Source: Kiloniellales bacterium | GTDB taxonomy: Bacteria > Pseudomonadota > Alphaproteobacteria > Kiloniellales > JAKSDN01 | Direction: 5' to 3' | Length of the DNA: 64,000 nucleotides | Assembly: GCA_041617155.1 (NCBI GenBank) | Contig: JBFJPL010000001.1 | Span: forward strand, 18,834-82,833 | Part shown: piece by piece, positions 1 through 64,000 of the stretch | How positions within the stretch are numbered: position 1 is the first letter of the stretch | How the letters are laid out: the number at the start of each line of letters is the position of its first letter | Notes under the pieces: model-generated | Told to the model about the DNA's origin: nothing | Databases searched by the model: none | What the model saw: the letters and a program-made list of their open reading frames with translations, nothing else | Position numbers and translations under genes: made by a program

Positions 1-947
1 ACGTCGACCGCGAGGGGGTAATCCTCGTCGATCTCCGCTGGCTCGAAGTCTATATGCACGATCTCCTTGCGGCTGTGGTTCCAGAACGAAGGGCTGTATT
101 CGACCAGGTCGTAGCCAACGGCAATGACGACGTCGGTCTCGTCAAGCGCCAGATTGATATGGTCCCGGCCCTGCAATCCCATCGTGAATAGGCAATGCTC
201 GCTCGACATCGGGACCGCGCCCTTGCCCATGAAGGTATTGACGACACCGATGCCGGCCTTTTCGGCCAGCCGTCTGAGCTGCTTGGCCGCGCGCTTTCGC
301 ACGGCGCCGTTGCCGGCAAGGATCAGCGGGTTCCTGGCGTTGGCGATAATATCGACCGCCTGGGTAATAGCCTTGTGGTCGGCCGCCGCGCGCCGTGTTG
401 TGATCGGCGTCATCGGCGCGCCTTCGACCTGCTCCTCGGCGATGTCCTCCGGCAGCTCGATCACGCAAGCACCGGGCTTTTCCGCCTGCGCCAACTTGAA
501 GGCCTTGCGTACCACCTCGGCGATACTGGCCGGGTCATAGATCGTTTGGCTCCACTTGGTGATCGGTCGAAACATCGAGACCGAGTCCATGTTCTGATGG
601 CTTTCCTTGTGCAGCCGCTTGGTGCTCGCTTGACCGATGATGCCGACCAGCGGCGCACGATCCATGTTGGCGTCGGCAACGCCGGTCACCAGGTTGGTCG
701 CACCCGGCCCCAACGTGCCTAGACAGACACCCGCTTTGCCGGTCAACCGGCCGTAGGCGTCGGCCATGAAGGCTGCGGCCTGCTCGTGGCGGCAGAGCAC
801 GAATTCGATATTGCTGTCCAGCAGCGAGATCATGACGTCGGCGTTTTCTTCCCCCGGCACGCCGAATATATGCGTAACGCCTTCAGCCTCGAGACAGCGC
901 ACGAAGAGGTCCGATGCCTTTTGCTGTCTTGCCCGTTCTCCTACCAT
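1..947 (-). CDS. Thiamine-pyrophosphate enzyme, acetolactate-synthase-like (3' end runs off the window)
   Basis: Manual minus-strand translation from the ATG at 947 gives MVGERARQQKASDLFVRCLEAEGVTHIFGVPGEENADVM..., a TPP-enzyme N-terminal pattern. The frame stays open to position 1. It is absent from the ORF track because there is no stop in the window. Confidence 0.8.
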   Translation of the reverse strand, partial: MVGERARQQKASDLFVRCLEAEGVTHIFGVPGEENADVMISLLDSNIEFVLCRHEQAAAFMADAYGRLTGKAGVCLGTLGPGATNLVTGVADANMDRAPLVGIIGQASTKRLHKESHQNMDSVSMFRPITKWSQTIYDPASIAEVVRKAFKLAQAEKPGACVIELPEDIAEEQVEGAPMTPITTRRAAADHKAITQAVDIIANARNPLILAGNGAVRKRAAKQLRRLAEKAGIGVVNTFMGKGAVPMSSEHCLFTMGLQGRDHINLALDETDVVIAVGYDLVEYSPSFWNHSRKEIVHIDFEPAEIDEDYPLAVD

Positions 948-1288
948 CGTCTCCTCCCTGTCGTTACGGTCGCAGCCCCCGATGAACGTAAGGCCAGCTT
1001 GGATTTCAAACGCCTGTCGTCCATGGTGTAGGGGATGGTGCCAACACCGTGTCCCGACCACCTGAGCCCGGCAAGCCGAATCCCGTCGATCGGAACGGCC
1101 GAGTACCGGTCGGCTATCACCGCCGGGACGCTCAGCCCCATGAGGACGCGCAGAGCAACCCCCAGATCGCTGCCAAAGGCCGCGCCCTCGTCAGCATTCG
1201 TTAGTTTGCCGATAGCGGCGCGCAGCTGGCCGCCGAAGGGCGTGGCGAAATCGACGCTGGTGATGGCGCCTTGAGCTTTCAGCACCAT
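941..1288 (-). CDS. Hypothetical protein, 115 aa
   Basis: ORF-track entry. Third-codon positions are G/C-rich over most of its length. Its stop overlaps the start of the downstream TPP-enzyme gene (ATGGTAG). No family recognised. Confidence 0.45.
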   Translation of the reverse strand: MVLKAQGAITSVDFATPFGGQLRAAIGKLTNADEGAAFGSDLGVALRVLMGLSVPAVIADRYSAVPIDGIRLAGLRWSGHGVGTIPYTMDDRRLKSKLALRSSGAATVTTGRRRW

Positions 1289-1689
1289 CGAGCCAACCTG
1301 ACCGTTGCCGTCTCTCTCATTTAACGCTCAGTACCGCGAGTAGAATGGGTGCGGCGACTTGCCGGGCGGATTAGCTACGAACCACATGATCTTTGATAAA
1401 GTGGTCATCGGATGCCGCGGTTCTTGTAAAATAACTTTAAAGACTGCTCAAAACTGTAACCCGTACTACGATTTTGGGCAATCTTTCCCTTGTCCGCTCA
1501 CCCGAAACAAGATTCAGCTCGGCAAGCTGCGTCGGTTTTCCCGCCGCGCCGCGTGCTAGACGGGCCAAGTCACCAAGGGCGAGGCCGTTGGGGCGTGATG
1601 TTCAAGTTTTGCCGCTGGTGGTTATGCGATCGGCCGGTTCTGGACTAAGCTTGAGGAATCGGGGACGGAAAGCGAAGGAAGATAAGAAT

Positions 1690-2865
1690 TTGCGGACACA
1701 AGTCGGAATCGTCGGCGCCGGACCTTCGGGTACACTCTTGTCCCGGCTTCTCCGCCTTCGGGGGATCGAGACGGTTATCGTCGAACGGCGCAGTCGTGAT
1801 TATGTCGAGGGCCGGATCCGCGCGGGTGTTCTCGAACAGGGCACCGTCGATCTCCTCAATGACGCCGACGTAGGCGAGAGAATGCGGCGCGAAGGGCTGG
1901 TTCACGAGGGGATCGAAATCAGTCTGAACGGCCGGCTCCATCGAATCGACTTGAGGGCGCTGACCGGCGGCAGCGCGGTCACGGTTTACGGACAGACGGA
2001 AATTCAGAAAGATTTGAACGAGGCGCTGCTGGCCGCGCACGGCCAGCTTCTATTCGAGGCAGAGGATGTGAGCATCCACGACATCGACAGCGATCGGCCG
2101 AGGATCCGCTACCGTATGGACGGTGAGGTGCAGGAGCTCGCCTGCGACTACATTGCCGGCTGCGACGGCTTCCACGGCATCTGCCGCAAGAGCATTCCGG
2201 AGGGCACGCTCAAGACCTTCGAGCGTGTCTACCCGTTTGCTTGGCTCGGAATCCTGTCCGAGACGACACCGGTCAACGATGAGCTGATCTACGCCCAGAA
2301 CGAGCGGGGCTTCGCGCTGTTCAGCATGCGCTCGCACACGATGAGCCGCCTCTATCTCCAGTGTAGGCCCGATGAGGATCTCGATGAGTGGCCGGACGAG
2401 CGGATATGGAAAGAATTGCGTCTGCGGCTCGGTGGAGAGGCGGCCGAGCGCCTGCAAAGCGGACCGTCGATCGAAAAGAGCGTGACGCCGATGCGGAGCT
2501 TCGTGGCCGAGCCGATGCAATATGGGCGCCTATTCCTGGCCGGCGACGCCGCGCACATAGTTCCGCCAACTGGCGCCAAGGGCCTAAATCTTGCAGCGGC
2601 CGATGTCCGGGTCCTGTTTCAAGCGCTGTGCGAGTTCTATGGTGCCGGCCGCAGCGATCTACTCGACGCCTACTCGGACACATGCCTACGCCGGGTCTGG
2701 AAGGCTCAACGTTTCTCGTGGTGGATGACGTCAATGCTCCATCGTTTCCCAGAGGGCAGCCCGTTCGACAACAACGTTCAGCTGGCGGAGCTGGACTACC
2801 TGACCAGCTCTCAAGCCGCCAAGACTTCGCTTGCGGAAAACTATGTCGGCCTGCCTTTCGATTGA
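1690..2865 (+). CDS. pobA: 4-hydroxybenzoate 3-monooxygenase
   Basis: (M)RTQVGIVGAGPSGTLLSRLL...RIRAGVLEQGTVDLL...DYIAGCDGFHGICR...LFLAGDAAHIVPPTGAKGLNLAAADV...ENYVGLPF is collinear with classical PobA. A TTG start at 1690 follows GGAAG. The track start at 1474 is an N-terminal over-extension. Confidence 0.93.
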   Translation: MRTQVGIVGAGPSGTLLSRLLRLRGIETVIVERRSRDYVEGRIRAGVLEQGTVDLLNDADVGERMRREGLVHEGIEISLNGRLHRIDLRALTGGSAVTVYGQTEIQKDLNEALLAAHGQLLFEAEDVSIHDIDSDRPRIRYRMDGEVQELACDYIAGCDGFHGICRKSIPEGTLKTFERVYPFAWLGILSETTPVNDELIYAQNERGFALFSMRSHTMSRLYLQCRPDEDLDEWPDERIWKELRLRLGGEAAERLQSGPSIEKSVTPMRSFVAEPMQYGRLFLAGDAAHIVPPTGAKGLNLAAADVRVLFQALCEFYGAGRSDLLDAYSDTCLRRVWKAQRFSWWMTSMLHRFPEGSPFDNNVQLAELDYLTSSQAAKTSLAENYVGLPFD

Positions 2866-3162
2866 CCGGTCGGTTTCGATGGCCACGATGGAGTTCGCGA
2901 AGTCGCTCACATCCGGTGTTTGCCTTGTTTCTCAATCGGACCAACCCTGCTCCACCACTTAGGTCCGCTACGCATGTGACAGCGGAAGTTGGGCTCGACG
3001 AACGCGCCGTTGCCTTGGCCTGCGGGCAAGACTACGCTGATTTGCGAGTTCGCTGCGACGGCGCGCATAGTTTAGAGCAGCCAACGGCTAGGCCTTCGGC
3101 GGACCCTCGCGCTCGCGGTTCTGCGCCGGCTCAACTGCCAACGACAGAAAGCGGGGGTTGAT

Positions 3163-3176
3163 TTACTCAGTATTAT
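3163..3176. promoter_or_regulatory. Putative operator half-element TTACTCAGTATTAT shared with the 6268-6299 palindrome
   Basis: TCAGTATTATGTGCA (3167-3181) matches TCAGTATTATGCGCA (6272-6286) at 14 of 15 positions. It is an AT-rich motif in GC-rich DNA, about 80 bp upstream of the TRAP operon. Confidence 0.5.
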
Positions 3177-3257
3177 GTGCAGCGCACTGCGCATTCGGCG
3201 AAAAAATGATACGTGCGCCGCTACGTGCCGATCGAATTGTCAGGGGAGGAAACGATC

Positions 3258-4283
3258 ATGAAGATAGGATCCACGCTTGTCGGTGCGCTTATCGCCGCCG
3301 GACTTATGAGCCGTGCCGCGATGGCGGCTGAAATCACGTTGACGGTGCATCACTTCCTGCCGCCCAAAGCAAACGCTCACAGTGAAATGATCAAGCCCTG
3401 GGCCGACCGAATTAAGGAGCAGAGCAACGGCCGGATCGAGATCGAGATCTTTCCGGCCATGTCGATGGGCGGAAAGCCGCCTCAGCTCTACGGCCAGGTG
3501 CGCGACGGGCTCGCGGACATTGTCTGGACGCTGCTCGGCTACACGCCAGGCGTATTCCCGCGCTCTGAAGTATTCGAGTTGCCGCTCGTGCATGGCGGCT
3601 CGGCCAAGGCCACGACAATCGCGCTGAACGCTTCCTACGACCTGCTGGCAGAGGACTTCAAGGACGTCCATGTACTGTTCCTGCACTCTCATGATGGCAA
3701 TTTGATCCACTCGGCGACGCGCCCAGTGCGCACCTTCGCCGACGTGTCGGGGCTGAAGTTGCGCACGCCGTCTCGCACCGGCGCCTGGCTCCTGGAAGCG
3801 TGGAACGCGGAGCCCGTCGGCCTGCCGGTTCCAGCTTTGCCGGAAGCTATGGCGAAAGGCGTGGTCGATGGTGCATTGACCACCTACGAGATTGTACCGG
3901 CCCTGAAGTTGCAGGAACTGGACAAATACGTCACCGAACCGCCAGGGGGCGCCCGCTTCGGCACGGCGGTGTTCATGTTCGCCATGAACAAGGACCGCTA
4001 TGCGGAACTGCCGGATGACCTGAGGGCGATCATCGACGCCAATTCTCGCGATGCCGTCGCAGCTGAGGTCGGCGCGCTGTGGGAAGGCTTTGAGTTCGGA
4101 GGGGTCGAGGCGCTCAAGAAAGCCGGGGTCGAGACCATCGTACTCAACGCGGACGAGGCCGCCAAGTTCGACGCTGCCGCCGCCACGGTCGTGGACCGCT
4201 GGATAGCGGAGATGGCCGGCAAGGGCATTGACGGCGCCGCGCTGGTCGAACAGGCGCGGGCGGCGATTGCCGCGGCGCGCTGA
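3258..4283 (+). CDS. TRAP transporter substrate-binding protein (DctP family)
   Basis: ATG at 3258 follows GGGGAGGA. Signal peptide MKIGSTLVGALIAAGLMSRAAMA. DctP-like body, followed by small and large TRAP permeases. Confidence 0.88.
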   Translation: MKIGSTLVGALIAAGLMSRAAMAAEITLTVHHFLPPKANAHSEMIKPWADRIKEQSNGRIEIEIFPAMSMGGKPPQLYGQVRDGLADIVWTLLGYTPGVFPRSEVFELPLVHGGSAKATTIALNASYDLLAEDFKDVHVLFLHSHDGNLIHSATRPVRTFADVSGLKLRTPSRTGAWLLEAWNAEPVGLPVPALPEAMAKGVVDGALTTYEIVPALKLQELDKYVTEPPGGARFGTAVFMFAMNKDRYAELPDDLRAIIDANSRDAVAAEVGALWEGFEFGGVEALKKAGVETIVLNADEAAKFDAAAATVVDRWIAEMAGKGIDGAALVEQARAAIAAAR

Positions 4284-4352
4284 GCCCCTCCAATCTTGCG
4301 GGCTGGAGCCAGGCGACCCCGGTCCGCACTTCCCCCGATGATGGAGGCGTCA

Positions 4353-4850
4353 ATGCGCTCCGGCCTTGTCAAGTTGGTGGAGCTCTGGGCGTTTCTCGGG
4401 GGACTCCTGCTGATGGTGATCGTCCTGGTCACCACCACCAACGTGATCGCTTTCGCGCTCGACAAGCTGGCGCGGCTGGCTGGCTCAACGGTCTCAGGGC
4501 TTCCCGGATACGAGGACTTCGTGGGATTGGCGATCGGCGCCGCCGCGCTGACCTTCTTCCCCTATTGCCAGCTGCGCAAGGGTCATGTCGCGGTGGACCT
4601 GTTCGTTTCCAAGGCCCCGCGGAGGATGCGCCACGCGCTGGGCTACGTGTGGCTCTTGACCGCAATCGCGACGGCGCTGTTCCTGGCTTACTGGATGTGG
4701 CTGGGGATGTTCGAGAGCCGCTCTGACGATGCGGTCAGCCGTGTGCTGGGTTGGCCGGTGTGGCCGTTCTACGCCCCCGGCGTGGTCTCGCTGGTGCTAT
4801 GGGCGGCGGTCGCCGCCATGCAGATCAGGGGCGGCAAAGTCGATGGGTGA
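4353..4850 (+). CDS. TRAP transporter small permease (DctQ family)
   Basis: Four hydrophobic segments. ATG at 4353 is preceded by GGAGG. Its stop overlaps the start of the large permease gene. Confidence 0.8.
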   Translation: MRSGLVKLVELWAFLGGLLLMVIVLVTTTNVIAFALDKLARLAGSTVSGLPGYEDFVGLAIGAAALTFFPYCQLRKGHVAVDLFVSKAPRRMRHALGYVWLLTAIATALFLAYWMWLGMFESRSDDAVSRVLGWPVWPFYAPGVVSLVLWAAVAAMQIRGGKVDG

Positions 4851-6234
4851 GCGCGAACTCATCGGCCTTGCCGGCCTCGGCATCATGTTCCTTCTGCTCG
4901 CGCTTCGCATGCCGGTCGGCCTAGCCATGCTGGCGATCGGGATCGGCGGCAACTATGTCCTCAGTCTGTTTGTTCCGTTCCTGCGCTTCGAGCCCTATCT
5001 GAACCAGTTCAAGGCACTCTTATGGTCGACCGTGGCGAACTATGACCTGTCGGTCGTGCCGCTGTTCGTGTTGATGGGCTACCTGGCGAGCGAAGCCAAT
5101 CTGAGCCGTGACCTGTTTCGCGGACTCGAGGCGTTGATGAGCCGAAGACGCGGCGGCGTGGCCATGGCGGCGGTTGGCGCCTGCGGTGGCTTCGGCGCGG
5201 TTTGCGGCTCGTCGTTGGCGACCGCGGCGACAATGGGCAAGGTCGCGCTGCCGGAGCTAAGACGTCTGGGATACGCGCCACGTCTCGCAACCGGCGCCCT
5301 GGCGGCGGGCGGCACGTTGGGGATTCTGATCCCGCCTTCGGTGGCACTGGTGCTTTACGCGATCATCGTCGAGGGTTCGATCCTCAAGATGTTCCAGGCT
5401 GCGGTGATCCCGGGTCTTCTGGCCGTGATCGTCTTCATCGCGGTGATCGCGCTTGTGGTGCGGCTGAATCCCGCGCTTGCGCCCGATCCCAGCCCGATGG
5501 AGCGCGAAGCGCGCAGGGAAGCCCTGAGGCGGCTGACGCCGGTTTTGTGCATATTCGGCGGCATCATTCTCGGCTTGGGCTTCGGTTTGTTCACGCCGAC
5601 GCCGGCGGCAAGCATCGGGGTGTTCGTGATCCTGGTCTACGGATTCTGGCTGCGTTGGAAGACCGGCGAAGGGCTGAGCGCGCACGGCGCCGCCCAGGCG
5701 CTACGCGAAACCGCGGTCACATCGGGCATGATCTACCTGATCCTGTTCGGTGCCGAGGTGCTGAAGGGCTTCTTCACCCGCGCCGCCCTGCCCGCCGCGA
5801 TCGCCGATTGGGCGGCGGTCAGCGCATTCGATCCCTGGACGATCCTAATCCTGACGCTGTTGCTCCTGGTCTTGCTGGGCTGCTTCATGGAGTCGCTGGC
5901 GATGATCCTCGTGATCGTTCCGTTCATCTGGCCGACTCTGGTCACGCTGAACGGCGGCGATTACGTGAGGGCCGACAGCGCCGCCTACGGGCTCGATGTT
6001 GAAAGCCTCAAGATTTGGTTCGGGATCCTGGCGCTGGTTGTGGTCGAATTGGGACTGATCACGCCACCCGTTGGACTCAACGTGTTCATCATTTCGTCGC
6101 TGTCCGAGGGCACGCCGATGATGGAAACGTTTCGTGGCGTGGTTCCGTTCCTGATCGCCGAGGTCGGCCGCGTCGGCCTGCTGCTGGCGGTCCCGGCGAT
6201 CTCGCTCTTCGTGCCCCGGTTGCTCGGCGGATGA
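4843..6234 (+). CDS. TRAP transporter large permease (DctM family)
   Basis: MGERELIGLAGLGIMFLLLALRMPVGLAMLAIGIGG... is polytopic and DctM-like. The ATG at 4843 overlaps the DctQ stop. The track start at 4729 is over-extended. Confidence 0.9.
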   Translation: MGERELIGLAGLGIMFLLLALRMPVGLAMLAIGIGGNYVLSLFVPFLRFEPYLNQFKALLWSTVANYDLSVVPLFVLMGYLASEANLSRDLFRGLEALMSRRRGGVAMAAVGACGGFGAVCGSSLATAATMGKVALPELRRLGYAPRLATGALAAGGTLGILIPPSVALVLYAIIVEGSILKMFQAAVIPGLLAVIVFIAVIALVVRLNPALAPDPSPMEREARREALRRLTPVLCIFGGIILGLGFGLFTPTPAASIGVFVILVYGFWLRWKTGEGLSAHGAAQALRETAVTSGMIYLILFGAEVLKGFFTRAALPAAIADWAAVSAFDPWTILILTLLLLVLLGCFMESLAMILVIVPFIWPTLVTLNGGDYVRADSAAYGLDVESLKIWFGILALVVVELGLITPPVGLNVFIISSLSEGTPMMETFRGVVPFLIAEVGRVGLLLAVPAISLFVPRLLGG

Positions 6235-6267
6235 CGGCAAACCGGAAGCTAAAATTCACCTTTGCCA

Positions 6268-6299
6268 ATAATCAGTATTATGCGCATAATACTGATTAT
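6268..6299. promoter_or_regulatory. Perfect 32-bp palindrome ATAATCAGTATTATGC|GCATAATACTGATTAT, a putative tandem operator
   Basis: All 16 base pairs verified by hand. It is built from two nested ATAAT-N4-ATTAT units and ends 17 bp upstream of the 6317 start codon. Confidence 0.7.
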
Positions 6300-6316
6300 A
6301 GAATCGGGAGAGTGCG

Positions 6317-7504
6317 ATGGCACAGTCAATTTTCATCATCGCTGGCGGCGGTATCGGCGGTCTCGCCGCCGCTGTCGGCCTGGCCGGGAAGGGTATTCGG
6401 TCGATCGTGCTCGAACAAGCGCCGCAACTCGGTGAAATCGGTGCCGGCATACAGATCGGCCCGAACGCCTTCCACTGCTTCGACTATCTTGGCATCGGGG
6501 ACGAGGCCCGTGACAAGGCGGTCTACATCGATCAGCTGCGCCTGATGGACGCGACTTCGGGCGAAGAGATCACGCACATTCCTCTCGACGAACCTTTCCG
6601 CCGGCGCTTCGGCAACCCCTATGCGGTCGTGCACCGCGCAGACCTCCATGGTGTCCTGCTCGACGCATGCCGGCGCAGCGATCTGATCGACCTGCGCACC
6701 GACCATCGCGTCGAGGGGTACGACCAGGAAGCGGACGGCGTCCGGGTCCGCCTCGAAGGGCGCGACCCCGTCAACGGGGTTGCGCTAATAGCTGCCGAGG
6801 GGCTCAGGTCGCCGATCCGCGCTCAGATGATCGGCGACGGAGAGCCCGGTGTTTCCGGACATACGACCTATCGCTCGGTGATTCCGACGGAGCAGATGCC
6901 GGAGGATCTGCGCTGGAACGCGGCGACGCTCTGGGCCGGCCCGAAATGCCACATCGTTCATTATCCGCTCAAAGGCTGGAAGCTGTTCAACCTCGTCGTG
7001 ACCTATCACCGCGACGTCACCGAGGCCGTTGCCGGTGTGCCCGTTTCCAAGGAGGAAGTCCGCAAGGGCTTCGAGCACATCGCGCCCCGCGCCCGACAGG
7101 TGATCGAGCACGGCAAGGATTGGAAGCTCTGGGTTCTGTGCGACCGCGACCCGATTACCAATTGGATCGATGGCCGCGTCGTTCTGCTCGGCGACGCCGC
7201 GCATCCGATGCTGCAATATTTCGCGCAGGGCGCCTGCATGGCAATGGAAGACGGTGTCTGTCTCAGCCACATGATGGAGAAGCATGGCGGCAATATCGAC
7301 GCCGCCTTCGAGGCATATCGCGACCAGCGCGTCGTCCGCACCGCGCGGGTGCAAATGAGTTCGCGGCTGATCGGCGAATACATCTACCACCCCGACGGCG
7401 CCAAGGCCTTGGTCCGCAATGCGGTGATGAAATCGAAGAGCCCGGACGACTGGTACAACGGTCTTGCTTGGCTCTATGGCGGGACCGGTCTGACCGCCGC
7501 CTGA
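6317..7504 (+). CDS. FAD-dependent aromatic hydroxylase, most likely 3-hydroxybenzoate 6-hydroxylase
   Basis: IIAGGGIGGLAAAVGLAGKG (GxGxxG), RADLH, LLGDAAHPMLQYFAQGACMAMEDG. Sits directly upstream of gentisate 1,2-dioxygenase. Confidence 0.85.
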   Translation: MAQSIFIIAGGGIGGLAAAVGLAGKGIRSIVLEQAPQLGEIGAGIQIGPNAFHCFDYLGIGDEARDKAVYIDQLRLMDATSGEEITHIPLDEPFRRRFGNPYAVVHRADLHGVLLDACRRSDLIDLRTDHRVEGYDQEADGVRVRLEGRDPVNGVALIAAEGLRSPIRAQMIGDGEPGVSGHTTYRSVIPTEQMPEDLRWNAATLWAGPKCHIVHYPLKGWKLFNLVVTYHRDVTEAVAGVPVSKEEVRKGFEHIAPRARQVIEHGKDWKLWVLCDRDPITNWIDGRVVLLGDAAHPMLQYFAQGACMAMEDGVCLSHMMEKHGGNIDAAFEAYRDQRVVRTARVQMSSRLIGEYIYHPDGAKALVRNAVMKSKSPDDWYNGLAWLYGGTGLTAA

Positions 7505-7526
7505 TCCAACCCGAAGGAGGGCTGAA

Positions 7527-8576
7527 TTGTCACTGACGGAAAAACCGGTCGAGACGCCGGAACGCAAGGCGTTCTACGACAAGATCGACAGCAAGAACCT
7601 GACCCCGCTCTGGGCCGTGCTGTCCGACATCATCCCACCCGAGCCGAAAAGCGCCTGCGTGCCGCATCGGTGGAAATTCGACGAGGCGAAGTCCTACCTG
7701 CTCGAGGCCGGTGGACTGATAACCGCGAAGGAGGCCGAGCGCCGCGTCCTAGTTCTCGAGAATCCGGGCATGCGCGGCGAGAGCAAGATCACGACCTCGC
7801 TTTACGCCGGGCTGCAGCTCGTCCTGCCGGGCGAGGTCGCGCCGGCGCACCGCCACAGCCAGTCAGCGCTGCGCTTCGTCCTCGACGGCGCCGGCGCGCA
7901 CACCGCCGTAAACGGCGAGCGCACGGTGATGGAAGTCGGCGATTTCGTGATCACGCCGCCGTGGGGCTGGCATGACCACGGCAACGAGACCGATGTGCCG
8001 ATGATCTGGCTGGACGGGCTCGACATCCCCATCGTCTCGCTGTTCGACGGCTCCTTTGCCGAAGGTCTGGGCGAGGACGCGCAGCCGATCACGCGCGAGA
8101 CCGGCGACAGCCTCGCCCGCTATGGCGCCAACATGCTGCCGGTTGACTTCGAGACGACGCGTTTGGTCTCGCCGATCTTCAACTATCCCTACGCGCGGTC
8201 GCGCGAGTCGCTCGAGCAAATGAAGAAACAGCAGGAATGGGATCCCTGCCATGGCCTAAAGCTGCGCTATGTCAACCCGGTCGACGGCGGCTTCGCCATG
8301 CCGACCATCGCCCCGTTCCTGCAGTTGCTGCCGAAGGGATTCAAGAGCGCCGCGCACCGCTGCACCGATGCGACCGTCTTCGTGGTCGTCGAGGGCGAGG
8401 GCCGCAGCACCATCGACGGCACGACCTTCGAATGGGGGCCGAAAGACATCTTTGTCGCCCCGAGCTGGAGGTGGACCACGCACGAGGCGGACAGCGAAGC
8501 GGTAATCTTCAGCTACTCCGACCGCGTCGCGCAGCAGAAGCTAGGTCTCTGGCGCGAAGATCGCGGCAACGCCTGA
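7527..8576 (+). CDS. Gentisate 1,2-dioxygenase (bicupin)
   Basis: FYDKIDSKNLTPLWAVL...LENPGMRGESKITTSLYAGLQLVLPGEVAPAHRHSQSALRFVLDGAGAHTAVNGER...GDFVITPPWGWHDHGN. TTG start follows GAAGGAGGG. Confidence 0.9.
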   Translation: MSLTEKPVETPERKAFYDKIDSKNLTPLWAVLSDIIPPEPKSACVPHRWKFDEAKSYLLEAGGLITAKEAERRVLVLENPGMRGESKITTSLYAGLQLVLPGEVAPAHRHSQSALRFVLDGAGAHTAVNGERTVMEVGDFVITPPWGWHDHGNETDVPMIWLDGLDIPIVSLFDGSFAEGLGEDAQPITRETGDSLARYGANMLPVDFETTRLVSPIFNYPYARSRESLEQMKKQQEWDPCHGLKLRYVNPVDGGFAMPTIAPFLQLLPKGFKSAAHRCTDATVFVVVEGEGRSTIDGTTFEWGPKDIFVAPSWRWTTHEADSEAVIFSYSDRVAQQKLGLWREDRGNA

Positions 8577-8590
8577 AGGAGCTTCAAATA

Positions 8591-9292
8591 ATGGAGTACG
8601 TGTTCCCGCCAGCCGCCCCCGCCACAGTCGCCGTGGCGGGCGAAACGGCGCGCTTCCCGGTTCGCCGCATCTTCTGTGTGGGCCGCAACTACGCCGCGCA
8701 CGCGCGCGAGATGGGGCGAGACCCGGACCGCGCGCCGCCGTTCTTCTTCACCAAGCCCGCCGACAGCGTGGTCGATGACGGCGAGACGGTCGCCTATCCG
8801 CCTGAGACGGAGAATTTCCACTACGAGGGCGAACTGATCGCGGCGATCGGCACTGGCGGCTTCGACATTCCCGTCAGGCAGGCTCTCGACCATGTCTGGG
8901 GCTACGCCGTTGGCAACGAACTGACCCGCCGCGATCTGCAGCTCGCGGCGCGCACGCAGGGCCGGCCCTGGGATTGGGGCAAGGCTTTCGACCGGTCCTC
9001 GGTCTGCGGTCCGATCCATCCGGTCGCCGAAGTTGGCCATCCCGCCTCCGGCGCGATCCGGCTGACGGTCAATGGCGAGGTGAAGCAGAACGCCGATCCT
9101 CGGACCGGCCTCTTCTGTCACGGCGATGCACCCGGCCTTGCCGACGTCTGCCTTTACGCCCAGGTTTGTAACAACCGGCGGTTCGATGTTGAGATGACCT
9201 CCTACCCTACGATTGTGCGCATCTTCGCGGCTTGTGACGCGGTCGAGGCCTTCCGCCTGGCTGCCCCCGGAGCCCAACACGACGCGGCCTGA
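8591..9292 (+). CDS. FAH-family hydrolase (fumarylpyruvate or maleylpyruvate hydrolase) with an aberrant C-terminal third
   Basis: RFPVRRIFCVGRNYAAHAREMG...PFFFTKPADS...YEGELIAAIG...GYAVGNELTRRDLQ...GRPWDWGKAFDRSSVCGP fits the FAH fold. After about 9095-9115 the expected L-PGD--TGTP-GVG signature is missing in this frame. Confidence 0.7.
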   Translation: MEYVFPPAAPATVAVAGETARFPVRRIFCVGRNYAAHAREMGRDPDRAPPFFFTKPADSVVDDGETVAYPPETENFHYEGELIAAIGTGGFDIPVRQALDHVWGYAVGNELTRRDLQLAARTQGRPWDWGKAFDRSSVCGPIHPVAEVGHPASGAIRLTVNGEVKQNADPRTGLFCHGDAPGLADVCLYAQVCNNRRFDVEMTSYPTIVRIFAACDAVEAFRLAAPGAQHDAA

Positions 9293-9354
9293 GAAAGATC
9301 AGGCCGTGAACAAAAGCCCAAGATTGATAAGGGTGCACCCAGGAGATAAGGACC

Positions 9355-9876
9355 ATGCGGAGCGATCGAACATTGTCTGAGAAGGTGTGCCAACCCGAAG
9401 AGCTCGGCGTCGAAGCGATATTCGAAATGCCCGGCCACCTGCTTCGACGCTGCCATCAGATCGGCGTTGCGATCTTCATAAACGAGTGCGAGCCCTACGA
9501 GCTGACACCGTTGCAATACGTGACCCTGGCGGCACTGGCGCGATACGGTCCTCATGATCAGGTGACTCTTGGTGGTTTTACCGCGCTCGACCGAACGACA
9601 ATCGCGGTCGTTATCAAGAATCTCGAGGAGCGGGCGCTCGTATCTCGACACTCTTCGACAAAGGACAAGCGCTCGAAGATCGTCGAGATCACCGACACCG
9701 GCCGAGACCTGTTGCTGGCAGCCAAACCCTACGTGGAGCACGCGCAGGACCGCATCGTTGCGCCGCTGAACCACCGCGAACGCGAGCAGCTTACGCGACT
9801 CCTGAGCAAGATTGCCGATGGGAACAATGCGCTCAGCAGGGCGCCGAAGCGCGTAAGATCGAGAGGGACCGATTGA
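9355..9876 (+). CDS. MarR-family transcriptional regulator
   Basis: PGHLLRRCHQIGVAIF...LTPLQYVTLAAL...DRTTIAVVIKNLEERALVSRHSSTKDKRSKIVEITDTGRDLL is a winged-helix MarR pattern. Confidence 0.85.
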   Translation: MRSDRTLSEKVCQPEELGVEAIFEMPGHLLRRCHQIGVAIFINECEPYELTPLQYVTLAALARYGPHDQVTLGGFTALDRTTIAVVIKNLEERALVSRHSSTKDKRSKIVEITDTGRDLLLAAKPYVEHAQDRIVAPLNHREREQLTRLLSKIADGNNALSRAPKRVRSRGTD

Positions 9877-10032
9877 CATGGCCGCGGTCTTTGAGAACAA
9901 AGCAAGAAATTTGCCTGGTAGATCCCGGTGGCTGCGGGCCCCGGCAGCCAAATCCAACTCAGCCCACTTTGATGAGCTGACACCGGCTCTTGATGCGGCT
10001 GCTCGATTTTCATTCCTGGAATTCCCCGAGGG

Positions 10033-11376
10033 TTAAGAGCTGGCGTTCCCGAGCTTGGCGTAAGAAGCGAGAAGTCGGTCCACCAGCAAGGGCGCGGATC
10101 CGACACTCCCCTCGATCCGGCGAAGATCCTCCCAGTCGATCGGGGCTTTCGTGCGCTCGGCCAGAACGTCGAACATGTGGCGGCGCGCGCCGATCGCTTC
10201 CCGGCATGCGCTTTTGACCAGGGACTGCGCTTTCGGGCGGGCCATGTGCCGGGCGAGCGCGAAGGTGGCGGCTTCGGCCAGGATCAAGCCCTGCGAAGCA
10301 TCGAGATTGGCCCGCATGCGATCAGCGTCGGCCACGAGGTTCCTGGCCGCGGCCTCGGCATGGCGGAGGGCCGTGCCGGTCGCCACGGCCATCTGCGGCA
10401 GGGCCAGCCATTCCAGCATCCAGGCCGCGCCGTCGCGCTCCTCCGCGTGCAACACGGCTTGATGCACGGCGCTCACCTGCGCGGCATTGAAGCGCGCGAG
10501 CGCGACGAGTGTCTCCGCAACCACCGGATTGGACTTCTGCGGCATGGTCGAGGAGCCCCCGCCGGCACCAGCCCGCACCTCGGCGATCTCCGACTTCCCG
10601 AGCAGGATCAGGTCCTGTCCCATCTTGCCGAGACCGCCGGTGACAAGCGCCAGCCAGCCGGCGAGTTCCGCCAAGGCGTCACGCTCAGCATGCCAGGGCC
10701 CGGGCGGACGGCGGAGATCGAGCTCGTCGGCGAGCGCCTCCAGCACGGCGACACCCCGATCGCCCAGCGCGGCGAGCGTGCCGGAGGCGCCGCCGAGCTG
10801 CACCCCGAGGAGACGCGGGCGAAGCTCGGCCAGACGCCGACGATGCCGGATCAACGGCGCGAGCCACCCGGCGATCTTCAGTCCGAAGGTGGTCGGCGTG
10901 GCCTGCTGGGAACGGGTGCGTGCCGCCATGACGGTGTCGCGGTATCGCTTCGCCTGTTTGGCGAGCGCATCGGACGCGGCCGCCAGACGGGTGTCGAATC
11001 CCTCGAGACAATCGCGCAGGCGCAGCACAAGTCCTGTATCCATGATGTCCTGCGAAGTGGCGCCCCAATGGACGAAGTTCGCCGCCTCGCCGCCGACCGC
11101 TTCGCGAACCCGGGCGACCAGACCCGGGATCGGCACGCCATTTTCCGCAGTGGCGGGCGCCAGGGAAGCAGGGTCGATCTCGAGGCGCGTAGCGACCTCC
11201 GCGATCCGGGTCGCCGCCTTGCCGGGGATGACGCCGAGCCGGCCCTGGACTTGCGCCAAGGCGGCCTCGACGCGCAGCAGCGCTCGCAATTCGGCCGCCG
11301 CGGAGAAGTGGGCCGCGGTCTCCTCGTCCGACAACAGATCGCGATACAGTGCGGAGTCAAATGGGGTCACGGTCAT
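10033..11376 (-). CDS. pcaB: 3-carboxy-cis,cis-muconate cycloisomerase
   Basis: Fumarate-lyase superfamily signature GGGSSTMPQKSNP, WGATSQDIMDTG, and pca operon context. Confidence 0.9.
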   Translation of the reverse strand: MTVTPFDSALYRDLLSDEETAAHFSAAAELRALLRVEAALAQVQGRLGVIPGKAATRIAEVATRLEIDPASLAPATAENGVPIPGLVARVREAVGGEAANFVHWGATSQDIMDTGLVLRLRDCLEGFDTRLAAASDALAKQAKRYRDTVMAARTRSQQATPTTFGLKIAGWLAPLIRHRRRLAELRPRLLGVQLGGASGTLAALGDRGVAVLEALADELDLRRPPGPWHAERDALAELAGWLALVTGGLGKMGQDLILLGKSEIAEVRAGAGGGSSTMPQKSNPVVAETLVALARFNAAQVSAVHQAVLHAEERDGAAWMLEWLALPQMAVATGTALRHAEAAARNLVADADRMRANLDASQGLILAEAATFALARHMARPKAQSLVKSACREAIGARRHMFDVLAERTKAPIDWEDLRRIEGSVGSAPLLVDRLLASYAKLGNASS

Positions 11377-11391
11377 GCGGTCATCAAGAAC

Positions 11392-12219
11392 TCAAGAGGG
11401 CAGAGACAGCATCTGACGCGCTTCCGCCGGCGTCGCGGGCTTCCTGCCGTACTCGGAGCAGAGCTCGGCGACCCGGGCGACCAGCTCGGCGTTGCTCGCC
11501 GCCAGCCGCGTCCGGTCGAAGCGGAGGTTGTCCTCGAGGCCGGTCCGGCAGTGGCCGCCCAGGTCCAGCGCCCAGTGGTTCATCTGCAGCTGATCGCGGC
11601 CAATGCCGGCGGCGGTCCAGGTCGCCTCCGGCATCAAGTTCTTCAACTGAGCGACCTCGAACTCCAGAATCTCACGGCGGGCCGGCAAGGCGTTTTTCAG
11701 ACCGAAGACGAATTGCACGTGGACCGGTTTGGCCAGCAGGCCGGCCTCGGCCATTTCGGCCGCCGTGTAGAGCATCGCCAGGTCGAAGACCTCGACCTCC
11801 GGCTTGATCCCCTTCTCGAGCATGGTCTCGGCCAGACTGCGGACCAGGTCCGGGTGGTTCTCGTAGACCATGTTCGGAAAATTGACCGACCCGGTCGCGA
11901 GCGAAGCCATGTCCGGCTTCAGGTAGAGCATGCCGCCACGCTGCTCCGGCGCCCGGCCGCGCCCTCCGGTCGAGAATTGGATGATCATGTCTGGGCAGTG
12001 TCTGCGAACGCCTTCCTGAAAGGCGGAGAACTTCTCGGGGTCCGAGGACGAGCTTTCATCGGCCTCGCGGGCATGGACATGGACCAGGGCCGCGCCAGCC
12101 TCGAAGGCCTCGTGGGTCGATTCGATCTGCTCCGCGACCGTGATCGGCACGGCCGGATTGTCCTTTTTGCGCGGCACCGATCCGGTGATCGCGACGGCGA
12201 TGATGCAGGGTTGGCTCAT
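11392..12219 (-). CDS. BKACE-family enzyme (3-keto-5-aminohexanoate cleavage enzyme-like, DUF849)
   Basis: IIAVAITGSVPRKKDNPAVPITVAEQIESTHEAFEAGAALVHVHAR...CRTGLEDNL is the TIM-barrel BKACE pattern. Inserted between pcaG and pcaB. Confidence 0.8.
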   Translation of the reverse strand: MSQPCIIAVAITGSVPRKKDNPAVPITVAEQIESTHEAFEAGAALVHVHAREADESSSSDPEKFSAFQEGVRRHCPDMIIQFSTGGRGRAPEQRGGMLYLKPDMASLATGSVNFPNMVYENHPDLVRSLAETMLEKGIKPEVEVFDLAMLYTAAEMAEAGLLAKPVHVQFVFGLKNALPARREILEFEVAQLKNLMPEATWTAAGIGRDQLQMNHWALDLGGHCRTGLEDNLRFDRTRLAASNAELVARVAELCSEYGRKPATPAEARQMLSLPS

Positions 12220-12271
12220 GGCATTTCCTCTCCAGGGTGCACCGGAGACCGGCCCGTGGCCAGGTCTCGGT

Positions 12272-12859
12272 TCAGGTATCGAAGAAGACCGTCTCCTGCT
12301 CGCCTTGTAGTCGAACGTCGAAGCGGTAGACGGCTTGGCCGCCGCGATCCTCGCGCTGTCCGATCAAGGTCGCGCGGCGGCTCTTCTGTTCGATACGGTT
12401 CAGCACCGGATCGTCGGCGTTCGCCGCCTCCTCGTCGGAGAAGTACATGCGCGTGGACAGCCCGATGTTTATGCCCCTGGCGACGATCCAGAAGCACACG
12501 TGCGGCGCCATCTTGCCCCCGTCGCGGCCGGGCACCGGCCCGGGCTTGACGGTTTCGAAGACATATTCGCCGGTCTTGAAGTCGGATCCGGCGCGCGCCC
12601 AGCCGCGGAACTTCGCATTGTCGTAGCTGCCCGCCTTGTCCGCCTGCCAGATTTCCACGAGCGCGTCTCGGAGCGGCGTACCGGCGCCGTCGTAGACCAC
12701 GCCCTCGATGCGGATCCGCTCGCCCGTGCCCTCGATGACGTTGCCGAAGTCGTTCTCGAATATGTCAAAGCCGGCTTGCTTCGGGATTAGTCCAATGTGC
12801 ACGTAGGGACCCGCCGTTTGAGACGGCGATTCTTTCAAGTAGCCGAGATCCTGGGGCAT
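12272..12859 (-). CDS. pcaG: Protocatechuate 3,4-dioxygenase alpha subunit
   Basis: SPSQTAGPYVHIGL...EIWQADKAG...APHVCFWIVARGINIGLSTRMYF. Confidence 0.92.
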   Translation of the reverse strand: MPQDLGYLKESPSQTAGPYVHIGLIPKQAGFDIFENDFGNVIEGTGERIRIEGVVYDGAGTPLRDALVEIWQADKAGSYDNAKFRGWARAGSDFKTGEYVFETVKPGPVPGRDGGKMAPHVCFWIVARGINIGLSTRMYFSDEEAANADDPVLNRIEQKSRRATLIGQREDRGGQAVYRFDVRLQGEQETVFFDT

Positions 12860-12862
12860 GGT

Positions 12863-13963
<1,101 letters not shown>

Positions 13964-13971
<8 letters not shown>

Positions 13972-14758
13972 GGCCGGCCTCCCTTGCAAAATCGTCGATC
14001 AGATGCGCCAGACCGTCGGGTGCCTCGACGCAGGGCAGGTGTCCGACGCCGTCGATCGTTGTGAAGCGGGAATTTGGAATCAGGTCCGCCAGCGATCGGA
14101 CGAGCGCGGGCGGCGTGGCGCCATCCTCTGTCCCGACCACGCACAGCGCTGGCACCCGCAGCGTTTTCGCCGCATCCGTCAGATCGGCGTCGCGGATCGT
14201 CGCGCAAGTGCCCACATACCCTTCCACGGGTGTGCGGATCAGCATGTTGCGCCAGCCTGCGAGCTCGGCCGGGCGCTCGGCGCGGAACCGCGCGGAGAAC
14301 CAGCGCTCCAGGATGGGCTCGGCCAGCGCCTCGATTCCGCCCGCGCGGATCGCCGCGATCCTCTGGTCCCACATGTCGGGCGGGCCGATCCTGTGCGCGG
14401 TGTCGCACAGCACCAGCGCGCGCGCCAGATCCGGGCGCGCGGCCGCCAGGGCCTGTGCGATCATGCCGCCGACCGAGAGACCGACCAGCAGCGCGCCACG
14501 GATTTCCAGGAGATCGAGCAGCCCAGCGAGGTCGGCGACGTGATCCGACAGCGGGTAAGGCGCTGGCGGTGCTTCCGAAAGCCCGTGGCCGCGCTTGTCG
14601 TAACGCACGACCCGGAAATCGCGGGCGACGGCTTCGACGACGCCGCCCCAGATTCGAAAGTCGGTGCCCAGCGAGTTGGCGAAAACCAACGCCGGCTTCG
14701 AGTCCGCTCCGGTGATCGAATGGTGAAGCACGGCGCCGTTGATCTGCGCGAACCTCAT
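13964..14758 (-). CDS. pcaD: 3-oxoadipate enol-lactonase
   Basis: Alpha/beta hydrolase with GLSVGG nucleophile elbow, VFANSLGTDFRIW, RYDKRGHGLS. First gene of the pca operon. Confidence 0.9.
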
Positions 14759-14829
14759 GTGACACCTCCATCGCCCAAGTTCGGCAGGCGCGCCTGTGCG
14801 GCAAGCCGGATCGTAACATTGGCGGCGCC

Positions 14830-15768
14830 GTGCAACATATTGCTTTTCAGACGGACGACATCTTTCGGATGCAGGGGCGCTCCAAACGGGAGGGGCTTTC
14901 TCTTCTCCCGGTGCCTGGGTCGTATTATGGCGACCTCAAGAAGGAAGGCTATGACCCGGCGCTCGTCCGCCGCCTAGAGGAGAACGGCGTCATGATCGAC
15001 ACCGCGGGCGGCGGGCGGTTTCTGCATGCCGACACCCAGCCCATGGCGGGCGGTCTGGGCAACGACACCATGTACGGCCAGGACGGCGCGGAAACCTACG
15101 TGTTCAGCCGCGGCGACGGGATCGATGCGCTCGACGACAACGGCTGGGACGACACCGACGTGCTGGCGATCCATGACTACAGCCCGGATGAGGTGACGCT
15201 GGGAAACATGGTCCTGGGCAGCGACGGCCTGGTGCTGAGCTTTGCCGGGACGGCGGACCAGATCACTATCTGGAACACGCTGGGCAACAACCGGAACGAC
15301 AAGGTCGAGCAGTTCAAGTTCGATGACGGCACGCTGTGGACGCCGGCTGATATAAATGCCCGTTTGATCTCCGGCACCGGCGGCGGCGACGCGTTGACCG
15401 GCGGTGTTTTCGGCGATCATATCGAGGGCGGCGCCGGCAACGACACGCTTGACGGCCAGGGCGGACCCGACCTGCTGAAAGGCGGCACTGGCGACGACCT
15501 GCTGTGGGGCGGCCTGGGCGACGACACCTTGGTGTTCAAGACCGGCGCCGGCAACGACACGGTCCAGGTCTTCTCAGCCGGCCCAGGCAGCGACGACGTG
15601 CTGGACGTCGGCGGGCTCGGCTATCTCGACCTGGCTTCGGTGCTTGCCGACACGGTTCAGAACGGCACCGACGCGGTGATCACGCCATTGCCGCTGGGCG
15701 GTGACAGCATTACCCTGGTCGGAGTCGACAAGGCGACGCTGTATCAGGACGACTTCATATTTGTCTAG
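14830..15768 (+). CDS. Chimeric ORF: dehydroshikimate-dehydratase/HPPD-like C-terminal remnant fused to an RTX Ca-binding repeat protein
   Basis: The N-terminal ~65 aa (QHIAFQTDDIF...LLPVPGSYYGDL...DPALVRRLEENGVMID..GGRFLH) resembles the C-terminal VOC/HPPD-like domain. From GGLGNDTMYGQDG onward there are GGxGxD nonapeptides (GGAGNDTLDGQGGPDLLKGGTGDDLLWGGLGDDTLVF). It ends in DDFIFV, which resembles a T1SS signal. Confidence 0.65.
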   Translation: MQHIAFQTDDIFRMQGRSKREGLSLLPVPGSYYGDLKKEGYDPALVRRLEENGVMIDTAGGGRFLHADTQPMAGGLGNDTMYGQDGAETYVFSRGDGIDALDDNGWDDTDVLAIHDYSPDEVTLGNMVLGSDGLVLSFAGTADQITIWNTLGNNRNDKVEQFKFDDGTLWTPADINARLISGTGGGDALTGGVFGDHIEGGAGNDTLDGQGGPDLLKGGTGDDLLWGGLGDDTLVFKTGAGNDTVQVFSAGPGSDDVLDVGGLGYLDLASVLADTVQNGTDAVITPLPLGGDSITLVGVDKATLYQDDFIFV

Positions 15769-16000
15769 AAAAAGTTGACGCTCGTGGCGGGATCGGAAGC
15801 AAATTCAGCGGACGCTGCCCTCAGCGATGGCCGGCAGCGAACCGCAACCCGGGCCTCACAACAAAGGTCACTATCGATGGTCTTTGGCATGAGGCGTGGC
15901 GACAGATTCGATCCAAACTACCCGCACCGCGAGAACCTCCAAGCCTCGCCAGTCGGCTGAAAGACGTCTGCAGGTCGTTTCGTGTGGGCCGCGCGCCTGT

Positions 16001-16014
16001 TTGAGATGGATCAA
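16001..16014. promoter_or_regulatory. FNR/FixK-type anaerobox TTGAGATGGATCAA
   Basis: Matches TTGAT-N4-ATCAA at 9 of 10 specified positions. Sits 115 bp upstream of the P-type ATPase ATG at 16130. Confidence 0.7.
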
Positions 16015-16129
16015 TGTCACGGGTCTCGGGAGTCGCCATCACCCAATGTCGATGGCAGGCGGCGGACCGATGGCGCGAAGCGGGCTCAAACGAATGGACA
16101 AGCATTCTGGTTCGGCGCGGCCATGGGGG

Positions 16130-18878
16130 ATGACTGAGCCCGGCGCCCAACCTGGCGTCCCGGCCCCGCCAGGCGGGTTCGATGTAGTGGCGCCGGCGAC
16201 ACGTCCCTGGCCCACCCTGTCCGGGGATGAAGTTCTGGCGGCTCTAGCCAGCAGCGACCAGGGTTTGTCGGCGGTCGAGGCACGGGCACGGCTGGCGACG
16301 GTCGGTCGCAATGCGCTGCCGCGTGCCAAGCGGACCGGCATGCTCGGGCTGTACCTGCGCCAATTCAAGAACCCCCTGGTCTATCTCCTGCTGGCCGCCA
16401 CGGTGGTTTCGCTTTTCGTCGGCGAGCTGGCCGACGCGATCTTCATCTTCGCCGTGCTGCAGCTTAACGCCGCCATCGGTACTTTCCAGGAATGGAAGGC
16501 CGCGGCCAGCGCCGAGGCGTTGGATGCCCTGCTTAGCAGTAGCGCCGTGGTGGTCCGCGACGGCCTACGGCGCCGAATCGACACCTATGAACTGGTCCCC
16601 GGCGACTGGGTCCGACTGGAATCCGGCACCCGAGTGGCCGCCGACCTGCGCCTGCTCAGCGGTCGGGAATTGACGGTCGACGAATCCCTTCTCACCGGCG
16701 AATCGACGCCGGTGACCAAGGACGCCGCGTTTTTGTGCCAGGCCAAGACCCCGGTCGCCGACCAGCACAACATGCTTCACGCCGGCACCACCATGCTTTC
16801 GGGGCGGGCCGAAGGGGTCGTTACGGCGACCGGAAGCCGAACCGAAATCGGCCGTATAGCCGCGGCCCTCGCGCGGGGCGAAGCGGCCGCGCCGCCGCCC
16901 TTGGTGCTCAGGCTAGAACGCCTCAGCCGGCTCGTCGGCTTGGCCACGGTCGTCCTGATCGCGGCTCTGGCCGCTGCCCAGATCGCCCAGGGCACGCCTC
17001 TGGCCACGGTCTTCCTGGTCGCCGTGGCGCTGGCCGTGGCGGCCATACCCGAGGGCCTGCCGGTGGCGATCACGGTGGCGTTGGCGATCGCCACCAGCCG
17101 CATGGGACGGCGCAACGTGATCGTACGTTTTCTGCCGGCGGTCGAGGGTCTGGGCGCCTGCACCCTGATCGCCAGCGACAAGACCGGCACCCTGACCTGC
17201 AACGAGTTGACCGTGAAACGGGTCCGCCTGTTCGGCGACGGCGCGCCGGATCAAGCCGTCGAGATCGGCGGCGAGGGGTTCGAGCCGCGTGGCGACATCC
17301 GTCTTGCCGGCCGCGCTCTCGAACCGCTGGAAGCCGAAGCGCTCAGCCGGCTCGCGGCGTCGGGCGCCCTGTGCAACGAAGCCAGCGTCCGTTTCACCCC
17401 GGCCGGGACCGAACGCGTGGGGGACACGGTCGACGTCGCCTTTCTGGTGCTGGCGGCCAAGCTGGACCTGGACTTAGCGGCCCTGCGCTGCGCCGCGCCG
17501 CAGCTCGGGCTGGTGCCCTATGAACCCGAGCGCCGCTACGGCGCGGCTTTCACGCAAGGCACGCCGGACCAGGGTGCCGCCCCCGGCGCCACGGTTCACG
17601 TCAAGGGCGCGGCCGAGGTGGTGGTGCCCATGTGCCGGGAGATTGACCGCGAGCAGGTCCTCGCCGAGGCCGATAGCCTGGCGGCGCAGGGCTACCGGGT
17701 GCTGGCGGTCGCCCGTGGCGATGCGACCCAGAAAGACGCGCGGGCGTCGGCGCCGGACGCGCTCCACGATCTGCAATTGCTCGGCCTGGTCGGGTTGATC
17801 GACCCGGTCCGCCCGGAAGTTCCGGCGGCCGTCGCCCCGCTGCCGGGCCGCGGGCATCTCGGTGCGCATGATCACCGGCGATCATCCGGAAACCGCGCTC
17901 GCCGTCGCCCGCCGCCTCGACATCGCTGAGAGCTTGGCGGAGGTGGTGACCGGCCAGGACCTGAGGGTGGCCGGGCAGGACCCCGATGCGGTCGCGCGGC
18001 TGTTCGAACGCGGCCGGGTGTTCGCCCGTGTCGAGCCGGTTCAGAAATTGACGATCGTCGAAACGCTGCAACGGCTTGGCGATGTCGTGGCGGTCACCGG
18101 CGACGGGGTCAACGATGCGCCGGCCCTGAGCACCGCGGACATCGGCGTGGCCATGGGCCGGGACGGTACCGACGTCGCGCGCGGCGCGGCGGACCTGATC
18201 CTGACCGACGACAACTTCGCCTCGATCGTTGCCGGGGTGGAGGAAGGCCGCGTCGCCTACGACAACGTGCGCAAGCTCGTCTATCTGCTGATCGCGACCG
18301 GCCTTGCCGAAATCGTGCTGTTCTTCCTGGCCATCGTCTTTGCCCTGCCGTTGCCGCTCTTCGCGGTGCAGCTCTTGTGGCTCAACCTGGTGACCAACGG
18401 CATTCAAGACGTGGCGCTGGCCTTCGAGCGGGGCGAGCCGGGTATTCTCGAGCGGCCGCCCCGGCCGCCGAGCCAGTCGCTGTTTGACCGGCGAATGATC
18501 GGACAGGTGCTGGTGGCCGGCATCTACATGGGCACCATGGCGTTCTTCTTTTACGGCTGGTGCCTGGCCCAAGGGATGGCCGAGGACATGGCGCGCAATC
18601 TGCTGCTGCTGCTCATGGTGCTGTTCGAGAACGCGCACGCGCTCAACGCGCGCTCGGAAACCTGTTCGCTGTTCGGTGTGCCGCTCGCCGCCAACCGATT
18701 CCTGATCGCCGCGATACTGGGCGCCCAGGCCCTGCATATCGGCGTCATGTATCTCTTGGCACCGGACAACCTTTTGGGCGTGAAGCCGGTGGCGTTTTTC
18801 GACTGGATCTTGGTGGCGGCGGTGGCGACTTCCCTGATCGTGGTCATGGAGGCCTACAAGCGCCTGGTCGCCCGTTAA
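16130..18878 (+). pseudogene. P-type (E1-E2) cation-transporting ATPase interrupted by a +1 frameshift in a C-run at 17835-17838
   Basis: Track ORFs 15896-17929 and 17862-18878 are two halves of one ATPase (TGES, [32 protein letters not shown]). Removing one C restores [28 protein letters not shown]. The start is ambiguous (16051-16130). Confidence 0.8.
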
Positions 18879-18930
18879 GCCGCCCGCGATAGCGCCTTGT
18901 ACGGACCGCTCGGTTCGCAAGGCAAACGGC

Positions 18931-18944
18931 TTGACTTGAGTCAA
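18931..18944. promoter_or_regulatory. FNR/FixK-type anaerobox TTGACTTGAGTCAA
   Basis: Perfect TTGA-N6-TCAA dyad, 86 bp upstream of the FtsH-paralog start. Confidence 0.7.
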
Positions 18945-19030
18945 TACCGGGCCGGCCGGCGACCAGTACCTTGGTTGAAATCAGGTTCGAAACAACTAGG
19001 TATCAGGGGTAACGGGAAGGAAGCGCTGCG

Positions 19031-20908
19031 ATGGAACGCTTGCCCAAATGGCTGCCTTACGCCTTGATCATGGCGCTTCTCATTTTTCTGCTACTGCCCA
19101 ACCTGCGTGTCCAGCAGCCGGTGCCGGCGGTCGAGGTGCCCTACAGCGAGTTCAAGCGGATGGTCGCCGACGGCGAGGTCGCCGAGGTGACTCTGCGCGG
19201 CGACGAAGCCGCGGTGCTCCTCAAGCAGCCCCGGCCGCTCGGCGCGACCGGCGAACCGAGTGAGAAAGTCGTAACCCGGATTCCGGAGATTGGCGATCCA
19301 CAGCTTCTGCCCTCGCTCGAGGCCCAGAAGGTGACCGTCCGGAGCCAACGGAGCCCCGACGCGGGCGCCTTCGGTTGGCTTGGCGCCCTGCTGCCCTGGC
19401 TCCTGCTGTTCGGAGTCTACCTGTGGTTCTGGAACCGGATGCAGAAAAACATCGCCGGCCGCTTCGGCGGTCGCGATTTCGGCGAGTTCCTCAGCGGCTC
19501 GGCCAAACGCGAGGAGAAAGACGCCCCGCGGGTCACCTTCGATGACGTGGCCGGTCAGGACAGCGCCAAGCGGGAAGTGGCGGAGTTGGTCGACTTCCTG
19601 CGCGACCCCGAGCGTTACCGCGCTTTGGGCGCGGAGCCGCCGCGCGGCGTATTGCTGATGGGCCCGCCTGGCACCGGCAAGACCCTGTTGGCCCGGGCGC
19701 TGGCCGGCGAGGCCGGCGTTGAGTTCTTCCACATCTCGGCCTCGGAGTTCATCGAGATGTTCGTCGGCGTCGGCGCGTCGCGCGTGCGCAAGATGTTCGA
19801 GGAAGCCAAAAAACGGGCGCCGGCGATCATCTTCATGGACGAGCTCGACGCCGTGGGCCGGGTGCGCGGGACCGGGCTTGGCGGCGGCAACGACGAGCGC
19901 GAGCAGACCCTGAACCAGATCCTGGCGGAGATGGACGGCTTTTCCGGCCACGAGGCGGTCATCGTATTGGCCGCGACCAACCGGCCGGACGTGCTCGACC
20001 CGGCGCTGCTTCGACCCGGCCGTTTCGACCGTCATGTGACCCTGGAGTTGCCCGACAAGGCCGCGCGCGAAGCGATTCTCAAGGTTCATACGAAAGGCAA
20101 ACCGCTGGCCGCGGACGTCGACTTGAGTTTGGTCGCCGCCGGCACGCCGGGATTTTCCGGGGCCGACATCAAGAACCTGGTGAACGAGGCCGCCATGGCC
20201 TCCGCGCGGGCGGGTGTCGGCGAAATTTCCATGCAGCAGTTCGACGAGATGCGCGACAAGGTGATGATGGGCACGGTGCGCACCCTGGCGATCCAGCCCG
20301 AGGAGCACTACCGGCTGGCGGTCCACGAGGCCGGCCATACGGTCGTTGCCCATCGTCTGCCCAAGGCCGATCCGCTCTACAAGGTGACGATCATCCCGCG
20401 TGGCCGTGCGCTCGGCGGCACCCACATGCTGCCGGAGGAGGAGCGCCACACTTTGCCCGAGGACTACTTGAAGGACCGGCTTGCCGTCATGCTCGGTGGG
20501 CGGACTGCCGAGAAGAAGTTTCTCGGCAACGTAAGTTCCGGTGCCGACGACGACATCCGGCAGGCGACACAGCTTGCTCGCGCCATGGTGGCCCGCTGGG
20601 GCATGTCGGATGAGATCGGACCGTTCGATCTCAGGCAGAGCGAAGAGCACCCCTTCCTGGGGCGCGAGATCGCGCAGCCGCGCACCTTCAGCGAGACCAC
20701 GGCGCACGAGGTCGACGATGCCGTGCGCCGGCTTTTGCAGGAGGCCGAGCAGCGTGCCGCCAAGATAGTCGAGAAGGACAAGGGGCCCTTGAAAAAACTG
20801 ATCGCGGAGCTGGAAGAGCAGGAAACTCTGAGCCGCGAGCAAATCGAAGCGATCCTGGGACCGTCACACCAGGAAAGCGCAAACCGCAATATCGTACAGA
20901 TGGCCTGA
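19031..20908 (+). CDS. ftsH: FtsH-family ATP-dependent zinc metalloprotease (paralog)
   Basis: Two TM segments, Walker A GPPGTGKT, Walker [12 protein letters not shown] region, zinc site HEAGHTVVA. Confidence 0.92.
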
Positions 20909-21135
20909 GACCCCGAGGCCGGACAAAAGACCCTGTCGCAGCAAAGCGGGGTACCGCCGGATGCAATGGTCCTGGATCATGCCGACGGCCAGTGATACCT
21001 TGCCATTGGAAGTGGATTCTGTTCCGATTTGACCGCACGCAGCGGTAATCGTCGGATGGACGCCGGCCTGGGGCGGTGTCACGGATGCGCAGCCCGTGGC
21101 TGTAGTGAGCGAATGGGATTGGGGAGGTGTGGGTC

Positions 21136-21924
21136 GTGTCATCGTCGTTCAAGCCGGATTCCGACAACCCGCTGGCAGTCAATGGGCCGGTCGCCCGATA
21201 CGGTCCGTGCCGGGCCTGCAACCCGTGCGAGGTCTGCCCGGTCCGGGATCTCAGCGTGTGCGGCGCCTTCGAGCCCCACGAGCTCGACCGCCTCAACGCC
21301 ATCGTCACGAGGACCCGCCTCCTCGCCGAACAGGCCGTCTTCTACGAATGGGATTCCGCCGATCACGTGTTCAACGTGACGGAAGGCGTTATCCGGCTGT
21401 CGAAAATGCTGCCCGATGGGCGGCGCCAGATCACCGGCTTCCTGTTTCCGGGGGATTTCCTCGGCATCGCCTATGCCGAGACCTACGCCTATACGGCGGA
21501 AGCGGTCTGCCCGGTGGCCCTGTGCCGCTTCCAGAGGCGGCAGCTGGAAAGCCTGTGCCACGAGTTCCCCGAATTGGAAAGACGCATACTCGGCATGGCC
21601 TCCAACGAGATTGTCGAGGCCCAGGAGCAGATGCTGATGCTGGGACGCAAGACCGCCCAGGAGAAGTTGGCGAGTTTTCTCTGCCGCTTGTCAAACCTCT
21701 CCGAGCGCCTGGAGCGGTCGATCGATTCGATCAGTCTGCCGATGAACCGTACGGACATTGCCGATTACCTCGGCCTAACCACGGAGACGGTGAGCCGAAC
21801 ATTCTCCCAACTGGCGAAACAGGGGGTTCTCGAACTTGCTTCCGCGCAGCATGTGATTCTGCGGCAGCGGGAAAAGCTGTTGGAGCTGGCCGAGGGCAAT
21901 GCCCGATACCAAAGTCCACTGTGA
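21136..21924 (+). CDS. Crp/Fnr-family regulator, Fnr/FnrN type with N-terminal Cys cluster
   Basis: CRACNPCEVCPVRDLSVCG plus central Cys residues (AVCPVALC), a cNMP-like barrel, and HTH RTDIADYLGLTTETVSRTFSQL with the E--SR recognition motif. GTG at 21136 follows GGGAGG. The track start at 21127 is also possible. Confidence 0.88.
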   Translation: MSSSFKPDSDNPLAVNGPVARYGPCRACNPCEVCPVRDLSVCGAFEPHELDRLNAIVTRTRLLAEQAVFYEWDSADHVFNVTEGVIRLSKMLPDGRRQITGFLFPGDFLGIAYAETYAYTAEAVCPVALCRFQRRQLESLCHEFPELERRILGMASNEIVEAQEQMLMLGRKTAQEKLASFLCRLSNLSERLERSIDSISLPMNRTDIADYLGLTTETVSRTFSQLAKQGVLELASAQHVILRQREKLLELAEGNARYQSPL

Positions 21925-21958
21925 GTGGCCTTCGGTATCAACCGGGTCGGCCACGGAT

Positions 21959-22444
21959 TCAGCCGAGAGCGAGAAAGCTTTTGCCGAACAGGGCCGACTC
22001 TTCGCGGTATCCGGCGGCCTCCAGCAGGTCGATCGCCACCCGGTTGCGATCTGGCTGGCCGTCGTCCGGCCGCGGTTCGAGCAACGACAGGCGAATATAG
22101 CTGCAGTTCCAGTTGCGGGCACAGGACTCGGTGGCCCGCAGAAGCGTGCTGGTCGCACGCTGACCACCGGTCAGATCGAGGCACACGAAGTTCTCGACCT
22201 CCAGGACCCGGCCACCGTGCAATACTGGCTTCAGGCGGCATGCCGCGAGGCCGTGGATATAGCCTTGTCGGCTTTGCACCGTGATAATATCCCGCCTGCC
22301 GAAATTTCGGGACGGCTCGATGAAGGCTTGCGCATAGCTCAACCAGCTATCCAAGGTCAGGTGAGGGTCGAGAATCCTGACCAGAGGAAAGGCTTGCGCA
22401 ACCTGCTTGGCGTCGAGAGGCCGGACGATATAGGGGTTCATCAC
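21959..22444 (-). CDS. Hypothetical protein, possibly a GNAT-fold acetyltransferase
   Basis: 161-aa ORF convergent with the fnr-like gene. Only loose resemblance to GNAT. Confidence 0.5.
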   Translation of the reverse strand: MMNPYIVRPLDAKQVAQAFPLVRILDPHLTLDSWLSYAQAFIEPSRNFGRRDIITVQSRQGYIHGLAACRLKPVLHGGRVLEVENFVCLDLTGGQRATSTLLRATESCARNWNCSYIRLSLLEPRPDDGQPDRNRVAIDLLEAAGYREESALFGKSFLALG

Positions 22445-22531
22445 TACTGAGCCACTTCGACGTTCATCAATGTTCGCTGCATGGGCGGCCTACCCAGGGC
22501 TGAAGTGTCGTCTGTCCAACCGGACTTCTCT

Positions 22532-22545
22532 TTGACCTAGGTCAA
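22532..22545. promoter_or_regulatory. FNR/FixK-type anaerobox TTGACCTAGGTCAA
   Basis: Perfect 14-bp dyad, 67 bp upstream of the cytochrome c GTG at 22613. Confidence 0.72.
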
Positions 22546-22612
22546 TGAAACATGCCGGTGCGGGGGGGATATTTAGCTGGGCTTGTCTTGGTTGGCGCGC
22601 GAAGGGGTAGTT

Positions 22613-22948
22613 GTGAGATTTCAGGCCGTGAGCTTTCTCGGCTGTTTCGTCTTGGTGTTGCCGGTTGTGGCACAGGCACAGTCCGTCTACGGAACCGACG
22701 CCTGGGCTATCGAGCACGGTGACGCAGTACGCGGCGAACGCCTTTTTCGGCAACATTGCAGGGCCTGCCACAGGGCCGATACCTTGGCCAATGCGCTATT
22801 TCCACTGGAGGACCCGGAATCAAACAAACTCTGCGTCTTTCTCGAGACCCACGGCGCGACGGACGAGGCCCGGGACTGCGACCTGATTGCCTACTTGAGC
22901 CGGATTGCATCGGAGCGATGGAACAAAATCGAAATGGAAGGTAGATGA
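22613..22948 (+). CDS. Small secreted c-type cytochrome
   Basis: Signal peptide (M)RFQAVSFLGCFVLVLPVVAQA and a single CRACH heme-binding motif. GTG follows AAGGGG. Confidence 0.75.
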   Translation: MRFQAVSFLGCFVLVLPVVAQAQSVYGTDAWAIEHGDAVRGERLFRQHCRACHRADTLANALFPLEDPESNKLCVFLETHGATDEARDCDLIAYLSRIASERWNKIEMEGR

Positions 22949-23241
22949 GCACCTCTTACCCTAGCCAAAAGACGCCGGCCACGCCGGTGGGGCTCTCGCA
23001 CGACCAGATCGTTGCGCTCACCGGCCCCATTGAGGATGCCAAGATCGCCGCCATAGAGGGCTGCGGCGCGACCCTTGAGGAACTGGAAGAGGCCGTTGCC
23101 TGGGCGCGTGGCCAGGACGATGTCATGGGCAAGTCCGAACTGCCCTTCACCGCACGGGTGGCCGAGCTCTACGATATCCTGACGATCGGCGAAGACTACG
23201 GCGACGAGCGCGATGAGCCGCCCGGTAAATCAGAGCCCTAG
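22945..23241 (+). CDS. Hypothetical acidic protein, 98 aa
   Basis: ATGA-coupled to the cytochrome c stop. GC3-rich. No family recognised. Confidence 0.6.
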   Translation: MSTSYPSQKTPATPVGLSHDQIVALTGPIEDAKIAAIEGCGATLEELEEAVAWARGQDDVMGKSELPFTARVAELYDILTIGEDYGDERDEPPGKSEP

Positions 23242-24616
23242 TCCCAACCCGTGGCCGGTCGCCGGGTCGGGCCGCGGGCTTGAAACGGGTCTTTTGCTGA
23301 CCGATCTCTATGAACTGAACATGATGCAGGCCTACCTGGAGGCCGGCATGACCAAGACCGCGGTCTTCGAGTTCTTCGTCCGCAAGCTGCCCGGGAGCCG
23401 AGGTTTTCTGATGGCGGCGGGCCTCGCCCAGGCCGTCGAGTTTCTCGAAACTGCGTGCTTCACCGAGGCCGAGTTGCGTTGGCTCGCCGAGAGCGGACGG
23501 TTCAGCCGCGATTTTATCGACCACCTCGCCGGCTTCCGCTTTACCGGCGACGTCCATGCCATGGCGGAAGGCACGGTCTTCTTCGCCGATGAGCCGATCC
23601 TTCGGGTCACGGCTCCGCTGCCCGAGGCGCAATTGATAGAAACCCGGCTGATCAACCTGTTGCACTTCCAGACGGTGATCGCCTCGAAAGCGGCGCGCAT
23701 GGTGCTAGCGGCGCCGGACAAGCAGCTCGTCGACTTTGGCCTGCGCCGGGCCCACGGCGCCGAGGCCGGCTTGCTGGCGGCGCGGGCCAGCTACCTGGCC
23801 GGTTTCGCCGGCAGCGCGACGACGCCGGCGCTGCCCTGCTTCGGCGTGCCGATCTACGGCACCATGGCGCATTCCTTCGTCCAGGCCTACGACGAGGAAG
23901 CCGAGGCCTTCGAGGCTTTCGCCCGTTCCCGGCCGGACAATGTCGTCCTGCTGCTCGACACCTACGACACCGAGGCCGCGGCCCACAAGGTCGTCGCGCT
24001 CGCGCCGCGACTGCAGCGGTTAGGGATCGCGCTGCGCGGCGTCCGCCTGGACAGCGGAGATCTGGCCGAGCACGCGCGTCAGGTCCGGCGAATTCTCGAC
24101 GACGGCGCACTCGCCGAGGTCATGATCTTTGCCAGCGGCGGCATCGATGAGGGGCAGCTGCAGCGCCACACCGCGCAGGCCGTGCCGATCGACGGTTACG
24201 GCATCGGCACGAGCCTGACCACTGCCTCGGACGCGCCTTGCCTGGACTGCGCCTACAAGATCCAGGAATATGACCGCCGGCCGAAGCGCAAGCGATCGGA
24301 GGGTAAGGCCACGTGGCCGGGCCGCAAACAGGTGTTTCGGCACAGCGATGAGGACGGCGTAATCGTCGGCGATCTGTTGACGCTCCACGACGAACCCGGT
24401 ACGGGCCGTGCCCTGATTCGTCAGGTTCTGTCCGGCGGCAGCCGTTGCGCCCCGCTGCCCTCCCTTGCCGAGGCCCGGACCCACGCGGCCATGGAATTGC
24501 GAAGCCTGCCGTCGCATCTGCGCCGGCTCGAAACCGCCCCGGCCTACCCGGTGGCAGTCTCCGCACGATTGAGGGCGCTGACGAGGGACCTCGACCTCGG
24601 GGTCGAGGCGGCCTGA
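23213..24616 (+). CDS. pncB: Nicotinate phosphoribosyltransferase
   Basis: LLTDLYELNMMQAY...FGLRRAHG...GTMAHSFVQAY...LLLDTYDT...RLDSGDL...ASGGIDE. The start is uncertain: ATG 23213 overlaps the upstream gene, and TTG 23294 is an alternative. Confidence 0.9.
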   Translation: MSRPVNQSPSPNPWPVAGSGRGLETGLLLTDLYELNMMQAYLEAGMTKTAVFEFFVRKLPGSRGFLMAAGLAQAVEFLETACFTEAELRWLAESGRFSRDFIDHLAGFRFTGDVHAMAEGTVFFADEPILRVTAPLPEAQLIETRLINLLHFQTVIASKAARMVLAAPDKQLVDFGLRRAHGAEAGLLAARASYLAGFAGSATTPALPCFGVPIYGTMAHSFVQAYDEEAEAFEAFARSRPDNVVLLLDTYDTEAAAHKVVALAPRLQRLGIALRGVRLDSGDLAEHARQVRRILDDGALAEVMIFASGGIDEGQLQRHTAQAVPIDGYGIGTSLTTASDAPCLDCAYKIQEYDRRPKRKRSEGKATWPGRKQVFRHSDEDGVIVGDLLTLHDEPGTGRALIRQVLSGGSRCAPLPSLAEARTHAAMELRSLPSHLRRLETAPAYPVAVSARLRALTRDLDLGVEAA

Positions 24617-24633
24617 AGAAAGGATTTGTCCAA

Positions 24634-25083
24634 ATGAAACGCATCAAGACTTGGATCCTGATTGCCGACGGCGTACAGGCACGGCTGGTCTACAACGACG
24701 GGCCCGGACATGGCGTCAAGGCGGCATCGGAGAAAGTACTCCATGGCCGTAACCTGCCCGGCCGCGAAATCAACAGCGACCGGCCCGGCCGGACCTTCGA
24801 TTCCGCCGGCAAGGGGCGTCACGCGAAAGAGCCGCCGACCGACCCCCGCGACAACGAAAAGCAACATTTCGCACGCCGTCTGGCGGAGCTGCTCGACAAC
24901 GGGGCCAAGCGGGCGCGCTACGACCGCCTCGTGATCGTCGCGCCACCGAGGGCGCTCGGCCAGCTGCGCGCCGTACTCTCCGACCGCGTGCGCGCCAAGG
25001 TTTGCGGCGAACTGGACAAGGATCTCACGAACGTGCCGATGGGCGAATTGGCGCAACACCTTGAGTCGGTGTTGACGGGCTAG
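24634..25083 (+). CDS. Host-attachment-protein family protein
   Basis: TWILIADGVQARLV...SDRPGRTFDSAGKGRHAKEPPTDPRDNEKQHFARRLAELL...DRLVIVAPPRALGQLR...LDKDLTN matches the family pattern as I recall it. The track start at 24445 is over-extended. Confidence 0.8.
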   Translation: MKRIKTWILIADGVQARLVYNDGPGHGVKAASEKVLHGRNLPGREINSDRPGRTFDSAGKGRHAKEPPTDPRDNEKQHFARRLAELLDNGAKRARYDRLVIVAPPRALGQLRAVLSDRVRAKVCGELDKDLTNVPMGELAQHLESVLTG

Positions 25084-25118
25084 CACCGCGGCTCGGTTTG
25101 CAACTTGAGGAGCGGACC

Positions 25119-25646
25119 ATGATCAAGACTATCCTGGTGCCGACCGATGGGTCGGATCATGCCGAAAAGGCAATCGTTCTGGCGGCTGATATCGCCCAGA
25201 AATACGAGGCGCGCCTGGTGTTTCTGCACGTTCTACGGCACGGCCCCTTGCCGGAATCGTTACGCCGCATGGCCGATGTCGAGCACGTTGCCAGTGTCGC
25301 CTCAAGCCCGGCCTCTGCGCCCTTTGCCGCCGTCCCGCCGGGGCGCTTTCCAGCCGGCGTCGTGAACCGCAAGGAAGACACGAGCCGCGAGGTCTATGAG
25401 TTCGTAGGCCAGCAGGCCTTGCGACGGGCCGAGAAGATCGCCAACGGGAACGGCGTGACGGCGACGAAAACCGTGATGGAGGACGGCGATCCGGCGCAGC
25501 TGATACTGGAACATGCCGACAAGGAGGGCGCCAATCTGATCGTCATGGGCTGCCGAGGGCTGAGTGATTTGAAAGGGCTGCTCATGGGCAGCGTGTCCCA
25601 TAAGGTCAGCCATCTCGCGAACTGCACCTGTGTGACGGTGAGGTGA
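25119..25646 (+). CDS. Universal stress protein (UspA family)
   Basis: MIKTILVPTDGSDHAEKA...LIVMGCRGLSDLKGLLMGSVSHKVSHLANCTCVTV. Confidence 0.88.
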   Translation: MIKTILVPTDGSDHAEKAIVLAADIAQKYEARLVFLHVLRHGPLPESLRRMADVEHVASVASSPASAPFAAVPPGRFPAGVVNRKEDTSREVYEFVGQQALRRAEKIANGNGVTATKTVMEDGDPAQLILEHADKEGANLIVMGCRGLSDLKGLLMGSVSHKVSHLANCTCVTVR

Positions 25647-25674
25647 GCGGCGAGACCCATGGGCTCTCCGTGAA

Positions 25675-26916
25675 TTGGAATTCTTCGCCGACCTGCTGGT
25701 ACTGCTGGTTCTAACCCGGATTCTGGGCGAGCTGGCCGAGCGTGTGGGGCAGCCCGCATCGGTCGGCGAGCTTTGTGCGGGAGTTCTTCTAGCGGCGCTG
25801 GCGGCTTGGTTGGCGCCACAGCTGCCCTACCTGGGCCGGCTCGCCGCCAGCGAGAACCTGGCGACAATTGTCGACATCGCGATTTTCTTTCTGGTCCTGC
25901 TGGCCAGCGTGGAGTTGGAGCCCGAGGAAATCGCGCGGCGTTCACCGGGTGCTCTCGCCGTTGCCTTGGGGGGCATGCTCGTTCCGCTGTTGGCCGGCGC
26001 GGCTTTGGCCTGGCTTTTCCTGCCCGATTCCGAACTGAAGCAAGGCCAGGTTCTGCTGGTCGGCGTGGCCATGTCGATCTCGGCGATTCCGGCCACCGTA
26101 AAGATCTTTGCGGATCTAAACCTGCTGCATGCCCGGGTCGGGCAAACCGTGGTGGCGGCCGCGATTTTCGACGACGTGTTCGGCTTGATCTTGCTCGCGA
26201 TCCTGGTTGCCGTCATCCAGACCGGTCAAGTTCCCAACCTGCCGGCACTCGGGTTGCTGTTTGCCAAGGTGGCCGGATTTTTCGCCATTACCATGGCGCT
26301 GGGCGTCCACGTATATCCCCGGGTCCGACGCGGCCTCAAGCTCATGCAGGCCACCGCCATGGAATTCAGCGCCCTCGTTGCGGTTGCGCTGGCCTACGGA
26401 CTGCTGGCCGAACTGCTGAACATGCACTGGGTGCTGGGCGCCTTCATGGCCGGGCTCTATTTCGAGAAGTCGCGGGTCGGAATTCGTGCCTACAACGAAA
26501 TGCGGGTGATCCTCACAGCGCTGGCCGGCGGTTTCCTTGGGCCGATTTTTTTCGCCGCGATTGGCCTGCGGGTCGATCTCAACGCGATCACCGAGGTGCC
26601 GCTGTTCCTGGCGCTGCTCATCGCCATCGCCTTCTTAGGCAAGCTGGTCGGTGCCGGCCTGCCGGCGCTCTGGTCCGGGCTGGGCAGACCCGAGGCCTTG
26701 GCCGTCGGCGCCGGCATGGGGGCCCGCGGGGCGATCGAGATAGTCGTGATATCGATCGCCTACGAAGCCGGCCTTTTCGTTGTGCCGGAGCCGACGGCGC
26801 CGGTCGTCACACACCTCTATTCGGCGCTGATCCTGATGGCTGCGTCGACGACGTTGCTCACGCCGATACTACTGCGCCGGATCGTTCCAGCGATCCGGCC
26901 CCCGGCCGATCGCTAG
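25675..26916 (+). CDS. Cation:proton antiporter (CPA2/Kef-type Na+/H+ exchanger family)
   Basis: Polytopic: LLVLLVLTRILGELAERVGQPASVGELCAGVLL... with about 12 hydrophobic segments. Confidence 0.85.
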   Translation: MEFFADLLVLLVLTRILGELAERVGQPASVGELCAGVLLAALAAWLAPQLPYLGRLAASENLATIVDIAIFFLVLLASVELEPEEIARRSPGALAVALGGMLVPLLAGAALAWLFLPDSELKQGQVLLVGVAMSISAIPATVKIFADLNLLHARVGQTVVAAAIFDDVFGLILLAILVAVIQTGQVPNLPALGLLFAKVAGFFAITMALGVHVYPRVRRGLKLMQATAMEFSALVAVALAYGLLAELLNMHWVLGAFMAGLYFEKSRVGIRAYNEMRVILTALAGGFLGPIFFAAIGLRVDLNAITEVPLFLALLIAIAFLGKLVGAGLPALWSGLGRPEALAVGAGMGARGAIEIVVISIAYEAGLFVVPEPTAPVVTHLYSALILMAASTTLLTPILLRRIVPAIRPPADR

Positions 26917-26947
26917 AGCGTTATCCGTTCGCGTAGGGTCGGTGCCG

Positions 26948-27012
26948 GCCCGCTCCCCCTCCCGGCCGCCCATATCATACGATTCCGTGGGCGGCCGGGA
27001 GGGGGAGCGGGC
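26948..27012. terminator. 25-bp perfect GC-rich hairpin (15-nt loop) between convergent genes
   Basis: GCCCGCTCCCCCTCCCGGCCGCCCA (26948-26972) pairs perfectly with 26988-27012. There is no flanking T-run, so it may be a bidirectional terminator or a REP-like element. Confidence 0.55.
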
Positions 27013-27037
27013 TGGATCGACTTGTTCGGATAATGCG

Positions 27038-28027
27038 CTAGTCCGTGGGCAGGGTGAACTCGGCGACCACGGGCGCGTGGTAGGATTCGGGACTGTGGCC
27101 GAGCGTAGCATGGGCCAAGAGTTCGTCGCTCAAGGCCTCGTTATGCGCTTCCAGATGACGGTAGTGCGCGAGCAGGCCGCGTGATACCAGAAGGTGATCC
27201 AGCATCACCCTGCGGCCACCATGAACGACGGAAAACCGCTGCGATTGCGGCAGCGTCCGTTCGAGCGGCACGAGGGCGCGCGAGGCCAATCTTCCATTGC
27301 CGGTATCCTCGACATCGCCGCGAATGATCCTGAGCGGCATCTCCCGTTCCTCGGCGTTGAAATCGCCGCAGACGGCAATCAGCGCCTCCGGTTCGGCGTC
27401 GAAGATCCGCTCGACCAGCAGGCGCGCCTCCAAGGCTTGGCCGCAGCGTTTTACCGTCGCCAGGAAGAAGCCCTCCGCCCAGCCGCCAACACTGCGCCAG
27501 GCAAAGGGATCCAGCTTTTGCCCCGGCACCGGCGCGGCGAGCGGCGCGCGCAGGTGCAGATTGACGACGTCGATGGGCACGCCGCCGTCCGGCACGACCG
27601 TGGCCTTGAGTATTGGCCGGTCCCATTCGATTGGTGAAGCCTCGGCCGCGGGTGGCTCGGCCGTTGCGGTGCGGTAGGCGGGCCTTGAAACCAGGTCGTG
27701 GTGCAGTTGCTCGCTGGAGTCGATCGGCCAGCGGCTGAGGATCACGAGGTTGTGCACGTCGGTCACGCCACGGCCACCCGAACGCTTGGTCGAGGCGCGG
27801 TCGAAGTCGGCATAGGGCGTGGTTTCGAGCAGACGGTCGAGTGCGAGCAGGCGCCGGACGCCACCGCCGGCCGGCCGTTGGCCGTTGACCTCCTGGAGAC
27901 ACAGCACATCGGCGTTGAGCCGCAGCAGTTGCGGCCGCAGCTGCGCAATGCGCGCTGCCAGCGGCGGATCCCGCGCTGGCCGGTCGTCCAGGTTCTCCAG
28001 GTTGAAGGTGGCGATGCGGATCGGCAT
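27038..28027 (-). CDS. Endonuclease/exonuclease/phosphatase (EEP) family protein
   Basis: MPIRIATFNLENL...DVLCLQEVN...GDFN...DHLLVS motifs. The track ORF (to 28324) is over-extended. Confidence 0.85.
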   Translation of the reverse strand: MPIRIATFNLENLDDRPARDPPLAARIAQLRPQLLRLNADVLCLQEVNGQRPAGGGVRRLLALDRLLETTPYADFDRASTKRSGGRGVTDVHNLVILSRWPIDSSEQLHHDLVSRPAYRTATAEPPAAEASPIEWDRPILKATVVPDGGVPIDVVNLHLRAPLAAPVPGQKLDPFAWRSVGGWAEGFFLATVKRCGQALEARLLVERIFDAEPEALIAVCGDFNAEEREMPLRIIRGDVEDTGNGRLASRALVPLERTLPQSQRFSVVHGGRRVMLDHLLVSRGLLAHYRHLEAHNEALSDELLAHATLGHSPESYHAPVVAEFTLPTD

Positions 28028-28068
28028 GGCTCCGAAAGCAGTTTGCCGGCCAGAGCCGTCCCCGAAGC

Positions 28069-28341
28069 TCAGGCGGCGGGCTGGTTTTCCGGATGCGTCG
28101 CTATGAAGTGGCGCAGGACCATGCGGAGCTTCAGGGCGTGACCCCAGTCCCCGCGGGCGTGTGCCGCGTGGATGTCGTCGACGATGATTCGCTTCAGCAT
28201 CGGCACGCCCTCGGGCGAGTGAATCAGGTAGCTGCCGAGCTCGGCGGCAATGATTTCGGGGCAATGTTCGTGCTCGGCGACCGCGTCGACCTCCTCCTCG
28301 GTCAGGTCCGAAAGTGCGATGCAATCGTTTAGTGTCAGCAT
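28069..28341 (-). CDS. Hypothetical protein, 90 aa
   Basis: ORF between the hemerythrin and EEP genes on the same strand, with short gaps. No family recognised. Confidence 0.55.
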   Translation of the reverse strand: MLTLNDCIALSDLTEEEVDAVAEHEHCPEIIAAELGSYLIHSPEGVPMLKRIIVDDIHAAHARGDWGHALKLRMVLRHFIATHPENQPAA

Positions 28342-28393
28342 TCGGATCGCTCCCTAGTGACTCACAGATGTTTCAGGACAACCGGCATCCCGC

Positions 28394-28861
28394 TCAGACG
28401 CTCCAAGAGACTTCGACGCCCTTGAACCGTTTGGCGACGTCCTTCGCCACCGTGCTGCTTTCCACGTAAGGGCGATAGGCCATGTCCTCGATCAGGATGT
28501 GATGGTTGAGCCATTCGCGGAGAAAGCTGAGGAGTTCGTCCTTGATCATCGTGGAAGCGGCCTCCGCGTCGGCATCGAAATGTTCCGTCACCTCCTGAAT
28601 CTGCTTGATAAAATCCCTGTGCTCGGTTTTTTGAACATCGATGCCCGGAAAATTGCAGGCGATCATCACACGCTCTTCCCGTGCGAAATGAAACTCCGCG
28701 TAACGTTGCAGGGCCACAAGGCATTGTCGAACGACCTCGTGCCGCATTGATTCGCCGACGTTGGCGTTCAACTGGTTGATGATCTTGATGAGCGTCCTGT
28801 GATCGTCGTCCAGTTCGGACAGGCCGACGCTCATTTCCGTTGTCCATCGTATGAGGGGCAT
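28394..28861 (-). CDS. Bacteriohemerythrin
   Basis: W...MSVGLSELDDDHRTLIKIINQL...YAEFHFAREERVM...EHRDFI...FLREWLNHHILIEDM shows the His/Glu/Asp diiron ligand pattern. Confidence 0.88.
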   Translation of the reverse strand: MPLIRWTTEMSVGLSELDDDHRTLIKIINQLNANVGESMRHEVVRQCLVALQRYAEFHFAREERVMIACNFPGIDVQKTEHRDFIKQIQEVTEHFDADAEAASTMIKDELLSFLREWLNHHILIEDMAYRPYVESSTVAKDVAKRFKGVEVSWSV

Positions 28862-28968
28862 AGGTATTCAAGCTCCCTGCCTCTAGCGGTTCGGCGGCCT
28901 GGGTCCATAGGCGACGGCCGGAAACCGGCGAACAGGCAAACTCTACCGCTTGCCGGTCCTTGCCAGCA

Positions 28969-28982
28969 TTGATCGAGATCAA
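28969..28982. promoter_or_regulatory. FNR/FixK-type anaerobox TTGATCGAGATCAA (perfect consensus)
   Basis: 107 bp upstream of the hemerythrin start at 28861 (minus strand). Confidence 0.75.
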
Positions 28983-29012
28983 ATCGCAGCCACGATGCCG
29001 CCGCGCGATCGA

Positions 29013-29026
29013 TTGATCTAAATCAT
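29013..29026. promoter_or_regulatory. FNR/FixK-type anaerobox TTGATCTAAATCAT (one mismatch)
   Basis: 76 bp upstream of the plus-strand hemerythrin-domain gene. Centre-to-centre distance to the 28969 box is 44 bp. Confidence 0.65.
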
Positions 29027-29102
29027 GGAAGTGCCGGCGCGGCGTGTGCATCTTAGCGGCAATCGCAGGCTGGCCGAGCAGCGGCCGGCGGAGGTGTGAG
29101 TC

Positions 29103-29762
29103 TTGGCCATGCCCCTCGCTTACAGCGTCATCCGCAGCGAGCACTTTGAGCTGAACCTCGTGCTCGCCTGTCTCCAGCAGTTGACACAGGACGCGGGCCG
29201 GCAGCCGGACTTCGAGGTACTCTATCTGATTCTCGACTACATCGAGGGCTTCCCGGAGACCTTTCACCACCCGAAGGAGGAGGCGCATCTCTTCAAGGCG
29301 GTTCGCCGCCGCAAGCCCGATGCCGGGCCATTGATCGACCGCTTGTGCGACGAGCACGCCCAAGGCATCGAACTGATGACCGAGCTCAGAGAGTCGCTCG
29401 ATGCCTACGCCAGCGACCCCGCCGCCAGGGGGCGGTTTCATGAGGTTGCGATGCGCTATGTGGCGTTCGAGCGGGCCCACATGCGGTGCGAGGAGCAGGA
29501 GATCCTGCCGCTCGCCCTCGAGGTGCTGACCCGAGAAGATTGGCAGGAGATCGCGGCGGCCTTCCTGTCGAACCAGCACCCGCTGCTCAACCCGACACGC
29601 CAGCGGCAGTTCGACAAGCTGTTCGGCACGATCCTGCGTGTCGTGCCGGGCGGCTTGATCCTTCAGGCCGAGGCGATCAAGGCCCAGCAGTCGTCCTCTC
29701 AGGAATCCTCTTCGTCGTCGAACAGTATGCGCTCGGCGGCGCCGTCCAGATCATCGTACTGA
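29103..29762 (+). CDS. Hemerythrin/HHE cation-binding domain protein
   Basis: IRSEH...FHHPKEEAHLF...CDEHAQG...ERAHMRCEEQEILPLA are HHE-type ligand motifs. The low-complexity Ser-rich tail overlaps ccoS on the opposite strand. Confidence 0.75.
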   Translation: MAMPLAYSVIRSEHFELNLVLACLQQLTQDAGRQPDFEVLYLILDYIEGFPETFHHPKEEAHLFKAVRRRKPDAGPLIDRLCDEHAQGIELMTELRESLDAYASDPAARGRFHEVAMRYVAFERAHMRCEEQEILPLALEVLTREDWQEIAAAFLSNQHPLLNPTRQRQFDKLFGTILRVVPGGLILQAEAIKAQQSSSQESSSSSNSMRSAAPSRSSY

Positions 29763-29848
29763 CCCGAACGCAGCGACCAGAGGAAAGCGCCCAAGCCGAT
29801 CAGGCCGAGCAGGAGCGCGATCGGGATCAAGTAAAGCATGCCGCTCAT
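29699..29848 (-). CDS. ccoS: cbb3 oxidase maturation protein CcoS/FixS
   Basis: MSGMLYLIPIALLLGLIGLGAFLWSLRSGQYDDLDGAAERILFDDE. ATGA overlap with ccoI. The track entry (to 30265) is over-extended. Confidence 0.88.
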   Translation of the reverse strand: MSGMLYLIPIALLLGLIGLGAFLWSLRSGQYDDLDGAAERILFDDEEDS

Positions 29849-32046
29849 CGCCCGCCTCCCGCCCGCGCGGCGCGGCCGAGGCGCAGCGCATTGGCGATCA
29901 CCACCAGCGACGATGTCGACATGGCGATCGCGGCGATCAAGGGCGTCACCAGACCGGCCATCGCCAGCGGTATGGTCAGCGCGTTGTAGCCGAAGGCGAG
30001 CCAAAGATTCTCCCGGACCAGATGCTCGGCCCGCCGCGCGACGCCCAGGAGTTCCAGCACCGGCCCCAGGGACCGGCCCTGAAACACCGCGTCGGCCGCC
30101 GTTTGGCTGATATCGATGGCGCTGGAGGGCGACAGCGAGACCAAGGCGGCGGCCAGCGCCGGCGCGTCGTTCAGGCCGTCGCCGACCATCAACACCCGCT
30201 GGCCCCGCGCGCGCAGGGCTTCGAGATGGGCGACCTTGTCGGCCGGGCTGCATGCCGCCCGCCACTTGGTGATGCCCAGTTCACCGGCGACCCGGGCGAC
30301 TGGCGCCGCGCGGTCGCCGGACAAGAGCTCGACTGACAGTCCACTGTCCTCGAGCGCGGCGATCACCGCGGCCGCATCCGCGCGTGGCCGGTCGACGAAG
30401 GCAAAGCGCCGTGGCGCGCTGTCGGGCGCCGTCAGCCAAAGTTCCGGTCCGTCGGCGCTTGCGTCCTCTGGCAGGCCGCACCAGCGTCGGCTGCCCAGCC
30501 GGATTTCGCCCGCCTCGGTCGGCAGCGTGAGGCCCCGCCCGGGCAGCTCCCGCACGCCCTCCGCGAGCGCGACCTCGGGTGCGGCGCGCAGCAAGGCCCG
30601 CGCCAGAGGGTGGCGACTCGCGCCGGCCAGCGAGGCCGCCAGCGCGAGCCCGCCCGGGTCGAGCGCCTGGCCCTGCAGTTCCGGCCGGCCTTCGGTCAGA
30701 GTACCGGTCTTGTCGAACACCACAGTATCGACCGTGGCCAGGCGCTCCAGCGCGGTGGCCGATTTCAGCAGCACGCCCCGGCCGAGCAGGCGCCCGCTGG
30801 CGATCACCTGCACCGCCGGCACCGCGAGGCCGAGCGCGCAGGGACAGGTGATGATCAAGACCGAGACGGCGGTCAGCAATGCCGTCTGCCAGGGCACTCC
30901 CGCGAACAAAACCCAGCCCAGGAAGGTCAGCAGGGCAAGGCTGTGGACTAGCGGGGCGTAGAGCCGCGCGACACGGTCGGCCAGTGCGACGTACTTGGCG
31001 CTGCGTTGCTCGGCCAGTTCCATCAAGCGCACGATCTCGGCCAGCAGGGTGCGCCCGCCGACCGCGGTGACCTCGAGGGTAAGCGGCGCCGCCAGGTTGA
31101 GCGTGCCGGCGAACACCGGATCCCCGGGCCCGGCCGGGACCGGCAGGCTTTCGCCGCTGATCAGGCTGTTGTCCAGCTCGGACTCGCCGGCGCGGACCCG
31201 GGCGTCGACCGCGATGCGCTCGCCGGCCGCGACCAGGACGGTCATATCGGCGCGGATCTGTTCGGCCGGCAGCCTGGCTTGCGTGCCGTCCGGGCGAAGC
31301 ACCGTCACCGGGCGGTTTTCCAGTGCCAGCAGTCGCTCGGCGGCGCCTCTCGCCTTGCCGCGCGCGCGGCGGTCCAGATAGCGGCCGATCAGTAGGAAGA
31401 ACAGCAGCCCGACGGCAGCCTCGAAGTAGACATGCGGCCCCCCCTCCGCGGTCTCCCACAGGCTGACCCCGGCGGCGAGCAGCACCGCCAGCGCGATCGG
31501 CAGATCCATGTTGGTCCGCCCGGCCCTGAGCGCCGCCAGGGCCGAGCGGAAGAACGGCCGGCCGGCATAGGCGATCGCCGGCAGGGCGATCAGCGCCGAG
31601 AACCAGTGCAGTAGCCCGCGGGTCGCCGGACCCATGTCCTGGGCGTGGCCGGCCCACACCGCGACCGACAGCAGCATCACGTTGCCGGCGGCGAAGCCGG
31701 CCACGGCGAGCGCGCGCAGCAGCTCCTTTTCCGCTAGGGCGTCGCCGCTTCGCAGCCGCTCGGCATCGTAAGGCACGACATGGAAGCCGAGCTGCTCGAC
31801 CGCCCGTGCCAGCTCAGGGGCCCGCGCCGCCGCGCCCTGCCAGCGCAACGCCAGACGGCGCGTGGTCAGGTTGACCCGGCCCAGGCTCAGGCCCGGCTGC
31901 TGCGCCAGTGCGGTTTCGATCCGTCGCACGCAGCCGCCGCAGTGCAGACCTTCGACGATCAGCTCCAACGAGTGCTCGCCGTTGTCGTGCGCCCTGGCAT
32001 GGACCGCCAGGTCCGCGGCGCCGGCCGTGTCGCCGAGCGACGCCAT
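29845..32046 (-). CDS. ccoI: Copper-translocating P1B-type ATPase CcoI/FixI
   Basis: Heavy-metal-binding GLHCGGC, CPC in a TM segment (ITCPCALG), DKTGTLT, GDGLNDAPAL. TGATG overlap with ccoH. Confidence 0.92.
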   Translation of the reverse strand: MASLGDTAGAADLAVHARAHDNGEHSLELIVEGLHCGGCVRRIETALAQQPGLSLGRVNLTTRRLALRWQGAAARAPELARAVEQLGFHVVPYDAERLRSGDALAEKELLRALAVAGFAAGNVMLLSVAVWAGHAQDMGPATRGLLHWFSALIALPAIAYAGRPFFRSALAALRAGRTNMDLPIALAVLLAAGVSLWETAEGGPHVYFEAAVGLLFFLLIGRYLDRRARGKARGAAERLLALENRPVTVLRPDGTQARLPAEQIRADMTVLVAAGERIAVDARVRAGESELDNSLISGESLPVPAGPGDPVFAGTLNLAAPLTLEVTAVGGRTLLAEIVRLMELAEQRSAKYVALADRVARLYAPLVHSLALLTFLGWVLFAGVPWQTALLTAVSVLIITCPCALGLAVPAVQVIASGRLLGRGVLLKSATALERLATVDTVVFDKTGTLTEGRPELQGQALDPGGLALAASLAGASRHPLARALLRAAPEVALAEGVRELPGRGLTLPTEAGEIRLGSRRWCGLPEDASADGPELWLTAPDSAPRRFAFVDRPRADAAAVIAALEDSGLSVELLSGDRAAPVARVAGELGITKWRAACSPADKVAHLEALRARGQRVLMVGDGLNDAPALAAALVSLSPSSAIDISQTAADAVFQGRSLGPVLELLGVARRAEHLVRENLWLAFGYNALTIPLAMAGLVTPLIAAIAMSTSSLVVIANALRLGRAARAGGGR

Positions 32047-32525
32047 CACTCGATCACCACGCGGCGCCGCGCCTGATAGACACCGCCCGGGTGCTCGGCC
32101 AGGATCAAGAGATCCCACTGGCCGGGCAGGGGCAGCACGAGTTCGGTGCCGTAGCGGCCCGCCGCGCGCTTGGCGAGCGTCACCGTCGTGTCGTGACCGC
32201 TGTGGGTCGGCCGTATCAGCCTGGCACGAACCCGGTCCGGGATGACGGCGCCACCACGGCGATCCCGCAGGGTGACCTCGATCCGAACCCCCTGCGCGCC
32301 GGTCGATTGGACCACCGATTCGAGCTGCCAGCCGAGCGTCCGCTGCGCGCGGGCGGCCTCGAGCGTCCGGTTGTAGTCGACCCCTTTGCTATAGGCGCCG
32401 ACGGTCTCCAGGCCGGTCCAGCTGGTGAAGGCGAAGATCATCATGATGCCGTTGGCCGCCAGGACCACGGCGAACATGGCGAAGAACACCCAGGGACCCC
32501 AGCCCAGACGCCGTCGGTCGATCAT
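32046..32525 (-). CDS. ccoH: CcoH/FixH
   Basis: One N-terminal TM segment, typical size, and position between ccoG and ccoI. Confidence 0.85.
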   Translation of the reverse strand: MIDRRRLGWGPWVFFAMFAVVLAANGIMMIFAFTSWTGLETVGAYSKGVDYNRTLEAARAQRTLGWQLESVVQSTGAQGVRIEVTLRDRRGGAVIPDRVRARLIRPTHSGHDTTVTLAKRAAGRYGTELVLPLPGQWDLLILAEHPGGVYQARRRVVIE

Positions 32526-34009
32526 CTTGCCGGTCCCCGGAAGCTGGCTTGGTAGACCGATTCTTCGCCGCGGGCTTCGTCGCGCAGCACGAAGTTGATC
32601 GGCACGGTGTCGCCGGGCATTTCGCCTTTCGGCAGGGTGACGTAGACCCGGAAGGTGGCGACCGAATCGGCCCGCGCGTTCAGCACCACCGCCTCGTGCG
32701 CGTCGCCTGGCTGCCCGACCACCTGCATGGTGGCCGCGGGCGGACCGTCAAGGCTGAGCACGAAGGCGCGCGCCGCGCGGGTCTGGTTCAGCAACTTGAT
32801 GGTGTAGCCGTTGCGGATGTCGCCGTCGGACAGGGTGACGAACAGCGGGCTGCGCTCGTGCAGCACGTTGATGTCGAAGGTCGGCCGGAAGATCAGGCTC
32901 CATAGCATGACCCCGGCGACGACCAGGAACAGCAGGCTATAGATCACCGTGCGCGGCCGCGCCAGTTGATAGGACGACGGCTGGCCGAGCGCGCGGTTCT
33001 GCTGGTTGCGTTCGGTGTCGTAGGTGATCAGGTTGGCCGGCCGGCCGACCCGCTCCATGACACTGTTGCAGGCATCGATACAGAGCGCGCAGCCGATGCA
33101 CTCGAGCTGGTTGCCGTCGCGGATGTCGATCCCGGTCGGGCAGACCGCGACACACATGTTGCAGTCGACGCAATCGCCGCGGTCGTCCCAGCTCTGGCCC
33201 TTTTTGTGCTTGCCGCGCGGCTCGCCGCGCCACTTCTCGTAGGTGACGACCAGCGAGTCCTCGTCGAGCATGGCGGCCTGGATGCGTGGCCAGGGGCACA
33301 TGTAGGTGCAGACCTGCTCGCGCGCCCAGCCGGCCAGTAGATAGGTCGTCGCCGTGAACAGACCGGCGAAGAAGTAGACGGTCGGCGAGGCTTGGCCGGT
33401 GAAGATCGCCCGCACCACGGTGGGCGCGTCGTTAAAATACATGATCCAGGCACCGCCGGTCGCCGCGGCGATGACCAGCCAGAGCGCGTGCTTCAGGGTC
33501 TTGCGCGCCGCCTTGTCGAGGCTGGGGGCGCTCTTGTCCAGCTTAATGCGGGCGTTGCGGTCGCCTTCGATCAGGCGCTCGACCCACATGAAGAGATCGG
33601 TCCAGACCGTCTGCGGGCAGCTGTAGCCGCACCAGACCCGGCCGGCGATCGAGGTCACCAGGAACAGGCCGACGGCGGCCAGAATCAGCAGGCCGGCCAG
33701 GTAGTAGACCTCCTGCGGCCAGATCTCGATGAAAAAGAAGTAGAGTCGTTCGTGCGCCATATCGACCAGCACGGCCTGGTCGGGCGCTTCGGCCCCCCGG
33801 TCCCAGCGCAGCCACGGCACGATGTAATAGATCGCCAGCAGCCCGACCAGCGCGGCCCACTTGATGCGCCGAAAGCGGCCGGATACGTCTTTCGGATAGA
33901 CCTCGACGCGCCCGGCATAGAGCGGCTGGCGCTTCTGCGCCTCGACCGAAAGAGCGTCTTCGACCTGGACCGTGTCGGCCATCTGTTCCAAGCTTTCCAA
34001 GTGCCGCAT
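32522..34009 (-). CDS. ccoG: CcoG/FixG, 4Fe-4S ferredoxin-type membrane protein
   Basis: CGYSCPQ, CTYMCPW, CVDCNMCVAVCPTGIDIR, CIGCALCIDAC. Confidence 0.92.
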   Translation of the reverse strand: MRHLESLEQMADTVQVEDALSVEAQKRQPLYAGRVEVYPKDVSGRFRRIKWAALVGLLAIYYIVPWLRWDRGAEAPDQAVLVDMAHERLYFFFIEIWPQEVYYLAGLLILAAVGLFLVTSIAGRVWCGYSCPQTVWTDLFMWVERLIEGDRNARIKLDKSAPSLDKAARKTLKHALWLVIAAATGGAWIMYFNDAPTVVRAIFTGQASPTVYFFAGLFTATTYLLAGWAREQVCTYMCPWPRIQAAMLDEDSLVVTYEKWRGEPRGKHKKGQSWDDRGDCVDCNMCVAVCPTGIDIRDGNQLECIGCALCIDACNSVMERVGRPANLITYDTERNQQNRALGQPSSYQLARPRTVIYSLLFLVVAGVMLWSLIFRPTFDINVLHERSPLFVTLSDGDIRNGYTIKLLNQTRAARAFVLSLDGPPAATMQVVGQPGDAHEAVVLNARADSVATFRVYVTLPKGEMPGDTVPINFVLRDEARGEESVYQASFRGPAR

Positions 34010-34025
34010 AGCGGCGAGCCCCCGG

Positions 34026-34874
34026 CTACTCGCCGCCGCCCAGCGCGTGCACGTAAATCGTCAGCATCTTGATTGTCGTCTCATCGAGCCGCCCGGTCCA
34101 GCTGGGCATGACGCCGTGGCGCGGCCGCCTGATCTGGGCCAGAACGTCGGACCTCTTGCCGCCGTAGAGCCAGATCTGGTCGCTGAGGCGCGGGGCGCCG
34201 AAATCGCGACCGCCCTCGCCCGATGCGCCGTGACAGGCCGCGCAGTTCTCGGCGTAGATCTCCGCGCCGACGCCGTCCGCCGCGCCGCCCTCGGACAGGG
34301 CGAGCACATGGTCGGCGACTGCCTCGATCTGATCCGCTTCCAGCAGTCCGTCGGCGCCGAAGGCCGGCATCTCGCCGAAGCGCGCCTCCTCGTGTCCGTT
34401 GCGCACGCCATAGAGGATGGTGTGCTGGATCTGCTCCAGTCCGCCGCCCCAGAGCCAGTCGTCGTCGGCCAGCACCGGGTATTCGGGCCGGCCGGCACCG
34501 CCGGGCGCGTGACAGGGAGCGCAGTTGTCGGCGAAGGCGGCGCGGCCGCCGGTCAGGACGAAGTTAAGCAGCTCCGGGTCGCCCCGGATCTCGGCCATCG
34601 GCGTGGCCGCGACACGCTTCAGGTTGCCGGCCTGGCGGGCCTTGGCGCGCGCCAGGTTCTCGCTCAGCTCGACCCGTTGGGAATAGCCCAAAAGGCCCTT
34701 GCTGCCCGGGATCGTCGGATAGAGGACGTAGTAGACAAGAGACCAGGCAATCGTGGCATAGAGCACATAGAGCCACCACCTGGGCAGCGGGGTGTTGAGC
34801 TCCTTGATGCCGTCCCACTCGTGGCCGGTGGTCTCCGTACCGGTGATCGCGTCCTTCTCGACCTTGGTCGGCAT
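34026..34874 (-). CDS. ccoP: cbb3 oxidase diheme cytochrome c subunit
   Basis: HEWDGIKELNTPLPRWW, CAPCH and CAACH. Confidence 0.92.
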   Translation of the reverse strand: MPTKVEKDAITGTETTGHEWDGIKELNTPLPRWWLYVLYATIAWSLVYYVLYPTIPGSKGLLGYSQRVELSENLARAKARQAGNLKRVAATPMAEIRGDPELLNFVLTGGRAAFADNCAPCHAPGGAGRPEYPVLADDDWLWGGGLEQIQHTILYGVRNGHEEARFGEMPAFGADGLLEADQIEAVADHVLALSEGGAADGVGAEIYAENCAACHGASGEGGRDFGAPRLSDQIWLYGGKRSDVLAQIRRPRHGVMPSWTGRLDETTIKMLTIYVHALGGGE

Positions 34875-34877
34875 GGC

Positions 34878-35054
34878 TCACTTCTCCCCTTGGCTTTTCG
34901 GGTCATCGCCCTCCAGGGGGATGCGCGCGTGTTTCTCCATCTCGGATTTGCGCTTCGGCCACAGCACCCAGGCGACGATGCCCAGGAACAGGAGCATCAT
35001 CCAGACCACCCAGTAGGGGCGCAGCCAGTCGTAGAGCGTGCCGAGGATCTCCAT
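34878..35054 (-). CDS. ccoQ: cbb3 oxidase small subunit CcoQ/FixQ, 58 aa
   Basis: Manual translation gives MEILGTLYDWLRPYWVVWMMLLFLGIVAWVLWPKRKSEMEKHARIPLEGDDPKSQGEK. It is below the ORF-track size cut-off and sits between ccoO and ccoP. Confidence 0.85.
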   Translation of the reverse strand: MEILGTLYDWLRPYWVVWMMLLFLGIVAWVLWPKRKSEMEKHARIPLEGDDPKSQGEK

Positions 35055-35066
35055 GGCGCGGCCCTC

Positions 35067-35789
35067 CTACTGTTGAAGGTCTTCGGGCTTGAGGTCGGTG
35101 AAGTCGACCATGCGGCCCAGGATCTGCAAGTAGGCGATCACCGCGTCCATCTCGCTCAGGCGGCCCGGGTTGCCGTCGAAATCGGCGACCACGGCCTTGG
35201 GATAGCGCGCCAGGAGATCCTCGCTGTCGGCCTGCGGATCGGCCTGCGTCCGAAGATCCTCAAGCGCGCTCGCGATCATCTCGTCGCTGTAGGGCACGCC
35301 GACGCCGCGGTTGGCGCCGAGCCGCTCGGCTATGTCGCTGGTGTCGAGCGGCCGCTCGAGCATGAAGCCGTAGCCCGGCATGACCGATTCGGGCACCACG
35401 GCGCGCGGGTCGACCATGTGGGCGACGTGCCACTCGTTGGAATACTTGCCGCCGACCCGGGCCAGGTCCGGGCCGGTGCGTTTCGAGCCCCACTGGAACG
35501 GGTGGTCGTACATGGATTCGGCGGCCAGGCTGTAGTGGCCATAGCGCTCGACCTCGTCGCGGAACGGCCGGACCTGCTGCGAATGGCAGGTGTAGCAGCC
35601 CTCCCGCACGTAGATGTCGCGGCCGCGCAGCTCGAGCGGCGAATAGGGCCTGACACCCTCGACCTTCTCGATCGTGGACTCGACCGCGAACAGGGGCACG
35701 ATCTCGACCAGGCCGCCGATCGACACGGTGATCAGTACCAGCACCAGCATCAGGATGACGTTCTTTTCGATTTTCGCATGGCTGAACAT
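35067..35789 (-). CDS. ccoO: cbb3 oxidase monoheme subunit
   Basis: [20 protein letters not shown]. Confidence 0.93.
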
Positions 35790-35799
35790 GGTGCGCTCC

Positions 35800-37272
35800 T
35801 CACTCGGCCGGTTCGGCGGTCGGCCCGGATACCGGCATGGGTGCCATGACCCGGGCTTCGTCGCGCACCTCGCCGCGAGCGGTGCGGATCAGGTTGTAGA
35901 CCATGATCAGCGCGCCGATCAGGAACAGCACGCCGCCCAGCGCCCGGATCACGTAGAAGGGATGCATCGCCTCGACCGTCTCGACGAAGGAGTACTGCAG
36001 GAAGCCGAGGAAGTCGTAGGACCGCCACATCAGGCCCTGGAGGATTCCGGACACCCACATAGCGGTGATGTAGAAGACGATGCCGATGGTCGCGATCCAG
36101 AAGTGGACGCTGACCAACTTCTCGGAGTAGAGCCGTTCGCGCTTCCACAGGCGCGGCACCAGGAAGTAGACCGCCCCGAAGGACACGAAGGCAACCCAGC
36201 CGAGCGCGCCGGAATGGACGTGGCCGATGGTCCAATCGGTATAGTGGCTGAGCGCGTTGACCGGCTTGATCGACATGACCGGGCCCTCGAAGGTGCTCAT
36301 GCCGTAGAACGCGACCGAGACCACGAGGAAGCGCAGCACCGGGTCGGTGCGCAGCTTGTCCCAGGCTCCGGACAGGGTCATCAAGCCGTTGATCATTCCG
36401 CCCCACGACGGCATCCACAGCATGACCGAAAAGGTCATGCCGAGCGTCTGCGACCAGTCCGGCAGGCTGGTGTAGTGCAGGTGGTGCGGGCCGGCCCAGA
36501 TGTAGAGAAAGATCAGCGACCAGAAGTGGATGATCGACAGGCGGTAGGAATAGACCGGCCGCTCCGCCTGCTTGGGGATGAAGTAGTACATGATGCCCAG
36601 AAATCCGGCGGTCAGGAAGAAACCGACCGCGTTGTGGCCATACCACCACTGGGTCAGTGCGTCCTGTACGCCGGCGAACAGCGAGTAACTCTTGGTCCCG
36701 GTCCACGATACCGGCAGCGCCAGGTTGTTGACGATGTGAAGCATGGCGACGGTCACGATGAAGGCCAGGTAGAACCAGTTCGCCACGTAGATGTGCGGTT
36801 CCTTGCGCTTGACGATGGTGCCGACGAATACGATCAGGTAGACGACCCAGACCAGCGTCAGCCAAAGGTCGACGTACCACTCTGGTTCGGCGTACTCCCG
36901 GCTCTGCGTGATGCCGAAGACATAGCCGGTGCCGGCCAGCACCAGGAACAGCTGGTAGCCGAAGAAGATGAAGGCGGCTGCTTCCTCGCCGCCGAACAGA
37001 CCGGTCCGGCAGGTCCGCTGCACCACGTAGAGCGAGGTGGCGATCAGGGCGTTACCGCCAAAGCCGAAAATCGCGGCAGAAGTGTGCAGCGGCCTCAGCC
37101 GCCCGAAGGAGGTCCACTCGAGATCCAGGTTCAATATGGGGTAGGCCAGCTGAAAAGCGATGAACATGCCGGCCAGAAAGGCCGCGACCCCCCAGAACAC
37201 CGTCGCGATAACGAAGAGGCGGATCACATTTTCGTTGTATCCGCCCGCCGCCGCTTGGGCTCGCTCAGCCAT
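35800..37272 (-). CDS. ccoN: cbb3 oxidase catalytic subunit I
   Basis: Heme-copper oxidase core ([16 protein letters not shown]...). ATG at 37272 follows GGGGAGGGG. The track start at 37335 is over-extended. Confidence 0.93.
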
Positions 37273-37385
37273 TTCCCCTCCCCGCTTTCGGTCCTCGCGT
37301 CCTCCGATCGCGGTCGGGCGGGGCATCGTCCGCACGGCGCCGCGTCAGGCCGGCCGGAAACTGGCCGAACTTGTTGCAGTAAACA

Positions 37386-37399
37386 TTGACATAGGTCAA
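37386..37399. promoter_or_regulatory. FNR/FixK-type anaerobox TTGACATAGGTCAA
   Basis: In the divergent intergenic region, 113 bp from the ccoN start and 58 bp from the 37458 start. Confidence 0.78.
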
Positions 37400-37457
37400 T
37401 GCTGCGCAAAGGAATAGACTGCAAATCAGCTGGAAACGGGGATAAGGAGACGTTGCC

Positions 37458-38258
37458 ATGGCGGAGACAGGCGGGACCTCCGAAAGCATTCCGGTCTTTG
37501 CCGGTCCCAGCCCCAAGGTCCGGCGCATCGGCATGGACCGCCCCTGGGCCTGGTTGGCCGCGGGGTGGCAGGATCTGCGGCGCGCGCCGGCTGTCGGTTT
37601 AGCCTACGGCGTGATCTTTGCCGCCGCTGGCTTGGTGCTGACCGCCGCCATCTGGCTGCTCGACGTCTTCTATCTGGTGCTGCCGCTGGTCGCCGGCTTC
37701 ATGCTGATGGGGCCGATTCTGGCGGTCGGGCTCTACGAGGTCAGCCGGCGGCTCGGCGCCGGGGAGCCGGTCGGCTTCGCCCCGGCCTTGACCGCCTGGC
37801 GCCGCAATCCGGCGCAGATCGCCCTGATGGGCCTGCTGCTGATGCTGTTCCTCCTGGCCTGGATCCGTGTCGCGACCCTGGTTTTCGCGCTGTTCTTCAG
37901 CCAGAACCCGCCCGACCCCAACAACTTCATCGCCGATGTCTTCTTCTCGGTCGAGAGCGTTCCCTTCATCCTGGTCGGCAGCGCGATCGGCGCTGTCTTG
38001 GCCGCGCTGGTCTTCGCGCTCAGCGCCGTGTCGATCCCCATGCTGCTCGACCGGGACATCAACGTCATCACCGCGGCGGTCAGCAGCTTCGTCGCCGTGC
38101 GCCACAACCTGGCGCCGATGGCGGTTTGGGCCGGTCTTATCGTGCTCTTTACCGGCGCCGGCCTTGTGACCGGGTACCTGGGCCTGGTCGTGACCCTGCC
38201 GCTGATCGGGCACGCGACCTGGCACGCCTACAAGGATCTGGTGGAGGTTACGGCTTAG
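37458..38258 (+). CDS. Integral membrane protein (DUF2189-like)
   Basis: Five or six TM segments. Divergent from ccoN. The family assignment is from memory of similar proteins. Confidence 0.65.
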   Translation: MAETGGTSESIPVFAGPSPKVRRIGMDRPWAWLAAGWQDLRRAPAVGLAYGVIFAAAGLVLTAAIWLLDVFYLVLPLVAGFMLMGPILAVGLYEVSRRLGAGEPVGFAPALTAWRRNPAQIALMGLLLMLFLLAWIRVATLVFALFFSQNPPDPNNFIADVFFSVESVPFILVGSAIGAVLAALVFALSAVSIPMLLDRDINVITAAVSSFVAVRHNLAPMAVWAGLIVLFTGAGLVTGYLGLVVTLPLIGHATWHAYKDLVEVTA

Positions 38259-39825
38259 CGGCCGCGCTCAGGACGCGCCGCGCGGCCGCGACGACCGCCT
38301 CAACCGGGCCGGAGGCGTCCAGGCGGTGCCAGGTGATAACGCCGGTATCCCTGGCGGCTTGCCGCTCCACGACATCGGGCGTGGCGTCGGAGGCGTCGCC
38401 ACGGCGCCTTGCCGTGCGCTCGGACAGCGTGACCAGCGGCGCGTCGAGCCAGAGCCCGGTGAAATCGACGCCGATGGCTCTCGCCAGGGCGGACGCCTGC
38501 TGCCGTTCCTTCGGCTGCCCGAAGACCGCATCGGCCACCACCGCATGACCGGCACGAAGCGCGCGTGCCGCGCGGTCGAGCAGTTCCGCGTAGACACGCT
38601 GGTTCACGTCGGGGCGGTAAGCACCGGCCGGCAAGGGCGTCAGTTCGTCGACCCCGAACAAGGCCTTGCGCAGCACATCGCTGCGCAGCTGGAGTGCGCC
38701 CGGGACCGGGCCGACCTCGGGCGCCAAGGCGCGCGCCAGGGTCGACTTGCCGCTGCCCGACAAGCCGCCGACCGCGATCATCCGCGCCGCCGGCGGCGCC
38801 AGATAAGCCTGCGCTTCCGCGAAGTAGGCGCCGGCCTCTTGCTCCAGGCGCCGGGCCGCCGCGGGGTCGCTCTGGCTGCCGGCCATGCTGACGCTCACCT
38901 TGGCGCGCACGGCGGCGCGCAACGACAGAAACAGGGGCAGGGCCGCGAGCCCGTCCGGATCGTCGCGCCGTTGCAGATAGCGGTTCAGCAGCAGATTGGC
39001 CTCGGCTCTGAGGCCCCGGTGGTCCAGGTCCATGAGCAGGAACGCCAGGTCGTAGAAGACGTCGATGCAAGCCAGGGCATCGTTGAATTCGATGGCGTCG
39101 AACAGGGTCGGCTCGCCGTCGATCAGACAGACGTTGCGCAGGTGCAGGTCGCCGTGGCAGCGGCGCACGAAACCGGCCTTGCGCCGGTCGTAGAGCAGCC
39201 CGGCGACCTTGCCGAAGACCTCCTGGGTGGCGCCGGTCAGACGCCCGACCTGGGCCGGGGGAAATAGCTCCGGCCGTTCCGCGAACTCGGCCGCGTTCTC
39301 CTCGAACACCCAACGCAGATCGCCGAACTGCGCCTTGACCGGTTCGGCGCGGGCGTGGAAATCGGCGATCTTGTCGGCCAGTCGCGTCAGGCGCTCGGGC
39401 GTCAGGCCGCCAGCCTGGACCAGGTAGTCGAACAGGCCTTCCTGATCGAAGCGCCGCATGACCACGGCCCACTCGATCACCTCGCCCTCGGCCCCGAAGC
39501 TGAGCTTGCCCTCGGCGGTCCGGCGGATCGCGACGGTGTCGAGGTAGAGCTCGGGCGCGCTGCGCCGGTTGAGCGTGATTTCCCTTTCGCAGGCCCTGCG
39601 GCGCCGGGCCAGCGTCGAGAAATTCATGTAGGGGTAATCGACCGCGCGCTTGACCTTGTAAGCGCGCGAGCCGGCCAGAAAGACCATGGCGCCGTGAGTG
39701 TCGATCCGCTCGACCGCCGCGCCGCCATGGGTTGCCGGCCGCGAAAGGAAGGCTGCCACTTCGCTCTGGTCGGCGACCAGGTGCTTGTCGGTTTGCTGTG
39801 TCGGATCGCCGGCGGTGGCCAACAC
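38248..39825 (-). CDS. Bifunctional aminoglycoside-phosphotransferase-like kinase / P-loop (AAA_33-type) ATP-binding protein
   Basis: APH-like HGDLHLRNV...D motif in the N-terminal part, and GLSGSGKST Walker A in the C-terminal part. Confidence 0.8.
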   Translation of the reverse strand: MLATAGDPTQQTDKHLVADQSEVAAFLSRPATHGGAAVERIDTHGAMVFLAGSRAYKVKRAVDYPYMNFSTLARRRRACEREITLNRRSAPELYLDTVAIRRTAEGKLSFGAEGEVIEWAVVMRRFDQEGLFDYLVQAGGLTPERLTRLADKIADFHARAEPVKAQFGDLRWVFEENAAEFAERPELFPPAQVGRLTGATQEVFGKVAGLLYDRRKAGFVRRCHGDLHLRNVCLIDGEPTLFDAIEFNDALACIDVFYDLAFLLMDLDHRGLRAEANLLLNRYLQRRDDPDGLAALPLFLSLRAAVRAKVSVSMAGSQSDPAAARRLEQEAGAYFAEAQAYLAPPAARMIAVGGLSGSGKSTLARALAPEVGPVPGALQLRSDVLRKALFGVDELTPLPAGAYRPDVNQRVYAELLDRAARALRAGHAVVADAVFGQPKERQQASALARAIGVDFTGLWLDAPLVTLSERTARRRGDASDATPDVVERQAARDTGVITWHRLDASGPVEAVVAAARRVLSAAAKP

Positions 39826-40008
39826 CTTCCGGTCCTCGCTAGTTGCCGCTTCCCGGACTATCGCCCGAGCCGTCGGCGCGCCAAATGACCCAGGTCAAAT
39901 TCTCGCGCGATCGGCCGGCCGCATCCGACATTCCATCGCGCCCGGCGCACGCCGAACCTGCTAATCTAGCGGAACGATCGGCTCGGCAACAGAGTTGGAG
40001 CGATTGCC

Positions 40009-40761
40009 ATGGGGCGACTGGAGGGAAAACGGGCTTTCATAACCGGCGCCGGCGCCGGCATCGGCGCCGCTGCGGCGGAACTCTTCGTCCGAGAAGGCGC
40101 CAAGGTGGCGCTCGCGGACATCGACGTGGCGGGCGGCCAACGTGCCGCCGAGGCGGCCAACGCGGCCGGTGGCGAAGCCCTGTTCCTGGAGACCGACGTG
40201 GCCGATCCGCAAAGCATCGAAGCGTCCATCGGGCAGGCGGCCGCGGCTTTCGGCGGCCTCGACATTCTCTACAACAACGCCGGCGGTGCCTCGGCGCGCG
40301 ACGGCAGCGTGCTCGACATCCCGCTGGCGGAATTCTGGCGCACCATCAACGTCGATCTCTACGGCACCTTCCTCGGCTGCCGTTTCGCCATACCGCATCT
40401 GCGCGCGTCCGGCGGCGGCTCGATCATCAACACCACCTCGATCCGCGCCATGAAGGGCACGCGCGGCGCCGATGCCTACACCTCGGCCAAGGGCGGCGTG
40501 CTGACCCTGACCAAGGCGCTCGCCATGCAGTGCGCGCCCTGGAAGATCCGGGTCAACGCCATAGCGCCCGGCGCCGTGTTGACCGAGCGGACCCGCTCCA
40601 TGGGTATGACTGGCGACGACGACGGCACCAACCCGGCGCGCCCGGTTCGCACCGGCCGGCCGGTGGAGGTTGCCTGGATGGCGGTCTTCCTGGCTTCGCC
40701 GGAAAGTAGCCTGGTGAACGGCGCGGTGATCCCGGTGGACAGCGGCGCCAGCGCATTCTAG
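40009..40761 (+). CDS. Short-chain dehydrogenase/reductase (SDR)
   Basis: TGAGAGIG, NNAG, and the S...YxxxK (YTSAKGG) catalytic pattern. Confidence 0.88.
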   Translation: MGRLEGKRAFITGAGAGIGAAAAELFVREGAKVALADIDVAGGQRAAEAANAAGGEALFLETDVADPQSIEASIGQAAAAFGGLDILYNNAGGASARDGSVLDIPLAEFWRTINVDLYGTFLGCRFAIPHLRASGGGSIINTTSIRAMKGTRGADAYTSAKGGVLTLTKALAMQCAPWKIRVNAIAPGAVLTERTRSMGMTGDDDGTNPARPVRTGRPVEVAWMAVFLASPESSLVNGAVIPVDSGASAF

Positions 40762-40851
40762 CGCCGTGGCGAGCTTTGAACGGTCAAGGGATTTCGAACG
40801 GCGCCCGCGCCCGTCGGGAGCGCGGGGCTCTTGGCGTACCGAGACCCGGCG

Positions 40852-41019
40852 TCAGCTCTTGTGCTGCTGCTGCATCAGCACGGCGAGTACGCCGTCCCAG
40901 GTATTGGCCTGACAAGCGTGGACCGCCTCTTCCCAACCGAGGCAATTGAGCAGGCTGTGAGCCAGCTGTTCCTGGTAGCTACGGGTCTCCAAGGTCTGCG
41001 GCGCGGAATGCTCTGCCAT
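40852..41019 (-). CDS. Small hypothetical protein, 55 aa
   Basis: Manual translation gives MAEHSAPQTLETRSYQEQLAHSLLNCLGWEEAVHACQANTWDGVLAVLMQQQHKS. Strong SD (AAGGGGAGG) 8 nt upstream. It is below the track cut-off. The overlapping plus-strand track ORF 40831-41079 lacks support. Confidence 0.6.
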   Translation of the reverse strand: MAEHSAPQTLETRSYQEQLAHSLLNCLGWEEAVHACQANTWDGVLAVLMQQQHKS

Positions 41020-41179
41020 TTTCCTGACCTCCCCTTACCGTCACTGGCGACTTTCGAAGCCGCAATCGTCGGCCTCTAAGAGGCCTCAATGTGAAAGAAT
41101 TTTACAATAGACCTGTTGCCGACGACTTAAATTTTATATTTAATTTTTCGAGAAAATACGATTTTGTCTGGAATATTCA

Positions 41180-41207
41180 AGTATAATTCCAGTATCAACT
41201 AAGTATA
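41180..41207. repeat. Three AGTAT[AC] direct repeats phased at exactly 11 bp within a very AT-rich tract
   Basis: Repeat starts at 41180, 41191 and 41202 (AGTATAATTCC AGTATCAACTA AGTATA). An adjacent GAATATTC palindrome lies at 41171-41178. Confidence 0.55.
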
Positions 41208-41397
41208 TATGCTTAATTATCTATGTATCGAGCCGCTGCCCGATGAGGCGGGGTCGCCAAAAGCGGCCGCGCCCGGGCCAAGCCGAGCGCCTTGGCGCCG
41301 TTCTTGATTTCGGATTGTTCGTGCTACGGCCCGGCGACCGGGCCCGGGCTTCCGTTGCCGGGCCCGTGTCACCACGCGCGCGTTGTCTTGAGCGACA

Positions 41398-41628
41398 CTA
41401 GCTGGCGGCGCGAACCTGGCGCCGGCGCTTTTGTACCACTTGACGGATCTGGGTCACGTTGGACGGAACCTCGTCCTTCGAATCAACCTGCTTCAACACG
41501 GAAAGCGGCAGGCCGTTCAGCATGCCCCAGGGTAGTTTCAAGTCCACTTTCGGGTCCTGCTCGAAGGTTCGTCCGACCACTTCGCCTGTAACCTCCAAGA
41601 CGACATGTACCTTATCGCCTAAGTCCAT
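41398..41628 (-). CDS. Hypothetical protein, 76 aa, with a basic C-terminus
   Basis: AGGAGGG SD upstream of the ATG. GC-rich hairpins at about 41330-41385 lie just downstream of its stop. No family recognised. Confidence 0.6.
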   Translation of the reverse strand: MDLGDKVHVVLEVTGEVVGRTFEQDPKVDLKLPWGMLNGLPLSVLKQVDSKDEVPSNVTQIRQVVQKRRRQVRAAS

Positions 41629-42168
41629 CTTGCCCTCCTAAGGATTCCGACCGAGCAAAGATTCGTTCTTACCCCAGCGCTGTTCTATAAAAGAGTAATG
41701 AGTTTTAAGAAATTGTCAATTATCTTTGTTTACGAATTAGTAACCTTTTCGCAATTGCGATAGGATTTTGTTAGAAATAGCTATCGGCGCTAATAGATTT
41801 CTATGAGTAATTTAAGATCAAGATTCTCGGGCCCATGAGCTGTCCAAATATTCCGCGTGACGTCACAGAGTGATGTGCTAGCGATGGTGGCGAAACTATT
41901 GCCGCCGCACGCTCGCATATTGCGCCTCCGGCAATCCGCCGGCATGAATTCGGATGTTCGATCCCGGCCCTGAATCTGACTATAAGGTCGGCCGCAAAGG
42001 CTTCCGGGGCGCAACGCGGCGCCCTCCCCGGGCCGCCCGGCAGGTGGAACTTATACTTGGCACAGCTAGTAAAATCTAAAACCGACTCCGCGCCGCCATG
42101 GTTAACACTTTCGAAATTTTGACAAATTAATCTAAATCCGATCTTTAATTCATTTGGCGTGACGAACG

Positions 42169-42507
42169 ATGCAGGCAACCAACGAGACAGCCGCCGAGCG
42201 GCAAATCCCCGACGACGACCGGCGCCGCCAGCAGCGGGCAGCCGTACTCTGGGCGGCAAGCCTTGAATGCGGCGGCCAGGTCGCCGACTGCGTCGTGCTG
42301 AACCTCGGGCTGACGGGAGCCCTGCTGCGCATGGCCGTGCCGTTCGAGCGCAGCTATCCGGTCACCTTGCATTCCTACCATTTCGGCCATCTCGATGGCC
42401 GGGTGATCTGGCAGGAAGGCAACGCCGTCGGCCTGAAGTTCGAGGGCGAGCCGGACCAGGTGGTGGAAACCCTGTCGCGCGCCTTGCCGGAACTGACCGC
42501 GGCCTAA
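42169..42507 (+). CDS. PilZ-domain protein (putative c-di-GMP receptor)
   Basis: RRRQQR (RxxxR) followed by VVLNLGLTGALL, a variant of the D/NxSxxG motif. Size is typical of single-domain PilZ proteins. Confidence 0.72.
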   Translation: MQATNETAAERQIPDDDRRRQQRAAVLWAASLECGGQVADCVVLNLGLTGALLRMAVPFERSYPVTLHSYHFGHLDGRVIWQEGNAVGLKFEGEPDQVVETLSRALPELTAA

Positions 42508-42587
42508 CTTCTCGCCGACCGTCGCAATCGACAGCGGCGCACGGCCATCGCGCCGCCGCGGGAAAACCGCGCGGCGTGTGCCGTCGA

Positions 42588-43283
42588 TCAGGTCTCGCGC
42601 GGCCTCAGATGGGCATGCCAGCGGTGCTCGGCCTGCTTGAAGAGCCACACGATCAGGAAGGTCATGCCGAGATAGAAGAGGCCGGCAACGATAAAGGACT
42701 GGAAGGGCACGAAGTGCCGCGAGTTGACGATCTTCGCGGCGCCGAACAGGTCGACCACGGTAATGACGCCGGCGATGACGCTGCCATGCAGCATGAAGAT
42801 GACCTCGTTGCCGTAGGCGGGCAGGGCGCGGCGAAAGGCGCTGGGCAGGATGATCCGGCGCAGCATCAGGCCCCTGGACATGCCGCAGGCACGGGCCGCC
42901 TCGATCTCGCCGAAGTGGGTCTGCTCGATGGCGCCGCGCAGGATCTCCGCGGTATAGGCGGCGGTATTGAGTGCGAAGGCGATCAAGGCGCACCAATAGG
43001 CCTCCTTCAGGACCAGCCACAGGAAGCTCTCCCGCACCGCCTCGAACTGGCCGGCGCCGGCGTAGATCAGGAAGGCCTGAACCAGAAGCGGTGTGCCGCG
43101 GAAGAAGTAGATGTAGGCCTTCGGCAGGCCGGCGATCAGCGGGTTCCGGGAGGCGGCTAGGACGGCCATGGGAACCGCCAGGCAAAGGCCGAGCGCGAGC
43201 GCCATGACCACGAGCTGTATGGTGACCCACAATCCCTCGAGATAGAGCGGCAGATTATCGATGACGACCGCGAAATCGTCCAT
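42588..43283 (-). CDS. Polar amino-acid/opine ABC transporter permease (HisM-like)
   Basis: EAA-loop region EAARACGMSRGLMLRRIILP and polytopic topology. Confidence 0.88.
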   Translation of the reverse strand: MDDFAVVIDNLPLYLEGLWVTIQLVVMALALGLCLAVPMAVLAASRNPLIAGLPKAYIYFFRGTPLLVQAFLIYAGAGQFEAVRESFLWLVLKEAYWCALIAFALNTAAYTAEILRGAIEQTHFGEIEAARACGMSRGLMLRRIILPSAFRRALPAYGNEVIFMLHGSVIAGVITVVDLFGAAKIVNSRHFVPFQSFIVAGLFYLGMTFLIVWLFKQAEHRWHAHLRPRET

Positions 43284-43286
43284 GGC

Positions 43287-43973
43287 TCAGGCCCTCCGCA
43301 CGCCGACGCTGTAGCGTCGGTTGGCCCAGCGCAGCACGACGTCGGAGACCGCGGTGATGATCAGGAAGAGGAAGGCCACGACCAACAGGAAGGTGAAGGG
43401 TTGGCGCGTCGAGCCGCCGGCCAGCTGGGCGTTGTAGACCATGTCGTGCAGGCCGATCACCGAGACCAGGGCCGTGGTCTTGGCCAACACCAGCCAGTTG
43501 TTGCCGAACCCGGGCAGGGCGTGGCGCACCATCTGCGGCAGCGTAATCCGCAAAAAGCACTGCACCGGGGTCATGCCATAGGCTTGCCCGGCCTCGATCT
43601 CGCCGCGCGGCACGGCCATGATCGCGCCCCGGAAGGTCTCGGTCATATAGGCGCCGAAGATGAAACCGATCGAGAGGAAGCCGGCGGTGAAGGGGTCGAC
43701 GTCGATATAGTCCCAGCCGAAGGTGTCGCCCAGGTTGTTCACCGCCATCTGGCCGCCGAAGAAGATCAGGGTCATGAGCACCAGATCGGGCACGCCGCGG
43801 ATGATGGTGGTGTAGATGCCGGCGACCAGACGGGCGGTCTTCGACTTCGACAGCTTCGCCAGGGCGCCCAGCATGCCCAGGACCATGGCAATCGCCAAGG
43901 ACAGAAGCGCGACCGCGACGGTCAGTTTCATGCCGTCGAGAATCAGCGGAAAATAGCCGTGTAGATCGAACAT
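43287..43973 (-). CDS. Polar amino-acid/opine ABC transporter permease (HisQ-like)
   Basis: EAGQAYGMTPVQCFLRITLPQ and polytopic topology. Confidence 0.88.
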   Translation of the reverse strand: MFDLHGYFPLILDGMKLTVAVALLSLAIAMVLGMLGALAKLSKSKTARLVAGIYTTIIRGVPDLVLMTLIFFGGQMAVNNLGDTFGWDYIDVDPFTAGFLSIGFIFGAYMTETFRGAIMAVPRGEIEAGQAYGMTPVQCFLRITLPQMVRHALPGFGNNWLVLAKTTALVSVIGLHDMVYNAQLAGGSTRQPFTFLLVVAFLFLIITAVSDVVLRWANRRYSVGVRRA

Positions 43974-44001
43974 CCCTACTCCCCCAGTGCCTTCCTACTC
44001 G

Positions 44002-44820
44002 CTAGCATAACCGAGAACCCGGGTCTGTCCACCGCGGTGCCGGCACGCCGAGCTGCGGCGCCTGCCCGGCCGCCCAACCGGTCATATCCTTCGGGGCGAT
44101 CTCACGCTCGCGGTCCGGCGGGCCGGACGTTTTGTAGCGCCCGAAGCCGACCTTGAGGTCGGTGCCGGCGGGCGGCGGGACGAGGTAGAGCTCGTCGCTG
44201 CCGCCCAGGTCGACCACGGCCGGCATCTTCTGCCAGGCGTCCCGCAACCGCCCCGGCGGCGCGAGGTAGACCGCGACCTGGCGATAGCTGGTCACGCGCC
44301 GGGCGTGGTCTGGCACCAGCTCGCCGATCCAGGGCCCGGCGGCAACCACCAGTCGGTCGGCCTCGAGCGCGGTCCCGTCGGCCAGGATCACGCGGGCGCT
44401 TTCCGGGTCGATCGCCGCGACCTTGGTTTCGGGCCGCAGCGAATCGCCCAGCCGGCGCGCCGGGCCGGCAACGATAGGTTCGGCCAAAAGTACGCCGCCG
44501 CGCTTCGTGTGGATGCCGAACCTGAGCTCGTGGCCGGTCAGGACCGGGTGGCGATGCCGGACCTGAGCGGGTGTCAGAATGGAGAAATCGTGGCCGGCGC
44601 GCCGCGGTAGCTCGTAGGCCTCGAAGGCGGCCTCGACCATGGGCCCGTACGCGGGCAGGTCGCCGTAGAACAGCCGGGTCATGCGCTGCTGGTCGAACGA
44701 GGAGCCGAGCGGGTTGGGCCTCGGCCCCTGATCAAGGACCGTCGCCGCGTGCCCGCGGCGCTTGAGCGCCCAGGCGGTCGCCGGGCCGATGATCTCCGCG
44801 CCGACGATGATCGCCTTCAA
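44002..44820 (-). CDS. FAD-dependent oxidoreductase (DAO / opine- or sarcosine-oxidase-like), apparently degenerate or truncated
   Basis: (M)KAIIVGAEIIGPATAWALKRRGHAATVLD carries GAEIIG where GxGxxG is expected. At 272 aa it lacks the C-terminal G-SGHGF region, and only 28 nt remain before the next gene. Confidence 0.6.
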   Translation of the reverse strand: MKAIIVGAEIIGPATAWALKRRGHAATVLDQGPRPNPLGSSFDQQRMTRLFYGDLPAYGPMVEAAFEAYELPRRAGHDFSILTPAQVRHRHPVLTGHELRFGIHTKRGGVLLAEPIVAGPARRLGDSLRPETKVAAIDPESARVILADGTALEADRLVVAAGPWIGELVPDHARRVTSYRQVAVYLAPPGRLRDAWQKMPAVVDLGGSDELYLVPPPAGTDLKVGFGRYKTSGPPDREREIAPKDMTGWAAGQAPQLGVPAPRWTDPGSRLC

Positions 44821-44895
44821 GCGCGTCTCTCCCCGACGGAAACGCCGCCGTCCGATCCCTCGAACGGCGGCGTCATCCCGACACGGCGTTGCGGC

Positions 44896-45690
44896 TCAGT
44901 CCGCGCCGTAGACGTCGAAGGCGAAGTACTTGCCGTTGATCTTCTCGTAGGTGCCGTTGGCACGGATAGCGTCGATCGCGGCGTTCATCTTTTCCACCAG
45001 ATCCTTATCCTGCTTGCGGATAGCGATGCCGGCGCCCTCGCCGAAGTATTTCGGGTCGCTGTAGCCGGGCCCGACGAACTCGAAGTCCTTGCCGGAGTCG
45101 GTTTTCAGGAACCCTTCTTCTATGGCCATAAAATCGGCCAGCAGCAGATCGACGCGGCCCGCCACGGCATCCAGATAGGCCTCGTCCTGGGTGGCATAGC
45201 GCTTGATGTTCACCGTGTCGCCGAATTCGCCGGTGATGAAGTTGTCGTGGATCGTGGCGCGCTGCACCCCGACGGTCTTGCCGCTCAGGCCGGCCTTCGA
45301 GATCTCGATGCCCGAACCCTTCTTGCGCACGAACTTGGCCGGCGTGTTATAGTACTTCTTGGTGAAGGCGACCTTCTTTTTGCGATCCTCGGTGATCGAC
45401 ATCGAGGCGATGATGGCGTCGTACTTGCGTGCCAGCAGCGCCGGGATGATGCCGTCCCAATCCTGCGGCACCAGGGTGCACTCGGCCTTAATTTCGGCGC
45501 ACAGCGCATTGGCAATATCGATGTCGAAGCCTTTCAACTGTCCGTCCGGACCGACCTCGCTGAACGGCGGGTAGGCGCCCTCGACGCCGATACGGATCTT
45601 TTTCCAGTCCTTTGCCTCGGCATGGCTTCCGGCCAAGGCCAGCGCCACAACGAAGATTGACGCAATAAGCTTTCTCACTGGTTCCTCCAT
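44896..45690 (-). CDS. Periplasmic Lys/Arg/Orn/His/opine-binding protein
   Basis: Signal peptide then IRIGVEGAYPPFS...GFDIDIANALC...ASMSITEDRKKKVAFT. A likely alternative GTG start at 45678 follows GGAGGAA. Confidence 0.88.
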   Translation of the reverse strand: MEEPVRKLIASIFVVALALAGSHAEAKDWKKIRIGVEGAYPPFSEVGPDGQLKGFDIDIANALCAEIKAECTLVPQDWDGIIPALLARKYDAIIASMSITEDRKKKVAFTKKYYNTPAKFVRKKGSGIEISKAGLSGKTVGVQRATIHDNFITGEFGDTVNIKRYATQDEAYLDAVAGRVDLLLADFMAIEEGFLKTDSGKDFEFVGPGYSDPKYFGEGAGIAIRKQDKDLVEKMNAAIDAIRANGTYEKINGKYFAFDVYGAD

Positions 45691-45768
45691 GTCTGTCTGC
45701 GGTTGTTGTCTTAACGCGGTTGTTGTTGGCGGGCCGACCGTTCGGTCCGCCGCTTGATATCGAAAGTC

Positions 45769-46566
45769 CTATTTCAGGTTGCCGGCCAGGAACTGACGGA
45801 ATCGTTCGGAGCGCGGGCTGTGAAAAACCTCCTTCGGGGGGCCGCGTTCCTCGATCCGGCCCTCGTGCAGGAAGATGGTTTCGGAGGAAACCTCCTTGGC
45901 AAACCCCATCTCGTGAGTCACCACGACCATGGTGCGGCCTTCTTCCGCCAAACTGCGCATGACCCTCAGCACCTCGCCGACCAGCTCGGGATCGAGTGCC
46001 GAGGTCGGCTCGTCGAACAGCATCACGGTCGGCTCCATGGCCAGCGCGCGGGCGATCGCCACGCGCTGTTGCTGGCCGCCGGACATGTGCGAGGGGTAGT
46101 AGCTGCGGCGCTCGTAGACGCCGACCTTGTGCAGGATCGCCTCGGCCCGCTCCATGGCCTCGGCCTTCGACAGCTTGAGCACGTGGATCGGCGCCTCGAT
46201 GACGTTCTCCAGCGCGGTCATGTGGGACCACAGGTTGAAGCTCTGGAACACCATAGCCAGGCGGGTGCGGATCCGCTGGATCTGCTGGGGGTCCTCGGCG
46301 GCCAGAACCCCGTGGCGGTCGGGCTTGAGGCGGAGCGTCTCGCCGCCCACCGTGATGGTCCCGGCGTTCGGCGTTTCCAACAGATTGACGCAGCGCAGGA
46401 AGGTGCTTTTGCCCGAGCCGCTCGAGCCCAGCATGGCGATCACATCGCCTTCATGGGCGGTGACCGAAACGCCTTTCAGAACCTCCAGGTCGCCGAAGCT
46501 CTTATGGATATCCTCGGCAACCAGGGCCGGCTGAGCGCCGTTGCCGACGGCGCCTGCTTCCGCCAT
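45769..46566 (-). CDS. Polar amino-acid ABC transporter ATP-binding protein (HisP-like)
   Basis: [34 protein letters not shown]. The track start at 46662 is over-extended. Confidence 0.9.
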
Positions 46567-46697
46567 CGTCCTAGATCCCCCTGTCGTCTTTGATCTTGGT
46601 TGGCCAAAGGGTAGACAGCTTTCACCGCCCTTGCAAAGCAAAATCAAGCTGGGCTCGGGCAACTTGCTAGCGTTCGACCGAAAGGCTTGGCGCCGTG

Positions 46698-47867
46698 CTA
46701 GCCGTCCCGTGCCAAGGCCGCGCGCGCGCTCTCTATGGCCTTGCGCTCCGGCGCGTCGGCCGGCAACTTTGCCGCGAGCTCAGTGGCTCGGTCCAGCGCT
46801 TCGGTTGCTTTGTCGCGCTCGCCCAGCACGGTGTAGGCCCGGGTCAGGCGCAGCCAGCCGTCGAGGTCGTCCGGCTCGTTTTCCAGGCGAGTCGCCAGCC
46901 GGTCAACCATGGAGCGGATGAAGGCGGCTCGTTCGTCCGCCGTCATGTCGGCCGCGGCGGCCCGATCCTCGGCGGTCGGGCCGGGTGCCGGGGCGGGCGT
47001 CGGGGCGCCGCCACCTTCGATGCCGAGCGCCGCCTGGGTGCGGGCGATCTGCTGCTCCAACAGGTTGCGCCAGGGCGCGTCGAGCGGCGAGTCGGCCTGC
47101 AGCGATTGCCAGACCCCAAGCGCGTCCTGGAAGCGCTCGTCTTGGGCAAAGGCCAGGCCGCCATAGTAGCGGGCCCGCGGATCGTCGGGGTTGTGCCTTA
47201 GCGCGGTCGCGAAGGCTTGCCGGGCTTCCGGCGTTACCAGGCCGCCGGTCGCCGCGGTCAGCATCTCGCCTAGGCTGGCCCAGGTTTCGGCGTCTTCGCC
47301 GCCCCGGGCGATCGCCTGGCGGAAGGCGGCGGCGGCCTCATCGAACCGGCCCAATTGGCCGTAGGAGCGCGCGAGCAGGCGCCAGCCTTGCGGATCCTCG
47401 GGGTTCGCCGCCAGGCGCCTGGCCAGCCGCTCGACCAGCGTCGCCATGTCGGTCGGGTCGTCGGCGGTGGTGGCCCGCTCAGCCAGAGGTATGCTGGGCA
47501 CGCCCGGCGCGCCAATGAGCAGGTAGAGCGAGAACGCACCGGCCGGCAGGCCGAGCGCCAGGCCGGCTGCGAGCAGTCCGGCTCGCCGGCTGCTCGGCCC
47601 CTTGCCGCGAACCTCCCTGGCCGTTTCCGGTTGCCGCTCGGCGGCGCCCAGCAGGCGGCGCTCGATTTCAGTCCGCGCGGCCGCGGCCTGATCCTCGGTC
47701 AAAACACCCCGATCGAGGTCGCGCTCCACCTCGCCCAACTGATCGCGATAGACGTTCAGGTCGTAGGCTTGGCGCGGCAGGGTTTCGCCGGTCCGCCGCA
47801 ACAGGGGAAGCAGCAGCAGGCCGACCGCGACGGCGGTCAGTAAGCCGGCGAACGCCCAGAAGATCAT
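46698..47867 (-). CDS. ccmI: Cytochrome c biogenesis protein CcmI/CycH (TPR)
   Basis: N-terminal TM segments, TPR-like repeats, and ATGA coupling to ccmH. Confidence 0.85.
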
Positions 47868-48379
47868 GACAGTCGCTCGCGGTCCGGCGAGTCCCGGGTC
47901 GCGCTCTTTTCGAGCAGGGCTTTAAGCCGCGTGCGCTCATGATCGCTCAGCGGGGCCGCCGCTGCGGGCGGATTGCCACGCCGCGGGCGGAAGTAGCGCA
48001 CCACCGCGGCGCCGCCCAGCAGCAGGAGCAGCGCCGGGCCGAACCATAGCAGGTAGGTCGCCGGCTTGACCGGTGGACGCAGCAGCACGTAGTCGCCGTA
48101 GCGCGCGACCAGATAGTCGAGCACCTGCTGATCGCTGTCGCCGGCCGTCAGCCGCTCGCGCACCAGGATGCGCAGGTCACGGGCCAGCTCGGCATTCGAC
48201 GAGTCGATCGATTCGTTCTGGCACACCAGGCAGCGGATCTCGCGGGACAGCTCGCGGGCGCGGGCTTCCAGCGCCGGGTCGTCGAGCACCTCGTCCGGCA
48301 GCACCGCGCCACCCGGCATGGGGAAGAGCGCGGCGAGGGCAAACAGCAACAGGGCCAAGCCGAATGCTTTCAACTTCAT
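47864..48379 (-). CDS. ccmH: Cytochrome c biogenesis protein CcmH/CycL
   Basis: LSREIRCLVCQNESIDSS motif. The track start at 48580 is over-extended. Confidence 0.88.
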   Translation of the reverse strand: MKLKAFGLALLLFALAALFPMPGGAVLPDEVLDDPALEARARELSREIRCLVCQNESIDSSNAELARDLRILVRERLTAGDSDQQVLDYLVARYGDYVLLRPPVKPATYLLWFGPALLLLLGGAAVVRYFRPRRGNPPAAAAPLSDHERTRLKALLEKSATRDSPDRERLS

Positions 48380-48936
48380 CGTGCCAGGCTTTCGACCAGC
48401 GGCAGAATCGTATCCTCGAGCTGCTGCGGATGGATCGGCCCGATATGCTGATAGCGGATTCGCCCCTCGCCATCGATCACGAAGGTCTCGGGCACGCCCG
48501 AAACGCCCCAGTCGATGGCGGTGCGCCCGCTGCGGTCCACGCCGATCCGGGCGTAGGGATCGCCGAGCGACGACAGCCATTGGACCGCATCCGCCGTTTC
48601 GTCCTTATAGTTGATCGCGACCAGCCGGACCCGCTCCTCTTCGGCCAGGCGCATCAGCAGCGGGTGTTCGGCGCGGCACGGCAGGCACCAGGACGCGAAG
48701 AAGTTGACTAGGGTCGCCTGGCCGTCGCTCAGGTCCGCGGTTTGCAGGCCCGGTTTGCCGGTACCCTCGAGCGGCGCGAGGTCGAAGGCGGGGACCGGCT
48801 TGTCGACCAGCGCCGAGGGCACGCGGCTGGGGTCGCGCGCCGGATTCAGACCCCATAGGAAATAGCCGACGATCACGGCGAAAATCAGCGCCGGCAGGAG
48901 AAAAAACGCCCGGTTGCTGGTCACGGTCTCCGCCAT
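48376..48936 (-). CDS. ccmG: Thiol:disulfide oxidoreductase CcmG/DsbE
   Basis: NFFASWCLPCRAEHP thioredoxin motif and an N-terminal membrane anchor. Confidence 0.9.
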   Translation of the reverse strand: MAETVTSNRAFFLLPALIFAVIVGYFLWGLNPARDPSRVPSALVDKPVPAFDLAPLEGTGKPGLQTADLSDGQATLVNFFASWCLPCRAEHPLLMRLAEEERVRLVAINYKDETADAVQWLSSLGDPYARIGVDRSGRTAIDWGVSGVPETFVIDGEGRIRYQHIGPIHPQQLEDTILPLVESLAR

Positions 48937-48939
48937 GAC

Positions 48940-50919
48940 TTACGCCTTGGCCATGGTGGCGCGCCTGGCACGGCGCGTCGGCGCACCGATCCTGAGCCGC
49001 CGGTCGCTCAAGGAGACCGCGCCGCCCAGCACCATGACCAGACAGCCGATCCAGATCCAGGGCACCAGGGGTTCGTGATAGATGCGTACGGTCCAACCGC
49101 CGGCGCCGTCGGGGTCGCCGATCACGGCGTAGAGGTCGCGCAAGCCCGTGGTGTGGATGGCCGCTTCGGTGGTCGGCATGTTCTGCACCGGATAGAGCCG
49201 CTTTTCCGGCCTCAGCACAACGTAGGGCCGGCCGCCTCGGGTCACGGAGAAAGTCGCGGTATCGCTGGTGTAGTTTGGTCCCGGAAGCCGCTCGACGCCG
49301 TCCAGCCGGTAGCTGTAGCCGGCCAGCTCGACGCTTTCGCCCGGGCGCAGCACCGTGATCACCTCGCCCTTCCAGGCAGCGGAGGCGGTCATGCCGGCGA
49401 TCGCTATGGCCAGTCCGGCGTGCGCCAGGGTCATGCCGTAGGCCGATCGCGGCAGGCGGCGCGCCCGCGACAGACTCTCGCCGAGCGGCACGCGCAGCAG
49501 CTTCACCCTTTCGGCCCACTCGGTCAGCGTGCCGAAGAACAGCCAGGCGGCGAGCGCCATGCCGAGCACCGCGAGCACCGGCCCGCCCCGCTCGAGATAG
49601 AGGGTGGTGAGCCCGACCGCGACCGTGACGCCGGCGGCCAGCTTGAGCTTGGCCAGGACACCGGCCAGATCGGCCCGCTTCCAGGCCAACAGAGGTCCGG
49701 CCGCCATGGCGACCACCAGCGGCACCATGAGCGGCACGAAGGTCAGGTTGAAGAACGGCGCGCCGACCGAAACCCGGCCGCCGCCGAGCGCTTCCAAGAA
49801 CAGCGGATAAAGCGTGCCGAGCAGGACCGTTGCCGTCGCCGTTGCCAGCAGCAGGTTGTTGAGCACCAGCCCGCCTTCGCGGCTGACCGGCGCGAACAGG
49901 CCGCCGGGCTTGAGCGCCGGCGCGCGGAATGCGAAGAGCAGCAGCGAGCCGCCGATGGTCAGGCACAGCAGCAGCAGGATGAAGAGCCCGCGCGCCGGAT
50001 CGCTGGCGAAGGAATGGACCGAGGTGATCAGCCCCGAGCGGACGATGAAGGTGCCGATCAGCGACAACGAGAAAGCCAGAATCGCGAGCAGAATGGTCCA
50101 GACCTTCAGGGAATCGCGCTTCTCCACCACGACCGACGAGTGCAGCAGGGCGGTCGCCATGAGCCAGGGCATGAAGGAGACGTTTTCGACCGGGTCCCAG
50201 AACCACCAACCGCCCCAGCCCAGCTCGTAGTAGGCCCACCAGCTGCCCAGCGCGATGCCGGCGGTCAGGAAACACCAGGCGGCCAAGGTCCAGGGCCGGA
50301 CCCACCGGGCCCAGGCGGCATCGACCCGGCCCTCGATCAGCGCGGCGATGGCGAAGGAAAAAGCGATCGAAAGTCCGACGTAGCCGGTGTAGAGCATCGG
50401 CGGGTGGAAGGCGAGGCCCGGGTCCTGCAATAGCGGGTTGAGGTCGCGGCCGTCGAGCGGCGGCGGGAAGACCCGCTCGAAGGGGTTCGAGGTGAAGAGG
50501 CTGAAAGCCAGGAAGCCGACCGCGATCCAGGCCTGCACCGACAGCACGCGGGCGCGCAGGGTTGGCGGCAGGTTGCCGCCGAAGCTCGCGACCGCGGCCC
50601 CGAACAGGGCCAGGATCAAAACCCAGAGCACCATGGAGCCCTCGTGGTTGCCCCACACGCCGCTGATCTTGTAGAGCAGCGGCTTGGCCGAGTGCGAGTT
50701 GTTCACGACGTTCAGCACGGTGAAGTCGGAGACCACATAGGCCTGCATCAAGGCGAAGAACGCCGTGGCGATCAGCAGCAGCTGGAGAATCGCCGCCGGT
50801 TGGCCCAGCGCCATCCAGTTGTCGTTGCCGCGCGCCGCGCCGGCCATGGGCACGCAGCCCTGAACGAGGGCGACCAGCAACGCCAGGATCATGGCAAAGT
50901 GACCGACTTCGGGTATCAT
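48940..50919 (-). CDS. ccmF: Cytochrome c heme lyase subunit CcmF
   Basis: [12 protein letters not shown] tryptophan-rich motif, polytopic topology, ATGA overlap with ccmE. Confidence 0.92.
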
Positions 50920-51365
50920 TGGCTGCTCTCCCCATCGCGCCATTGGCCGGACTTCTTGAGCGCTTCGGCGACCTCAGGCGGCATGTAGTTCTCGTCGTGT
51001 TTGGCCAGCACCTCGTTGGCCACGAACACACCGTCGTCCCGCAGGCGGCCTTCGGCGACCACGCCCTGGCCCTCGCGGAACAGGTCGGGCAGGATGCCGC
51101 GGTAGGTCACCGGCACCGAATGCGCCAGATCGGTGACGCGGAACTCGATGGTGAGGCCGTCGCCCTGGCGGGTCACCGACCCCTCCTCGACCAGACCGCC
51201 GAGGCGGAAGGCCCGGTCCCGCGGCGGCGGTTGCTCGGCTAGGTCGCTGGGGCTGCGAAAGAACACCAGGCTGTCCTGGAAGGCGTTCAGCACCAGGGCG
51301 GCGGCCGCGAAGAGCATCACCATGCCGCTGCCGATCACGATCAGCCTGCGCTTTTTGCGTGTCAT
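50916..51365 (-). CDS. ccmE: Heme chaperone CcmE
   Basis: [12 protein letters not shown]...[14 protein letters not shown] includes the heme-binding His region. Confidence 0.9.
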
Positions 51366-51559
51366 GGCGCGGCCTCGCCGCCGCGCCGGCCGCGTTCCGG
51401 CGCCGCGGCCTCGAGCGCGCGCAAGGCTTTCCGTCGCGCCCGCAGGTCGCGCCAACTGGAGACCGCGAAGCCGATCATGACCGCGGCGGTCAGCGCGTAG
51501 GCCGGCCAAATAAAGGCGCCATGCTCGCCCATCGCCAGGAACGTCTCGATCTCTTCCAT
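51362..51559 (-). CDS. ccmD: Heme exporter protein CcmD
   Basis: 65-aa single-TM protein ([18 protein letters not shown]), coupled to ccmE. Confidence 0.8.
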
Positions 51560-51642
51560 CTAACGCCTTCCGTCGTCCAGCGGCCGGTACCGGACTTGTA
51601 TGCTCTCACGACCCTTGTGTCGGTGACTATAACATTCGTCGG

Positions 51643-52371
51643 TCACGGCGCATTCAGACCGCTCATGCTCAGGACCCGGACCCGCGCGGCGATCAATTCG
51701 CTCTTCACCCGTATCAGCAGCAGCGTGACGTAGTAAAAGGTGAAGCCCGTCGCCATCAGCAGCAGCGGCCAGAGCATGTCCGGATGTATCGACGGGCCGT
51801 CCAGGCGCAGCACGCTGGCCGGCTGGTGCAGCGTGTTCCACCACTCGACCGAGAACTTGATGATCGGCACGTTGACGAAGCCGACCAGCGCCAGGATTGC
51901 GGCGGCCCGGCGGCCCCGGACCGGATCGTCGAAAGCGTTCATCAGGGCCATGTGGCCCAGGTAGAGAAAAAACAGCACCAGCACCGAGGTCAGGCGCGCG
52001 TCCCAGACCCACCAGGCGCCCCACATGGGCTTGCCCCACAGCGAGCCGGTGGCCAGCGCCAGGAAAGTGAAACCGGCACCGATCGGCGACGAGGCCTTGG
52101 CCGCCAGATCCGCCAGGGGATGGCGCCAGATCAGTGCCACCGCGCTGGCGATGGCGATGCTGGTGTAGACGAACAGCGCCATCCAGGCGGCCGGCACATG
52201 GACATACATTATGCGCACGCTTTCGCCCTGCTGATAGTCCGGCGGCGCGACGAAAAGCGCCAGATAGAGCCCAACGGCCAGCGGCGCGACGGTCAGGAGC
52301 ACGCTCCAGGGCAGAACCTTGTCGGCCAGGCGCAGGAAGCGGGTCGGGTTGGCGAAGCGGTGCAACATCAT
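51643..52371 (-). CDS. ccmC: Heme exporter protein CcmC
   Basis: WGKPMWGAWWVWDARLTS WWD motif. Confidence 0.92.
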   Translation of the reverse strand: MMLHRFANPTRFLRLADKVLPWSVLLTVAPLAVGLYLALFVAPPDYQQGESVRIMYVHVPAAWMALFVYTSIAIASAVALIWRHPLADLAAKASSPIGAGFTFLALATGSLWGKPMWGAWWVWDARLTSVLVLFFLYLGHMALMNAFDDPVRGRRAAAILALVGFVNVPIIKFSVEWWNTLHQPASVLRLDGPSIHPDMLWPLLLMATGFTFYYVTLLLIRVKSELIAARVRVLSMSGLNAP

Positions 52372-52614
52372 GGCAGTGTTATAGATAGTGGAGAGCTGTC
52401 GCGCGGCAAAATTCTTTATTTCGGCGCGGCCTGCCCTGATCTAGCGCAAAACCCGGAACATTCGACGCGCATTTCGCGCGAATTGCCGTGACGTCCTGGC
52501 GATTCGTTAAGGATGTATAAAAAGGACTTATTAGTCGCTTTACGAGAAACTACTGGATGCCGAAAAGGCGTCCCTTCGCGGGCGCCAGAATAACTCTCGA
52601 GAGAGGAAGCCCTG

Positions 52615-52827
52615 ATGAAAAGCTTCGGCGCGTCCCTGCTGTTTCTTTGCCTTGCCATCATCGCGGTTGACATCGTCGGTTACAAATCCATGCTCCTGTC
52701 CTGGATGTACGGCTGGGGCGTCGACATAGCCTGGTGCGTCATCGCGGCGATCATCGTTCCTGGCAGCGTCATGTTCCTATTCGGTGACGAGTTGTCCGGC
52801 GGTTCTGCCGAACCCACCAGCAACTAG
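52615..52827 (+). CDS. Small two-TM membrane protein, 70 aa, hypothetical
   Basis: GAGGAAG SD 5 nt upstream of the ATG. Two hydrophobic helices. Lies in a lower-GC insert between ccmC and ccmB. Confidence 0.55.
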   Translation: MKSFGASLLFLCLAIIAVDIVGYKSMLLSWMYGWGVDIAWCVIAAIIVPGSVMFLFGDELSGGSAEPTSN

Positions 52828-52896
52828 CGAGGCCGCCCGCGCGGTTCGGCTCGGCAACGCGGCGCGCGGCCGCGCCCCCGGGCCGGTGCGGTGCCG

Positions 52897-53562
52897 TCAC
52901 TCCAGCGCCAGGCGCAAGGCCGCGGCGCTGGCCCAGGGCGCCAACGGCAAGGCCGCGAGCAGCAAAGCCCCTAGAATGCTGAGGTGGGGCTTGGCCGCGA
53001 GGCTTGCCAAGGCGGCGTCGATCGCGGCCACGGTAAAGATCAGCACCGAGATGCAAAGCGGCAGGACCAGCAGCAGGATCAGCACACCGCCGCGCCGCGC
53101 GCCGAGCGTGAGCGCCGCGCCGATCGCCCCGATCAGACTGAGGCTGGGCGTCGCCAGGGCCAGGGCGGCCAGCATGACCGGCAGGCCGGCCGCCGGCATG
53201 TCGTAGAGCAGGGCGATCAGCGGCGCGGCGACGATCAGCGGCAGGCCGGTGGTACACCAGTGGGCCAGCACCTTGGCCAGGACGATCACCTCGAGCGGCG
53301 CCGGCGAGAGCACAAGGAGTTCCAGATTGCCGTCCTCGTAGTCGGCCAGGAACAGCCGTTCCAGCGACAGCAGGACCGACAGCAGGGCGGCCACGGCGAT
53401 CACGCCGGGGGCGATGCGCGCCAAGAGGTTGGGCTCCGGCCCGACGGCGAAGGGGAACAGCGCGGCGCAGATCACGAAGAACATGACCACCAGGCTGGCG
53501 TCCGAGAGCTGGCGCAATGCCAGGCGCAGGTCGCGGCCCAGCACGCCGAGGAACGCGGTCAC
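52897..53562 (-). CDS. ccmB: Heme exporter permease CcmB
   Basis: FLGVLGRDLRLALRQ... with six TM segments. The GTG start overlaps the ccmA stop (GGTGA). The track ORF (to 54021) is over-extended. Confidence 0.88.
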   Translation of the reverse strand: MTAFLGVLGRDLRLALRQLSDASLVVMFFVICAALFPFAVGPEPNLLARIAPGVIAVAALLSVLLSLERLFLADYEDGNLELLVLSPAPLEVIVLAKVLAHWCTTGLPLIVAAPLIALLYDMPAAGLPVMLAALALATPSLSLIGAIGAALTLGARRGGVLILLLVLPLCISVLIFTVAAIDAALASLAAKPHLSILGALLLAALPLAPWASAAALRLALE

Positions 53563-54209
53563 CAGTCCGATTCCATCGCCGGGCCGGCGGCAAAGTCGTC
53601 GAGCGCCAGGGTTTCGGTTTGCCCGATCGGCAGGTCGCCGTGGGTCGAGGCCACGATCCGCCCGCCGTCCTTGCGATGCCGCGCGATCTCGCCGCCCAAT
53701 CGATCGAGCGATGCGGCGTCCAGCCCCACGCCCGGCTCGTCGAGCAGCCACAGTTCGGCGGGCGCGGCGAGCAGGCGGGCGAGCGCCAGGCGCCGCTTCT
53801 GCCCGGCGGAGAGCAGCCGTCCGGCGACGGCGGCCAGGTTGCCGAGATCGAACCGCGCCAGTGCGTCCGCCACGCCGTCGGCTGTCGCGCCGCGCAGGCC
53901 CGACCAGAAGACCAGGTTCTCGGCCGCGCTCAGAACCGGTTTGACGCCGTCCTGATGGCCCAGATAGTGCAAGCGGGCCCGGTGGTCCTCGGGCTCCGCA
54001 CCGACCGGCGCGCCGTTCCACAGCAGGGCGCCCGCGGCCGGCTTGAGCAGCCCCGCCATGAGCCGCAGCAGGCTCGACTTGCCGCTGCCGTTCGGACCGG
54101 TGAGCAGCAGGGCGCCGCCGGCCGGCAGCGAGAAATCGAGCCCGGCGAAGACCCGGCGCTCGCCGCGAATGCAGATCAGCTCACGGCCTTCGAAGAGGCT
54201 CATGCCCAA
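53559..54209 (-). CDS. ccmA: Heme exporter ATP-binding protein CcmA
   Basis: GPNGSGKSSLLRLMAGL, LSAGQKRRLALARLL, WLLDEP. Confidence 0.9.
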   Translation of the reverse strand: MGMSLFEGRELICIRGERRVFAGLDFSLPAGGALLLTGPNGSGKSSLLRLMAGLLKPAAGALLWNGAPVGAEPEDHRARLHYLGHQDGVKPVLSAAENLVFWSGLRGATADGVADALARFDLGNLAAVAGRLLSAGQKRRLALARLLAAPAELWLLDEPGVGLDAASLDRLGGEIARHRKDGGRIVASTHGDLPIGQTETLALDDFAAGPAMESDW

Positions 54210-54566
54210 AAGGTTCCAAAGGGTTGGGAGTCAAGGTGCAAGGCTGGTTCTCGGGCGGCGGCGCGGCGGGACGCCCGATATAGCAGATCACGGGGCGGCG
54301 GCCAAATCCGGCCTTTGGCGCGACGACCGGGCACTCTTGTGTTGGAAGGCAAGGACGGCCACCGGGGTCGGGGCCGGTGACCGTCCTAAGTTCCCAGCCG
54401 ATGGGGGGCAATTGGTAGAGGCCGGCTGGCCACCTCGAACAGAGAGGGGAAGTCTCCGTAACCATGAATATCGAGGTCAATTCTGGTCGGACTTAGCCGC
54501 AATTGGGGCGAAAATGTGATTTCTCCTGCACGGCAATTGGGAAGCGACCCGGCGCCGGCAGGCCCG

Positions 54567-55817
54567 CTATTCGTAGCTTCGCAGGTCGTCGATCACCTTG
54601 CCGTCGTTGGCCAATTCGCCGGGCTTGGCGAATGTCACGCCGCCTTTCACCTTGCACGCGGCCTGCAGCGTTTCGGCGATCGCCCGGGCCAGCGCTCCGC
54701 TGCCCTCGGCGACCTCGCAACGAAGCGTCATGACGTCGCTTTCGCCGTCGCGCTCGACCAAGAGCCGCGCCTTGACGATCTCCGGGTGCCGCTTGACCAC
54801 GACGTCGATCTGTGCCGGCTGCACGAACATGCCCTTCACCTTGGTCGCCTGATCGGCCCGCCCCATCCAGCCCTTGAGCCGCATGTTGGTGCGGCCGCAG
54901 GCGCTGGCGCTGGGCAGCACGGCCGACAGGTCGCCGGTCGCCAAGCGGATCATCGGGTAGTCGGGGTTGAGGGTGGTCACCACCACCTCGCCGACCTCGC
55001 CGTCGGGCAGGGGGTCGCCGGTGCCGGGCCGCACGATCTCGACGATCAGCCCTTCGTCGACCACCATGCCCTCGCCGATGCCGCCGTCCGGCGGCAGGCT
55101 TTCGTAGGCGATCAGGCCGAGGTCGGCGGTCGCATAGCACTGCAAGGTGGTCACGCCGCGGTCGAGGTATTCCTGGCGCAGCGACGGGAACAGCGCACCG
55201 CCGGACACCAGCGCCCGTTTGATGCTGCTGCAGTCGAGCTCGAGCTCGGCGCCCTTGTCGAGTAGCACCTTGAGAAAATCGGGTGTTCCGGTAAAGCCGC
55301 TCGGGCGCAGGTGGGCAATGGCCTGGACCTGCTGCTCGCTGTTGCCGACGCCCGCCGCGATCACGGCGCAGCCCAGGGCCCGGGCGCCGCCGTCGAGCAT
55401 CCAGCCGCCCGGGGTCAAGTGGTAGGCGAAGCTGTTGTGCACCAGGTCGCCGGCGCGGAACCCGGCGGCGTGGAGCGCGCGCTCGAGCCGCCAGAAGCCG
55501 CTGTCGGCCGACTCCATCTCGTAGATCGGTCCCGGCGAGACGAAGATCCGCCCCGCCGGGCCGGCGTTCAGGCCGCCGAACGGCGGGTCGTCCCGTTGCA
55601 GCGCGATCAGGTCCGACTTGCGGGTGACCGGCAGCTGGGCCAGCGCCGCGCGGTCGGTGACCGCCGCCGGCTCGACGTCGCGCAGGATACGCGCGAAGCC
55701 CGGTGCTTCGGCCTTGGCGTGGGCCAGCTGGCGGCGCAGGGCGGCCATCAGCTCGGTCTCGCGCGTCGCCGGATCGCGGGTTTCCAGAGCGTCGAAATGG
55801 TCGGCCGCGCCGCTCAT
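54567..55817 (-). CDS. Phenylacetate-CoA-ligase-like adenylate-forming enzyme (PaaK/F390-synthetase family)
   Basis: About 416 aa from the ATG at 55817 (ATGA overlap with the upstream ATPase). PaaK-like FTGTPDF, YATADLG and TLNPDYPMIRLATGD motifs. Confidence 0.78.
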   Translation of the reverse strand: MSGAADHFDALETRDPATRETELMAALRRQLAHAKAEAPGFARILRDVEPAAVTDRAALAQLPVTRKSDLIALQRDDPPFGGLNAGPAGRIFVSPGPIYEMESADSGFWRLERALHAAGFRAGDLVHNSFAYHLTPGGWMLDGGARALGCAVIAAGVGNSEQQVQAIAHLRPSGFTGTPDFLKVLLDKGAELELDCSSIKRALVSGGALFPSLRQEYLDRGVTTLQCYATADLGLIAYESLPPDGGIGEGMVVDEGLIVEIVRPGTGDPLPDGEVGEVVVTTLNPDYPMIRLATGDLSAVLPSASACGRTNMRLKGWMGRADQATKVKGMFVQPAQIDVVVKRHPEIVKARLLVERDGESDVMTLRCEVAEGSGALARAIAETLQAACKVKGGVTFAKPGELANDGKVIDDLRSYE

Positions 55818-56629
55818 GCCAGCCAGCGCTTGCGGCGTTTGTAGTGCTTGACGTCGCGGTAGCTCTTGCGTCCGCCGGCCGAGAGCCCGAGGTAGAATTC
55901 CTTGACGTCCTCGTTGCTGGCGAGCGTCTCGGCATCGCCGTCGAGCACGACCCGGCCGCTTTCCAGGATGTAGCCGTAGGTGGCGTACTTGAGCGCCATG
56001 TTGGTGTTCTGTTCGGCCAGCAGGAACGACACGCCTTCCTCGCGGTTGAGCCGCTTGACCGTGTCGAAGATGGTCTCGACCAGTTGCGGAGCCAGGCCCA
56101 TGGAGGGCTCGTCCAGCAGGATCATCTGGGGCCGGCTCATGAGCGCCCGGCCGATCGCGCACATTTGCTGCTCGCCGCCGGAGGTGTAGCCGGCCTGCGA
56201 GGAGCGCCGCTCCTTGAGCCGCGGGAAGTAGCCGTAGACCATTTCCAGATCCTGCCGGATCGCGGCCCGCGCGCCGCCCCGGGTGTAGGCCCCGGTCAGC
56301 AGGTTTTCCTCGATGGTCAGGTGTTCGAAGCAGTGTCGTCCTTCCATGACCTGGATGACGCCGCGCTTGACCAGGTCGTTCGGCGTCAGCTTGTCGACCC
56401 GCTCGCCGCGGAACTCGACCGAGCCCTTGGTCACCTCGCCGCGCTCGGCGTGCAGTAGGTTGGAGATCGCCTTCAAGGTGGTGGTCTTGCCGGCGCCGTT
56501 GGCCCCGAGGAGGGCGACGATACCCCCCTCGGGAACCTCCAGCGAAACACCCTTGAGCACCAGGATCACGTGGTCGTAGATGACCTCGATGTTGTTGACG
56601 CTCAAGAGCGCGGACCCGTTGGCCGACAT
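55814..56629 (-). CDS. Branched-chain-type ABC transporter ATP-binding protein (LivF-like)
   Basis: GANGAGKTT, SGGEQQMCAIGRAL, LLDEPS. Confidence 0.88.
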   Translation of the reverse strand: MSANGSALLSVNNIEVIYDHVILVLKGVSLEVPEGGIVALLGANGAGKTTTLKAISNLLHAERGEVTKGSVEFRGERVDKLTPNDLVKRGVIQVMEGRHCFEHLTIEENLLTGAYTRGGARAAIRQDLEMVYGYFPRLKERRSSQAGYTSGGEQQMCAIGRALMSRPQMILLDEPSMGLAPQLVETIFDTVKRLNREEGVSFLLAEQNTNMALKYATYGYILESGRVVLDGDAETLASNEDVKEFYLGLSAGGRKSYRDVKHYKRRKRWLA

Positions 56630-56667
56630 GAGGTTCTATGCCCCTCTCGTTGGTCGCCGGCGACGGA

Positions 56668-57978
56668 TCAGCTGCAGTTGCGCGGCGTGATGTTGTTCTC
56701 CTTGGCGTAGGCCTCGGAGTCCTCCTCGATCAAGGGTCCCGTCGTGTCGCGCAGTGGATCGTAGAACTTGCTGACCACGCTCCAGGTCTTGGCCTTGGCA
56801 TCCCAGCGCTGCAGCGCGACCTTGCCCGGACCTTCGTGGTTCTCGCAGGTGATCTCGATCGGGTAGGTGAAGCCTGGCAGGCCCAGTTCGGTCAAGCGCG
56901 TCTCGTCGACCTTGAGGGCCTCGAAGCCGTCGCGCACCATGGTGCCGTTGAGGTTCTTGGTCTTGTGGATCTGCATGGCGTTGCGGATCGCTTCCGAAGT
57001 CCACATGGCCGCGACCAGGCCGCGGTTGTACAGCACTTCGCCGATCCGGTCGCGCTCGCCGGCGCCCTTGCCCGCGTCGTAGACGTAGTGCTTGATCGCG
57101 TCATGGGCCGGGAAGCCGTCGCCCGGGGCGTGGAAGGCGCCCGAGAGATAGCCGTCCGCGGCCTCGCCGGCCGGCAGCACGTCGTTCTCGGAGCCCGACC
57201 ACCAGACGCCGATGAAGTGGTCCATCGGATAGCGGATCGAGGCGGCCTCCTTGATCGCCACCTGGTTCATCACGCCCCAGCCCCACATCAGCACCCAATC
57301 CGGGCGCTCGCGGCGGACCTGCAGCCAAGTCGCCTTCTGCTCCTGGCCCGGATGGTCGACCGGCAGCAGCATGAGCTCGTAGCCCAGCTTCTCGGACAGG
57401 CTCTCCAGCGTGCGGATCGGCTCCTTGCCGTAGGCCGAGTTGTGATAGACCAGGGCGACCTTCTTGCCCTTCAGCTTGTCCATGCCGCCTTCCTGGTCGC
57501 CGATGTACTGGATGAAGGCGGTCGCCTGGCTCCAATAGGTGGCCGGGAAGTTGAACACCCAGGGGAAGATTCGGCCGTTGGCGGCCGAGGTGCGGCCGTA
57601 GCCCATGGAAAAAATCGGAATCTTGTCCACCGCGGCTTTCGGGATCAGCTGGTAGGTGATGCCGGTCGAGAGCGGCTGTACCACCAACGCGCCGCCTCCG
57701 GCGTTCTTTACGTTTTCGTAGCACTCGACGCCCTGCTTCGTGTTGTAGGCCGTCTCGCACTCGATCAGGTTGATCTTGGCGCCCTCGATGCCGCCGTCAC
57801 GCTCGTTGAGCAGCGTGAAGTAGTCGGCGTAGCCGTTGGCGAAGGGTATGCCGTTCGGCGCGTAGGGGCCGGTCCGGTAGACCATTGAGGGTATGGTGAG
57901 TTCGGCTGCGCTGGCCATTACCGGCGCGGCCAGGACCGCCGCGGCGACGAGTCCTTGTGTCAGTCGTTTGAACGTCAT
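56668..57978 (-). CDS. ABC transporter substrate-binding protein (LivK/Leu-Ile-Val-binding family)
   Basis: Signal peptide MTFKRLTQGLVAAAVLAAPVMASA after an AGGAGAA SD. Periplasmic-binding type I pattern. Confidence 0.85.
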   Translation of the reverse strand: MTFKRLTQGLVAAAVLAAPVMASAAELTIPSMVYRTGPYAPNGIPFANGYADYFTLLNERDGGIEGAKINLIECETAYNTKQGVECYENVKNAGGGALVVQPLSTGITYQLIPKAAVDKIPIFSMGYGRTSAANGRIFPWVFNFPATYWSQATAFIQYIGDQEGGMDKLKGKKVALVYHNSAYGKEPIRTLESLSEKLGYELMLLPVDHPGQEQKATWLQVRRERPDWVLMWGWGVMNQVAIKEAASIRYPMDHFIGVWWSGSENDVLPAGEAADGYLSGAFHAPGDGFPAHDAIKHYVYDAGKGAGERDRIGEVLYNRGLVAAMWTSEAIRNAMQIHKTKNLNGTMVRDGFEALKVDETRLTELGLPGFTYPIEITCENHEGPGKVALQRWDAKAKTWSVVSKFYDPLRDTTGPLIEEDSEAYAKENNITPRNCS

Positions 57979-58041
57979 GGTCTTTTCTCCTTCTCTTGTG
58001 TTGCCTCCCCGGGAAGGGGCACCCGTGCCCATTCCTCGGAC

Positions 58042-59118
58042 CTAGTGTGGAAACGGCCAGAGTCGCAGTTTCTCCTTGGCGATCTGCCACAGTCGGGCAA
58101 AGCCGTGCGGTTCGACGATCAGGAAGAATATGATCAAGCAGCCCATGAGGATAATCTCGATGTGCTTGGCCGTCACCGCGGCCAGCCCCAGGCCGTCGAC
58201 CATGCTCTGCTTCAAAAGAATTGGCATCAACACCATGAACGCCGCGCCCAGGAATGATCCGAGGATCGAGCCCAGGCCGCCGATAATGATCATGAAGAGC
58301 ACCAGGAACGACTGGTCGATGCCGAAGGTCTCGCCGGACTCCGCGGCGCCGAGCCAGACCGCGAACATCAGGGCGCCGGCCATGCCCACGTAGAAGGACG
58401 AGATGCCGAAGGCGAGCAGCTTGGTGGTGAGCGGCCGGATGCCGATCAACTCGGCCGCGATGTCCATGTCGCGAATCGCCATCCAGGACCGGCCGGCACG
58501 GCCGCGCACCAGGTTCTTGGCGAAATAGGCGAAGACCGCGACGAAGACCAGGGTGAAGATATAGGTCGCCGCCGGCTCGGCTCGCGGTCCGGTGACCAGA
58601 ATGCCGAAGACCTCGCGCGGCGGCGCGGATATCTGTCCGGTGGCGTTGTAGTTGAAGAACCATGGCACCTTGTAGAACAGCCAGATGATGAAGAACTGGG
58701 CGGCCAGGGTCGCGACCGCCAGGTAGAAGCCCTTGATGCGCAGGCTGGGCAGGCCGAAAAGCATGCCGACCGCCGCCGTGATCACGCCCGAAAGCACGAA
58801 GACCACGATGATGCTGAGATCGGGAAAGGCGGTCATCATCTTGTAGGAGGCATAGGCGCCGACCGCCATGAAGGCCCCCGTGCCGAGCGACAGCTGGCCG
58901 CAATAGCCGGTCAGGATGTTGAGGCCGATCGCCGCCAGGGCGTAGATCAGGAACGGCAGGAACACGGCGTTGGCAAAGTAGTCGTTGATCAGGAGCGGCA
59001 CGACAGCCAGCGCCGCCAGCAGGAACGTCACGACGAACCAACGGTCCTGCAGGATCGGGAAGATCGCCTGATCCGCCTGATAGCTGGTCTTGAACTGCCC
59101 GGCTTCGCGATAGAGCAC
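58042..59118 (-). CDS. Branched-chain-type ABC permease (LivM-like)
   Basis: Polytopic, with typical size and position in the operon. Confidence 0.85.
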   Translation of the reverse strand: MLYREAGQFKTSYQADQAIFPILQDRWFVVTFLLAALAVVPLLINDYFANAVFLPFLIYALAAIGLNILTGYCGQLSLGTGAFMAVGAYASYKMMTAFPDLSIIVVFVLSGVITAAVGMLFGLPSLRIKGFYLAVATLAAQFFIIWLFYKVPWFFNYNATGQISAPPREVFGILVTGPRAEPAATYIFTLVFVAVFAYFAKNLVRGRAGRSWMAIRDMDIAAELIGIRPLTTKLLAFGISSFYVGMAGALMFAVWLGAAESGETFGIDQSFLVLFMIIIGGLGSILGSFLGAAFMVLMPILLKQSMVDGLGLAAVTAKHIEIILMGCLIIFFLIVEPHGFARLWQIAKEKLRLWPFPH

Positions 59119-59121
59119 GAT

Positions 59122-60018
59122 TCACACCCTCTCGATGATCTTTTCGCCGAACAGGCCCTGGGGCCGGAACATCAGGAAGGCCAGCGCCAGCATGTAGGCG
59201 AACCAGTTCTCGATCGCGCCACCGACCATGCTGCCCAGATAGACTTCCGCGAGCTTCTCGCCGACGCCGATGATCAGGCCGCCGATGATCGCGCCGGGTA
59301 TCGAGGTGAAGCCGCCCAGAATCAGAACCGGCAGTGCCTTGAGCGCGATCAGCGACAAGGAGAACTGCACGCCGGACTTCGAGCCCCACATGATCCCGGC
59401 GACCAGAGCAACGATGCCCGAGACCGACCAGACGATGATCCAGATGGTGCGCAGCGAGATTCCGATTGACAGCGCGGCCTGGTGGTCGTCGGCCACCGCC
59501 CGCAGCGCGCGGCCGATCCGGGTGCGCTGGAAGAAGACCGCAAGCACCACCACGAGCGCCGTTGCGACCACGGCGGCGACGATCTCCAGCTTTTCGACGT
59601 AGAGCCCGTAGCTGTCGAGCAGCCAGTCGCTGGCGCCCTGCGGCAGGCCGATGTCCAGCACCTTGACGTCCGAGCCCCAGAGGATATCGCCGGCGCCCTC
59701 CAGAACGTAGGCCAGGCCCAAGGTCGACATGAAAAGGATGATGTGCTCCTGGTTCACCAGGTGGCGCAGCACGAAGTACTCGATCGCCCAAGCCAGCGCG
59801 ATCATGACCGCGATCGTGCCGATGATGGCGAGCCAGGCGGGCAGCCCGAATTTTTCCATCAGGCCAACCAGCGTCAGCGCGGCGAAGAGCGCAAGTACGC
59901 CCTGGGCGAAGTTGAACACCCCCGATGCCTTGAAGATCAGCACGAAGCCGATCGCGACCAGGGAATACATGACCCCTGTCGTCAGCCCGCTGATGACTAT
60001 CTCGAGGAAGAACATCAT
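59122..60018 (-). CDS. Branched-chain-type ABC permease (LivH-like)
   Basis: Polytopic: MMFFLEIVISGLTTGVMYSLVAIGFVLIFKASGVFNFAQG. Confidence 0.87.
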   Translation of the reverse strand: MMFFLEIVISGLTTGVMYSLVAIGFVLIFKASGVFNFAQGVLALFAALTLVGLMEKFGLPAWLAIIGTIAVMIALAWAIEYFVLRHLVNQEHIILFMSTLGLAYVLEGAGDILWGSDVKVLDIGLPQGASDWLLDSYGLYVEKLEIVAAVVATALVVVLAVFFQRTRIGRALRAVADDHQAALSIGISLRTIWIIVWSVSGIVALVAGIMWGSKSGVQFSLSLIALKALPVLILGGFTSIPGAIIGGLIIGVGEKLAEVYLGSMVGGAIENWFAYMLALAFLMFRPQGLFGEKIIERV

Positions 60019-60057
60019 CTGCCCGCTATGCCCCTGCCCGCGCCCGGGTGCGCCGCT

Positions 60058-60852
60058 TCAGTCATGGCTGACCCCCAGATAGGCGTCGATCACGTGCTGG
60101 TCGGCGCGCACCTCATCGGGCGCCCCGTCGGCCAGCTTGCGCCCGTAGTCGAGCACGATGACGCGGTCCGAGATGTCCATCACCACGCCCATGTCGTGTT
60201 CGATCAGCGCGATCGTCGTGCCGAATTCGTCGTTCACGTCGAGGATGAAGCGGCACATGTCCTCTTTCTCCTCGACGTTCATGCCGGCCATCGGCTCGTC
60301 CAGCAGCAGAAGCTCCGGCTCCATGGCGAGCGCCCGGCCCAGCTCGACCCGCTTCTGCAGGCCGTAGGGCAGGCGTCCGACCGGCGTCTTGCGGATCGCC
60401 TGGATCTCGAGGAAGTCGATGATCTTCTCGATGAAGGTGCGGTGCTCGGTCTCCTCGCGCTGCGCCGGGCCCCAGTAGAGCGCCTGCCACAGAAAGTTGC
60501 GGCGCATCTTCAACAGGCGCCCGGTCATGATGTTATCGAGCGTCGACATGCCCTTGAAGAGCGCGATGTTCTGAAAGGTGCGCGCGATGCCCTGCTTGGC
60601 CGCGACGTGCGGGCGCATGCGCCGGCGCGCCTCGCCCCGGTAGCTGATGGTGCCTTCCTGCGGGTGGTAGAAGCCGTTGATCACGTTCAGCATCGAGGAC
60701 TTGCCGGCGCCGTTCGGCCCGATGATCGCCAGAATCTCGTGCTGCTTGATCTCGAAGCTGATGTCGGCGAGCGCCTTGACGCCGCCGAACGAGAGGCTGA
60801 TGCCCTCGACCTTGAGCAGGGTATCGCCGATGGTCTTTTGCACTTGGCTCAT
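60058..60852 (-). CDS. Branched-chain-type ABC ATP-binding protein (LivG-like)
   Basis: GPNGAGKSS, LPYGLQKRVELGRAL, LLDEPMAG. Confidence 0.88.
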   Translation of the reverse strand: MSQVQKTIGDTLLKVEGISLSFGGVKALADISFEIKQHEILAIIGPNGAGKSSMLNVINGFYHPQEGTISYRGEARRRMRPHVAAKQGIARTFQNIALFKGMSTLDNIMTGRLLKMRRNFLWQALYWGPAQREETEHRTFIEKIIDFLEIQAIRKTPVGRLPYGLQKRVELGRALAMEPELLLLDEPMAGMNVEEKEDMCRFILDVNDEFGTTIALIEHDMGVVMDISDRVIVLDYGRKLADGAPDEVRADQHVIDAYLGVSHD

Positions 60853-60870
60853 GTTCCCTGTCGGCGCCTC

Positions 60871-62865
60871 TCAGCTTGCCCGCTTGAGCGGTTCGGCCTC
60901 GTAGGTCTCCGCCGCTCCGATCTTCAGGTCGGCGGACAACCTGCCCTTGCGGCCGTCCTCGAAGGTCACTTCGGTGTCGATGTGCACCCGCTCCGCATCG
61001 GAGTAGAGCCCGTCGATCAGGGGCAGGTACTTGTCGGCGACGATGCGCCGGCGGACCTTGCGGGTGCGGGTCAACTCGCCGTCGTCGGCATCGAGTTCCT
61101 TGTGCAGGATCAGGAAGCGCTTGATCTGCGAAGACGCGAGGTGGGGGTCGGTCGAGAGGTCGCGGTTGACCTGCGCGACATGCTCGCGAACGATCTCGTA
61201 GACCTCGGGCAGCGCCGCCAGCTCCTGGTAGCTGCCGTACGGCACGCCGTGCCGCTCGGCCCAGCTGCCGACCGCTTCCAGATCGATGTTGATGAAGGCG
61301 GCGACGTGGTCGCGGCCGTCGCCGAAGGCGACCGCCTCCTTGATTTCAGGAAAGAACTTCAGCTTGTTCTCGATGAACTTCGGCGCGAACAGGCTGCCGT
61401 CGTTCAGCTTGCCGACGTCCTTGGCCCGGTCGATGATCTTGAGCTGGCCGTCGTCGCCGAGGAACCCGGCGTCGCCCGTGTGCACCCAGCCGTCCGCGCT
61501 CTTGGTTTCGGCGGTTGCCTCGGGGCTCTTGTAGTACTCCAGGAATACGCCGGGGCTCTTGAACAGGACTTCGCCGTTGTCGGCGATCTTGATTTCGACC
61601 TCGGGCGCCGGTTTGCCGACGGTGTCCGGCTTGATCTCGCCGTCCGGCTGGATGGTGATGAAGACGCTGGCCTCGGTCGAGCCGTAGAGCTGCTTCAGGT
61701 TGATGCCGAGCGCCCGGTAGAAGTCGAAGATGTCCGGCCCGATCGCCTCGCCGGCGGTATAGGCCAGTCGGATCCGGCTGAAGCCGAGGGTGTTCTTCAA
61801 GGGGCCGTAGACCAAGAGCCCGCCCAGGGCATAGAGGAGCCGGTCGCCCGGCGGCACCGGCCGGCCGGCCAGGATGTCGACGCCGCAGCGCCGGGCCACG
61901 GCCATGAAGGCGTGGAACATCTTGCGCTTGAGCCAGCTGGCGTCCTCCATGCGGATCATCACCGTGGTCAGGATGCTCTCGAAGATCCGCGGCGGGGCGA
62001 AGAAATAGGTCGGGCCCAGCTCACGCAGGTCGTGCATCACCGTGGCGCTCGATTCCGGGCAGCTCACGCAGAAGCCGGCACAGTAGCTCTGGCCGTAGGA
62101 AAAGATGTGGTCGCCGACCCAGGCCATCGGCAGGTAGGCCAGCATCTCCTCGTCGGCGGTCAGGCCTTCGAAGTCGATGCCGTTCTGCGCCGTGCGGATC
62201 ACGTTCTCGAAGCTGAGCACGACGCCCTTGGGCTGGCCCGTCGTGCCCGAGGTGTAGAGGTAGATCGAGACGTCGCCGCCCTTGGCCTTCGCGACCTCGA
62301 CATCGAAGAAGCCCGGGTTGTCCCGATCGAAGGCGCGGCCCCGGCTCTGGACCTCATCGAATTCGGTCAGGAAGTCCTGGCGGTAGTGGCGCATGCCCCG
62401 GGAGTCGTCGAAGATGACCTGCTCCAGCTTCGGGCAGCGATCCTTGATCTCGAGCAGCTTGTCGATCTGCTCCTGATCCTCGGCCATGGCGAATCGGGCC
62501 TCGGCGTGGTCGATCACGAAGGCCATCTCGTCGGCCACCGAATCCTGGTAGATCGGCACCGGAATGCCGCCGACCGCCTGCGCGGCGACCATGGTCCAAT
62601 AGAGCCGCGGCCGGTTGTCGCCGATGATCGCCACCTTGTCGCCGCGCTTGAGGCCGAGCGCCGTCATGCCGCAGGCCAACGCCCTGACCTGGTCGAGCAC
62701 TTCGCGCCAGGTCCAGGACTGCCAGATGCCCAGGTCCTTCTCGCGCATGGCCGGCAGGTCGCCGCGCTTTTCGGCGTTGTGGATCAGCAGCTTTGGAAAG
62801 GTATCGCAGCCGTCTGGCGCCTGCCGCGTCGTTTGGCTCGATTTCGGACCGACAACGTCGTTCAT
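60871..62865 (-). CDS. Long-chain-fatty-acid-CoA-ligase-like AMP-binding enzyme
   Basis: YLYTSGTTGQPKGV AMP-binding motif and TGDAG. ATG at 62865. The track start at 62925 is over-extended. Confidence 0.88.
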   Translation of the reverse strand: MNDVVGPKSSQTTRQAPDGCDTFPKLLIHNAEKRGDLPAMREKDLGIWQSWTWREVLDQVRALACGMTALGLKRGDKVAIIGDNRPRLYWTMVAAQAVGGIPVPIYQDSVADEMAFVIDHAEARFAMAEDQEQIDKLLEIKDRCPKLEQVIFDDSRGMRHYRQDFLTEFDEVQSRGRAFDRDNPGFFDVEVAKAKGGDVSIYLYTSGTTGQPKGVVLSFENVIRTAQNGIDFEGLTADEEMLAYLPMAWVGDHIFSYGQSYCAGFCVSCPESSATVMHDLRELGPTYFFAPPRIFESILTTVMIRMEDASWLKRKMFHAFMAVARRCGVDILAGRPVPPGDRLLYALGGLLVYGPLKNTLGFSRIRLAYTAGEAIGPDIFDFYRALGINLKQLYGSTEASVFITIQPDGEIKPDTVGKPAPEVEIKIADNGEVLFKSPGVFLEYYKSPEATAETKSADGWVHTGDAGFLGDDGQLKIIDRAKDVGKLNDGSLFAPKFIENKLKFFPEIKEAVAFGDGRDHVAAFINIDLEAVGSWAERHGVPYGSYQELAALPEVYEIVREHVAQVNRDLSTDPHLASSQIKRFLILHKELDADDGELTRTRKVRRRIVADKYLPLIDGLYSDAERVHIDTEVTFEDGRKGRLSADLKIGAAETYEAEPLKRAS

Positions 62866-63145
62866 GGCCCGGTCCCCGCCGTCGAGGGCCGGCGATCGGG
62901 CCCGTGAACCGATCGGCCGTGGCAAACGCGATTAAGACCGGGGACGCGGTCCCCGCGCGTGATCGAGGTCACGCCAACCTCCCTGTTTCTACAAACCCCG
63001 GGTTATTTTGGCCCCGGATTGGTCCGGGGCCTCGGGTTGTTCCTGGCGCGGAGTTTAGTGCGCCCTGCCGGCCATGACAATCACGGCAAGCAAGCGGGGT
63101 TTCCGCTCTTTCGGAGCGGGCGTAGAAACGTCGCCAGTTCAGGCC

Positions 63146-63244
63146 TTAGCTGGTCGCGACACCGACCGCGATCAGGATCGCGAAGGCGGCGACGAGGAAA
63201 ATCCAGGTGTTCTTCTTCAGGGTCTGGGCAATACGCTCGGCCAT
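63146..63244 (-). CDS. Putative 32-aa single-TM peptide
   Basis: Manual translation gives MAERIAQTLKKNTWIFLVAAFAILIAVGVATS. GGAGAG lies 7 nt upstream. It sits upstream of, and co-directional with, the CoA-ligase/ABC operon. Confidence 0.4.
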   Translation of the reverse strand: MAERIAQTLKKNTWIFLVAAFAILIAVGVATS

Positions 63245-63542
63245 AATATGTCTCTCCCGTTGTATTGGGTCGCCCGGACCTCATGTCCGGTTTGTTGCGG
63301 TTACTGTTACCGACGCTCGAGATTTTACGGAATAACCTTGACAGTCAATAATTGATTGTTAACCAAAGACTTTTTTGTAAAAGACAGACTCTTCCGAAGT
63401 GTAAATTTGTCAAACCAGTAAAGCCGGTGCGGCGGCTGTTTGGCGCATGGGGGTGCCATCCTGCTATAGCTTCCGGCGGGCCGGGCCGCCTCGGATCGAG
63501 CCCGGCGGTGCCTCGCAGGCGCATCGAGCCTGGGTGGAGGGG

Positions 63543-64000
63543 ATGTCTTTGGCAGCCGGATCGCACGAGACCCTGGACACGACGCTGGTCGCCGACGGCC
63601 GGCGTCTCGCCGTTCGGCGGCTGGTGCCGCGCGCCCAGCCGACCGGCGCCGACGACCCGCCGGTGCTGGTATTCCTGCACGAGGGGCTTGGTTCGATCGC
63701 CCAGTGGCGGGATTTTCCCGCGGCGCTTTGCCGGGCGGTCGGCCTGCCCGGACTGATCTACGATCGCTGGGGCTTCGGCGGCTCCGACCCGCTCGAGCTG
63801 CCGCGGCCGCGTGACTACCTGGAGCGGGAGGCCGAGGTGGCTTTGCCCCAGGTGCTCGAGGCCTGCGGCGTGAAGCGTCCGATTCTGGTCGGCCACAGCG
63901 ACGGCGGCAGCATCGCGCTGCTCTACGCCGCCGCCTTCCCGGCGCGCCCGCTGGCAAGCATCACCGAGGCGGCGCACGTCTTCGTCGAGGCGGTGACGCT
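63543..64000 (+). CDS. Alpha/beta hydrolase (5' part; runs off the window end)
   Basis: Manual translation from the ATG after GGAGGGG gives MSLAAGSHETLDTTLVADGRRLAV...PVLVFLHEGLGS...ILVGHSDGGSIALLYAA with a GHSDGG nucleophile elbow. There is no stop before 64000. Confidence 0.8.
   Translation, partial: MSLAAGSHETLDTTLVADGRRLAVRRLVPRAQPTGADDPPVLVFLHEGLGSIAQWRDFPAALCRAVGLPGLIYDRWGFGGSDPLELPRPRDYLEREAEVALPQVLEACGVKRPILVGHSDGGSIALLYAAAFPARPLASITEAAHVFVEAVT

Follow-up and report, generated by a model that had tools for sequence, protein, structure and literature searches.

How the genes for 3-hydroxybenzoate breakdown are switched on and off in this Kiloniellales genome, and whether uptake is controlled together with catabolism, is the question raised by a perfect inverted repeat that lies between the genes of a TRAP transporter and those of a gentisate pathway. 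All coordinates refer to the whole 64-kb stretch of DNA that was analysed, which we call the window.

A perfect palindrome overlaps the predicted promoter of the hydroxylase operon

The inverted repeat and the genes downstream of it are arranged as follows:

6262-6290, + strand: predicted sigma-70 promoter of the hydroxylase operon, with -35 TTGCCA (6262-6267), a 17-bp spacer and -10 CATAAT (6285-6290)
6268-6299, no strand assigned: putative operator O1, a perfect 32-bp palindrome whose conserved 30-bp consensus part, 6269-6298, is TAATCAGTATTATGC|GCATAATACTGATTA
6317-7504, + strand: 3-hydroxybenzoate 6-monooxygenase, whose gene is the next one after O1 (NCBIfam NF006021, 568 bits, cut-off 459)
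7527-8576, + strand: gentisate 1,2-dioxygenase (TIGR02272, 582 bits, cut-off 442)
8591-9292, + strand: in-frame chimera of a fumarylpyruvate hydrolase (residues 1-168) and the C-terminus of a maleylpyruvate isomerase (residues 168-232)
9355-9876, + strand: MarR-family regulator of 173 aa, encoded at the end of the operon (Pfam MarR PF01047, 39.1 bits, cut-off 24.6), proposed repressor of O1 and possibly of a second site, O2

Direct reading and a repeat search agree that O1, ATAATCAGTATTATGC|GCATAATACTGATTAT, is complementary at 16 of 16 pairs with no spacer between its arms. It ends 17 bases (6300-6316, including a GGGAGAG ribosome-binding site) before the ATG of the hydroxylase gene at 6317, just as the first-pass annotation had described. 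At ~63% G+C, arithmetic puts the chance expectation of a perfect 32-bp palindrome at ~1e-5. When the window was searched for the 15-mer core of the palindrome with up to three mismatches, three matches were returned, two of which are the two strands of the palindrome itself. The third is TCAGTATTATGTGCA at 3167-3181, which agrees at 14 of the 15 core positions and lies upstream of dctP, so that the recurrence of the core that had been claimed is confirmed; a match of this quality is expected ~0.002 times in 128 kb at the same base composition.

A 30-bp scoring matrix built from sites in other genomes alone, with the window left out, assigns O1 55.8 bits, the maximum of the matrix. The second-best position in the 64 kb is O2 with 22.3 bits and the third-best scores -1.1 bits, so that the matrix finds no site beyond these two, including upstream of pobA and the pca operon, where further sites were sought; the best of 20 shuffled windows reached 4.1 bits. 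An origin of the palindrome by chance or from a repeat element was rejected, as the two sites stand alone in the window, are both intergenic and belong to no repeat family.

The palindrome had also been read as two nested ATAAT-N4-ATTAT dyads. The window sequence does contain these sub-dyads. In relatives, however, conservation does not extend to their outer arms: the sequence of the outer ATAAT arm varies and offsets 14, 16 and 17 from the dyad show no conserved complementarity, and we rejected the sub-dyads as binding units. Beyond the 24-bp core, conservation is limited to the T..A pair at offset 15, and offset 13 covaries. Judged from this comparison of sequences, the conserved unit is a single 24-30-bp palindrome centred on GC|GC rather than a pair of nested dyads.

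A promoter scan returned TTGCCA-N17-CATAAT (10/12 match) for the hydroxylase operon. O1 spans both spacer and -10 box of this promoter, CATAAT falling within its right arm. The same register is seen in related sites, as the TTG of a -35 box lies 20-23 bp to the left of the dyad in 20 of 23 and the hexamer at +2 to +7 is exactly CATAAT in 16 of the 23. O1 thus has in silico the placement looked for in a MarR regulator-operator pair, a (pseudo)palindrome over the -35/-10 region of the target promoter. No terminator was found between dctM and the hydroxylase gene.

The operon encodes a shortened pathway and a MarR regulator

The name "gentisate operon" given to these genes at first fits in part: the hydroxylase and the dioxygenase both reach equivalog cut-offs, but the pathway is shortened by the fusion of its hydrolase and isomerase genes. 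The open reading frame at 8591-9292, in which hydrolase residues 1-168 are joined to isomerase residues 151-215, reads as the remnant of a deletion of ~650 bp. The same 233-aa product is encoded in five of six independent assemblies (L001, L002, L003, L005 and L006), the gene being partial in L004. No other, intact copy of maleylpyruvate isomerase or fumarylpyruvate hydrolase is present in the 64-kb window, which therefore does not hold the complete pathway.

The product of the last gene is a winged helix-turn-helix protein that also matches PF12802 (32.0 bits, cut-off 27), and a structure search with it returned 53 distinct PDB sequences, essentially all of them MarR-family regulators. No promoter specific to marR was found in 9250-10080, and MarR is the sole transcription factor encoded within ~20 kb on the same contig.

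The palindrome accompanies MarR relatives in other genomes

For comparison we used 81 loci in other genomes that encode relatives of the window MarR (50-63% identity), which were gathered by a homologue-alignment search of genome contigs; a single-protein query matched none. In most of these loci marR comes after genes for a hydroxylase, a dioxygenase and a hydrolase, while in some the operon starts with the dioxygenase and others adjoin a MobA-like 3-hydroxybenzoate 4-hydroxylase. In 27 of the 81 loci the palindrome TCAGTATTATGC|GCATAATACTGA immediately precedes the first gene of the gentisate pathway, with a score of 30 bits or more, and the sites upstream of pathway genes in relatives all score at least 33.7 bits. 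At least one half-site is present in 59 loci, and the other 22 contain no half-site of 13 bits or more. The motif is nearly invariant across Alpha- and Gammaproteobacteria, and the 30-mer of the window recurs unchanged in three loci (L044, L045 and L048) even though their MarR proteins are 58% and their hydroxylases 48-60% identical to those of the window.

The palindrome is absent from nine hydroxylase loci without a close MarR relative, where scores do not exceed 4.1 bits; these loci are linked to LysR or IclR regulators, to a distant MarR only (27-44% identity) or to no regulator. The marR gene is thus tied to the operon and co-occurs with the site across genomes, and the proposal that the gene at 9355 encodes the regulator is upheld, as it is the best candidate by far.

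A model for repression, and alternatives to it

We consider it likely, with a probability of roughly 85%, that 6268-6299 is the operator of the MarR repressor encoded at 9355-9876, which would repress the hydroxylase-dioxygenase-marR operon and autoregulate its own synthesis. The computations establish the two sites with their statistical significance, the conserved layout of promoter and operator, and the co-occurrence with MarR orthologues; we infer that a MarR homodimer would bind the 24-30-bp dyad, one dimer per site. As the dyad takes up the spacer and extends over the -10 box, bound MarR would block RNA polymerase and keep the genes for the 6-hydroxylase, gentisate dioxygenase, hydrolase remnant and MarR off, and the position of marR at the end of the operon would make the circuit negatively autoregulated. 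An aromatic acid, probably 3-hydroxybenzoate and/or gentisate, would bind the MarR dimer and release it from the DNA, and the weaker second site at 3164-3193 may bring uptake through dctPQM under the same repressor. Such a circuit is ordinary, well-supported bacterial gene regulation and leaves the understanding of MarR regulation unchanged.

The palindrome could instead act in RNA, as a hairpin in transcripts that read through from dctM and as an element controlling stability, processing or translation in the 5'-UTR. A stem of 14 bp capped by a GCGC loop is indeed predicted in the RNA of 6236-6325 (whole-stretch minimum free energy -29 kcal/mol, z -4.67), read-through would meet no terminator, and the complementarity of the arms covaries at offsets 12 and 13. 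Covariation between the arms is, however, confined to offsets 1, 12 and 13 and absent from offsets 6, 8 and 14, which are just as variable, a pattern that fits symmetric read-out by a protein better than generic hairpin pairing. The near-invariance in Alpha- and Gammaproteobacteria extends to the primary sequence itself, beyond pairing, and with the transcription start that the conserved -35/-10 elements indicate, at the right-hand end of the palindrome, its left arm would stay untranscribed from that promoter. Relatives also contain direct-repeat and +3-bp-spaced versions that cannot form the same hairpin, and the motif follows the presence of the MarR gene. We therefore rejected the hairpin despite its stable fold, and rate it as extremely improbable.

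Nor is it probable, with odds that we regard as very low, that the palindrome is bound by another transcription factor encoded elsewhere while the adjacent MarR controls something else. The sequence examined covers 64 kb of the genome, and MarR genes are more often divergent from their targets than placed at the end of an operon, which counts for such a factor. It would nevertheless have to account for a motif that turns up together with MarR orthologues in unrelated taxa, at 27 loci, and that is missing from the nine hydroxylase loci without one, and for the lack of a second regulator within ~20 kb. The variants of the operator, moreover, shift with the MarR clade, as seen in L014, where marR comes first, in the Halomonadaceae with their +3 bp spacing and in Thiothrix with its tandem repeats.

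A second, degraded site upstream of the TRAP genes

The second site lies at the other end of the region, ahead of the transporter genes:

3158-3163, + strand: -35-like TTGATT, nearly in the register to O2 that the -35 box has to O1 (read from the sequence and the L089 alignment)
3164-3193, no strand assigned: putative site O2, with a left half-site TACTCAGTATTATGT (3164-3178) near consensus and a degraded right arm GCAGCGCACTGCGCA
3258-4283, + strand: dctP, TRAP substrate-binding protein, 341 aa (Pfam DctP, 143.6 bits; L001 gene call)
4353-4850, + strand: dctQ, TRAP small membrane subunit, 165 aa (Pfam DctQ; L001 gene call)
4843-6234, + strand: dctM, TRAP large membrane subunit, 463 aa (Pfam DctM, 259.5 bits; L001 gene call)

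PF03480 (family-7 solute-binding protein), PF04290 and PF06808 are all matched above their cut-offs, as expected of a DctPQM transporter, and among solved structures the dctP product is closest to TRAP solute-binding proteins (E 5e-77 to 3e-66), which we take to bind aromatic acids. O2 sits 65 bp upstream of the dctP ATG (3258). No sigma-70-like promoter around O2 passed the scan, and the hexamer at its -10 position, CAGCGC, is poor. The first-pass annotation had placed both copies of the motif in promoter positions; this is true of O1, which overlaps a conserved -35/-10 pair, but O2 has no predicted promoter.

Among the relatives, locus L089 carries a half-site and a full palindrome upstream of a dctP that is 78% identical to that of the window and is the closest dctP relative found. 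O2 aligns with these sites, from which it differs by a change of TATTA to CGCAC and by the deletion of 4 bp from the right arm, and it has the look of a once more complete operator that has decayed. At locus L091, whose dctP is 75% identical, the alignment shows that the site has been lost altogether. In Halomonadaceae the genes run operator-dctPQM-hydroxylase-dioxygenase-hydrolase-isomerase-marR or operator-dctPQM-marR, and by gene order the linkage of uptake and catabolism is a recurring theme among the relatives.

Control of both uptake and catabolism by one repressor, as first proposed, is accordingly plausible for the window genome as far as the rank of O2, the full operator in L089 and the inclusion of dctPQM within the Halomonadaceae unit go, but the degraded arm and -10 hexamer detract from it. 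We judge the chance to be somewhat short of even that O1 alone is a MarR operator, with O2 a non-functional relic, uptake outside MarR co-regulation and the 15-mer match inherited debris. The damage relative to L089, the missing promoter and the loss of the site in L091 would all be expected of a relic, as would a score of 22.3 bits where all pathway-gene sites in relatives have 33.7 or more, and the cluster decays elsewhere too, at the hydrolase-isomerase deletion. The left half-site, on the other hand, still carries 21.7 of a possible 27.3 bits, O2 as a whole exceeds the best shuffled window by ~18 bits, several relatives (for example Thiothrix, L053 and L054) have no sites other than single or tandem half-sites, and the dctPQM genes are intact.

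The arrangement of half-sites bears on this point. The half-sites abut as inverted repeats in the window and 27 further loci, are inverted with +3 bp spacing in Halomonadaceae, and form direct repeats with a 12-bp period in Thiothrix, L053, L089 and possibly at the window TRAP site. The +3 spacing and the 12-bp direct repeats ill suit a rigid symmetric dimer and count against this mode of binding. It is conceivable, though unlikely, that the clade reads the 12-bp half-site TCAGTATTATGC as a modular unit that works in several arrangements. If so, such a MarR would bind DNA in an unusually flexible or oligomeric manner, specificity would be determined in each lineage by positions 1, 12 and 13 from the dyad, co-evolving with the protein, and the degraded-looking TRAP site would be a genuine tandem-type operator. 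Mutual information between MarR residues and operator offsets 1, 12 and 13 has hypervariable top columns and is confounded by phylogeny.

Comparison with known regulators

GenR of Comamonas testosteroni CNB-1 is said to be a MarR-type repressor of the gentisate (gen) genes that reportedly binds the promoter of the adjoining gentisate 1,2-dioxygenase gene and has gentisate, 3-hydroxybenzoate and benzoyl-CoA as effectors. The window MarR, which we liken to GenR by description, is also encoded next to a gentisate 1,2-dioxygenase gene that it would control; in the window, marR is the last gene of the operon and the candidate operator is a 24-30-bp palindrome. GenR is described in PMC4424350 as belonging to the MarR family and as recognising benzoyl-CoA.

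MobR of Comamonas testosteroni KH122-3s is a 3-hydroxybenzoate-responsive MarR repressor of mobA (bioRxiv 10.1101/619296). Likened by description, both it and the window MarR are MarR proteins tied to a 3-hydroxybenzoate hydroxylase gene, with 3-hydroxybenzoate releasing MobR, and Vreelandella relatives of the window MarR (55% identity) adjoin a MobA-like 628-aa hydroxylase and a TRAP operon. The target of MobR is a 4-hydroxylase, however, whereas the enzyme in the window is a 6-hydroxylase that feeds the gentisate route. MarR regulators of the NagR2/MhbR type, described in Polaromonas naphthalenivorans CJ2 and in Burkholderia xenovorans LB400, resemble the window MarR in that their genes have both gentisate-pathway and transporter genes as neighbours and that a palindromic site has been predicted close to the promoter of the transporter (PMC3572157). 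They differ in being divergently transcribed and paired with an MFS rather than a TRAP transporter, and the LB400 site ATTGTTTCACAAACTAAT is unrelated in sequence to the window operator (PMC3572157).

The closest solved structure to the window MarR, although distant, is that of BpsR (6pcp/6pco, E 1e-16, ~140 residues aligned). BpsR of Bordetella and NicR of Pseudomonas putida are of the MarR type, repress the degradation of nicotinate and have 6-hydroxynicotinate as their effector, and BpsR binds the promoters of a flavin hydroxylase operon and is released by the aromatic-acid substrate of the hydroxylase (PMC6837509). Of the 6-hydroxynicotinate-binding residues Tyr15, His23, Arg26 and His32 (PMC6837509), the window MarR keeps His23 and Arg26 as H28 and R31, but has Gly37 at the position of His32, and the position of Tyr15 falls outside the aligned region. 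Its gene has no linkage to nic genes (nicC, nicX), the neighbours being the 3-hydroxybenzoate 6-monooxygenase and gentisate 1,2-dioxygenase equivalogs. The label that JGI gives to the clade of the window MarR is NicR function.

A search of the literature found no description of the motif or of an operator for this clade, and the operator string matched unrelated primers only. The comparison yields a precise consensus for the operator that can be put to the test, TRnTCAGTATTATGC|GCATAATACTGAnYA, which overlaps the -10 box and applies to a widespread MarR clade that would govern 3-hydroxybenzoate/gentisate catabolism, often with linked TRAP uptake, in Alpha- and Gammaproteobacteria. This consensus would improve the annotation of a clade that JGI lists under nicotinate regulation, and it would make regulon prediction possible in metagenome-assembled genomes. 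The compact repressor/operator pair is also a candidate hydroxybenzoate biosensor, as has already been done with MobR.

Site 1 and its gene neighbourhood

The genes around the palindrome, with the two spacers of interest, are arranged as follows.

1690-2865, + strand, pobA, 4-hydroxybenzoate 3-monooxygenase
2866-3257, intergenic spacer of 392 bp containing site 2
3258-4283, + strand, dctP, TRAP substrate-binding protein
4353-4850, + strand, dctQ, TRAP small subunit
4843-6234, + strand, dctM, TRAP large subunit
6235-6316, intergenic spacer of 82 bp containing the palindrome
6317-7504, + strand, hydroxylase, 3-hydroxybenzoate 6-monooxygenase
7527-8576, + strand, dioxygenase, gentisate 1,2-dioxygenase
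8591-9292, + strand, hydrolase-family ORF, a chimera
9355-9876, + strand, marR, MarR-family regulator

The first-pass annotation had reported a perfect 32-bp palindrome before the hydroxylase gene and a recurrence of its core upstream of the TRAP genes, and both are borne out. Positions 6268-6299 (site 1) read ATAATCAGTATTATGC|GCATAATACTGATTAT, with 16+16 pairs and no spacer, and end 17 bp before the hydroxylase ATG (6317), a gap that includes the ribosome-binding site GGGAGAG. The 15-mer TCAGTATTATGTGCA at 3167-3181, within site 2 (3164-3193), is identical to the palindrome core at 14 of 15 positions, and no further match occurs in the 64-kb window with up to three mismatches permitted. The window has a mean G+C of about 63%, and by simple base-frequency arithmetic neither the palindrome nor the recurrence of the 15-mer is expected by chance. 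Origin of the palindrome by chance or from a repeat element was excluded.

A promoter scan predicts nothing ahead of marR, which is therefore probably the operon's final gene. The pca (protocatechuate) cluster comes next, on the opposite strand, and contains a BKACE-family (beta-keto acid cleavage enzyme) gene (11392-12219, minus strand) within pcaB...pcaD. The gene arrangement is identical on a 45.7-kb contig of assembly GCA_041579315.1, where the MarR is the sole transcription factor in about 20 kb. No PobR-type regulator lies near pobA, and a matrix scan of the 64-kb window finds no MarR-type site ahead of pobA or the pca cluster.

The probable operator across relatives

Using a MarR homologue alignment, we retrieved from species-representative genomes 80 loci whose MarR is 50-63% identical to that of the window, and added the annotated Agrobacterium leguminum plasmid locus (81 in total). 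Most carry hydroxylase, dioxygenase, hydrolase, sometimes isomerase, and then marR on a single strand. Upstream of the hydroxylase start, 16-56 bp from the start codon, 23 loci contain TCAGNNNTATGNGCATANNNCTGA with at least 15 of the 17 specified bases. On a symmetrised 30-bp matrix built from these 23 sites, window excluded, site 1 reaches the matrix maximum of 55.8 bits and is therefore the exact family consensus. The next-highest window positions are site 2, at 22.3 bits, and a third at -1.1 bits; among 20 shuffled windows the top score is 4.1 bits. The same 30-mer is found in L044, L045 and L048, relatives whose MarR (58%) and hydroxylase (48-60%) have diverged from those of the window, so the DNA site is conserved better than the surrounding proteins.

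Sites of at least 30 bits are present in 27 of the 81 loci, nearly always as a single copy immediately before the first pathway gene, while none of nine control hydroxylase loci (LysR- or IclR-linked, with only a distant MarR of 27-44% identity, or regulator-free) has one above 4.1 bits. This distribution supports the earlier proposal of the MarR encoded at 9355 as regulator, and comparative genomics strongly favors the palindrome being a MarR operator, with a probability of about 0.85. Binding by a distant, unlinked regulator is unlikely, because the motif tracks the MarR gene so closely.

Among 29 sites (window 6266-6301 and equivalents), conservation centers on GC|GC. Counting outward from the dyad, offsets 2-5, 7 and 9-11 are essentially invariant, a T..A pair occupies offset 15 in 27 sites, and at offsets 6, 8 and 14 each arm varies without regard to the other. 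At offsets 1, 12 and 13 the bases are variable yet arm-complementary (permutation p = 0.003, 0.0002 and <0.0002, respectively), with all four pair types seen at offset 13. Because of this offset-by-offset pattern, the conserved unit is a single palindrome of 24-30 bp; the nested ATAAT-N4-ATTAT dyads of the first-pass annotation require outer flanks that relatives do not conserve, and were set aside. The covariation fits two identical subunits reading identical half-sites, with a preference that drifts between lineages, and suggests that offsets 1, 12 and 13 are lineage-specific read-out positions. As in other MarR-DNA complexes, one MarR dimer per palindrome would be the simplest reading.

The palindrome also folds stably as RNA and there is no terminator after dctM, as a role as an RNA hairpin would have it; however, the primary sequence is conserved, the site occupies a promoter position, and tandem or +3-spaced variants occur in relatives. 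Nor does the position-specific covariation fit generic hairpin pairing, as offsets 6 and 8 do not covary.

As an operator, the palindrome would act on a promoter that it overlaps. A scan finds TTGCCA-17-CATAAT at 6262-6290 (10/12 match), with the predicted -10 hexamer inside the right arm and the spacer occupied by the left arm. Of 23 related sites, 20 have a TTG 20-23 bp to the left of the dyad and 16 have exactly CATAAT as the hexamer at +2 to +7. The expected transcription start is close to the palindrome's right edge, and a repressor bound to the palindrome would block RNA polymerase, the classical MarR mechanism. On the minus strand, a promoter-like match, GTGCCA-17-TATAAT (6295-6323), is directed back towards dctM; the AT-rich flank of the palindrome is its most likely source.

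Half-sites in relatives are abutting and inverted, inverted with 3 bp added, or 12-bp direct repeats. The half-site TCAGTATTAT recurs with a 12-bp period as a direct rather than inverted repeat in Thiothrix/Thiolinea and a few other loci (L017, L018, L021, L030, L040 and L042, about 4276-4300; L053, about 2129; L089, 114-155), and L089 holds direct and inverted copies together. It is difficult to see how a symmetric MarR dimer would bind direct repeats. Halomonadaceae operators, upstream of dctPQM, use the same half-site with 3 bp more between the arms (12+3+12 or 13+1+13) or in 15-bp-period arrays (L084, 4850-4877; L057/L061/L062, about 4858-4890; L071, 1320-1365). In a sub-clade with marR first (L014, 8620; L019, 8540; L022; L065; L077), the site lies between marR and the hydroxylase gene and keeps the central TATGCGCATA, with the outer TCAGT/ACTGA changed to GCATA/TATGC; the result, GCATA-N4-TATGCGCATA-N4-TATGC, reads as abutting 14-bp palindromes.

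Site 2 and a possible link to uptake

The left half-site of site 2, TACTCAGTATTATGT, is near consensus (21.7 of 27.3 bits) and the right arm is degraded. Metagenome relatives of the window's dctP provided three informative loci, listed here with two from Halomonadaceae.

Loci bearing on control of the TRAP genes
L089, DctP 78% identity: upstream CTTGCA-tctcgg-CAGTATTATGTG-CAGTATTATGCGCATAATACTG, a half-site then a full 46.6-bit palindrome
L090, DctP 76% identity: dctPQM straight into hydroxylase and dioxygenase, no intervening site
L091, DctP 75% identity: half-site upstream of dctP lost
L071, Halomonadaceae: operator-dctPQM-hydroxylase-dioxygenase-hydrolase-isomerase-marR
L084, Halomonadaceae: MobA-like 628-aa hydroxylase, then operator-dctPQM-marR

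Up to the end of the first half-site the window and L089 correspond base for base; beyond it CGCAC replaces TATTA, the window lacks 4 bp, CAGCGC occupies the -10 position, and no promoter passes the scan at site 2. The pobA-dctP spacer is unusually long at 392 bp, against about 80 bp in L091. Since Halomonadaceae TRAP genes also lie inside the regulated unit and are non-orthologous to those of the window (DctM 27% identity), coupling of uptake to this MarR clade is a recurring solution. The proposed link between uptake and catabolism recurs in relatives (L089, L071, L084); in this genome, given the degraded arm and lack of a predicted promoter, it is plausible, though uncertain, that MarR controls the TRAP operon, with roughly even odds that site 2 is a weak operator or a relic. 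The PDB structures nearest to the window's DctP are TRAP solute-binding proteins (E 5e-77 to 3e-66), which we take to be aromatic-acid binders.

Known systems and annotation

Many members of this MarR clade carry the JGI label 'lower aerobic nicotinate degradation pathway regulator', and these members lie beside genes for 3-hydroxybenzoate 6-hydroxylase and gentisate dioxygenase. In C. testosteroni, the GenR gene is reportedly placed beside gentisate genes. MarR-type regulators in this setting are already known, with GenR described as a MarR-family regulator in PMC4424350 and NagR2/MhbR adjoining gentisate genes (PMC3572157); MobR is a MarR-type 3-hydroxybenzoate sensor (10.1101/619296). The closest solved structure to the window's MarR (E 1e-16) is BpsR, a 6-hydroxynicotinate-released repressor of nic promoters (PMC6837509), whose His23 and Arg26 correspond to H28 and R31 in the window's protein. 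In contrast, the BpsR His32 position is Gly37 and the neighboring genes are not nic, so the JGI label is probably an over-extension, a propagated mis-annotation. The operator string is absent from the searchable literature, and topic searches returned no account of this clade's motif.

A chimeric hydrolase-isomerase gene

In the 233-aa ORF at 8591-9292, fumarylpyruvate hydrolase residues 1-168 are joined in frame to maleylpyruvate isomerase residues 151-215. Residues 1-168 of the chimera represent the N-terminal two-thirds of the hydrolase and residues 168-232 the isomerase C-terminus, with the junction at about 9092-9094. Both genes are complete in the relatives L015, L017 and L060, and neither has another copy in the 64-kb window. 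The same chimeric product is encoded in each of the five independent assemblies containing the gene in full (L001, L002, L003, L005 and L006). Beyond maleylpyruvate, this lineage probably has a broken pathway. Alongside the chimeric ORF, site 1 retains the perfect consensus and marR is intact.

Follow-up and report, generated by a model that had tools for sequence, protein, structure and literature searches.

The PcaQ (LysR)-regulated pcaDCHGB operons of Agrobacterium, Sinorhizobium and related Alphaproteobacteria start with the gene order pcaD-pcaC-pcaH-pcaG. A small family of fusion proteins (P0123 and P0273–P0283; 623–663 amino acids, annotated by JGI as '4-hydroxyphenylpyruvate dioxygenase') carries an HPPD-like part and a shikimate dehydrogenase in one polypeptide of ~630 amino acids (PF14696 and PF00903 followed by PF08501). 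We know of no characterized member of this family; in other organisms its genes are found in clusters of the quinate/shikimate type with DHquinase_II, AP_endonuc_2, DctP and a LysR or IclR gene. [quoted passage not shown] The features of the RTX exoproteins, which include the rhizobiocin-like 'calcium-binding proteins' of Alphaproteobacteria, and of their type I secretion (T1SS) have been described (PMC3034196; PMC6891781); the ABC, MFP and OMP genes of the secretion system are usually, not obligatorily, found at the locus of the substrate (PMC3034196).

In a 64-kb stretch of DNA from an uncultured alphaproteobacterium (the window) a reading frame was found that combines pieces of these systems (Table 1). 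It starts with GTG, ends with the stop codon at 15766–15768 and encodes a protein with the C-terminus ...YQDDFIFV, and it runs in frame from a fragment of an HPPD-like (VOC) domain gene into the 3′ part of an RTX gene. We suggest that this ORF is very probably a lineage-specific patchwork of genome rearrangement, in which a relic of an enzyme gene was joined in frame to an RTX 3′ end. A preceding sequence-only reading had regarded the ORF as chimeric and as a deletion or recombination scar, and this central view stands, as both homologies are present and the architecture is unique. The residues that it quoted, the DDFIFV ending and the distance of 71 bp between the start codons of the ORF and of pcaD on the opposite strand are also confirmed. 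The start coordinate that it gave (14759) immediately follows pcaD and has to be corrected to 14830 for the ORF.

Table 1. Coordinates of the features at the scar (positions in the window)
Feature	Position	Strand	Basis or remark
pcaD (3-oxoadipate enol-lactonase), full length	13964..14758	-	TIGR02427 329.7 bits (cut-off 255.85)
Gap from pcaD start codon to first relic codon	14759..14814	.	56 bp
Relic of HPPD-like (VOC) domain gene	14815..15057	+	81 codons, in frame, no stop or frameshift; tblastn 63% identity, E 5e-27
Chimeric ORF	14830..15768	+	gene-called 312-aa form
Junction zone A-G-G-L	15046..15057	+	alignment; readable by both parents
HCBP-related module, RTX-associated	15058..15369 (ORF residues 77-180)	+	PF06594 46.9 bits, residues 134-174, above cut-off
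Six consecutive GGxGxDxUx calcium-binding nonapeptides	15373..15534 (residues 182-235)	+	PF00353 38.7 bits (cut-off 23)
C-terminal domain ending DDFIFV, presumed uncleaved type I secretion signal region	15568..15765 (residues 247-312)	+	homologue alignment

Matches to RTX proteins start at residues 72–74 of the ORF. The HCBP-related module is of the type GND..YG...TYVF..GDG.D.I.D...ITI......VE.F.F.DGT.W and was modeled with a pLDDT of ~85–95. Three stretches were matched by PF00353, a degenerate seventh nonapeptide extends the repeat block to residue 246, and at the DNA level a 27-nt tandem repeat is present at 15468–15525. In 40 of the 119 RTX homologues the C-terminus can be aligned end-to-end with the C-terminal ~85 residues of the ORF. 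With the two Pfam matches above their cut-offs, the RTX nonapeptides that had been recognized from the sequence alone are borne out, and this alignment is compatible with the T1SS-type end that had been proposed. The AF2 model has a pLDDT of ~90 for residues 71–312 and of ~90–97 over residues 180–300 with a beta-strand every nine residues; the low pLDDT of residues 1–70 is partly by construction, as the model alignment contained RTX proteins only. A Foldseek search of the PDB with the model yielded a probability of 1.00 for T1SS lipases, CyaA RTX block V, AlgE R-modules and serralysins, the lipases among the nearest structures being the beta-rolls of Pseudomonas MIS38 lipase (2z8x) and Serratia LipA (2qua). 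According to this model the repeat block is predicted to fold as a parallel beta-roll, and the RTX half appears structurally complete at its business end, where the HCBP-related module is followed by a beta-roll of six Ca2+-binding repeats and by the presumed C-terminal secretion domain. The ORF product thus shares with the RTX exoproteins the GGxGxD nonapeptides, the HCBP-related module, the predicted beta-roll, an acidic pI (4.05), the lack of cysteine and the conserved C-terminal domain ending in acidic and then hydrophobic residues. Unlike these proteins it has no recognizable functional N-terminal body, its own N-terminus being replaced by the relic of the enzyme gene. The nearest homologue of the RTX half is only ~36–40% identical. 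Since the GC3 of the RTX part (0.857) matches that of the neighboring genes (0.82–0.89), the RTX part is not recent foreign DNA; recent foreign DNA at the locus was rejected in general, as composition and codon usage show no anomaly across the locus or the junction.

The HPPD-like homology opens five codons upstream of the GTG and continues in frame over the whole relic. When 82 amino acids (14803–15048) were compared by phmmer with 1.84 billion representatives, 170 matches at E<=1e-3 were obtained, the best with an E-value of 3.6e-22 and 63% identity. A search of the PDB gave as top match 5hmq_A (E 5.6e-9, residues 518–594), a chain of 637 residues deposited as 4-hydroxyphenylpyruvate dioxygenase, which we take to be the structure of P. 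putida QuiC1, followed by many HPPDs at ~1e-5. Among the NCBIfam models, 4HPPD (TIGR01263) matched with profile positions 236–312 of 353 (E 1.2e-10, 41 bits against a cut-off of 277) and QuiC (NF042435) with positions 517–594 of 635 (E 4.2e-9, 27.6–35.4 bits against a cut-off of 1200); the Pfam Glyoxalase model stayed below threshold (13.6 bits, cut-off 20.6). A word-index search with the 82-aa fragment gave no match, and homologues were found only by the index-free search. The similarity of the N-terminal segment to HPPD/VOC domains, as had been proposed, is therefore highly significant by phmmer, PDB and NCBIfam searches.

The relic is, however, not the last part of the VOC domain, as had been thought, but an internal slice: beyond it ~20–47 residues of the domain are missing, including the conserved FFE..QR..GFG motif at the domain end. 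A complete two-barrel HPPD/VOC domain (TIGR01263, PF14696 and PF00903) is absent. Of the His-His-Glu metal triad only the His of QHIAF is left, whose counterpart in P. fluorescens HPPD (1cjx) is residue 240, presumably a metal ligand; the first-barrel side and the Glu-bearing FFE..QR motif are not in the relic. With only one of three metal-ligand positions and roughly a quarter of the HPPD-like domain, the relic cannot be an enzyme. It retains 21 of the 23 invariant positions of nine intact homologues, which is within the range of the intact homologues themselves, and 29 of the 31 invariant positions of seven members of the fusion family. Since 21 of 23 invariant residues are kept and no stop is found in 81 codons, the truncation looks recent. 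Two further observations at the left end were discarded. A leftward extension of the homology over 14752–14778 (TSCDTSIAQ versus TDCDRYLRQ in P0124) needs a gap of 12 residues and is seen with one homologue only, and we ascribe it to chance. Repeat D5 (14809–14830 versus 15415–15436) had suggested an RTX-like left end; the closest HPPD-type homologues read L-G-G-G-V-Q-H there, so that the repeat is explained by glycine codons shared by HPPD-type homologues and RTX genes.

Concerning the expression of the ORF, it may be unexpressed or selectively neutral, a reading which we hold tentatively; that the full chimera is made is possible and somewhat doubtful, and it is unlikely that the RTX part alone is made via an internal ATG. 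Such in-frame starts are ATG 14992 (M55), preceded 9 nt upstream by GAGGAG, and ATG 15043 (M72), and the length of P0122, a 258-aa cluster member, fits the start at M55 (312 − 54 = 258; judged by length alone). The strongest of the rival explanations sees in the ORF a new gene in working order, with translation starting at GTG 14830, export of the product by T1SS and the relic exapted as N-terminal passenger of a secreted RTX protein. The frame is open over both junctions, the C-terminal secretion domain and the beta-roll are predicted to be intact, and a foreign N-terminus would be tolerated because T1SS export depends on the C-terminus (PMC3034196; PMC6891781). In addition, the gene callers picked the 312-aa form, and the few SNPs in the ORF across ten assemblies leave the protein unchanged and do not fall inside the relic, the one amino acid variant being P0001 with a single substitution (G262V). 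Against a working gene, no good Shine–Dalgarno sequence precedes the GTG whereas M55 has one in GAGGAG, and both parental promoters should have been deleted. A sigma-70 consensus scan of both strands of 14500–16300 detected no promoter, a result that is uninformative for alphaproteobacterial or activator-dependent promoters. The GC3 of the relic (0.75) is lower than that of the RTX part, no HlyD, TolC or T1SS-type ABC gene is present among the scanned ORFs of the window, and the polymorphisms are too few for selection on the ORF to be testable. The continuity of the frame could be luck (1 in 3), as stop-free runs are common at 65% GC. Thus, we consider a working new gene rather unlikely and prefer to see the ORF as a patchwork left by rearrangement.

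The donor of the relic was most likely, judging from sequence comparison, a gene for one of the ~630-aa fusions of an HPPD-like part with a shikimate dehydrogenase. By blastp the relic is 68–70% identical to P0273–P0275, the identity to the fusion proteins is 66–70% overall, and no match exceeds 70%. All of the 16 best blastp matches (44–70% identity) belong to the HPPD-like/shikimate-dehydrogenase family or are apparent truncated members of it. In addition, the relic is closer to P0273–P0275 (66–67%) than is P0123, an undoubted member of the family (60–64%). The title of the sequence-only reading had instead implied a QuiC/QsuB-type two-domain dehydratase. In this case the fragment would come from near the C-terminus of the enzyme and only ~43 residues would have been lost there. 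Such a donor would agree with the top PDB match and the QuiC match described above, with the HPPD-like C-terminal domain of both enzymes and with the genomic context of QuiC1-type genes, which adjoin pcaD in two loci (L083 and L062) and lie within 10 kb of it in a third (L014). Nevertheless, the identity of the relic to QuiC1-type proteins is just 38–45%, compared to 66–70% for the fusion family, and tblastn detected no AP_endonuc_2/TIM-barrel remnant and no other remnant of the donor gene elsewhere in the window. We therefore regard a dehydratase donor as quite improbable.

In the ~630-aa fusion proteins the 81 codons of the relic map to residues ~243–323, and the identity of 66–70% was obtained over residues ~233–323. 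The earlier estimate that the N-terminal 85% of the enzyme is missing has accordingly to be replaced: on the fusion architecture the lost parts amount to ~38% of the protein N-terminal to the relic and ~49% C-terminal to it. Only ~13% of the protein survives; of the two barrels the first (Glyoxalase_5) is gone completely and the second lacks its end, and nothing of the shikimate dehydrogenase is left. By its sequence the relic thus appears to be a descendant fragment of the fusion family and not a member, as no shikimate-dehydrogenase or first-barrel sequence remains.

At the junction the HPPD-type homologues read P-(M/L/F)-A-G-(G/Q/R)-(I/F)-F-F-E and the RTX units G-G-x-G-N-D. The 10-mer GGCGGGCGGT is found twice, at 15045–15054 and 35 nt upstream, inside the relic (DNA repeats D1 and D7). 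As the join sits on glycine codons legible in both parents, we infer a deletion mediated by microhomology. The sequence comes from a MAG, and the glycine codons at the join are of low complexity and recurrent in RTX genes, so that two unrelated contigs might have been connected on a GGC-rich repeat by a metagenome assembly or binning artefact. However, the same layout of pcaD, the ORF and an ATPase gene recurs without gaps and with 99.85–99.95% DNA identity in MAG GCA_041579315.1 and in nine per-run Logan assemblies, so that it was obtained independently, with SNP differences, from at least 10 sequencing runs, and P0001 is a second variant carrying the same junction. Together with the uniform composition and codon usage over the junction this makes an artefact exceedingly improbable. 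Its recovery in ~10 independent assemblies marks the join as a lineage-specific scar.

No second case of a relic of this kind joined to RTX repeats was found among 5.8 billion clustered proteins, the 1.84 billion representatives and the JGI metagenome contigs. In the clustered proteins the next match to the ORF has 32% identity and covers the RTX part only, the scan of the JGI metagenomes with the ORF returned distant RTX matches and no close relative, and none of the closest HPPD-type relatives examined has RTX repeats. When 185,579 species genomes were scanned by means of pcaD, the best match had 70% identity. The fusion is therefore not widespread, and its N-terminal segment has significant VOC/HPPD similarity. 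A genuine, conserved but rare multidomain family of a VOC subdomain and RTX repeats, for which the open frame alone speaks, is effectively refuted, as there is no second example and 81 residues cut from a two-barrel VOC fold, with two of three metal ligands missing, do not make a domain.

The left border of the scar is formed by pcaD, the first gene of a pcaD-C-H-G-BKACE-pcaB operon. Its relatives align from residue 1, and all operon genes score above the NCBIfam equivalog cut-offs. Within the gap next to pcaD, where the deletion must have had its left endpoint, the minus strand bears the Shine–Dalgarno sequence of this gene, a GGAGG that precedes the ATG by 6 nt. A 12-bp palindrome, CAGGCGCGCCTG, at 14785–14796 was considered as a regulatory site and rejected, as its count is not clearly above chance (four matches at <=1 mismatch versus 1.2 expected, reached by one of 100 shuffles).

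The locus shares the first four genes with the PcaQ-regulated operons. It differs from them in having no divergent pcaQ and no PcaQ box, in carrying the relic/RTX ORF in that position and in a BKACE-type gene between pcaG and pcaB. Among 80 relatives, 31 have pcaQ divergently beside pcaD, including one of the two closest (L011), and a conserved box, TCATTTTACNTAACC, is found exactly upstream of pcaD in 18 pcaQ-bearing loci. In the window this box is absent even at three mismatches, tblastn with PcaQ gave no match at E<=1e-5, and no LysR or IclR gene is present among the scanned ORFs. The sequence-only reading had stated that the usual divergent regulator is missing and had probably been removed by the same scar. 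The first part is correct for both pcaQ and the box, and their presence in relatives fits a loss of the regulator here; the second part is plausible and would be an extrapolation from this. A single deletion that removed both pcaQ and the 5′ part of the enzyme gene has no direct support, as the LysR protein preceding the donor family elsewhere is not PcaQ (20–23% identity).

Taken together, we propose the following origin of the scar. The place beside the pca operon would formerly have been occupied by a gene for an HPPD-like enzyme, part of a quinate/shikimate cluster. The first ~242 codons of this gene and everything between it and pcaD would have been lost, as well as everything past about codon 323. 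An in-frame fusion would have linked the remaining 81 codons to ~236 codons from the 3′ end of an RTX gene, possibly by a microhomology-mediated deletion on A-G-G-L; the order and the mechanism of these deletions are our reconstruction. Transcription and translation of the ORF, should they occur, would yield a protein that leaves the cell C-terminus first through a type I system with genes at another site. It would fold in the extracellular space upon Ca2+ binding, with the relic trailing as a disordered N-terminal tail.

The scar is a real but ordinary product of rearrangement and not a new kind of protein, and the knowledge of RTX proteins, VOC enzymes and the beta-ketoadipate pathway is unchanged by it. 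In genome annotation the ORF would be named plainly 'calcium-binding protein' although a pseudogene remnant makes up residues 1–76. With respect to mechanism, this join on glycine codons illustrates on a small scale how GGC-rich RTX repeats can offer microhomology for illegitimate recombination. For the metabolism of the organism, the remnant shows that a gene of the quinate/shikimate branch once stood beside the pca operon and was lost at this locus. The operon lacks the PcaQ regulator and the operator that are common to a large share of the related Alphaproteobacteria, and because both are absent its control must differ. It is improbable that the scar is in double use, with the chimera transcribed and secreted as an early stage of gene birth and the DNA of the relic serving as promoter of the pca operon; if the latter were true, protocatechuate catabolism would be PcaQ-independent in this lineage.

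A single ORF of 312 aa, starting with GTG and ending in ...YQDDFIFV, lies at the border of the pca operon, 71 bp separating its GTG from the start codon of pcaD. It matches the quoted residues, ending and spacing of the sequence-only reading. Downstream of pcaD follow pcaC, pcaH, pcaG and pcaB, each above its NCBIfam equivalog cut-off. The proposal that this ORF marks a deletion or recombination scar is supported, once the type of the donor gene, how much of it survives and the inference on the regulator are corrected: it is an ordinary, recent rearrangement scar which happens to have left an open chimeric frame.

The claimed similarity of the N-terminal part to the HPPD-like (VOC) domain (HPPD, 4-hydroxyphenylpyruvate dioxygenase) was confirmed, the Pfam match by itself being weak (Glyoxalase, 13.6 bits, cut-off 20.6). 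An index-free phmmer search of 1.84 billion representative proteins with 82 residues (14803-15048) yielded 170 matches at E<=1e-3, the top one with E 3.6e-22 and 63% identity. Among the PDB sequences 5hmq_A ranked first (E 5.6e-9 over residues 518-594) and many true HPPDs came next; the 5hmq_A chain of 637 residues is deposited as 4-hydroxyphenylpyruvate dioxygenase, and we take it to be QuiC1, the two-domain dehydroshikimate dehydratase of P. putida. By tblastn the homologous stretch, the relic, comprises 81 codons in frame and begins five codons upstream of the GTG; across the whole 64-kb window tblastn found no further piece of a donor-type gene. The relic corresponds to positions 236-312 of 353 in the NCBIfam 4HPPD model and 517-594 of 635 in the QuiC model. 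It is an internal slice and not the last part of the domain, as had been thought: even compared with P0127, an HPPD-like protein of 369 aa that stands alone, it lacks the final ~47 residues, including the conserved FFE..QR..GFG motif. Only one of three metal-ligand positions is kept, the His of QHIAF aligned with residue 240 of 1cjx, which we assume from the HPPD literature to be a ligand. The relic cannot have enzyme activity.

An HPPD or a QuiC/QsuB-type 3-dehydroshikimate dehydratase had been suggested as donor. None of the five best representative matches is of the QuiC type. In P0123 (630 aa) and P0124 (633 aa) the stretch matching the relic is found mid-protein (residues ~243-320). By Pfam, these proteins begin with an HPPD-like domain (PF14696 and PF00903) and end with a shikimate-dehydrogenase domain (PF08501). 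A search with P0123 led to P0273-P0283 (623-663 aa), a small family of proteins fused in this way. When the relic was compared by blastp with all collected proteins, the top 16 were members or apparent fragments of this family; its identity to P0273-P0275 is 68-70%, versus 38-45% to QuiC1-type proteins (AP_endonuc_2 and HPPD-like domains). Over the 81 aligned columns, P0273-P0275 are closer to the relic (66-67% identity) than to P0123 (60-64%). On this architecture not the N-terminal ~85% but ~242 codons to the left and ~307 to the right were lost. The family appears to be uncharacterised and its proteins are labelled '4-hydroxyphenylpyruvate dioxygenase' in the sources. In loci L091 and L098-L103 a gene for a LysR or IclR regulator always precedes the fusion gene; the neighbourhood in L098, with TRAP-transporter genes, a type II dehydroquinase (DHquinase_II) and an AP_endonuc_2 protein, is of the quinate/shikimate kind. 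From this setting, the pathway logic of the earlier proposal was right, although the enzyme type was most likely another. QuiC1-type genes adjoin pcaD co-directionally in L083 and divergently in L062, and in L014 one lies within 10 kb of it.

Of the 23 positions that do not vary among nine intact homologues, the relic retains 21; one Gly of GxGVQH and the Tyr of LHAYT are lost. In leave-one-out controls every intact homologue retains 23 of 23-25. No stop or frameshift occurs across its 81 codons, and its GC3 of 0.75 is somewhat below that of the neighbouring genes (0.82-0.89). This points to a recent truncation, to which residual constraint on the relic would be the alternative.

The RTX nonapeptides and the DDFIFV end were likewise verified: residues 77-312 match PF06594 and PF00353, both over cut-off, with six nonapeptides in a row at residues 182-235. 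The ORF has a pI of 4.05 and no cysteine. An AlphaFold model (mean pLDDT 81.5), built from 45 RTX homologues, has strands every nine residues and a pLDDT of ~90 or more from residue 71 on; residues 1-37 are below 50, partly by construction because the alignment held no HPPD sequences. In Foldseek comparisons with the PDB the predicted fold resembles the beta-rolls of the type I-secreted lipases 2z8x and 2qua as well as AlgE R-modules, CyaA RTX block V and serralysins. In 40 of 119 homologues the C-terminus aligns end to end with the last ~85 residues of the ORF; the uncleaved secretion signal of RTX proteins sits at the C-terminus (PMC3034196, PMC6891781). Those homologues have 26 to >300 additional residues before the equivalent of residue 72, and therefore the RTX gene has lost its own 5' end here. 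Searches of 5.8 billion clustered proteins and JGI metagenome contigs did not reveal the parent gene, no homologue exceeding ~40% identity. The GC3 of the RTX part (0.857) is native. The 64-kb window holds no second RTX gene and, among the ORFs scanned, no type I secretion genes.

At the junction HPPD-type homologues read ...T-x-P-(M/L/F)-A-G-(G/Q/R)-(I/F)-F-F-E and the ORF ...T-Q-P-M-A-G-G-L-G-N-D-T-M-Y-G. RTX homology starts at residues 72-74, and both homologies overlap at A-G-G-L (15046-15057). DNA 15043-15086 is 75% identical to the internal RTX unit 15421-15464, and the 10-mer GGCGGGCGGT is present at the A-G-G-L junction and again 35 nt upstream inside the relic. The simplest reading, we infer, is a deletion that would have joined two glycine-codon runs through microhomology.

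A conserved family is rejected, as the same architecture is absent among the 5.8 billion clustered proteins, the closest HPPD-type relatives examined and the JGI metagenome contigs; the ORF is a lineage-specific scar. An assembly chimera is dismissed as well, since NCBI MAGs carry the protein unchanged or with the substitution G262V, and nine further sequencing runs gave, in independent assemblies, the same protein and flanking genes with 99.85-99.95% DNA identity, differing SNPs and no gaps.

The scar was also thought to have removed the divergent pca regulator. Of 80 pcaD loci in other species (best identities 68-70%), 31 have a divergent PcaQ homologue directly upstream of pcaD, including L011, one of the two closest. 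An ATAACC-N4-GGTTA-like dyad is common to the pcaQ-pcaD intergenic regions, as is the box TCATTTTACNTAACC, exact in 18 loci (L011, L031, L042, L046, L048 and 13 others); box and dyad together are presumably the PcaQ operator/promoter. The box stands 40-120 bp upstream of pcaD in Rhizobiales, Thalassospira and Kiloniellales-like genomes. Within the window no PcaQ homologue and, with up to three mismatches allowed, no box was found, and the ORFs scanned include no LysR or IclR gene, the only regulators being a MarR and a Crp-family gene; the operon thus lacks its usual regulator and operator. From the pcaD start codon to the relic only 56 bp are left; they carry the Shine-Dalgarno sequence and contain the left deletion endpoint. 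Loss of pcaQ and the operator in the same event is plausible. The gene pcaQ is not universal among relatives: in L012, for example, an oxidoreductase gene lies upstream of pcaD. The LysR accompanying the donor family elsewhere is only 20-23% identical to PcaQ and so is not PcaQ. The 56 bp also contain the perfect 12-bp palindrome CAGGCGCGCCTG, with 4 window matches at up to one mismatch versus 1.2 expected not clearly above chance.

No good ribosome-binding site precedes the GTG, ATG 14992 (M55) is preceded at nine bases by GAGGAG, and the gene calls include a 258-aa form. A sigma-70-like promoter was not detected on either strand at 14500-16300, which is a weak test. Since there is no minus-strand gene upstream from which read-through could come, the relic/RTX DNA must contain the pcaD promoter.

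Coordinates of the chimeric ORF and of other features in the window
Feature	Position	Strand	Remarks
Gentisate-pathway cluster	1474-9876	+	upstream of the pca operon
Second FAD monooxygenase	1474-2865		in gentisate cluster stretch
TRAP transporter genes dctPQM		+	gentisate cluster
3-Hydroxybenzoate 6-monooxygenase	6317-7504	+	gentisate cluster
Gentisate 1,2-dioxygenase	7527-8576	+	gentisate cluster
FAA-family hydrolase		+	gentisate cluster
MarR regulator	9355-9876	+	last gene of gentisate cluster
BKACE-family gene	11392-12219	-	NF053568, 479 bits, cut-off 350
pcaD	13964-14758	-	TIGR02427, 329.7 bits, equivalog cut-off 255.85
Palindrome	14785-14796
Relic	14815-15057
Chimeric ORF	14830-15768	+
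P-type cation ATPase	16070-18878		split
ATPase ORF 1	16070-17929		Cation_ATPase_N, E1-E2, Cation_ATPase
C4 run	17835-17838		frame change in ATPase
ATPase ORF 2	17868-18878		Hydrolase, Cation_ATPase_C
Crp-family gene	21127-21924
Respiratory gene sets	29845-37335, 46698-54021
Region without ORFs over 100 aa	40950-42150		~1.2 kb
AT-rich troughs	~41000-41300, ~41600-41900		GC 0.39-0.45

The P-type cation ATPase is split over two overlapping ORFs, identically in MAG contig L001. Removing one C from 'gtcgCCCCgctgc' regains ...VARCRAAGISVRMITGDH..., in keeping with the family; the split reflects a homopolymer error or else a real frameshift. The two AT-rich troughs (rest of the window 60-74% GC) lie in a region without tRNA or Rfam match. 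The respiratory sets are ordinary and comprise cbb3 oxidase ccoN/O/P with FixG-like and FixI-like (heavy-metal P-type ATPase) genes and a cytochrome c maturation cluster (CcmB/C/E/F/H and a thioredoxin-like protein).

Within the pca operon, between pcaG and pcaB, the BKACE-family gene matches the NCBIfam equivalog for 3-oxoadipate:acetyl-CoA acetyltransferase. A product with this activity would give a PcaIJ-independent route from 3-oxoadipate.

Follow-up and report, generated by a model that had tools for sequence, protein, structure and literature searches.

The AT-rich islet studied here is best explained as ordinary regulatory DNA that comprises the promoter regions of three separately transcribed small genes, a reading to which we assign a probability of about three in four. 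These genes encode a 55-aa protein (40852-41019, minus strand), a 76-aa protein (41398-41628, minus strand), and a single-domain, 112-aa PilZ protein (42169-42507, plus strand) whose gene is divergent from the 76-aa gene; "the window" denotes the whole 64-kb stretch of DNA that was analysed. Rather than being a single element, the islet probably consists of three adjacent 5' regulatory regions, with one AT-rich patch directly upstream of each small gene. The trio itself is in all likelihood ancestral and vertically inherited, lying beside an amino-acid ABC transporter operon in an uncultured Kiloniellales/Rhodospirillales-like alphaproteobacterial clade.

Base composition and promoters of the three small genes

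A scan of GC content in 100-bp windows confirmed the AT-rich patches that the initial annotation had described in this GC-rich DNA, and direct reading of the sequence indicated that all the motifs it had named were correct, as were their coordinates. Mean GC content is 0.655 across the window (sd 0.064, 100-bp windows), with values <0.45 in just 0.9% of 100-bp windows. Three of the six window segments below 0.45 fall in the islet, namely 41040-41268, 41611-41877, and 42035-42208, with 100-bp minima of 0.21, 0.27, and 0.36, respectively, and the islet patches are the most AT-rich of the 64-kb window (100-bp GC down to 0.21-0.36 compared with a mean of 0.66). This AT-richness is limited to the 5' non-coding sides of the three genes: the neighbouring 3' intergenic gaps have a GC content of 0.72-0.74, and GC3 is 0.73-0.84 for the 55-aa, 76-aa, and PilZ genes compared with 0.83-0.91 for their neighbours, the 55-aa and 76-aa genes (0.73 and 0.77) being slightly under the latter.

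For the 76-aa gene, phylogenetic footprinting shows a predicted sigma-70-type promoter. Its core (41692-41719, minus strand) is formed by a -35 TTGACA (41719-41714), a 16-nt spacer, and a -10 TACTCT (41697-41692), with the -35 overlapped by an invariant 15-mer, TTGA-N7-TTAA (41719-41705, minus strand). TTGAC[AG] followed by TTAA at +11 nt was present in 14/14 lineages, and the hexamer at the 16-nt spacer started with TA in 10 of the 14 and ended with T in 13 of them; L024 is the exception at this spacing and carries TAATAT at a 17-nt spacer. A simple promoter scanner missed this promoter because TACTCT matches TATAAT at just three of six positions. Within the core, conservation is lowest at the assigned -10, and CTTTTATAGAA, just downstream, is better conserved. 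We infer both this -10 and the transcription start, which would lie near 41684-41686 on the minus strand and give a short leader. Identity to close relatives was 81-86% for the core promoter, which is about equal to or above that of synonymous sites (0.78-0.88), and 85-92% for the predicted 57-nt leader (41629-41685, minus strand; Shine-Dalgarno GGAGG), which is at or above those sites; the corresponding values in L046 were 0.77 and 0.68, compared with 0.59 at synonymous sites. The leader appears unstructured in a single-sequence fold (z = +1.17), and no consensus RNA structure or covariation was detected for it among 11 distant and 6 close relatives.

Abutting the -35 is a UP-element-like, A-rich block (41720-41744, minus strand) with an imperfect dyad, GTTAC-N6-GTAAAC-AAAGATAA, which is kept in the window, L048, L044, L045, L030, L046, L027, L035, and L021. 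Beyond this block, a distal A/T tract (41745-41830) keeps its composition but not its sequence. GC content in the -51 to -200 bins upstream of the 76-aa gene was 0.20-0.54, mostly 0.22-0.42, in 13/14 lineages, yet the distal part of the tract is only 50-76% identical in sequence, and between -131 and -210 identity to close relatives is 71-76%, no higher than at synonymous sites. Neither helical AA/TT periodicity (9.5-11.5 bp) nor curvature was found in the A/T tracts of 12 lineages or in 41081-41240. Such tracts may raise promoter strength through alpha-CTD contacts and easy melting and/or may serve an AT-preferring nucleoid protein such as MucR as a landing pad. The sequence WTTGACAAWTT has exactly three copies in the window, all of them in AT-rich promoter regions, and allowing one mismatch gave 4 matches compared with 0.69 expected.

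Residues 1-48 of the 76-aa protein are predicted to form a small beta domain, with a basic tail joined to it through a variable acidic linker. None of its 54 homologues carries a Pfam domain; 32 residues are invariant across 26 sequences, and among 1.84 billion proteins the family amounts to just 14 clusters at 50% identity. An AF2 model had a mean pLDDT of 60 (core 75-81, tail <50) and gave no Foldseek match in the PDB at E<0.001, HHalign of the family against PilZ returned a probability of 1.8%, and neither the 76-aa nor the 55-aa protein matched Pfam, NCBIfam, PHROGs, PADLOC, or PDB sequences. As judged from these comparisons, the 76-aa protein is the founding member of a rare, lineage-restricted family without known relatives. 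The GC-rich 3' region of its gene (41241-41397, minus strand; GC 0.71) contains a strong hairpin (arms 41328-41338 and 41354-41364; fold z = -2.0) whose core is kept in L030, L044, and L048 and which is not a canonical intrinsic terminator because no T-run follows it.

The 55-aa protein likewise lacks known relatives beyond the lineage, with 14 homologues of 55-61 aa (12/14 exactly 55), none of which has a Pfam domain. Upstream of its gene lies a conserved core block (41095-41148, minus strand) that includes a -10-like TTGTAAAAT at 41107-41099 and is nearly invariant in L048, L050, L044, and L030, and the combination of TTGTA[AC]AAT and TTAAA..TTAA is also present in L027, L028, L021, and L032. 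Transcription would start at ~41092 on the minus strand and yield a short leader. This predicted leader (41020-41093, minus strand) has a minimum free energy of -27.8 kcal/mol (z = -1.95) and may form a hairpin in which CCUCUU is paired with the Shine-Dalgarno GGGAGG, a helix that is paired in 94% of cells over 4 relatives, with a shuffle control that was not significant; L045 has no counterpart of this region.

The PilZ protein matched Pfam PF07238 with 39.1 bits (cut-off 22.5; E = 1e-9) over residues 17-104 of 112. Across 5 orthologues, R18, R19, and R23 of the RRxxxR motif are invariant, and in the second motif, N45-x-G47-x-x-G50, glycine replaces the serine of (D/N)xSxxG in 5/5. The upstream control block of the gene (42098-42124, plus strand) comprises TTAACCAT on the minus strand (42105-42098), the invariant 17-mer TTAACACTTTCGAAATT (42102-42118), which contains the palindrome TTTCGAAA, and then TTGACA (42119-42124). 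This block is near-invariant in all aligned PilZ-bearing lineages, with one base differing in L046/L047, and TTTGACAAATT recurs at 63404-63414. No good -10 lies at a 17-nt spacing, the best candidate being TTTAAT at 19 nt, and transcription is expected to start at ~42150-42156 (plus strand), again with a short leader. Inspection by eye of the regions upstream of the PilZ and 55-aa genes for sigma-54 and EcfG-type motifs revealed only unsuitable spacings.

Candidate regulators and the phased repeats

CtrA belongs to the OmpR/PhoB-type regulator family, and the invariant TTGA-N7-TTAA across the 76-aa -35 may be a binding site for a CtrA-type winged-helix response regulator. It is conceivable, if doubtful, that CtrA itself binds this element and the TTAACCAT half-sites, which would place the 76-aa gene and PilZ in a motility/cell-cycle regulon; this proposal refines the promoter account rather than competing with it. 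Besides the presence of TTGA-N7-TTAA in all 14 lineages, it is favoured by L033 and L034, in which the second half is TTAACCAT, giving TTGA-N7-TTAAC, and by TTAACCAT copies that lie 5' of the 76-aa gene in 10 loci from relatives, at -132 to -144 relative to the start codon in L044, L030, L021, L027-29, L032, and L035. The sole copy of TTAACCAT in the 64-kb window (42098-42105) is also located within the gap between PilZ and the 76-aa gene. Known CtrA sites are the full TTAA-N7-TTAAC and the half TTAACCAT, and degenerate sites that share TTAA sequences alone are bound as well (PMC3692519). However, the exact full site TTAA-N7-TTAAC has 0 matches in the window, where the conserved element reads TTGA-N7-TTAAA, and TTGA is invariably found as the first half, for which a sigma-70 -35 hexamer is an equally good explanation. 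Furthermore, the window, L045, L046, L025, and L024 have lost the upstream TTAACCAT, and whole-window shuffles overstate motif enrichment because A/T-rich motifs are expected in A/T-rich DNA.

In Caulobacter, CtrA-activated promoters are reportedly the MucR targets. CtrA could possibly also counteract silencing by MucR at the A/T tract, and the link between MucR proteins and cell-cycle (S-to-G1) transcription in Caulobacter (PMC4083442) is in keeping with this idea. A tblastn search of the 64-kb window with an approximate Ros query found no mucR gene.

A broader proposal, which we regard as unlikely, is that PilZ and the 76-aa and 55-aa proteins constitute a conserved small-protein signalling module of a marine alphaproteobacterial clade, in which the 76-aa mini beta-domain protein would work with the atypical NxGxxG PilZ, both of these genes would be transcribed from promoters with CtrA-like boxes, and a MucR-type nucleoid protein would occupy the A/T tracts. 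If true, the locus would represent an ancestral, non-xenogeneic use of silencer/counter-silencer logic.

The initial annotation had instead pointed to a set of phased repeats as resembling an OmpR/PhoB-type site or iteron-like elements. These lie in a lineage-specific distal A/T tract (41150-41230) that also holds GAATATTC (41171-41178), and they consist of AGTATA at 41180, AGTATC at 41191, and AGTATA at 41202, with an 11-bp spacing. A functional activator site of this type (41180-41207), recently arisen in this species and located ~90-115 bp upstream of the 55-aa promoter, strikes us as rather improbable. The phased AGTAT triple is statistically unusual, being found in 0/2000 dinucleotide shuffles of 41081-41230 and in 6/2000 of the whole islet, which is above chance, and 11-bp direct-repeat geometry is typical of winged-helix response regulators, which the triple fits. 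Nevertheless, the motif was picked after inspection of the sequence, and only its middle unit, as ATACT, is common to the four closest relatives (L048, L050, L044, and L030), in which the 76-aa protein is 89-97% identical; several substitutions separate the flanking units from these relatives, and in L027 and L021 the tract is rich in GC. Thus, the direct-repeat phase held up, but the conservation of the units in relatives did not. The idea of a phased OmpR/PhoB-type site would be partly rescued by TTGA-N7-TTAA at 41705-41719, which it fits instead and which resembles a CtrA box. A connection of the AGTAT units to a 32-bp palindrome at 6268-6299 was discarded, as the half-site does not match them.

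The perfect 12-bp palindrome TCGCAATTGCGA (41749-41760), located in the distal tract of the 76-aa gene together with the inverted arms TAGAAAT (41772-41778) and ATTTCTA (41797-41803), is within chance, given that the window has 42 perfect palindromes of this length and that one or more arise in 32% of islet shuffles. Palindromes of 8 bp number 14 in the islet, compared with ~6 in shuffles and ~8 predicted from the window density (459 in 64 kb); the majority are GC-rich and lie within the 3' region of the 76-aa gene. The three AGTAT units, GAATATTC, TCGCAATTGCGA, the TAGAAAT/ATTTCTA arms, and TGACGTCA (41858-41865) are missing even where the 76-aa protein is 96-97% identical. None of them being kept in relatives, they do not qualify as conserved sites, an outcome that the initial annotation had itself named as speaking against them. 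Most likely, the AGTAT triple and the palindromes are confined to this species and are incidental products of drift in A/T-rich DNA.

Origin of the islet and content of the divergent gap

About 12 distinct lineages, represented by Kiloniellales/Rhodospirillales-like metagenome-assembled genomes with 76-aa proteins that are 62-97% identical, share the arrangement ABC permease, PilZ (divergent), 76-aa gene, 55-aa gene. The divergent pairing of PilZ with the 76-aa gene was found in most lineages, and the 55-aa gene follows the 76-aa gene in the window, L048, L050, L044, L030, L027, L028, L032, L021, L033, and L031. PilZ has been lost in the L021, L024, and L025 lineages, and synteny breaks after the 55-aa gene.

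This shared context bears on the suggestion that the islet is horizontally acquired, AT-rich DNA silenced by an H-NS-like protein, which we consider very improbable. GC content does dip to 0.21-0.37 against a genome value of 0.66, GC3 of the two small genes (0.73 and 0.77) is a little below that of the neighbours, and MucR is described as an AT-preferring, H-NS-like silencer of alphaproteobacteria (PMC9410896; PMC10746212). However, the trio occupies the same chromosomal context in ~12 lineages together with its AT-rich 5' regions, GC3 is host-like, and only the 5' non-coding sides are AT-rich, the coding regions and 3' gaps being GC-rich. In addition, blastn against plasmid and phage collections gave no match to the region, PHROG and PADLOC searches gave no phage or defence signal at the locus, ARAGORN found no tRNA in the window, and no integrase or bounding repeats turned up (the repeat search covered copies within 120 bp). 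The locus therefore shows none of the patchy presence, foreign gene composition, mobility genes, or tRNA/att boundary of a xenogeneic AT-rich island, and we reject the claim of foreign origin; a nucleoid protein may still plausibly bind the A/T tract itself, an option retained within the promoter account. Iterons or a replication origin were also considered and rejected: no DnaA box (<=1 mismatch) lies within 16 kb, and no initiator-like gene was found among the 38.5-45 kb ORFs, six of which were scanned against Pfam and the rest named from precomputed Pfam matches.

The 540-bp gap between the 76-aa and PilZ genes had been described as free of any convincing ORF, and we agree: a 74-aa ORF (41790-42014, minus strand) is truncated or lost in relatives, and neither it nor its internal start is conserved as a gene. 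The gap's GC-rich spacer (41831-42040), which holds TGACGTCA and the island CGCACGCTCGCATATT (41906-41921), shares 70-74% identity with L030 and L045, and most of it is deleted in L046, L027, L033, and L037. An sRNA, a riboswitch-like long leader, or a small protein encoded in the gap is the least probable of the explanations weighed here. In its favour are the length of the gap, the invariance of the short island in 5-6 lineages, and a plus strand that folds slightly better than shuffles over 41830-42060 (z = -1.67, compared with +0.80 for the other strand). However, the middle 210 bp are 70-74% identical to close relatives, below the 78-88% at synonymous sites, and so evolve at least as fast as those sites. 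A search of the gap for terminator-like sites gave none, the predicted leaders are short and lack structure, and no consensus RNA structure emerged. The Rfam covariance scan called for by the initial annotation found no real match: Rfam 15 had 0 window matches at the gathering score, and 40700-42600 at E<=5 gave only two chance snoRNA matches (E = 2.9).

Taken together, the suggestion that the AT-rich DNA is regulatory stands, in that it lies upstream of the small genes, and nucleoid-protein binding stays plausible, but its acquired, sRNA, and conserved-repeat components do not. Beyond annotation this matters little, as it takes one candidate for an acquired islet or sRNA off the list. It does illustrate that, in an alphaproteobacterial genome rich in GC, patches of strongly AT-rich DNA can represent promoter architecture that is ancestral and whose composition is under selection. 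Candidate promoter elements are also delimited, both for two small-protein families and for a lone PilZ gene whose binding motif is atypical.

Comparison with known systems

The 76-aa promoter resembles sigma-70 promoters with a UP element in its near-consensus TTGACA, 16-17-nt spacer, TAnnnT hexamer, and A-rich block immediately 5' of the -35, and a TTGACAA[AT]TT box is found at three promoters of the window. It differs from them in that its A/T tract extends 100-150 bp past a normal UP element, with only composition kept, in the invariant TTAA within the spacer, and in the unusually conserved start-site region, CTTTTATAGAA.

Like CtrA-dependent promoters, the 76-aa promoter has two tetranucleotides 11 bp apart that overlap the -35, with TTAACCAT half-sites close by in many lineages and a PilZ neighbour, but the first half is TTGA rather than TTAA, the exact full site is absent from the window, and CtrA binding is putative. 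The islet shares with MucR/Ros target regions a strongly AT-rich tract at promoters in a GC-rich alphaproteobacterial genome (PMC9410896; PMC10746212). The DNA here differs in being ancestral and in having no helical A/T periodicity and no mucR in the 64-kb window, and binding is again putative.

Caulobacter DgrA and DgrB are stand-alone, single-domain PilZ proteins. The PilZ protein described here is similar to them in its length (~110 aa), in consisting of the PilZ domain only, and in its RRxxxR motif. In contrast with such proteins, its second motif is NxGxxG rather than (D/N)xSxxG in 5/5 orthologues, its c-di-GMP binding is putative, and its gene shows a conserved divergent pairing with that of a 76-aa family protein.

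Three promoter regions in a conserved gene trio

The region is ordinary promoter DNA of three small genes, unusually AT-rich and well conserved; the evidence did not support the earlier readings (acquired DNA, an sRNA gene, iteron-like repeats). The genes are a 55-aa ORF (40852-41019) and a 76-aa ORF (41398-41628), both on the minus strand, and a divergent PilZ gene on the plus strand (42169-42507; Pfam PF07238, 39.1 bits). Against a mean GC content of 65.5% (SD 6.4%), just 0.9% of 100-bp windows fell below 45% GC, and three of the six such segments lay here (41040-41268, 41611-41877 and 42035-42208, with GC minima of 21%, 27% and 36%), so the AT-rich patches are as conspicuous as initially described. 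Every patch flanks a single gene on its 5' side, with a GC of 0.39 for the 55-aa gene (41020-41240), 0.37 for the 76-aa gene (41629-41830) and 0.41 for PilZ (42041-42168); GC was 0.63-0.74 in the 3' non-coding stretches (41241-41397, 40762-40851, 42508-42587) and in the middle (41831-42040) of the 540-bp gap between the 76-aa and PilZ genes. GC3 was 0.73-0.84 in the trio versus 0.83-0.91 in neighbouring genes. Since the AT-richness is restricted to 5' sides and GC3 is close to that of the host, the "islet" is a row of three promoter regions and no block of foreign composition.

The 76-aa protein had 54 homologues, none with a Pfam domain, and when 1.84 billion representatives were searched with a profile of the family, just 14 clusters at 50% identity emerged; the named genomes carrying it are MAGs of uncultured Kiloniellales or Rhodospirillales. 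Homologues of the 55-aa protein numbered 14; their lengths ranged over 55-61 residues, with exactly 55 in 12 of them. Among the lineages compared for synteny (76-aa protein identity 62-97%), about 12 shared the order amino-acid ABC permease genes, PilZ (opposite strand), 76-aa gene and 55-aa gene, with PilZ absent from L021, L024 and L025/L036 only. Phage and plasmid collections gave no sequence similar to the region, and PHROG and PADLOC searches gave no match. The three genes are an ancestral set passed on vertically; their synteny, 5'-restricted AT-richness and lack of phage or plasmid matches speak against the proposed acquisition.

After the position of the 55-aa gene, most relatives, L021, L024 and L027 among them, carry yggT and folD behind a tRNA gene, and in L021 and L027 a DUF167 gene is interposed; in L024, an HTH-domain gene stands where the 55-aa gene would be. 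In the window (40009-40761), L048 and L030, an SDR gene takes this downstream position, and L030 (1939-2157) retains just the final ~72 codons of it; the break in synteny lies outside the AT-rich finding. Distant relatives of the 76-aa domain occur in a different gene context on four ~52% GC marine contigs (L039, L040, L042, L043; two from Tara Oceans), where a small hydrophobic ORF (MTRKLLEQICNLFIWCSIFGLTIFSLVAFG) precedes the match and its stop overlaps the start codon (TGATG).

Predicted promoters and candidate regulators

Comparison of the lineages shows three conserved promoter-type blocks, one per small gene, which are probably sigma-70-type promoters. In all 14 lineages, TTGAC[AG] stood 90-106 nt ahead of the start codon of the 76-aa gene and was followed by TTAA at a constant distance of 11 nt (predicted -35 in the window, 41719-41714, minus strand). 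The hexamer at a 16-nt spacer (predicted -10, 41697-41692, minus strand) began with TA in 10 of the 14 and ended in T in 13, and TAATAT at a 17-nt spacer fits the -10 pattern in L024; judged by sequence, this conservation is that of a sigma-70 -10 element. Transcription is predicted to start near 41684-41686 (minus strand), so that the leader would measure 57 nt and include GGAGG as its Shine-Dalgarno sequence.

Identity to L044/L045/L030 was 85-92% in this leader, 81-86% in the core promoter and 71-76% in the distal A/T tract, the yardstick being 78-88% at synonymous sites of the 76-aa gene; the GC-rich mid-gap reached 70-74% (L045 and L030 only). For L046, leader and core scored 0.68 and 0.77 versus 0.59 at synonymous sites. 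Adjoining the -35 upstream, the block GTTAC-N6-GTAAAC-AAAGATAA (41744-41720), which is A-rich and contains an imperfect dyad, was kept in nine lineages. Since GC at -51 to -200 stayed at 0.20-0.54 (mostly 0.22-0.42) in 13 of 14 lineages while distal identity was low, this stretch has kept its composition and not its sequence. The A/T tracts had no helical AA/TT periodicity.

Upstream of PilZ, TTAACACTTTCGAAATT (42102-42118) was kept in all aligned PilZ-bearing lineages, L046 and L047 differing at one base; within it lies the palindrome TTTCGAAA, missing from the initial annotation, and it abuts TTGACA (42119-42124). The block upstream of the 55-aa gene, which ends in TTGTAAAAT (41107-41099), was kept in close relatives; TTGTACAAT was found in more distant lineages. 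WTTGACAAWTT occurred exactly three times in the window, at two promoters of this locus and at an AT-rich promoter near 63404; it therefore seems to be a strong -35 context of this organism in general and not a locus-specific element.

That third promoter region (63273-63451) shares the TTTGACAAATT box with the PilZ promoter and also contains GTTAACAATCAATTATTGAC. It lies before a hydrophobic ORF of 32 aa that has no annotation (63149-63244, minus strand; MAERIAQTLKKNTWIFLVAAFAILIAVGVATS) and that precedes a 684-aa ORF (60871-62925, minus strand) that by eye looks like an acyl-CoA ligase. An AT-rich gap at 1356-1528 contains CTTGTAAAATAAC (1420-1435), in which the -10-like block TTGTAAAAT of the 55-aa promoter recurs. 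In another short AT-rich gap, a perfect 32-bp palindrome (ATAATCAGTATTATGC/GCATAATACTGATTAT, 6268-6299) that looks like a repressor operator precedes, by ~20 bp, a gene on the plus strand (start at 6318); the N-terminus of its product (MAQSIFIIAGGGIGG...) resembles FAD-dependent monooxygenases.

A/T-rich DNA upstream of the three promoters would raise their activity in the fashion of an UP element, and may also recruit an AT-preferring nucleoid protein, as MucR/Ros is described in alphaproteobacteria (PMC9410896; PMC10746212). The invariant TTGA-N7-TTAA over the -35 of the 76-aa gene could also be a putative CtrA box, a possible but rather unlikely refinement of this picture: together with TTAACCAT half-sites in many lineages it resembles the CtrA sites given in PMC3692519. 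However, its first half-site is equally explained as the -35 hexamer of a sigma-70-type promoter, and the window contained no exact full CtrA site. Because CtrA is a winged-helix regulator of OmpR/PhoB type, the earlier idea of an 11-bp phased response-regulator site would find a home at this element and not at the AGTAT units for which it was proposed.

Species-specific motifs and RNA readings

All motifs listed initially were found in place, the arms of the TAGAAAT/ATTTCTA inverted repeat being adjusted to 41772-41778 and 41797-41803. The three AGTAT units at 11-bp phase are unusual compared with dinucleotide shuffles (0/2000 of the tract, 6/2000 of the islet); perfect 12-bp palindromes are not, with 42 in the window and at least one in 32% of islet shuffles. 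In close relatives (76-aa protein identity 97% for L048 and L050, 96% for L044, 91% for L045, 89% for L030), only the middle AGTAT unit was present, GAATATTC was not kept, TCGCAATTGCGA was replaced by GTTAACCATAACG-type or other sequence, and the TAGAAAT/ATTTCTA arms and TGACGTCA were likewise not kept, with non-compensatory changes; the distal tract with the AGTAT units was GC-rich in L027 and L021. Being mostly absent from relatives, these motifs are specific to this species. As for the AGTAT triple, it could have arisen recently as a site or be accidental, and we rate a function for it as quite unlikely.

The region matched no Rfam family and contained no tRNA gene. The suggested sRNA fared poorly, with mid-gap fold z-scores of -1.67 and +0.80 on the two strands and the mid-gap identity of 70-74%, as did a long regulated leader, since the predicted 57-nt leader had neither consensus structure nor covariation among relatives (z = +1.17). 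A 74-aa ORF within the 540-bp gap was rejected as unconserved, in agreement with the view that the gap has no convincing ORF. An island, CGCACGCTCGCATATT (41906-41921), was invariant in 5-6 lineages amid the fast-evolving, GC-rich mid-gap.

The 55-aa leader can fold into a hairpin pairing CCUCUU with the Shine-Dalgarno sequence (z = -1.95); 94% of cells in this helix were paired across four relatives, although the structure derives from one of the sequences and the shuffle control was not significant. Straight after the 76-aa stop codon (minus strand, 41241-41397), a GC-rich hairpin (z = -2.0) with arms at 41328-41338 and 41354-41364 shows strong conservation across L030, L044 and L048 but is followed by no T-run; stabilisation of the 3' end or atypical termination may be its role.

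PilZ and the 76-aa protein

In the PilZ protein, RRxxxR was conserved, but the second motif read NxGxxG in 5/5 orthologues. The 76-aa protein is predicted to begin with a small beta domain (residues 1-48, pLDDT 75-81), continue in an acidic, disordered linker and finish with a basic tail; PDB searches by fold and by sequence gave no relative, and no relation to PilZ could be detected. The conserved divergent pairing of the two genes hints at a functional link. What is new here is the promoters, one PilZ gene of the stand-alone type and a pair of small proteins for which no relatives are known, all of kinds that have been described before.
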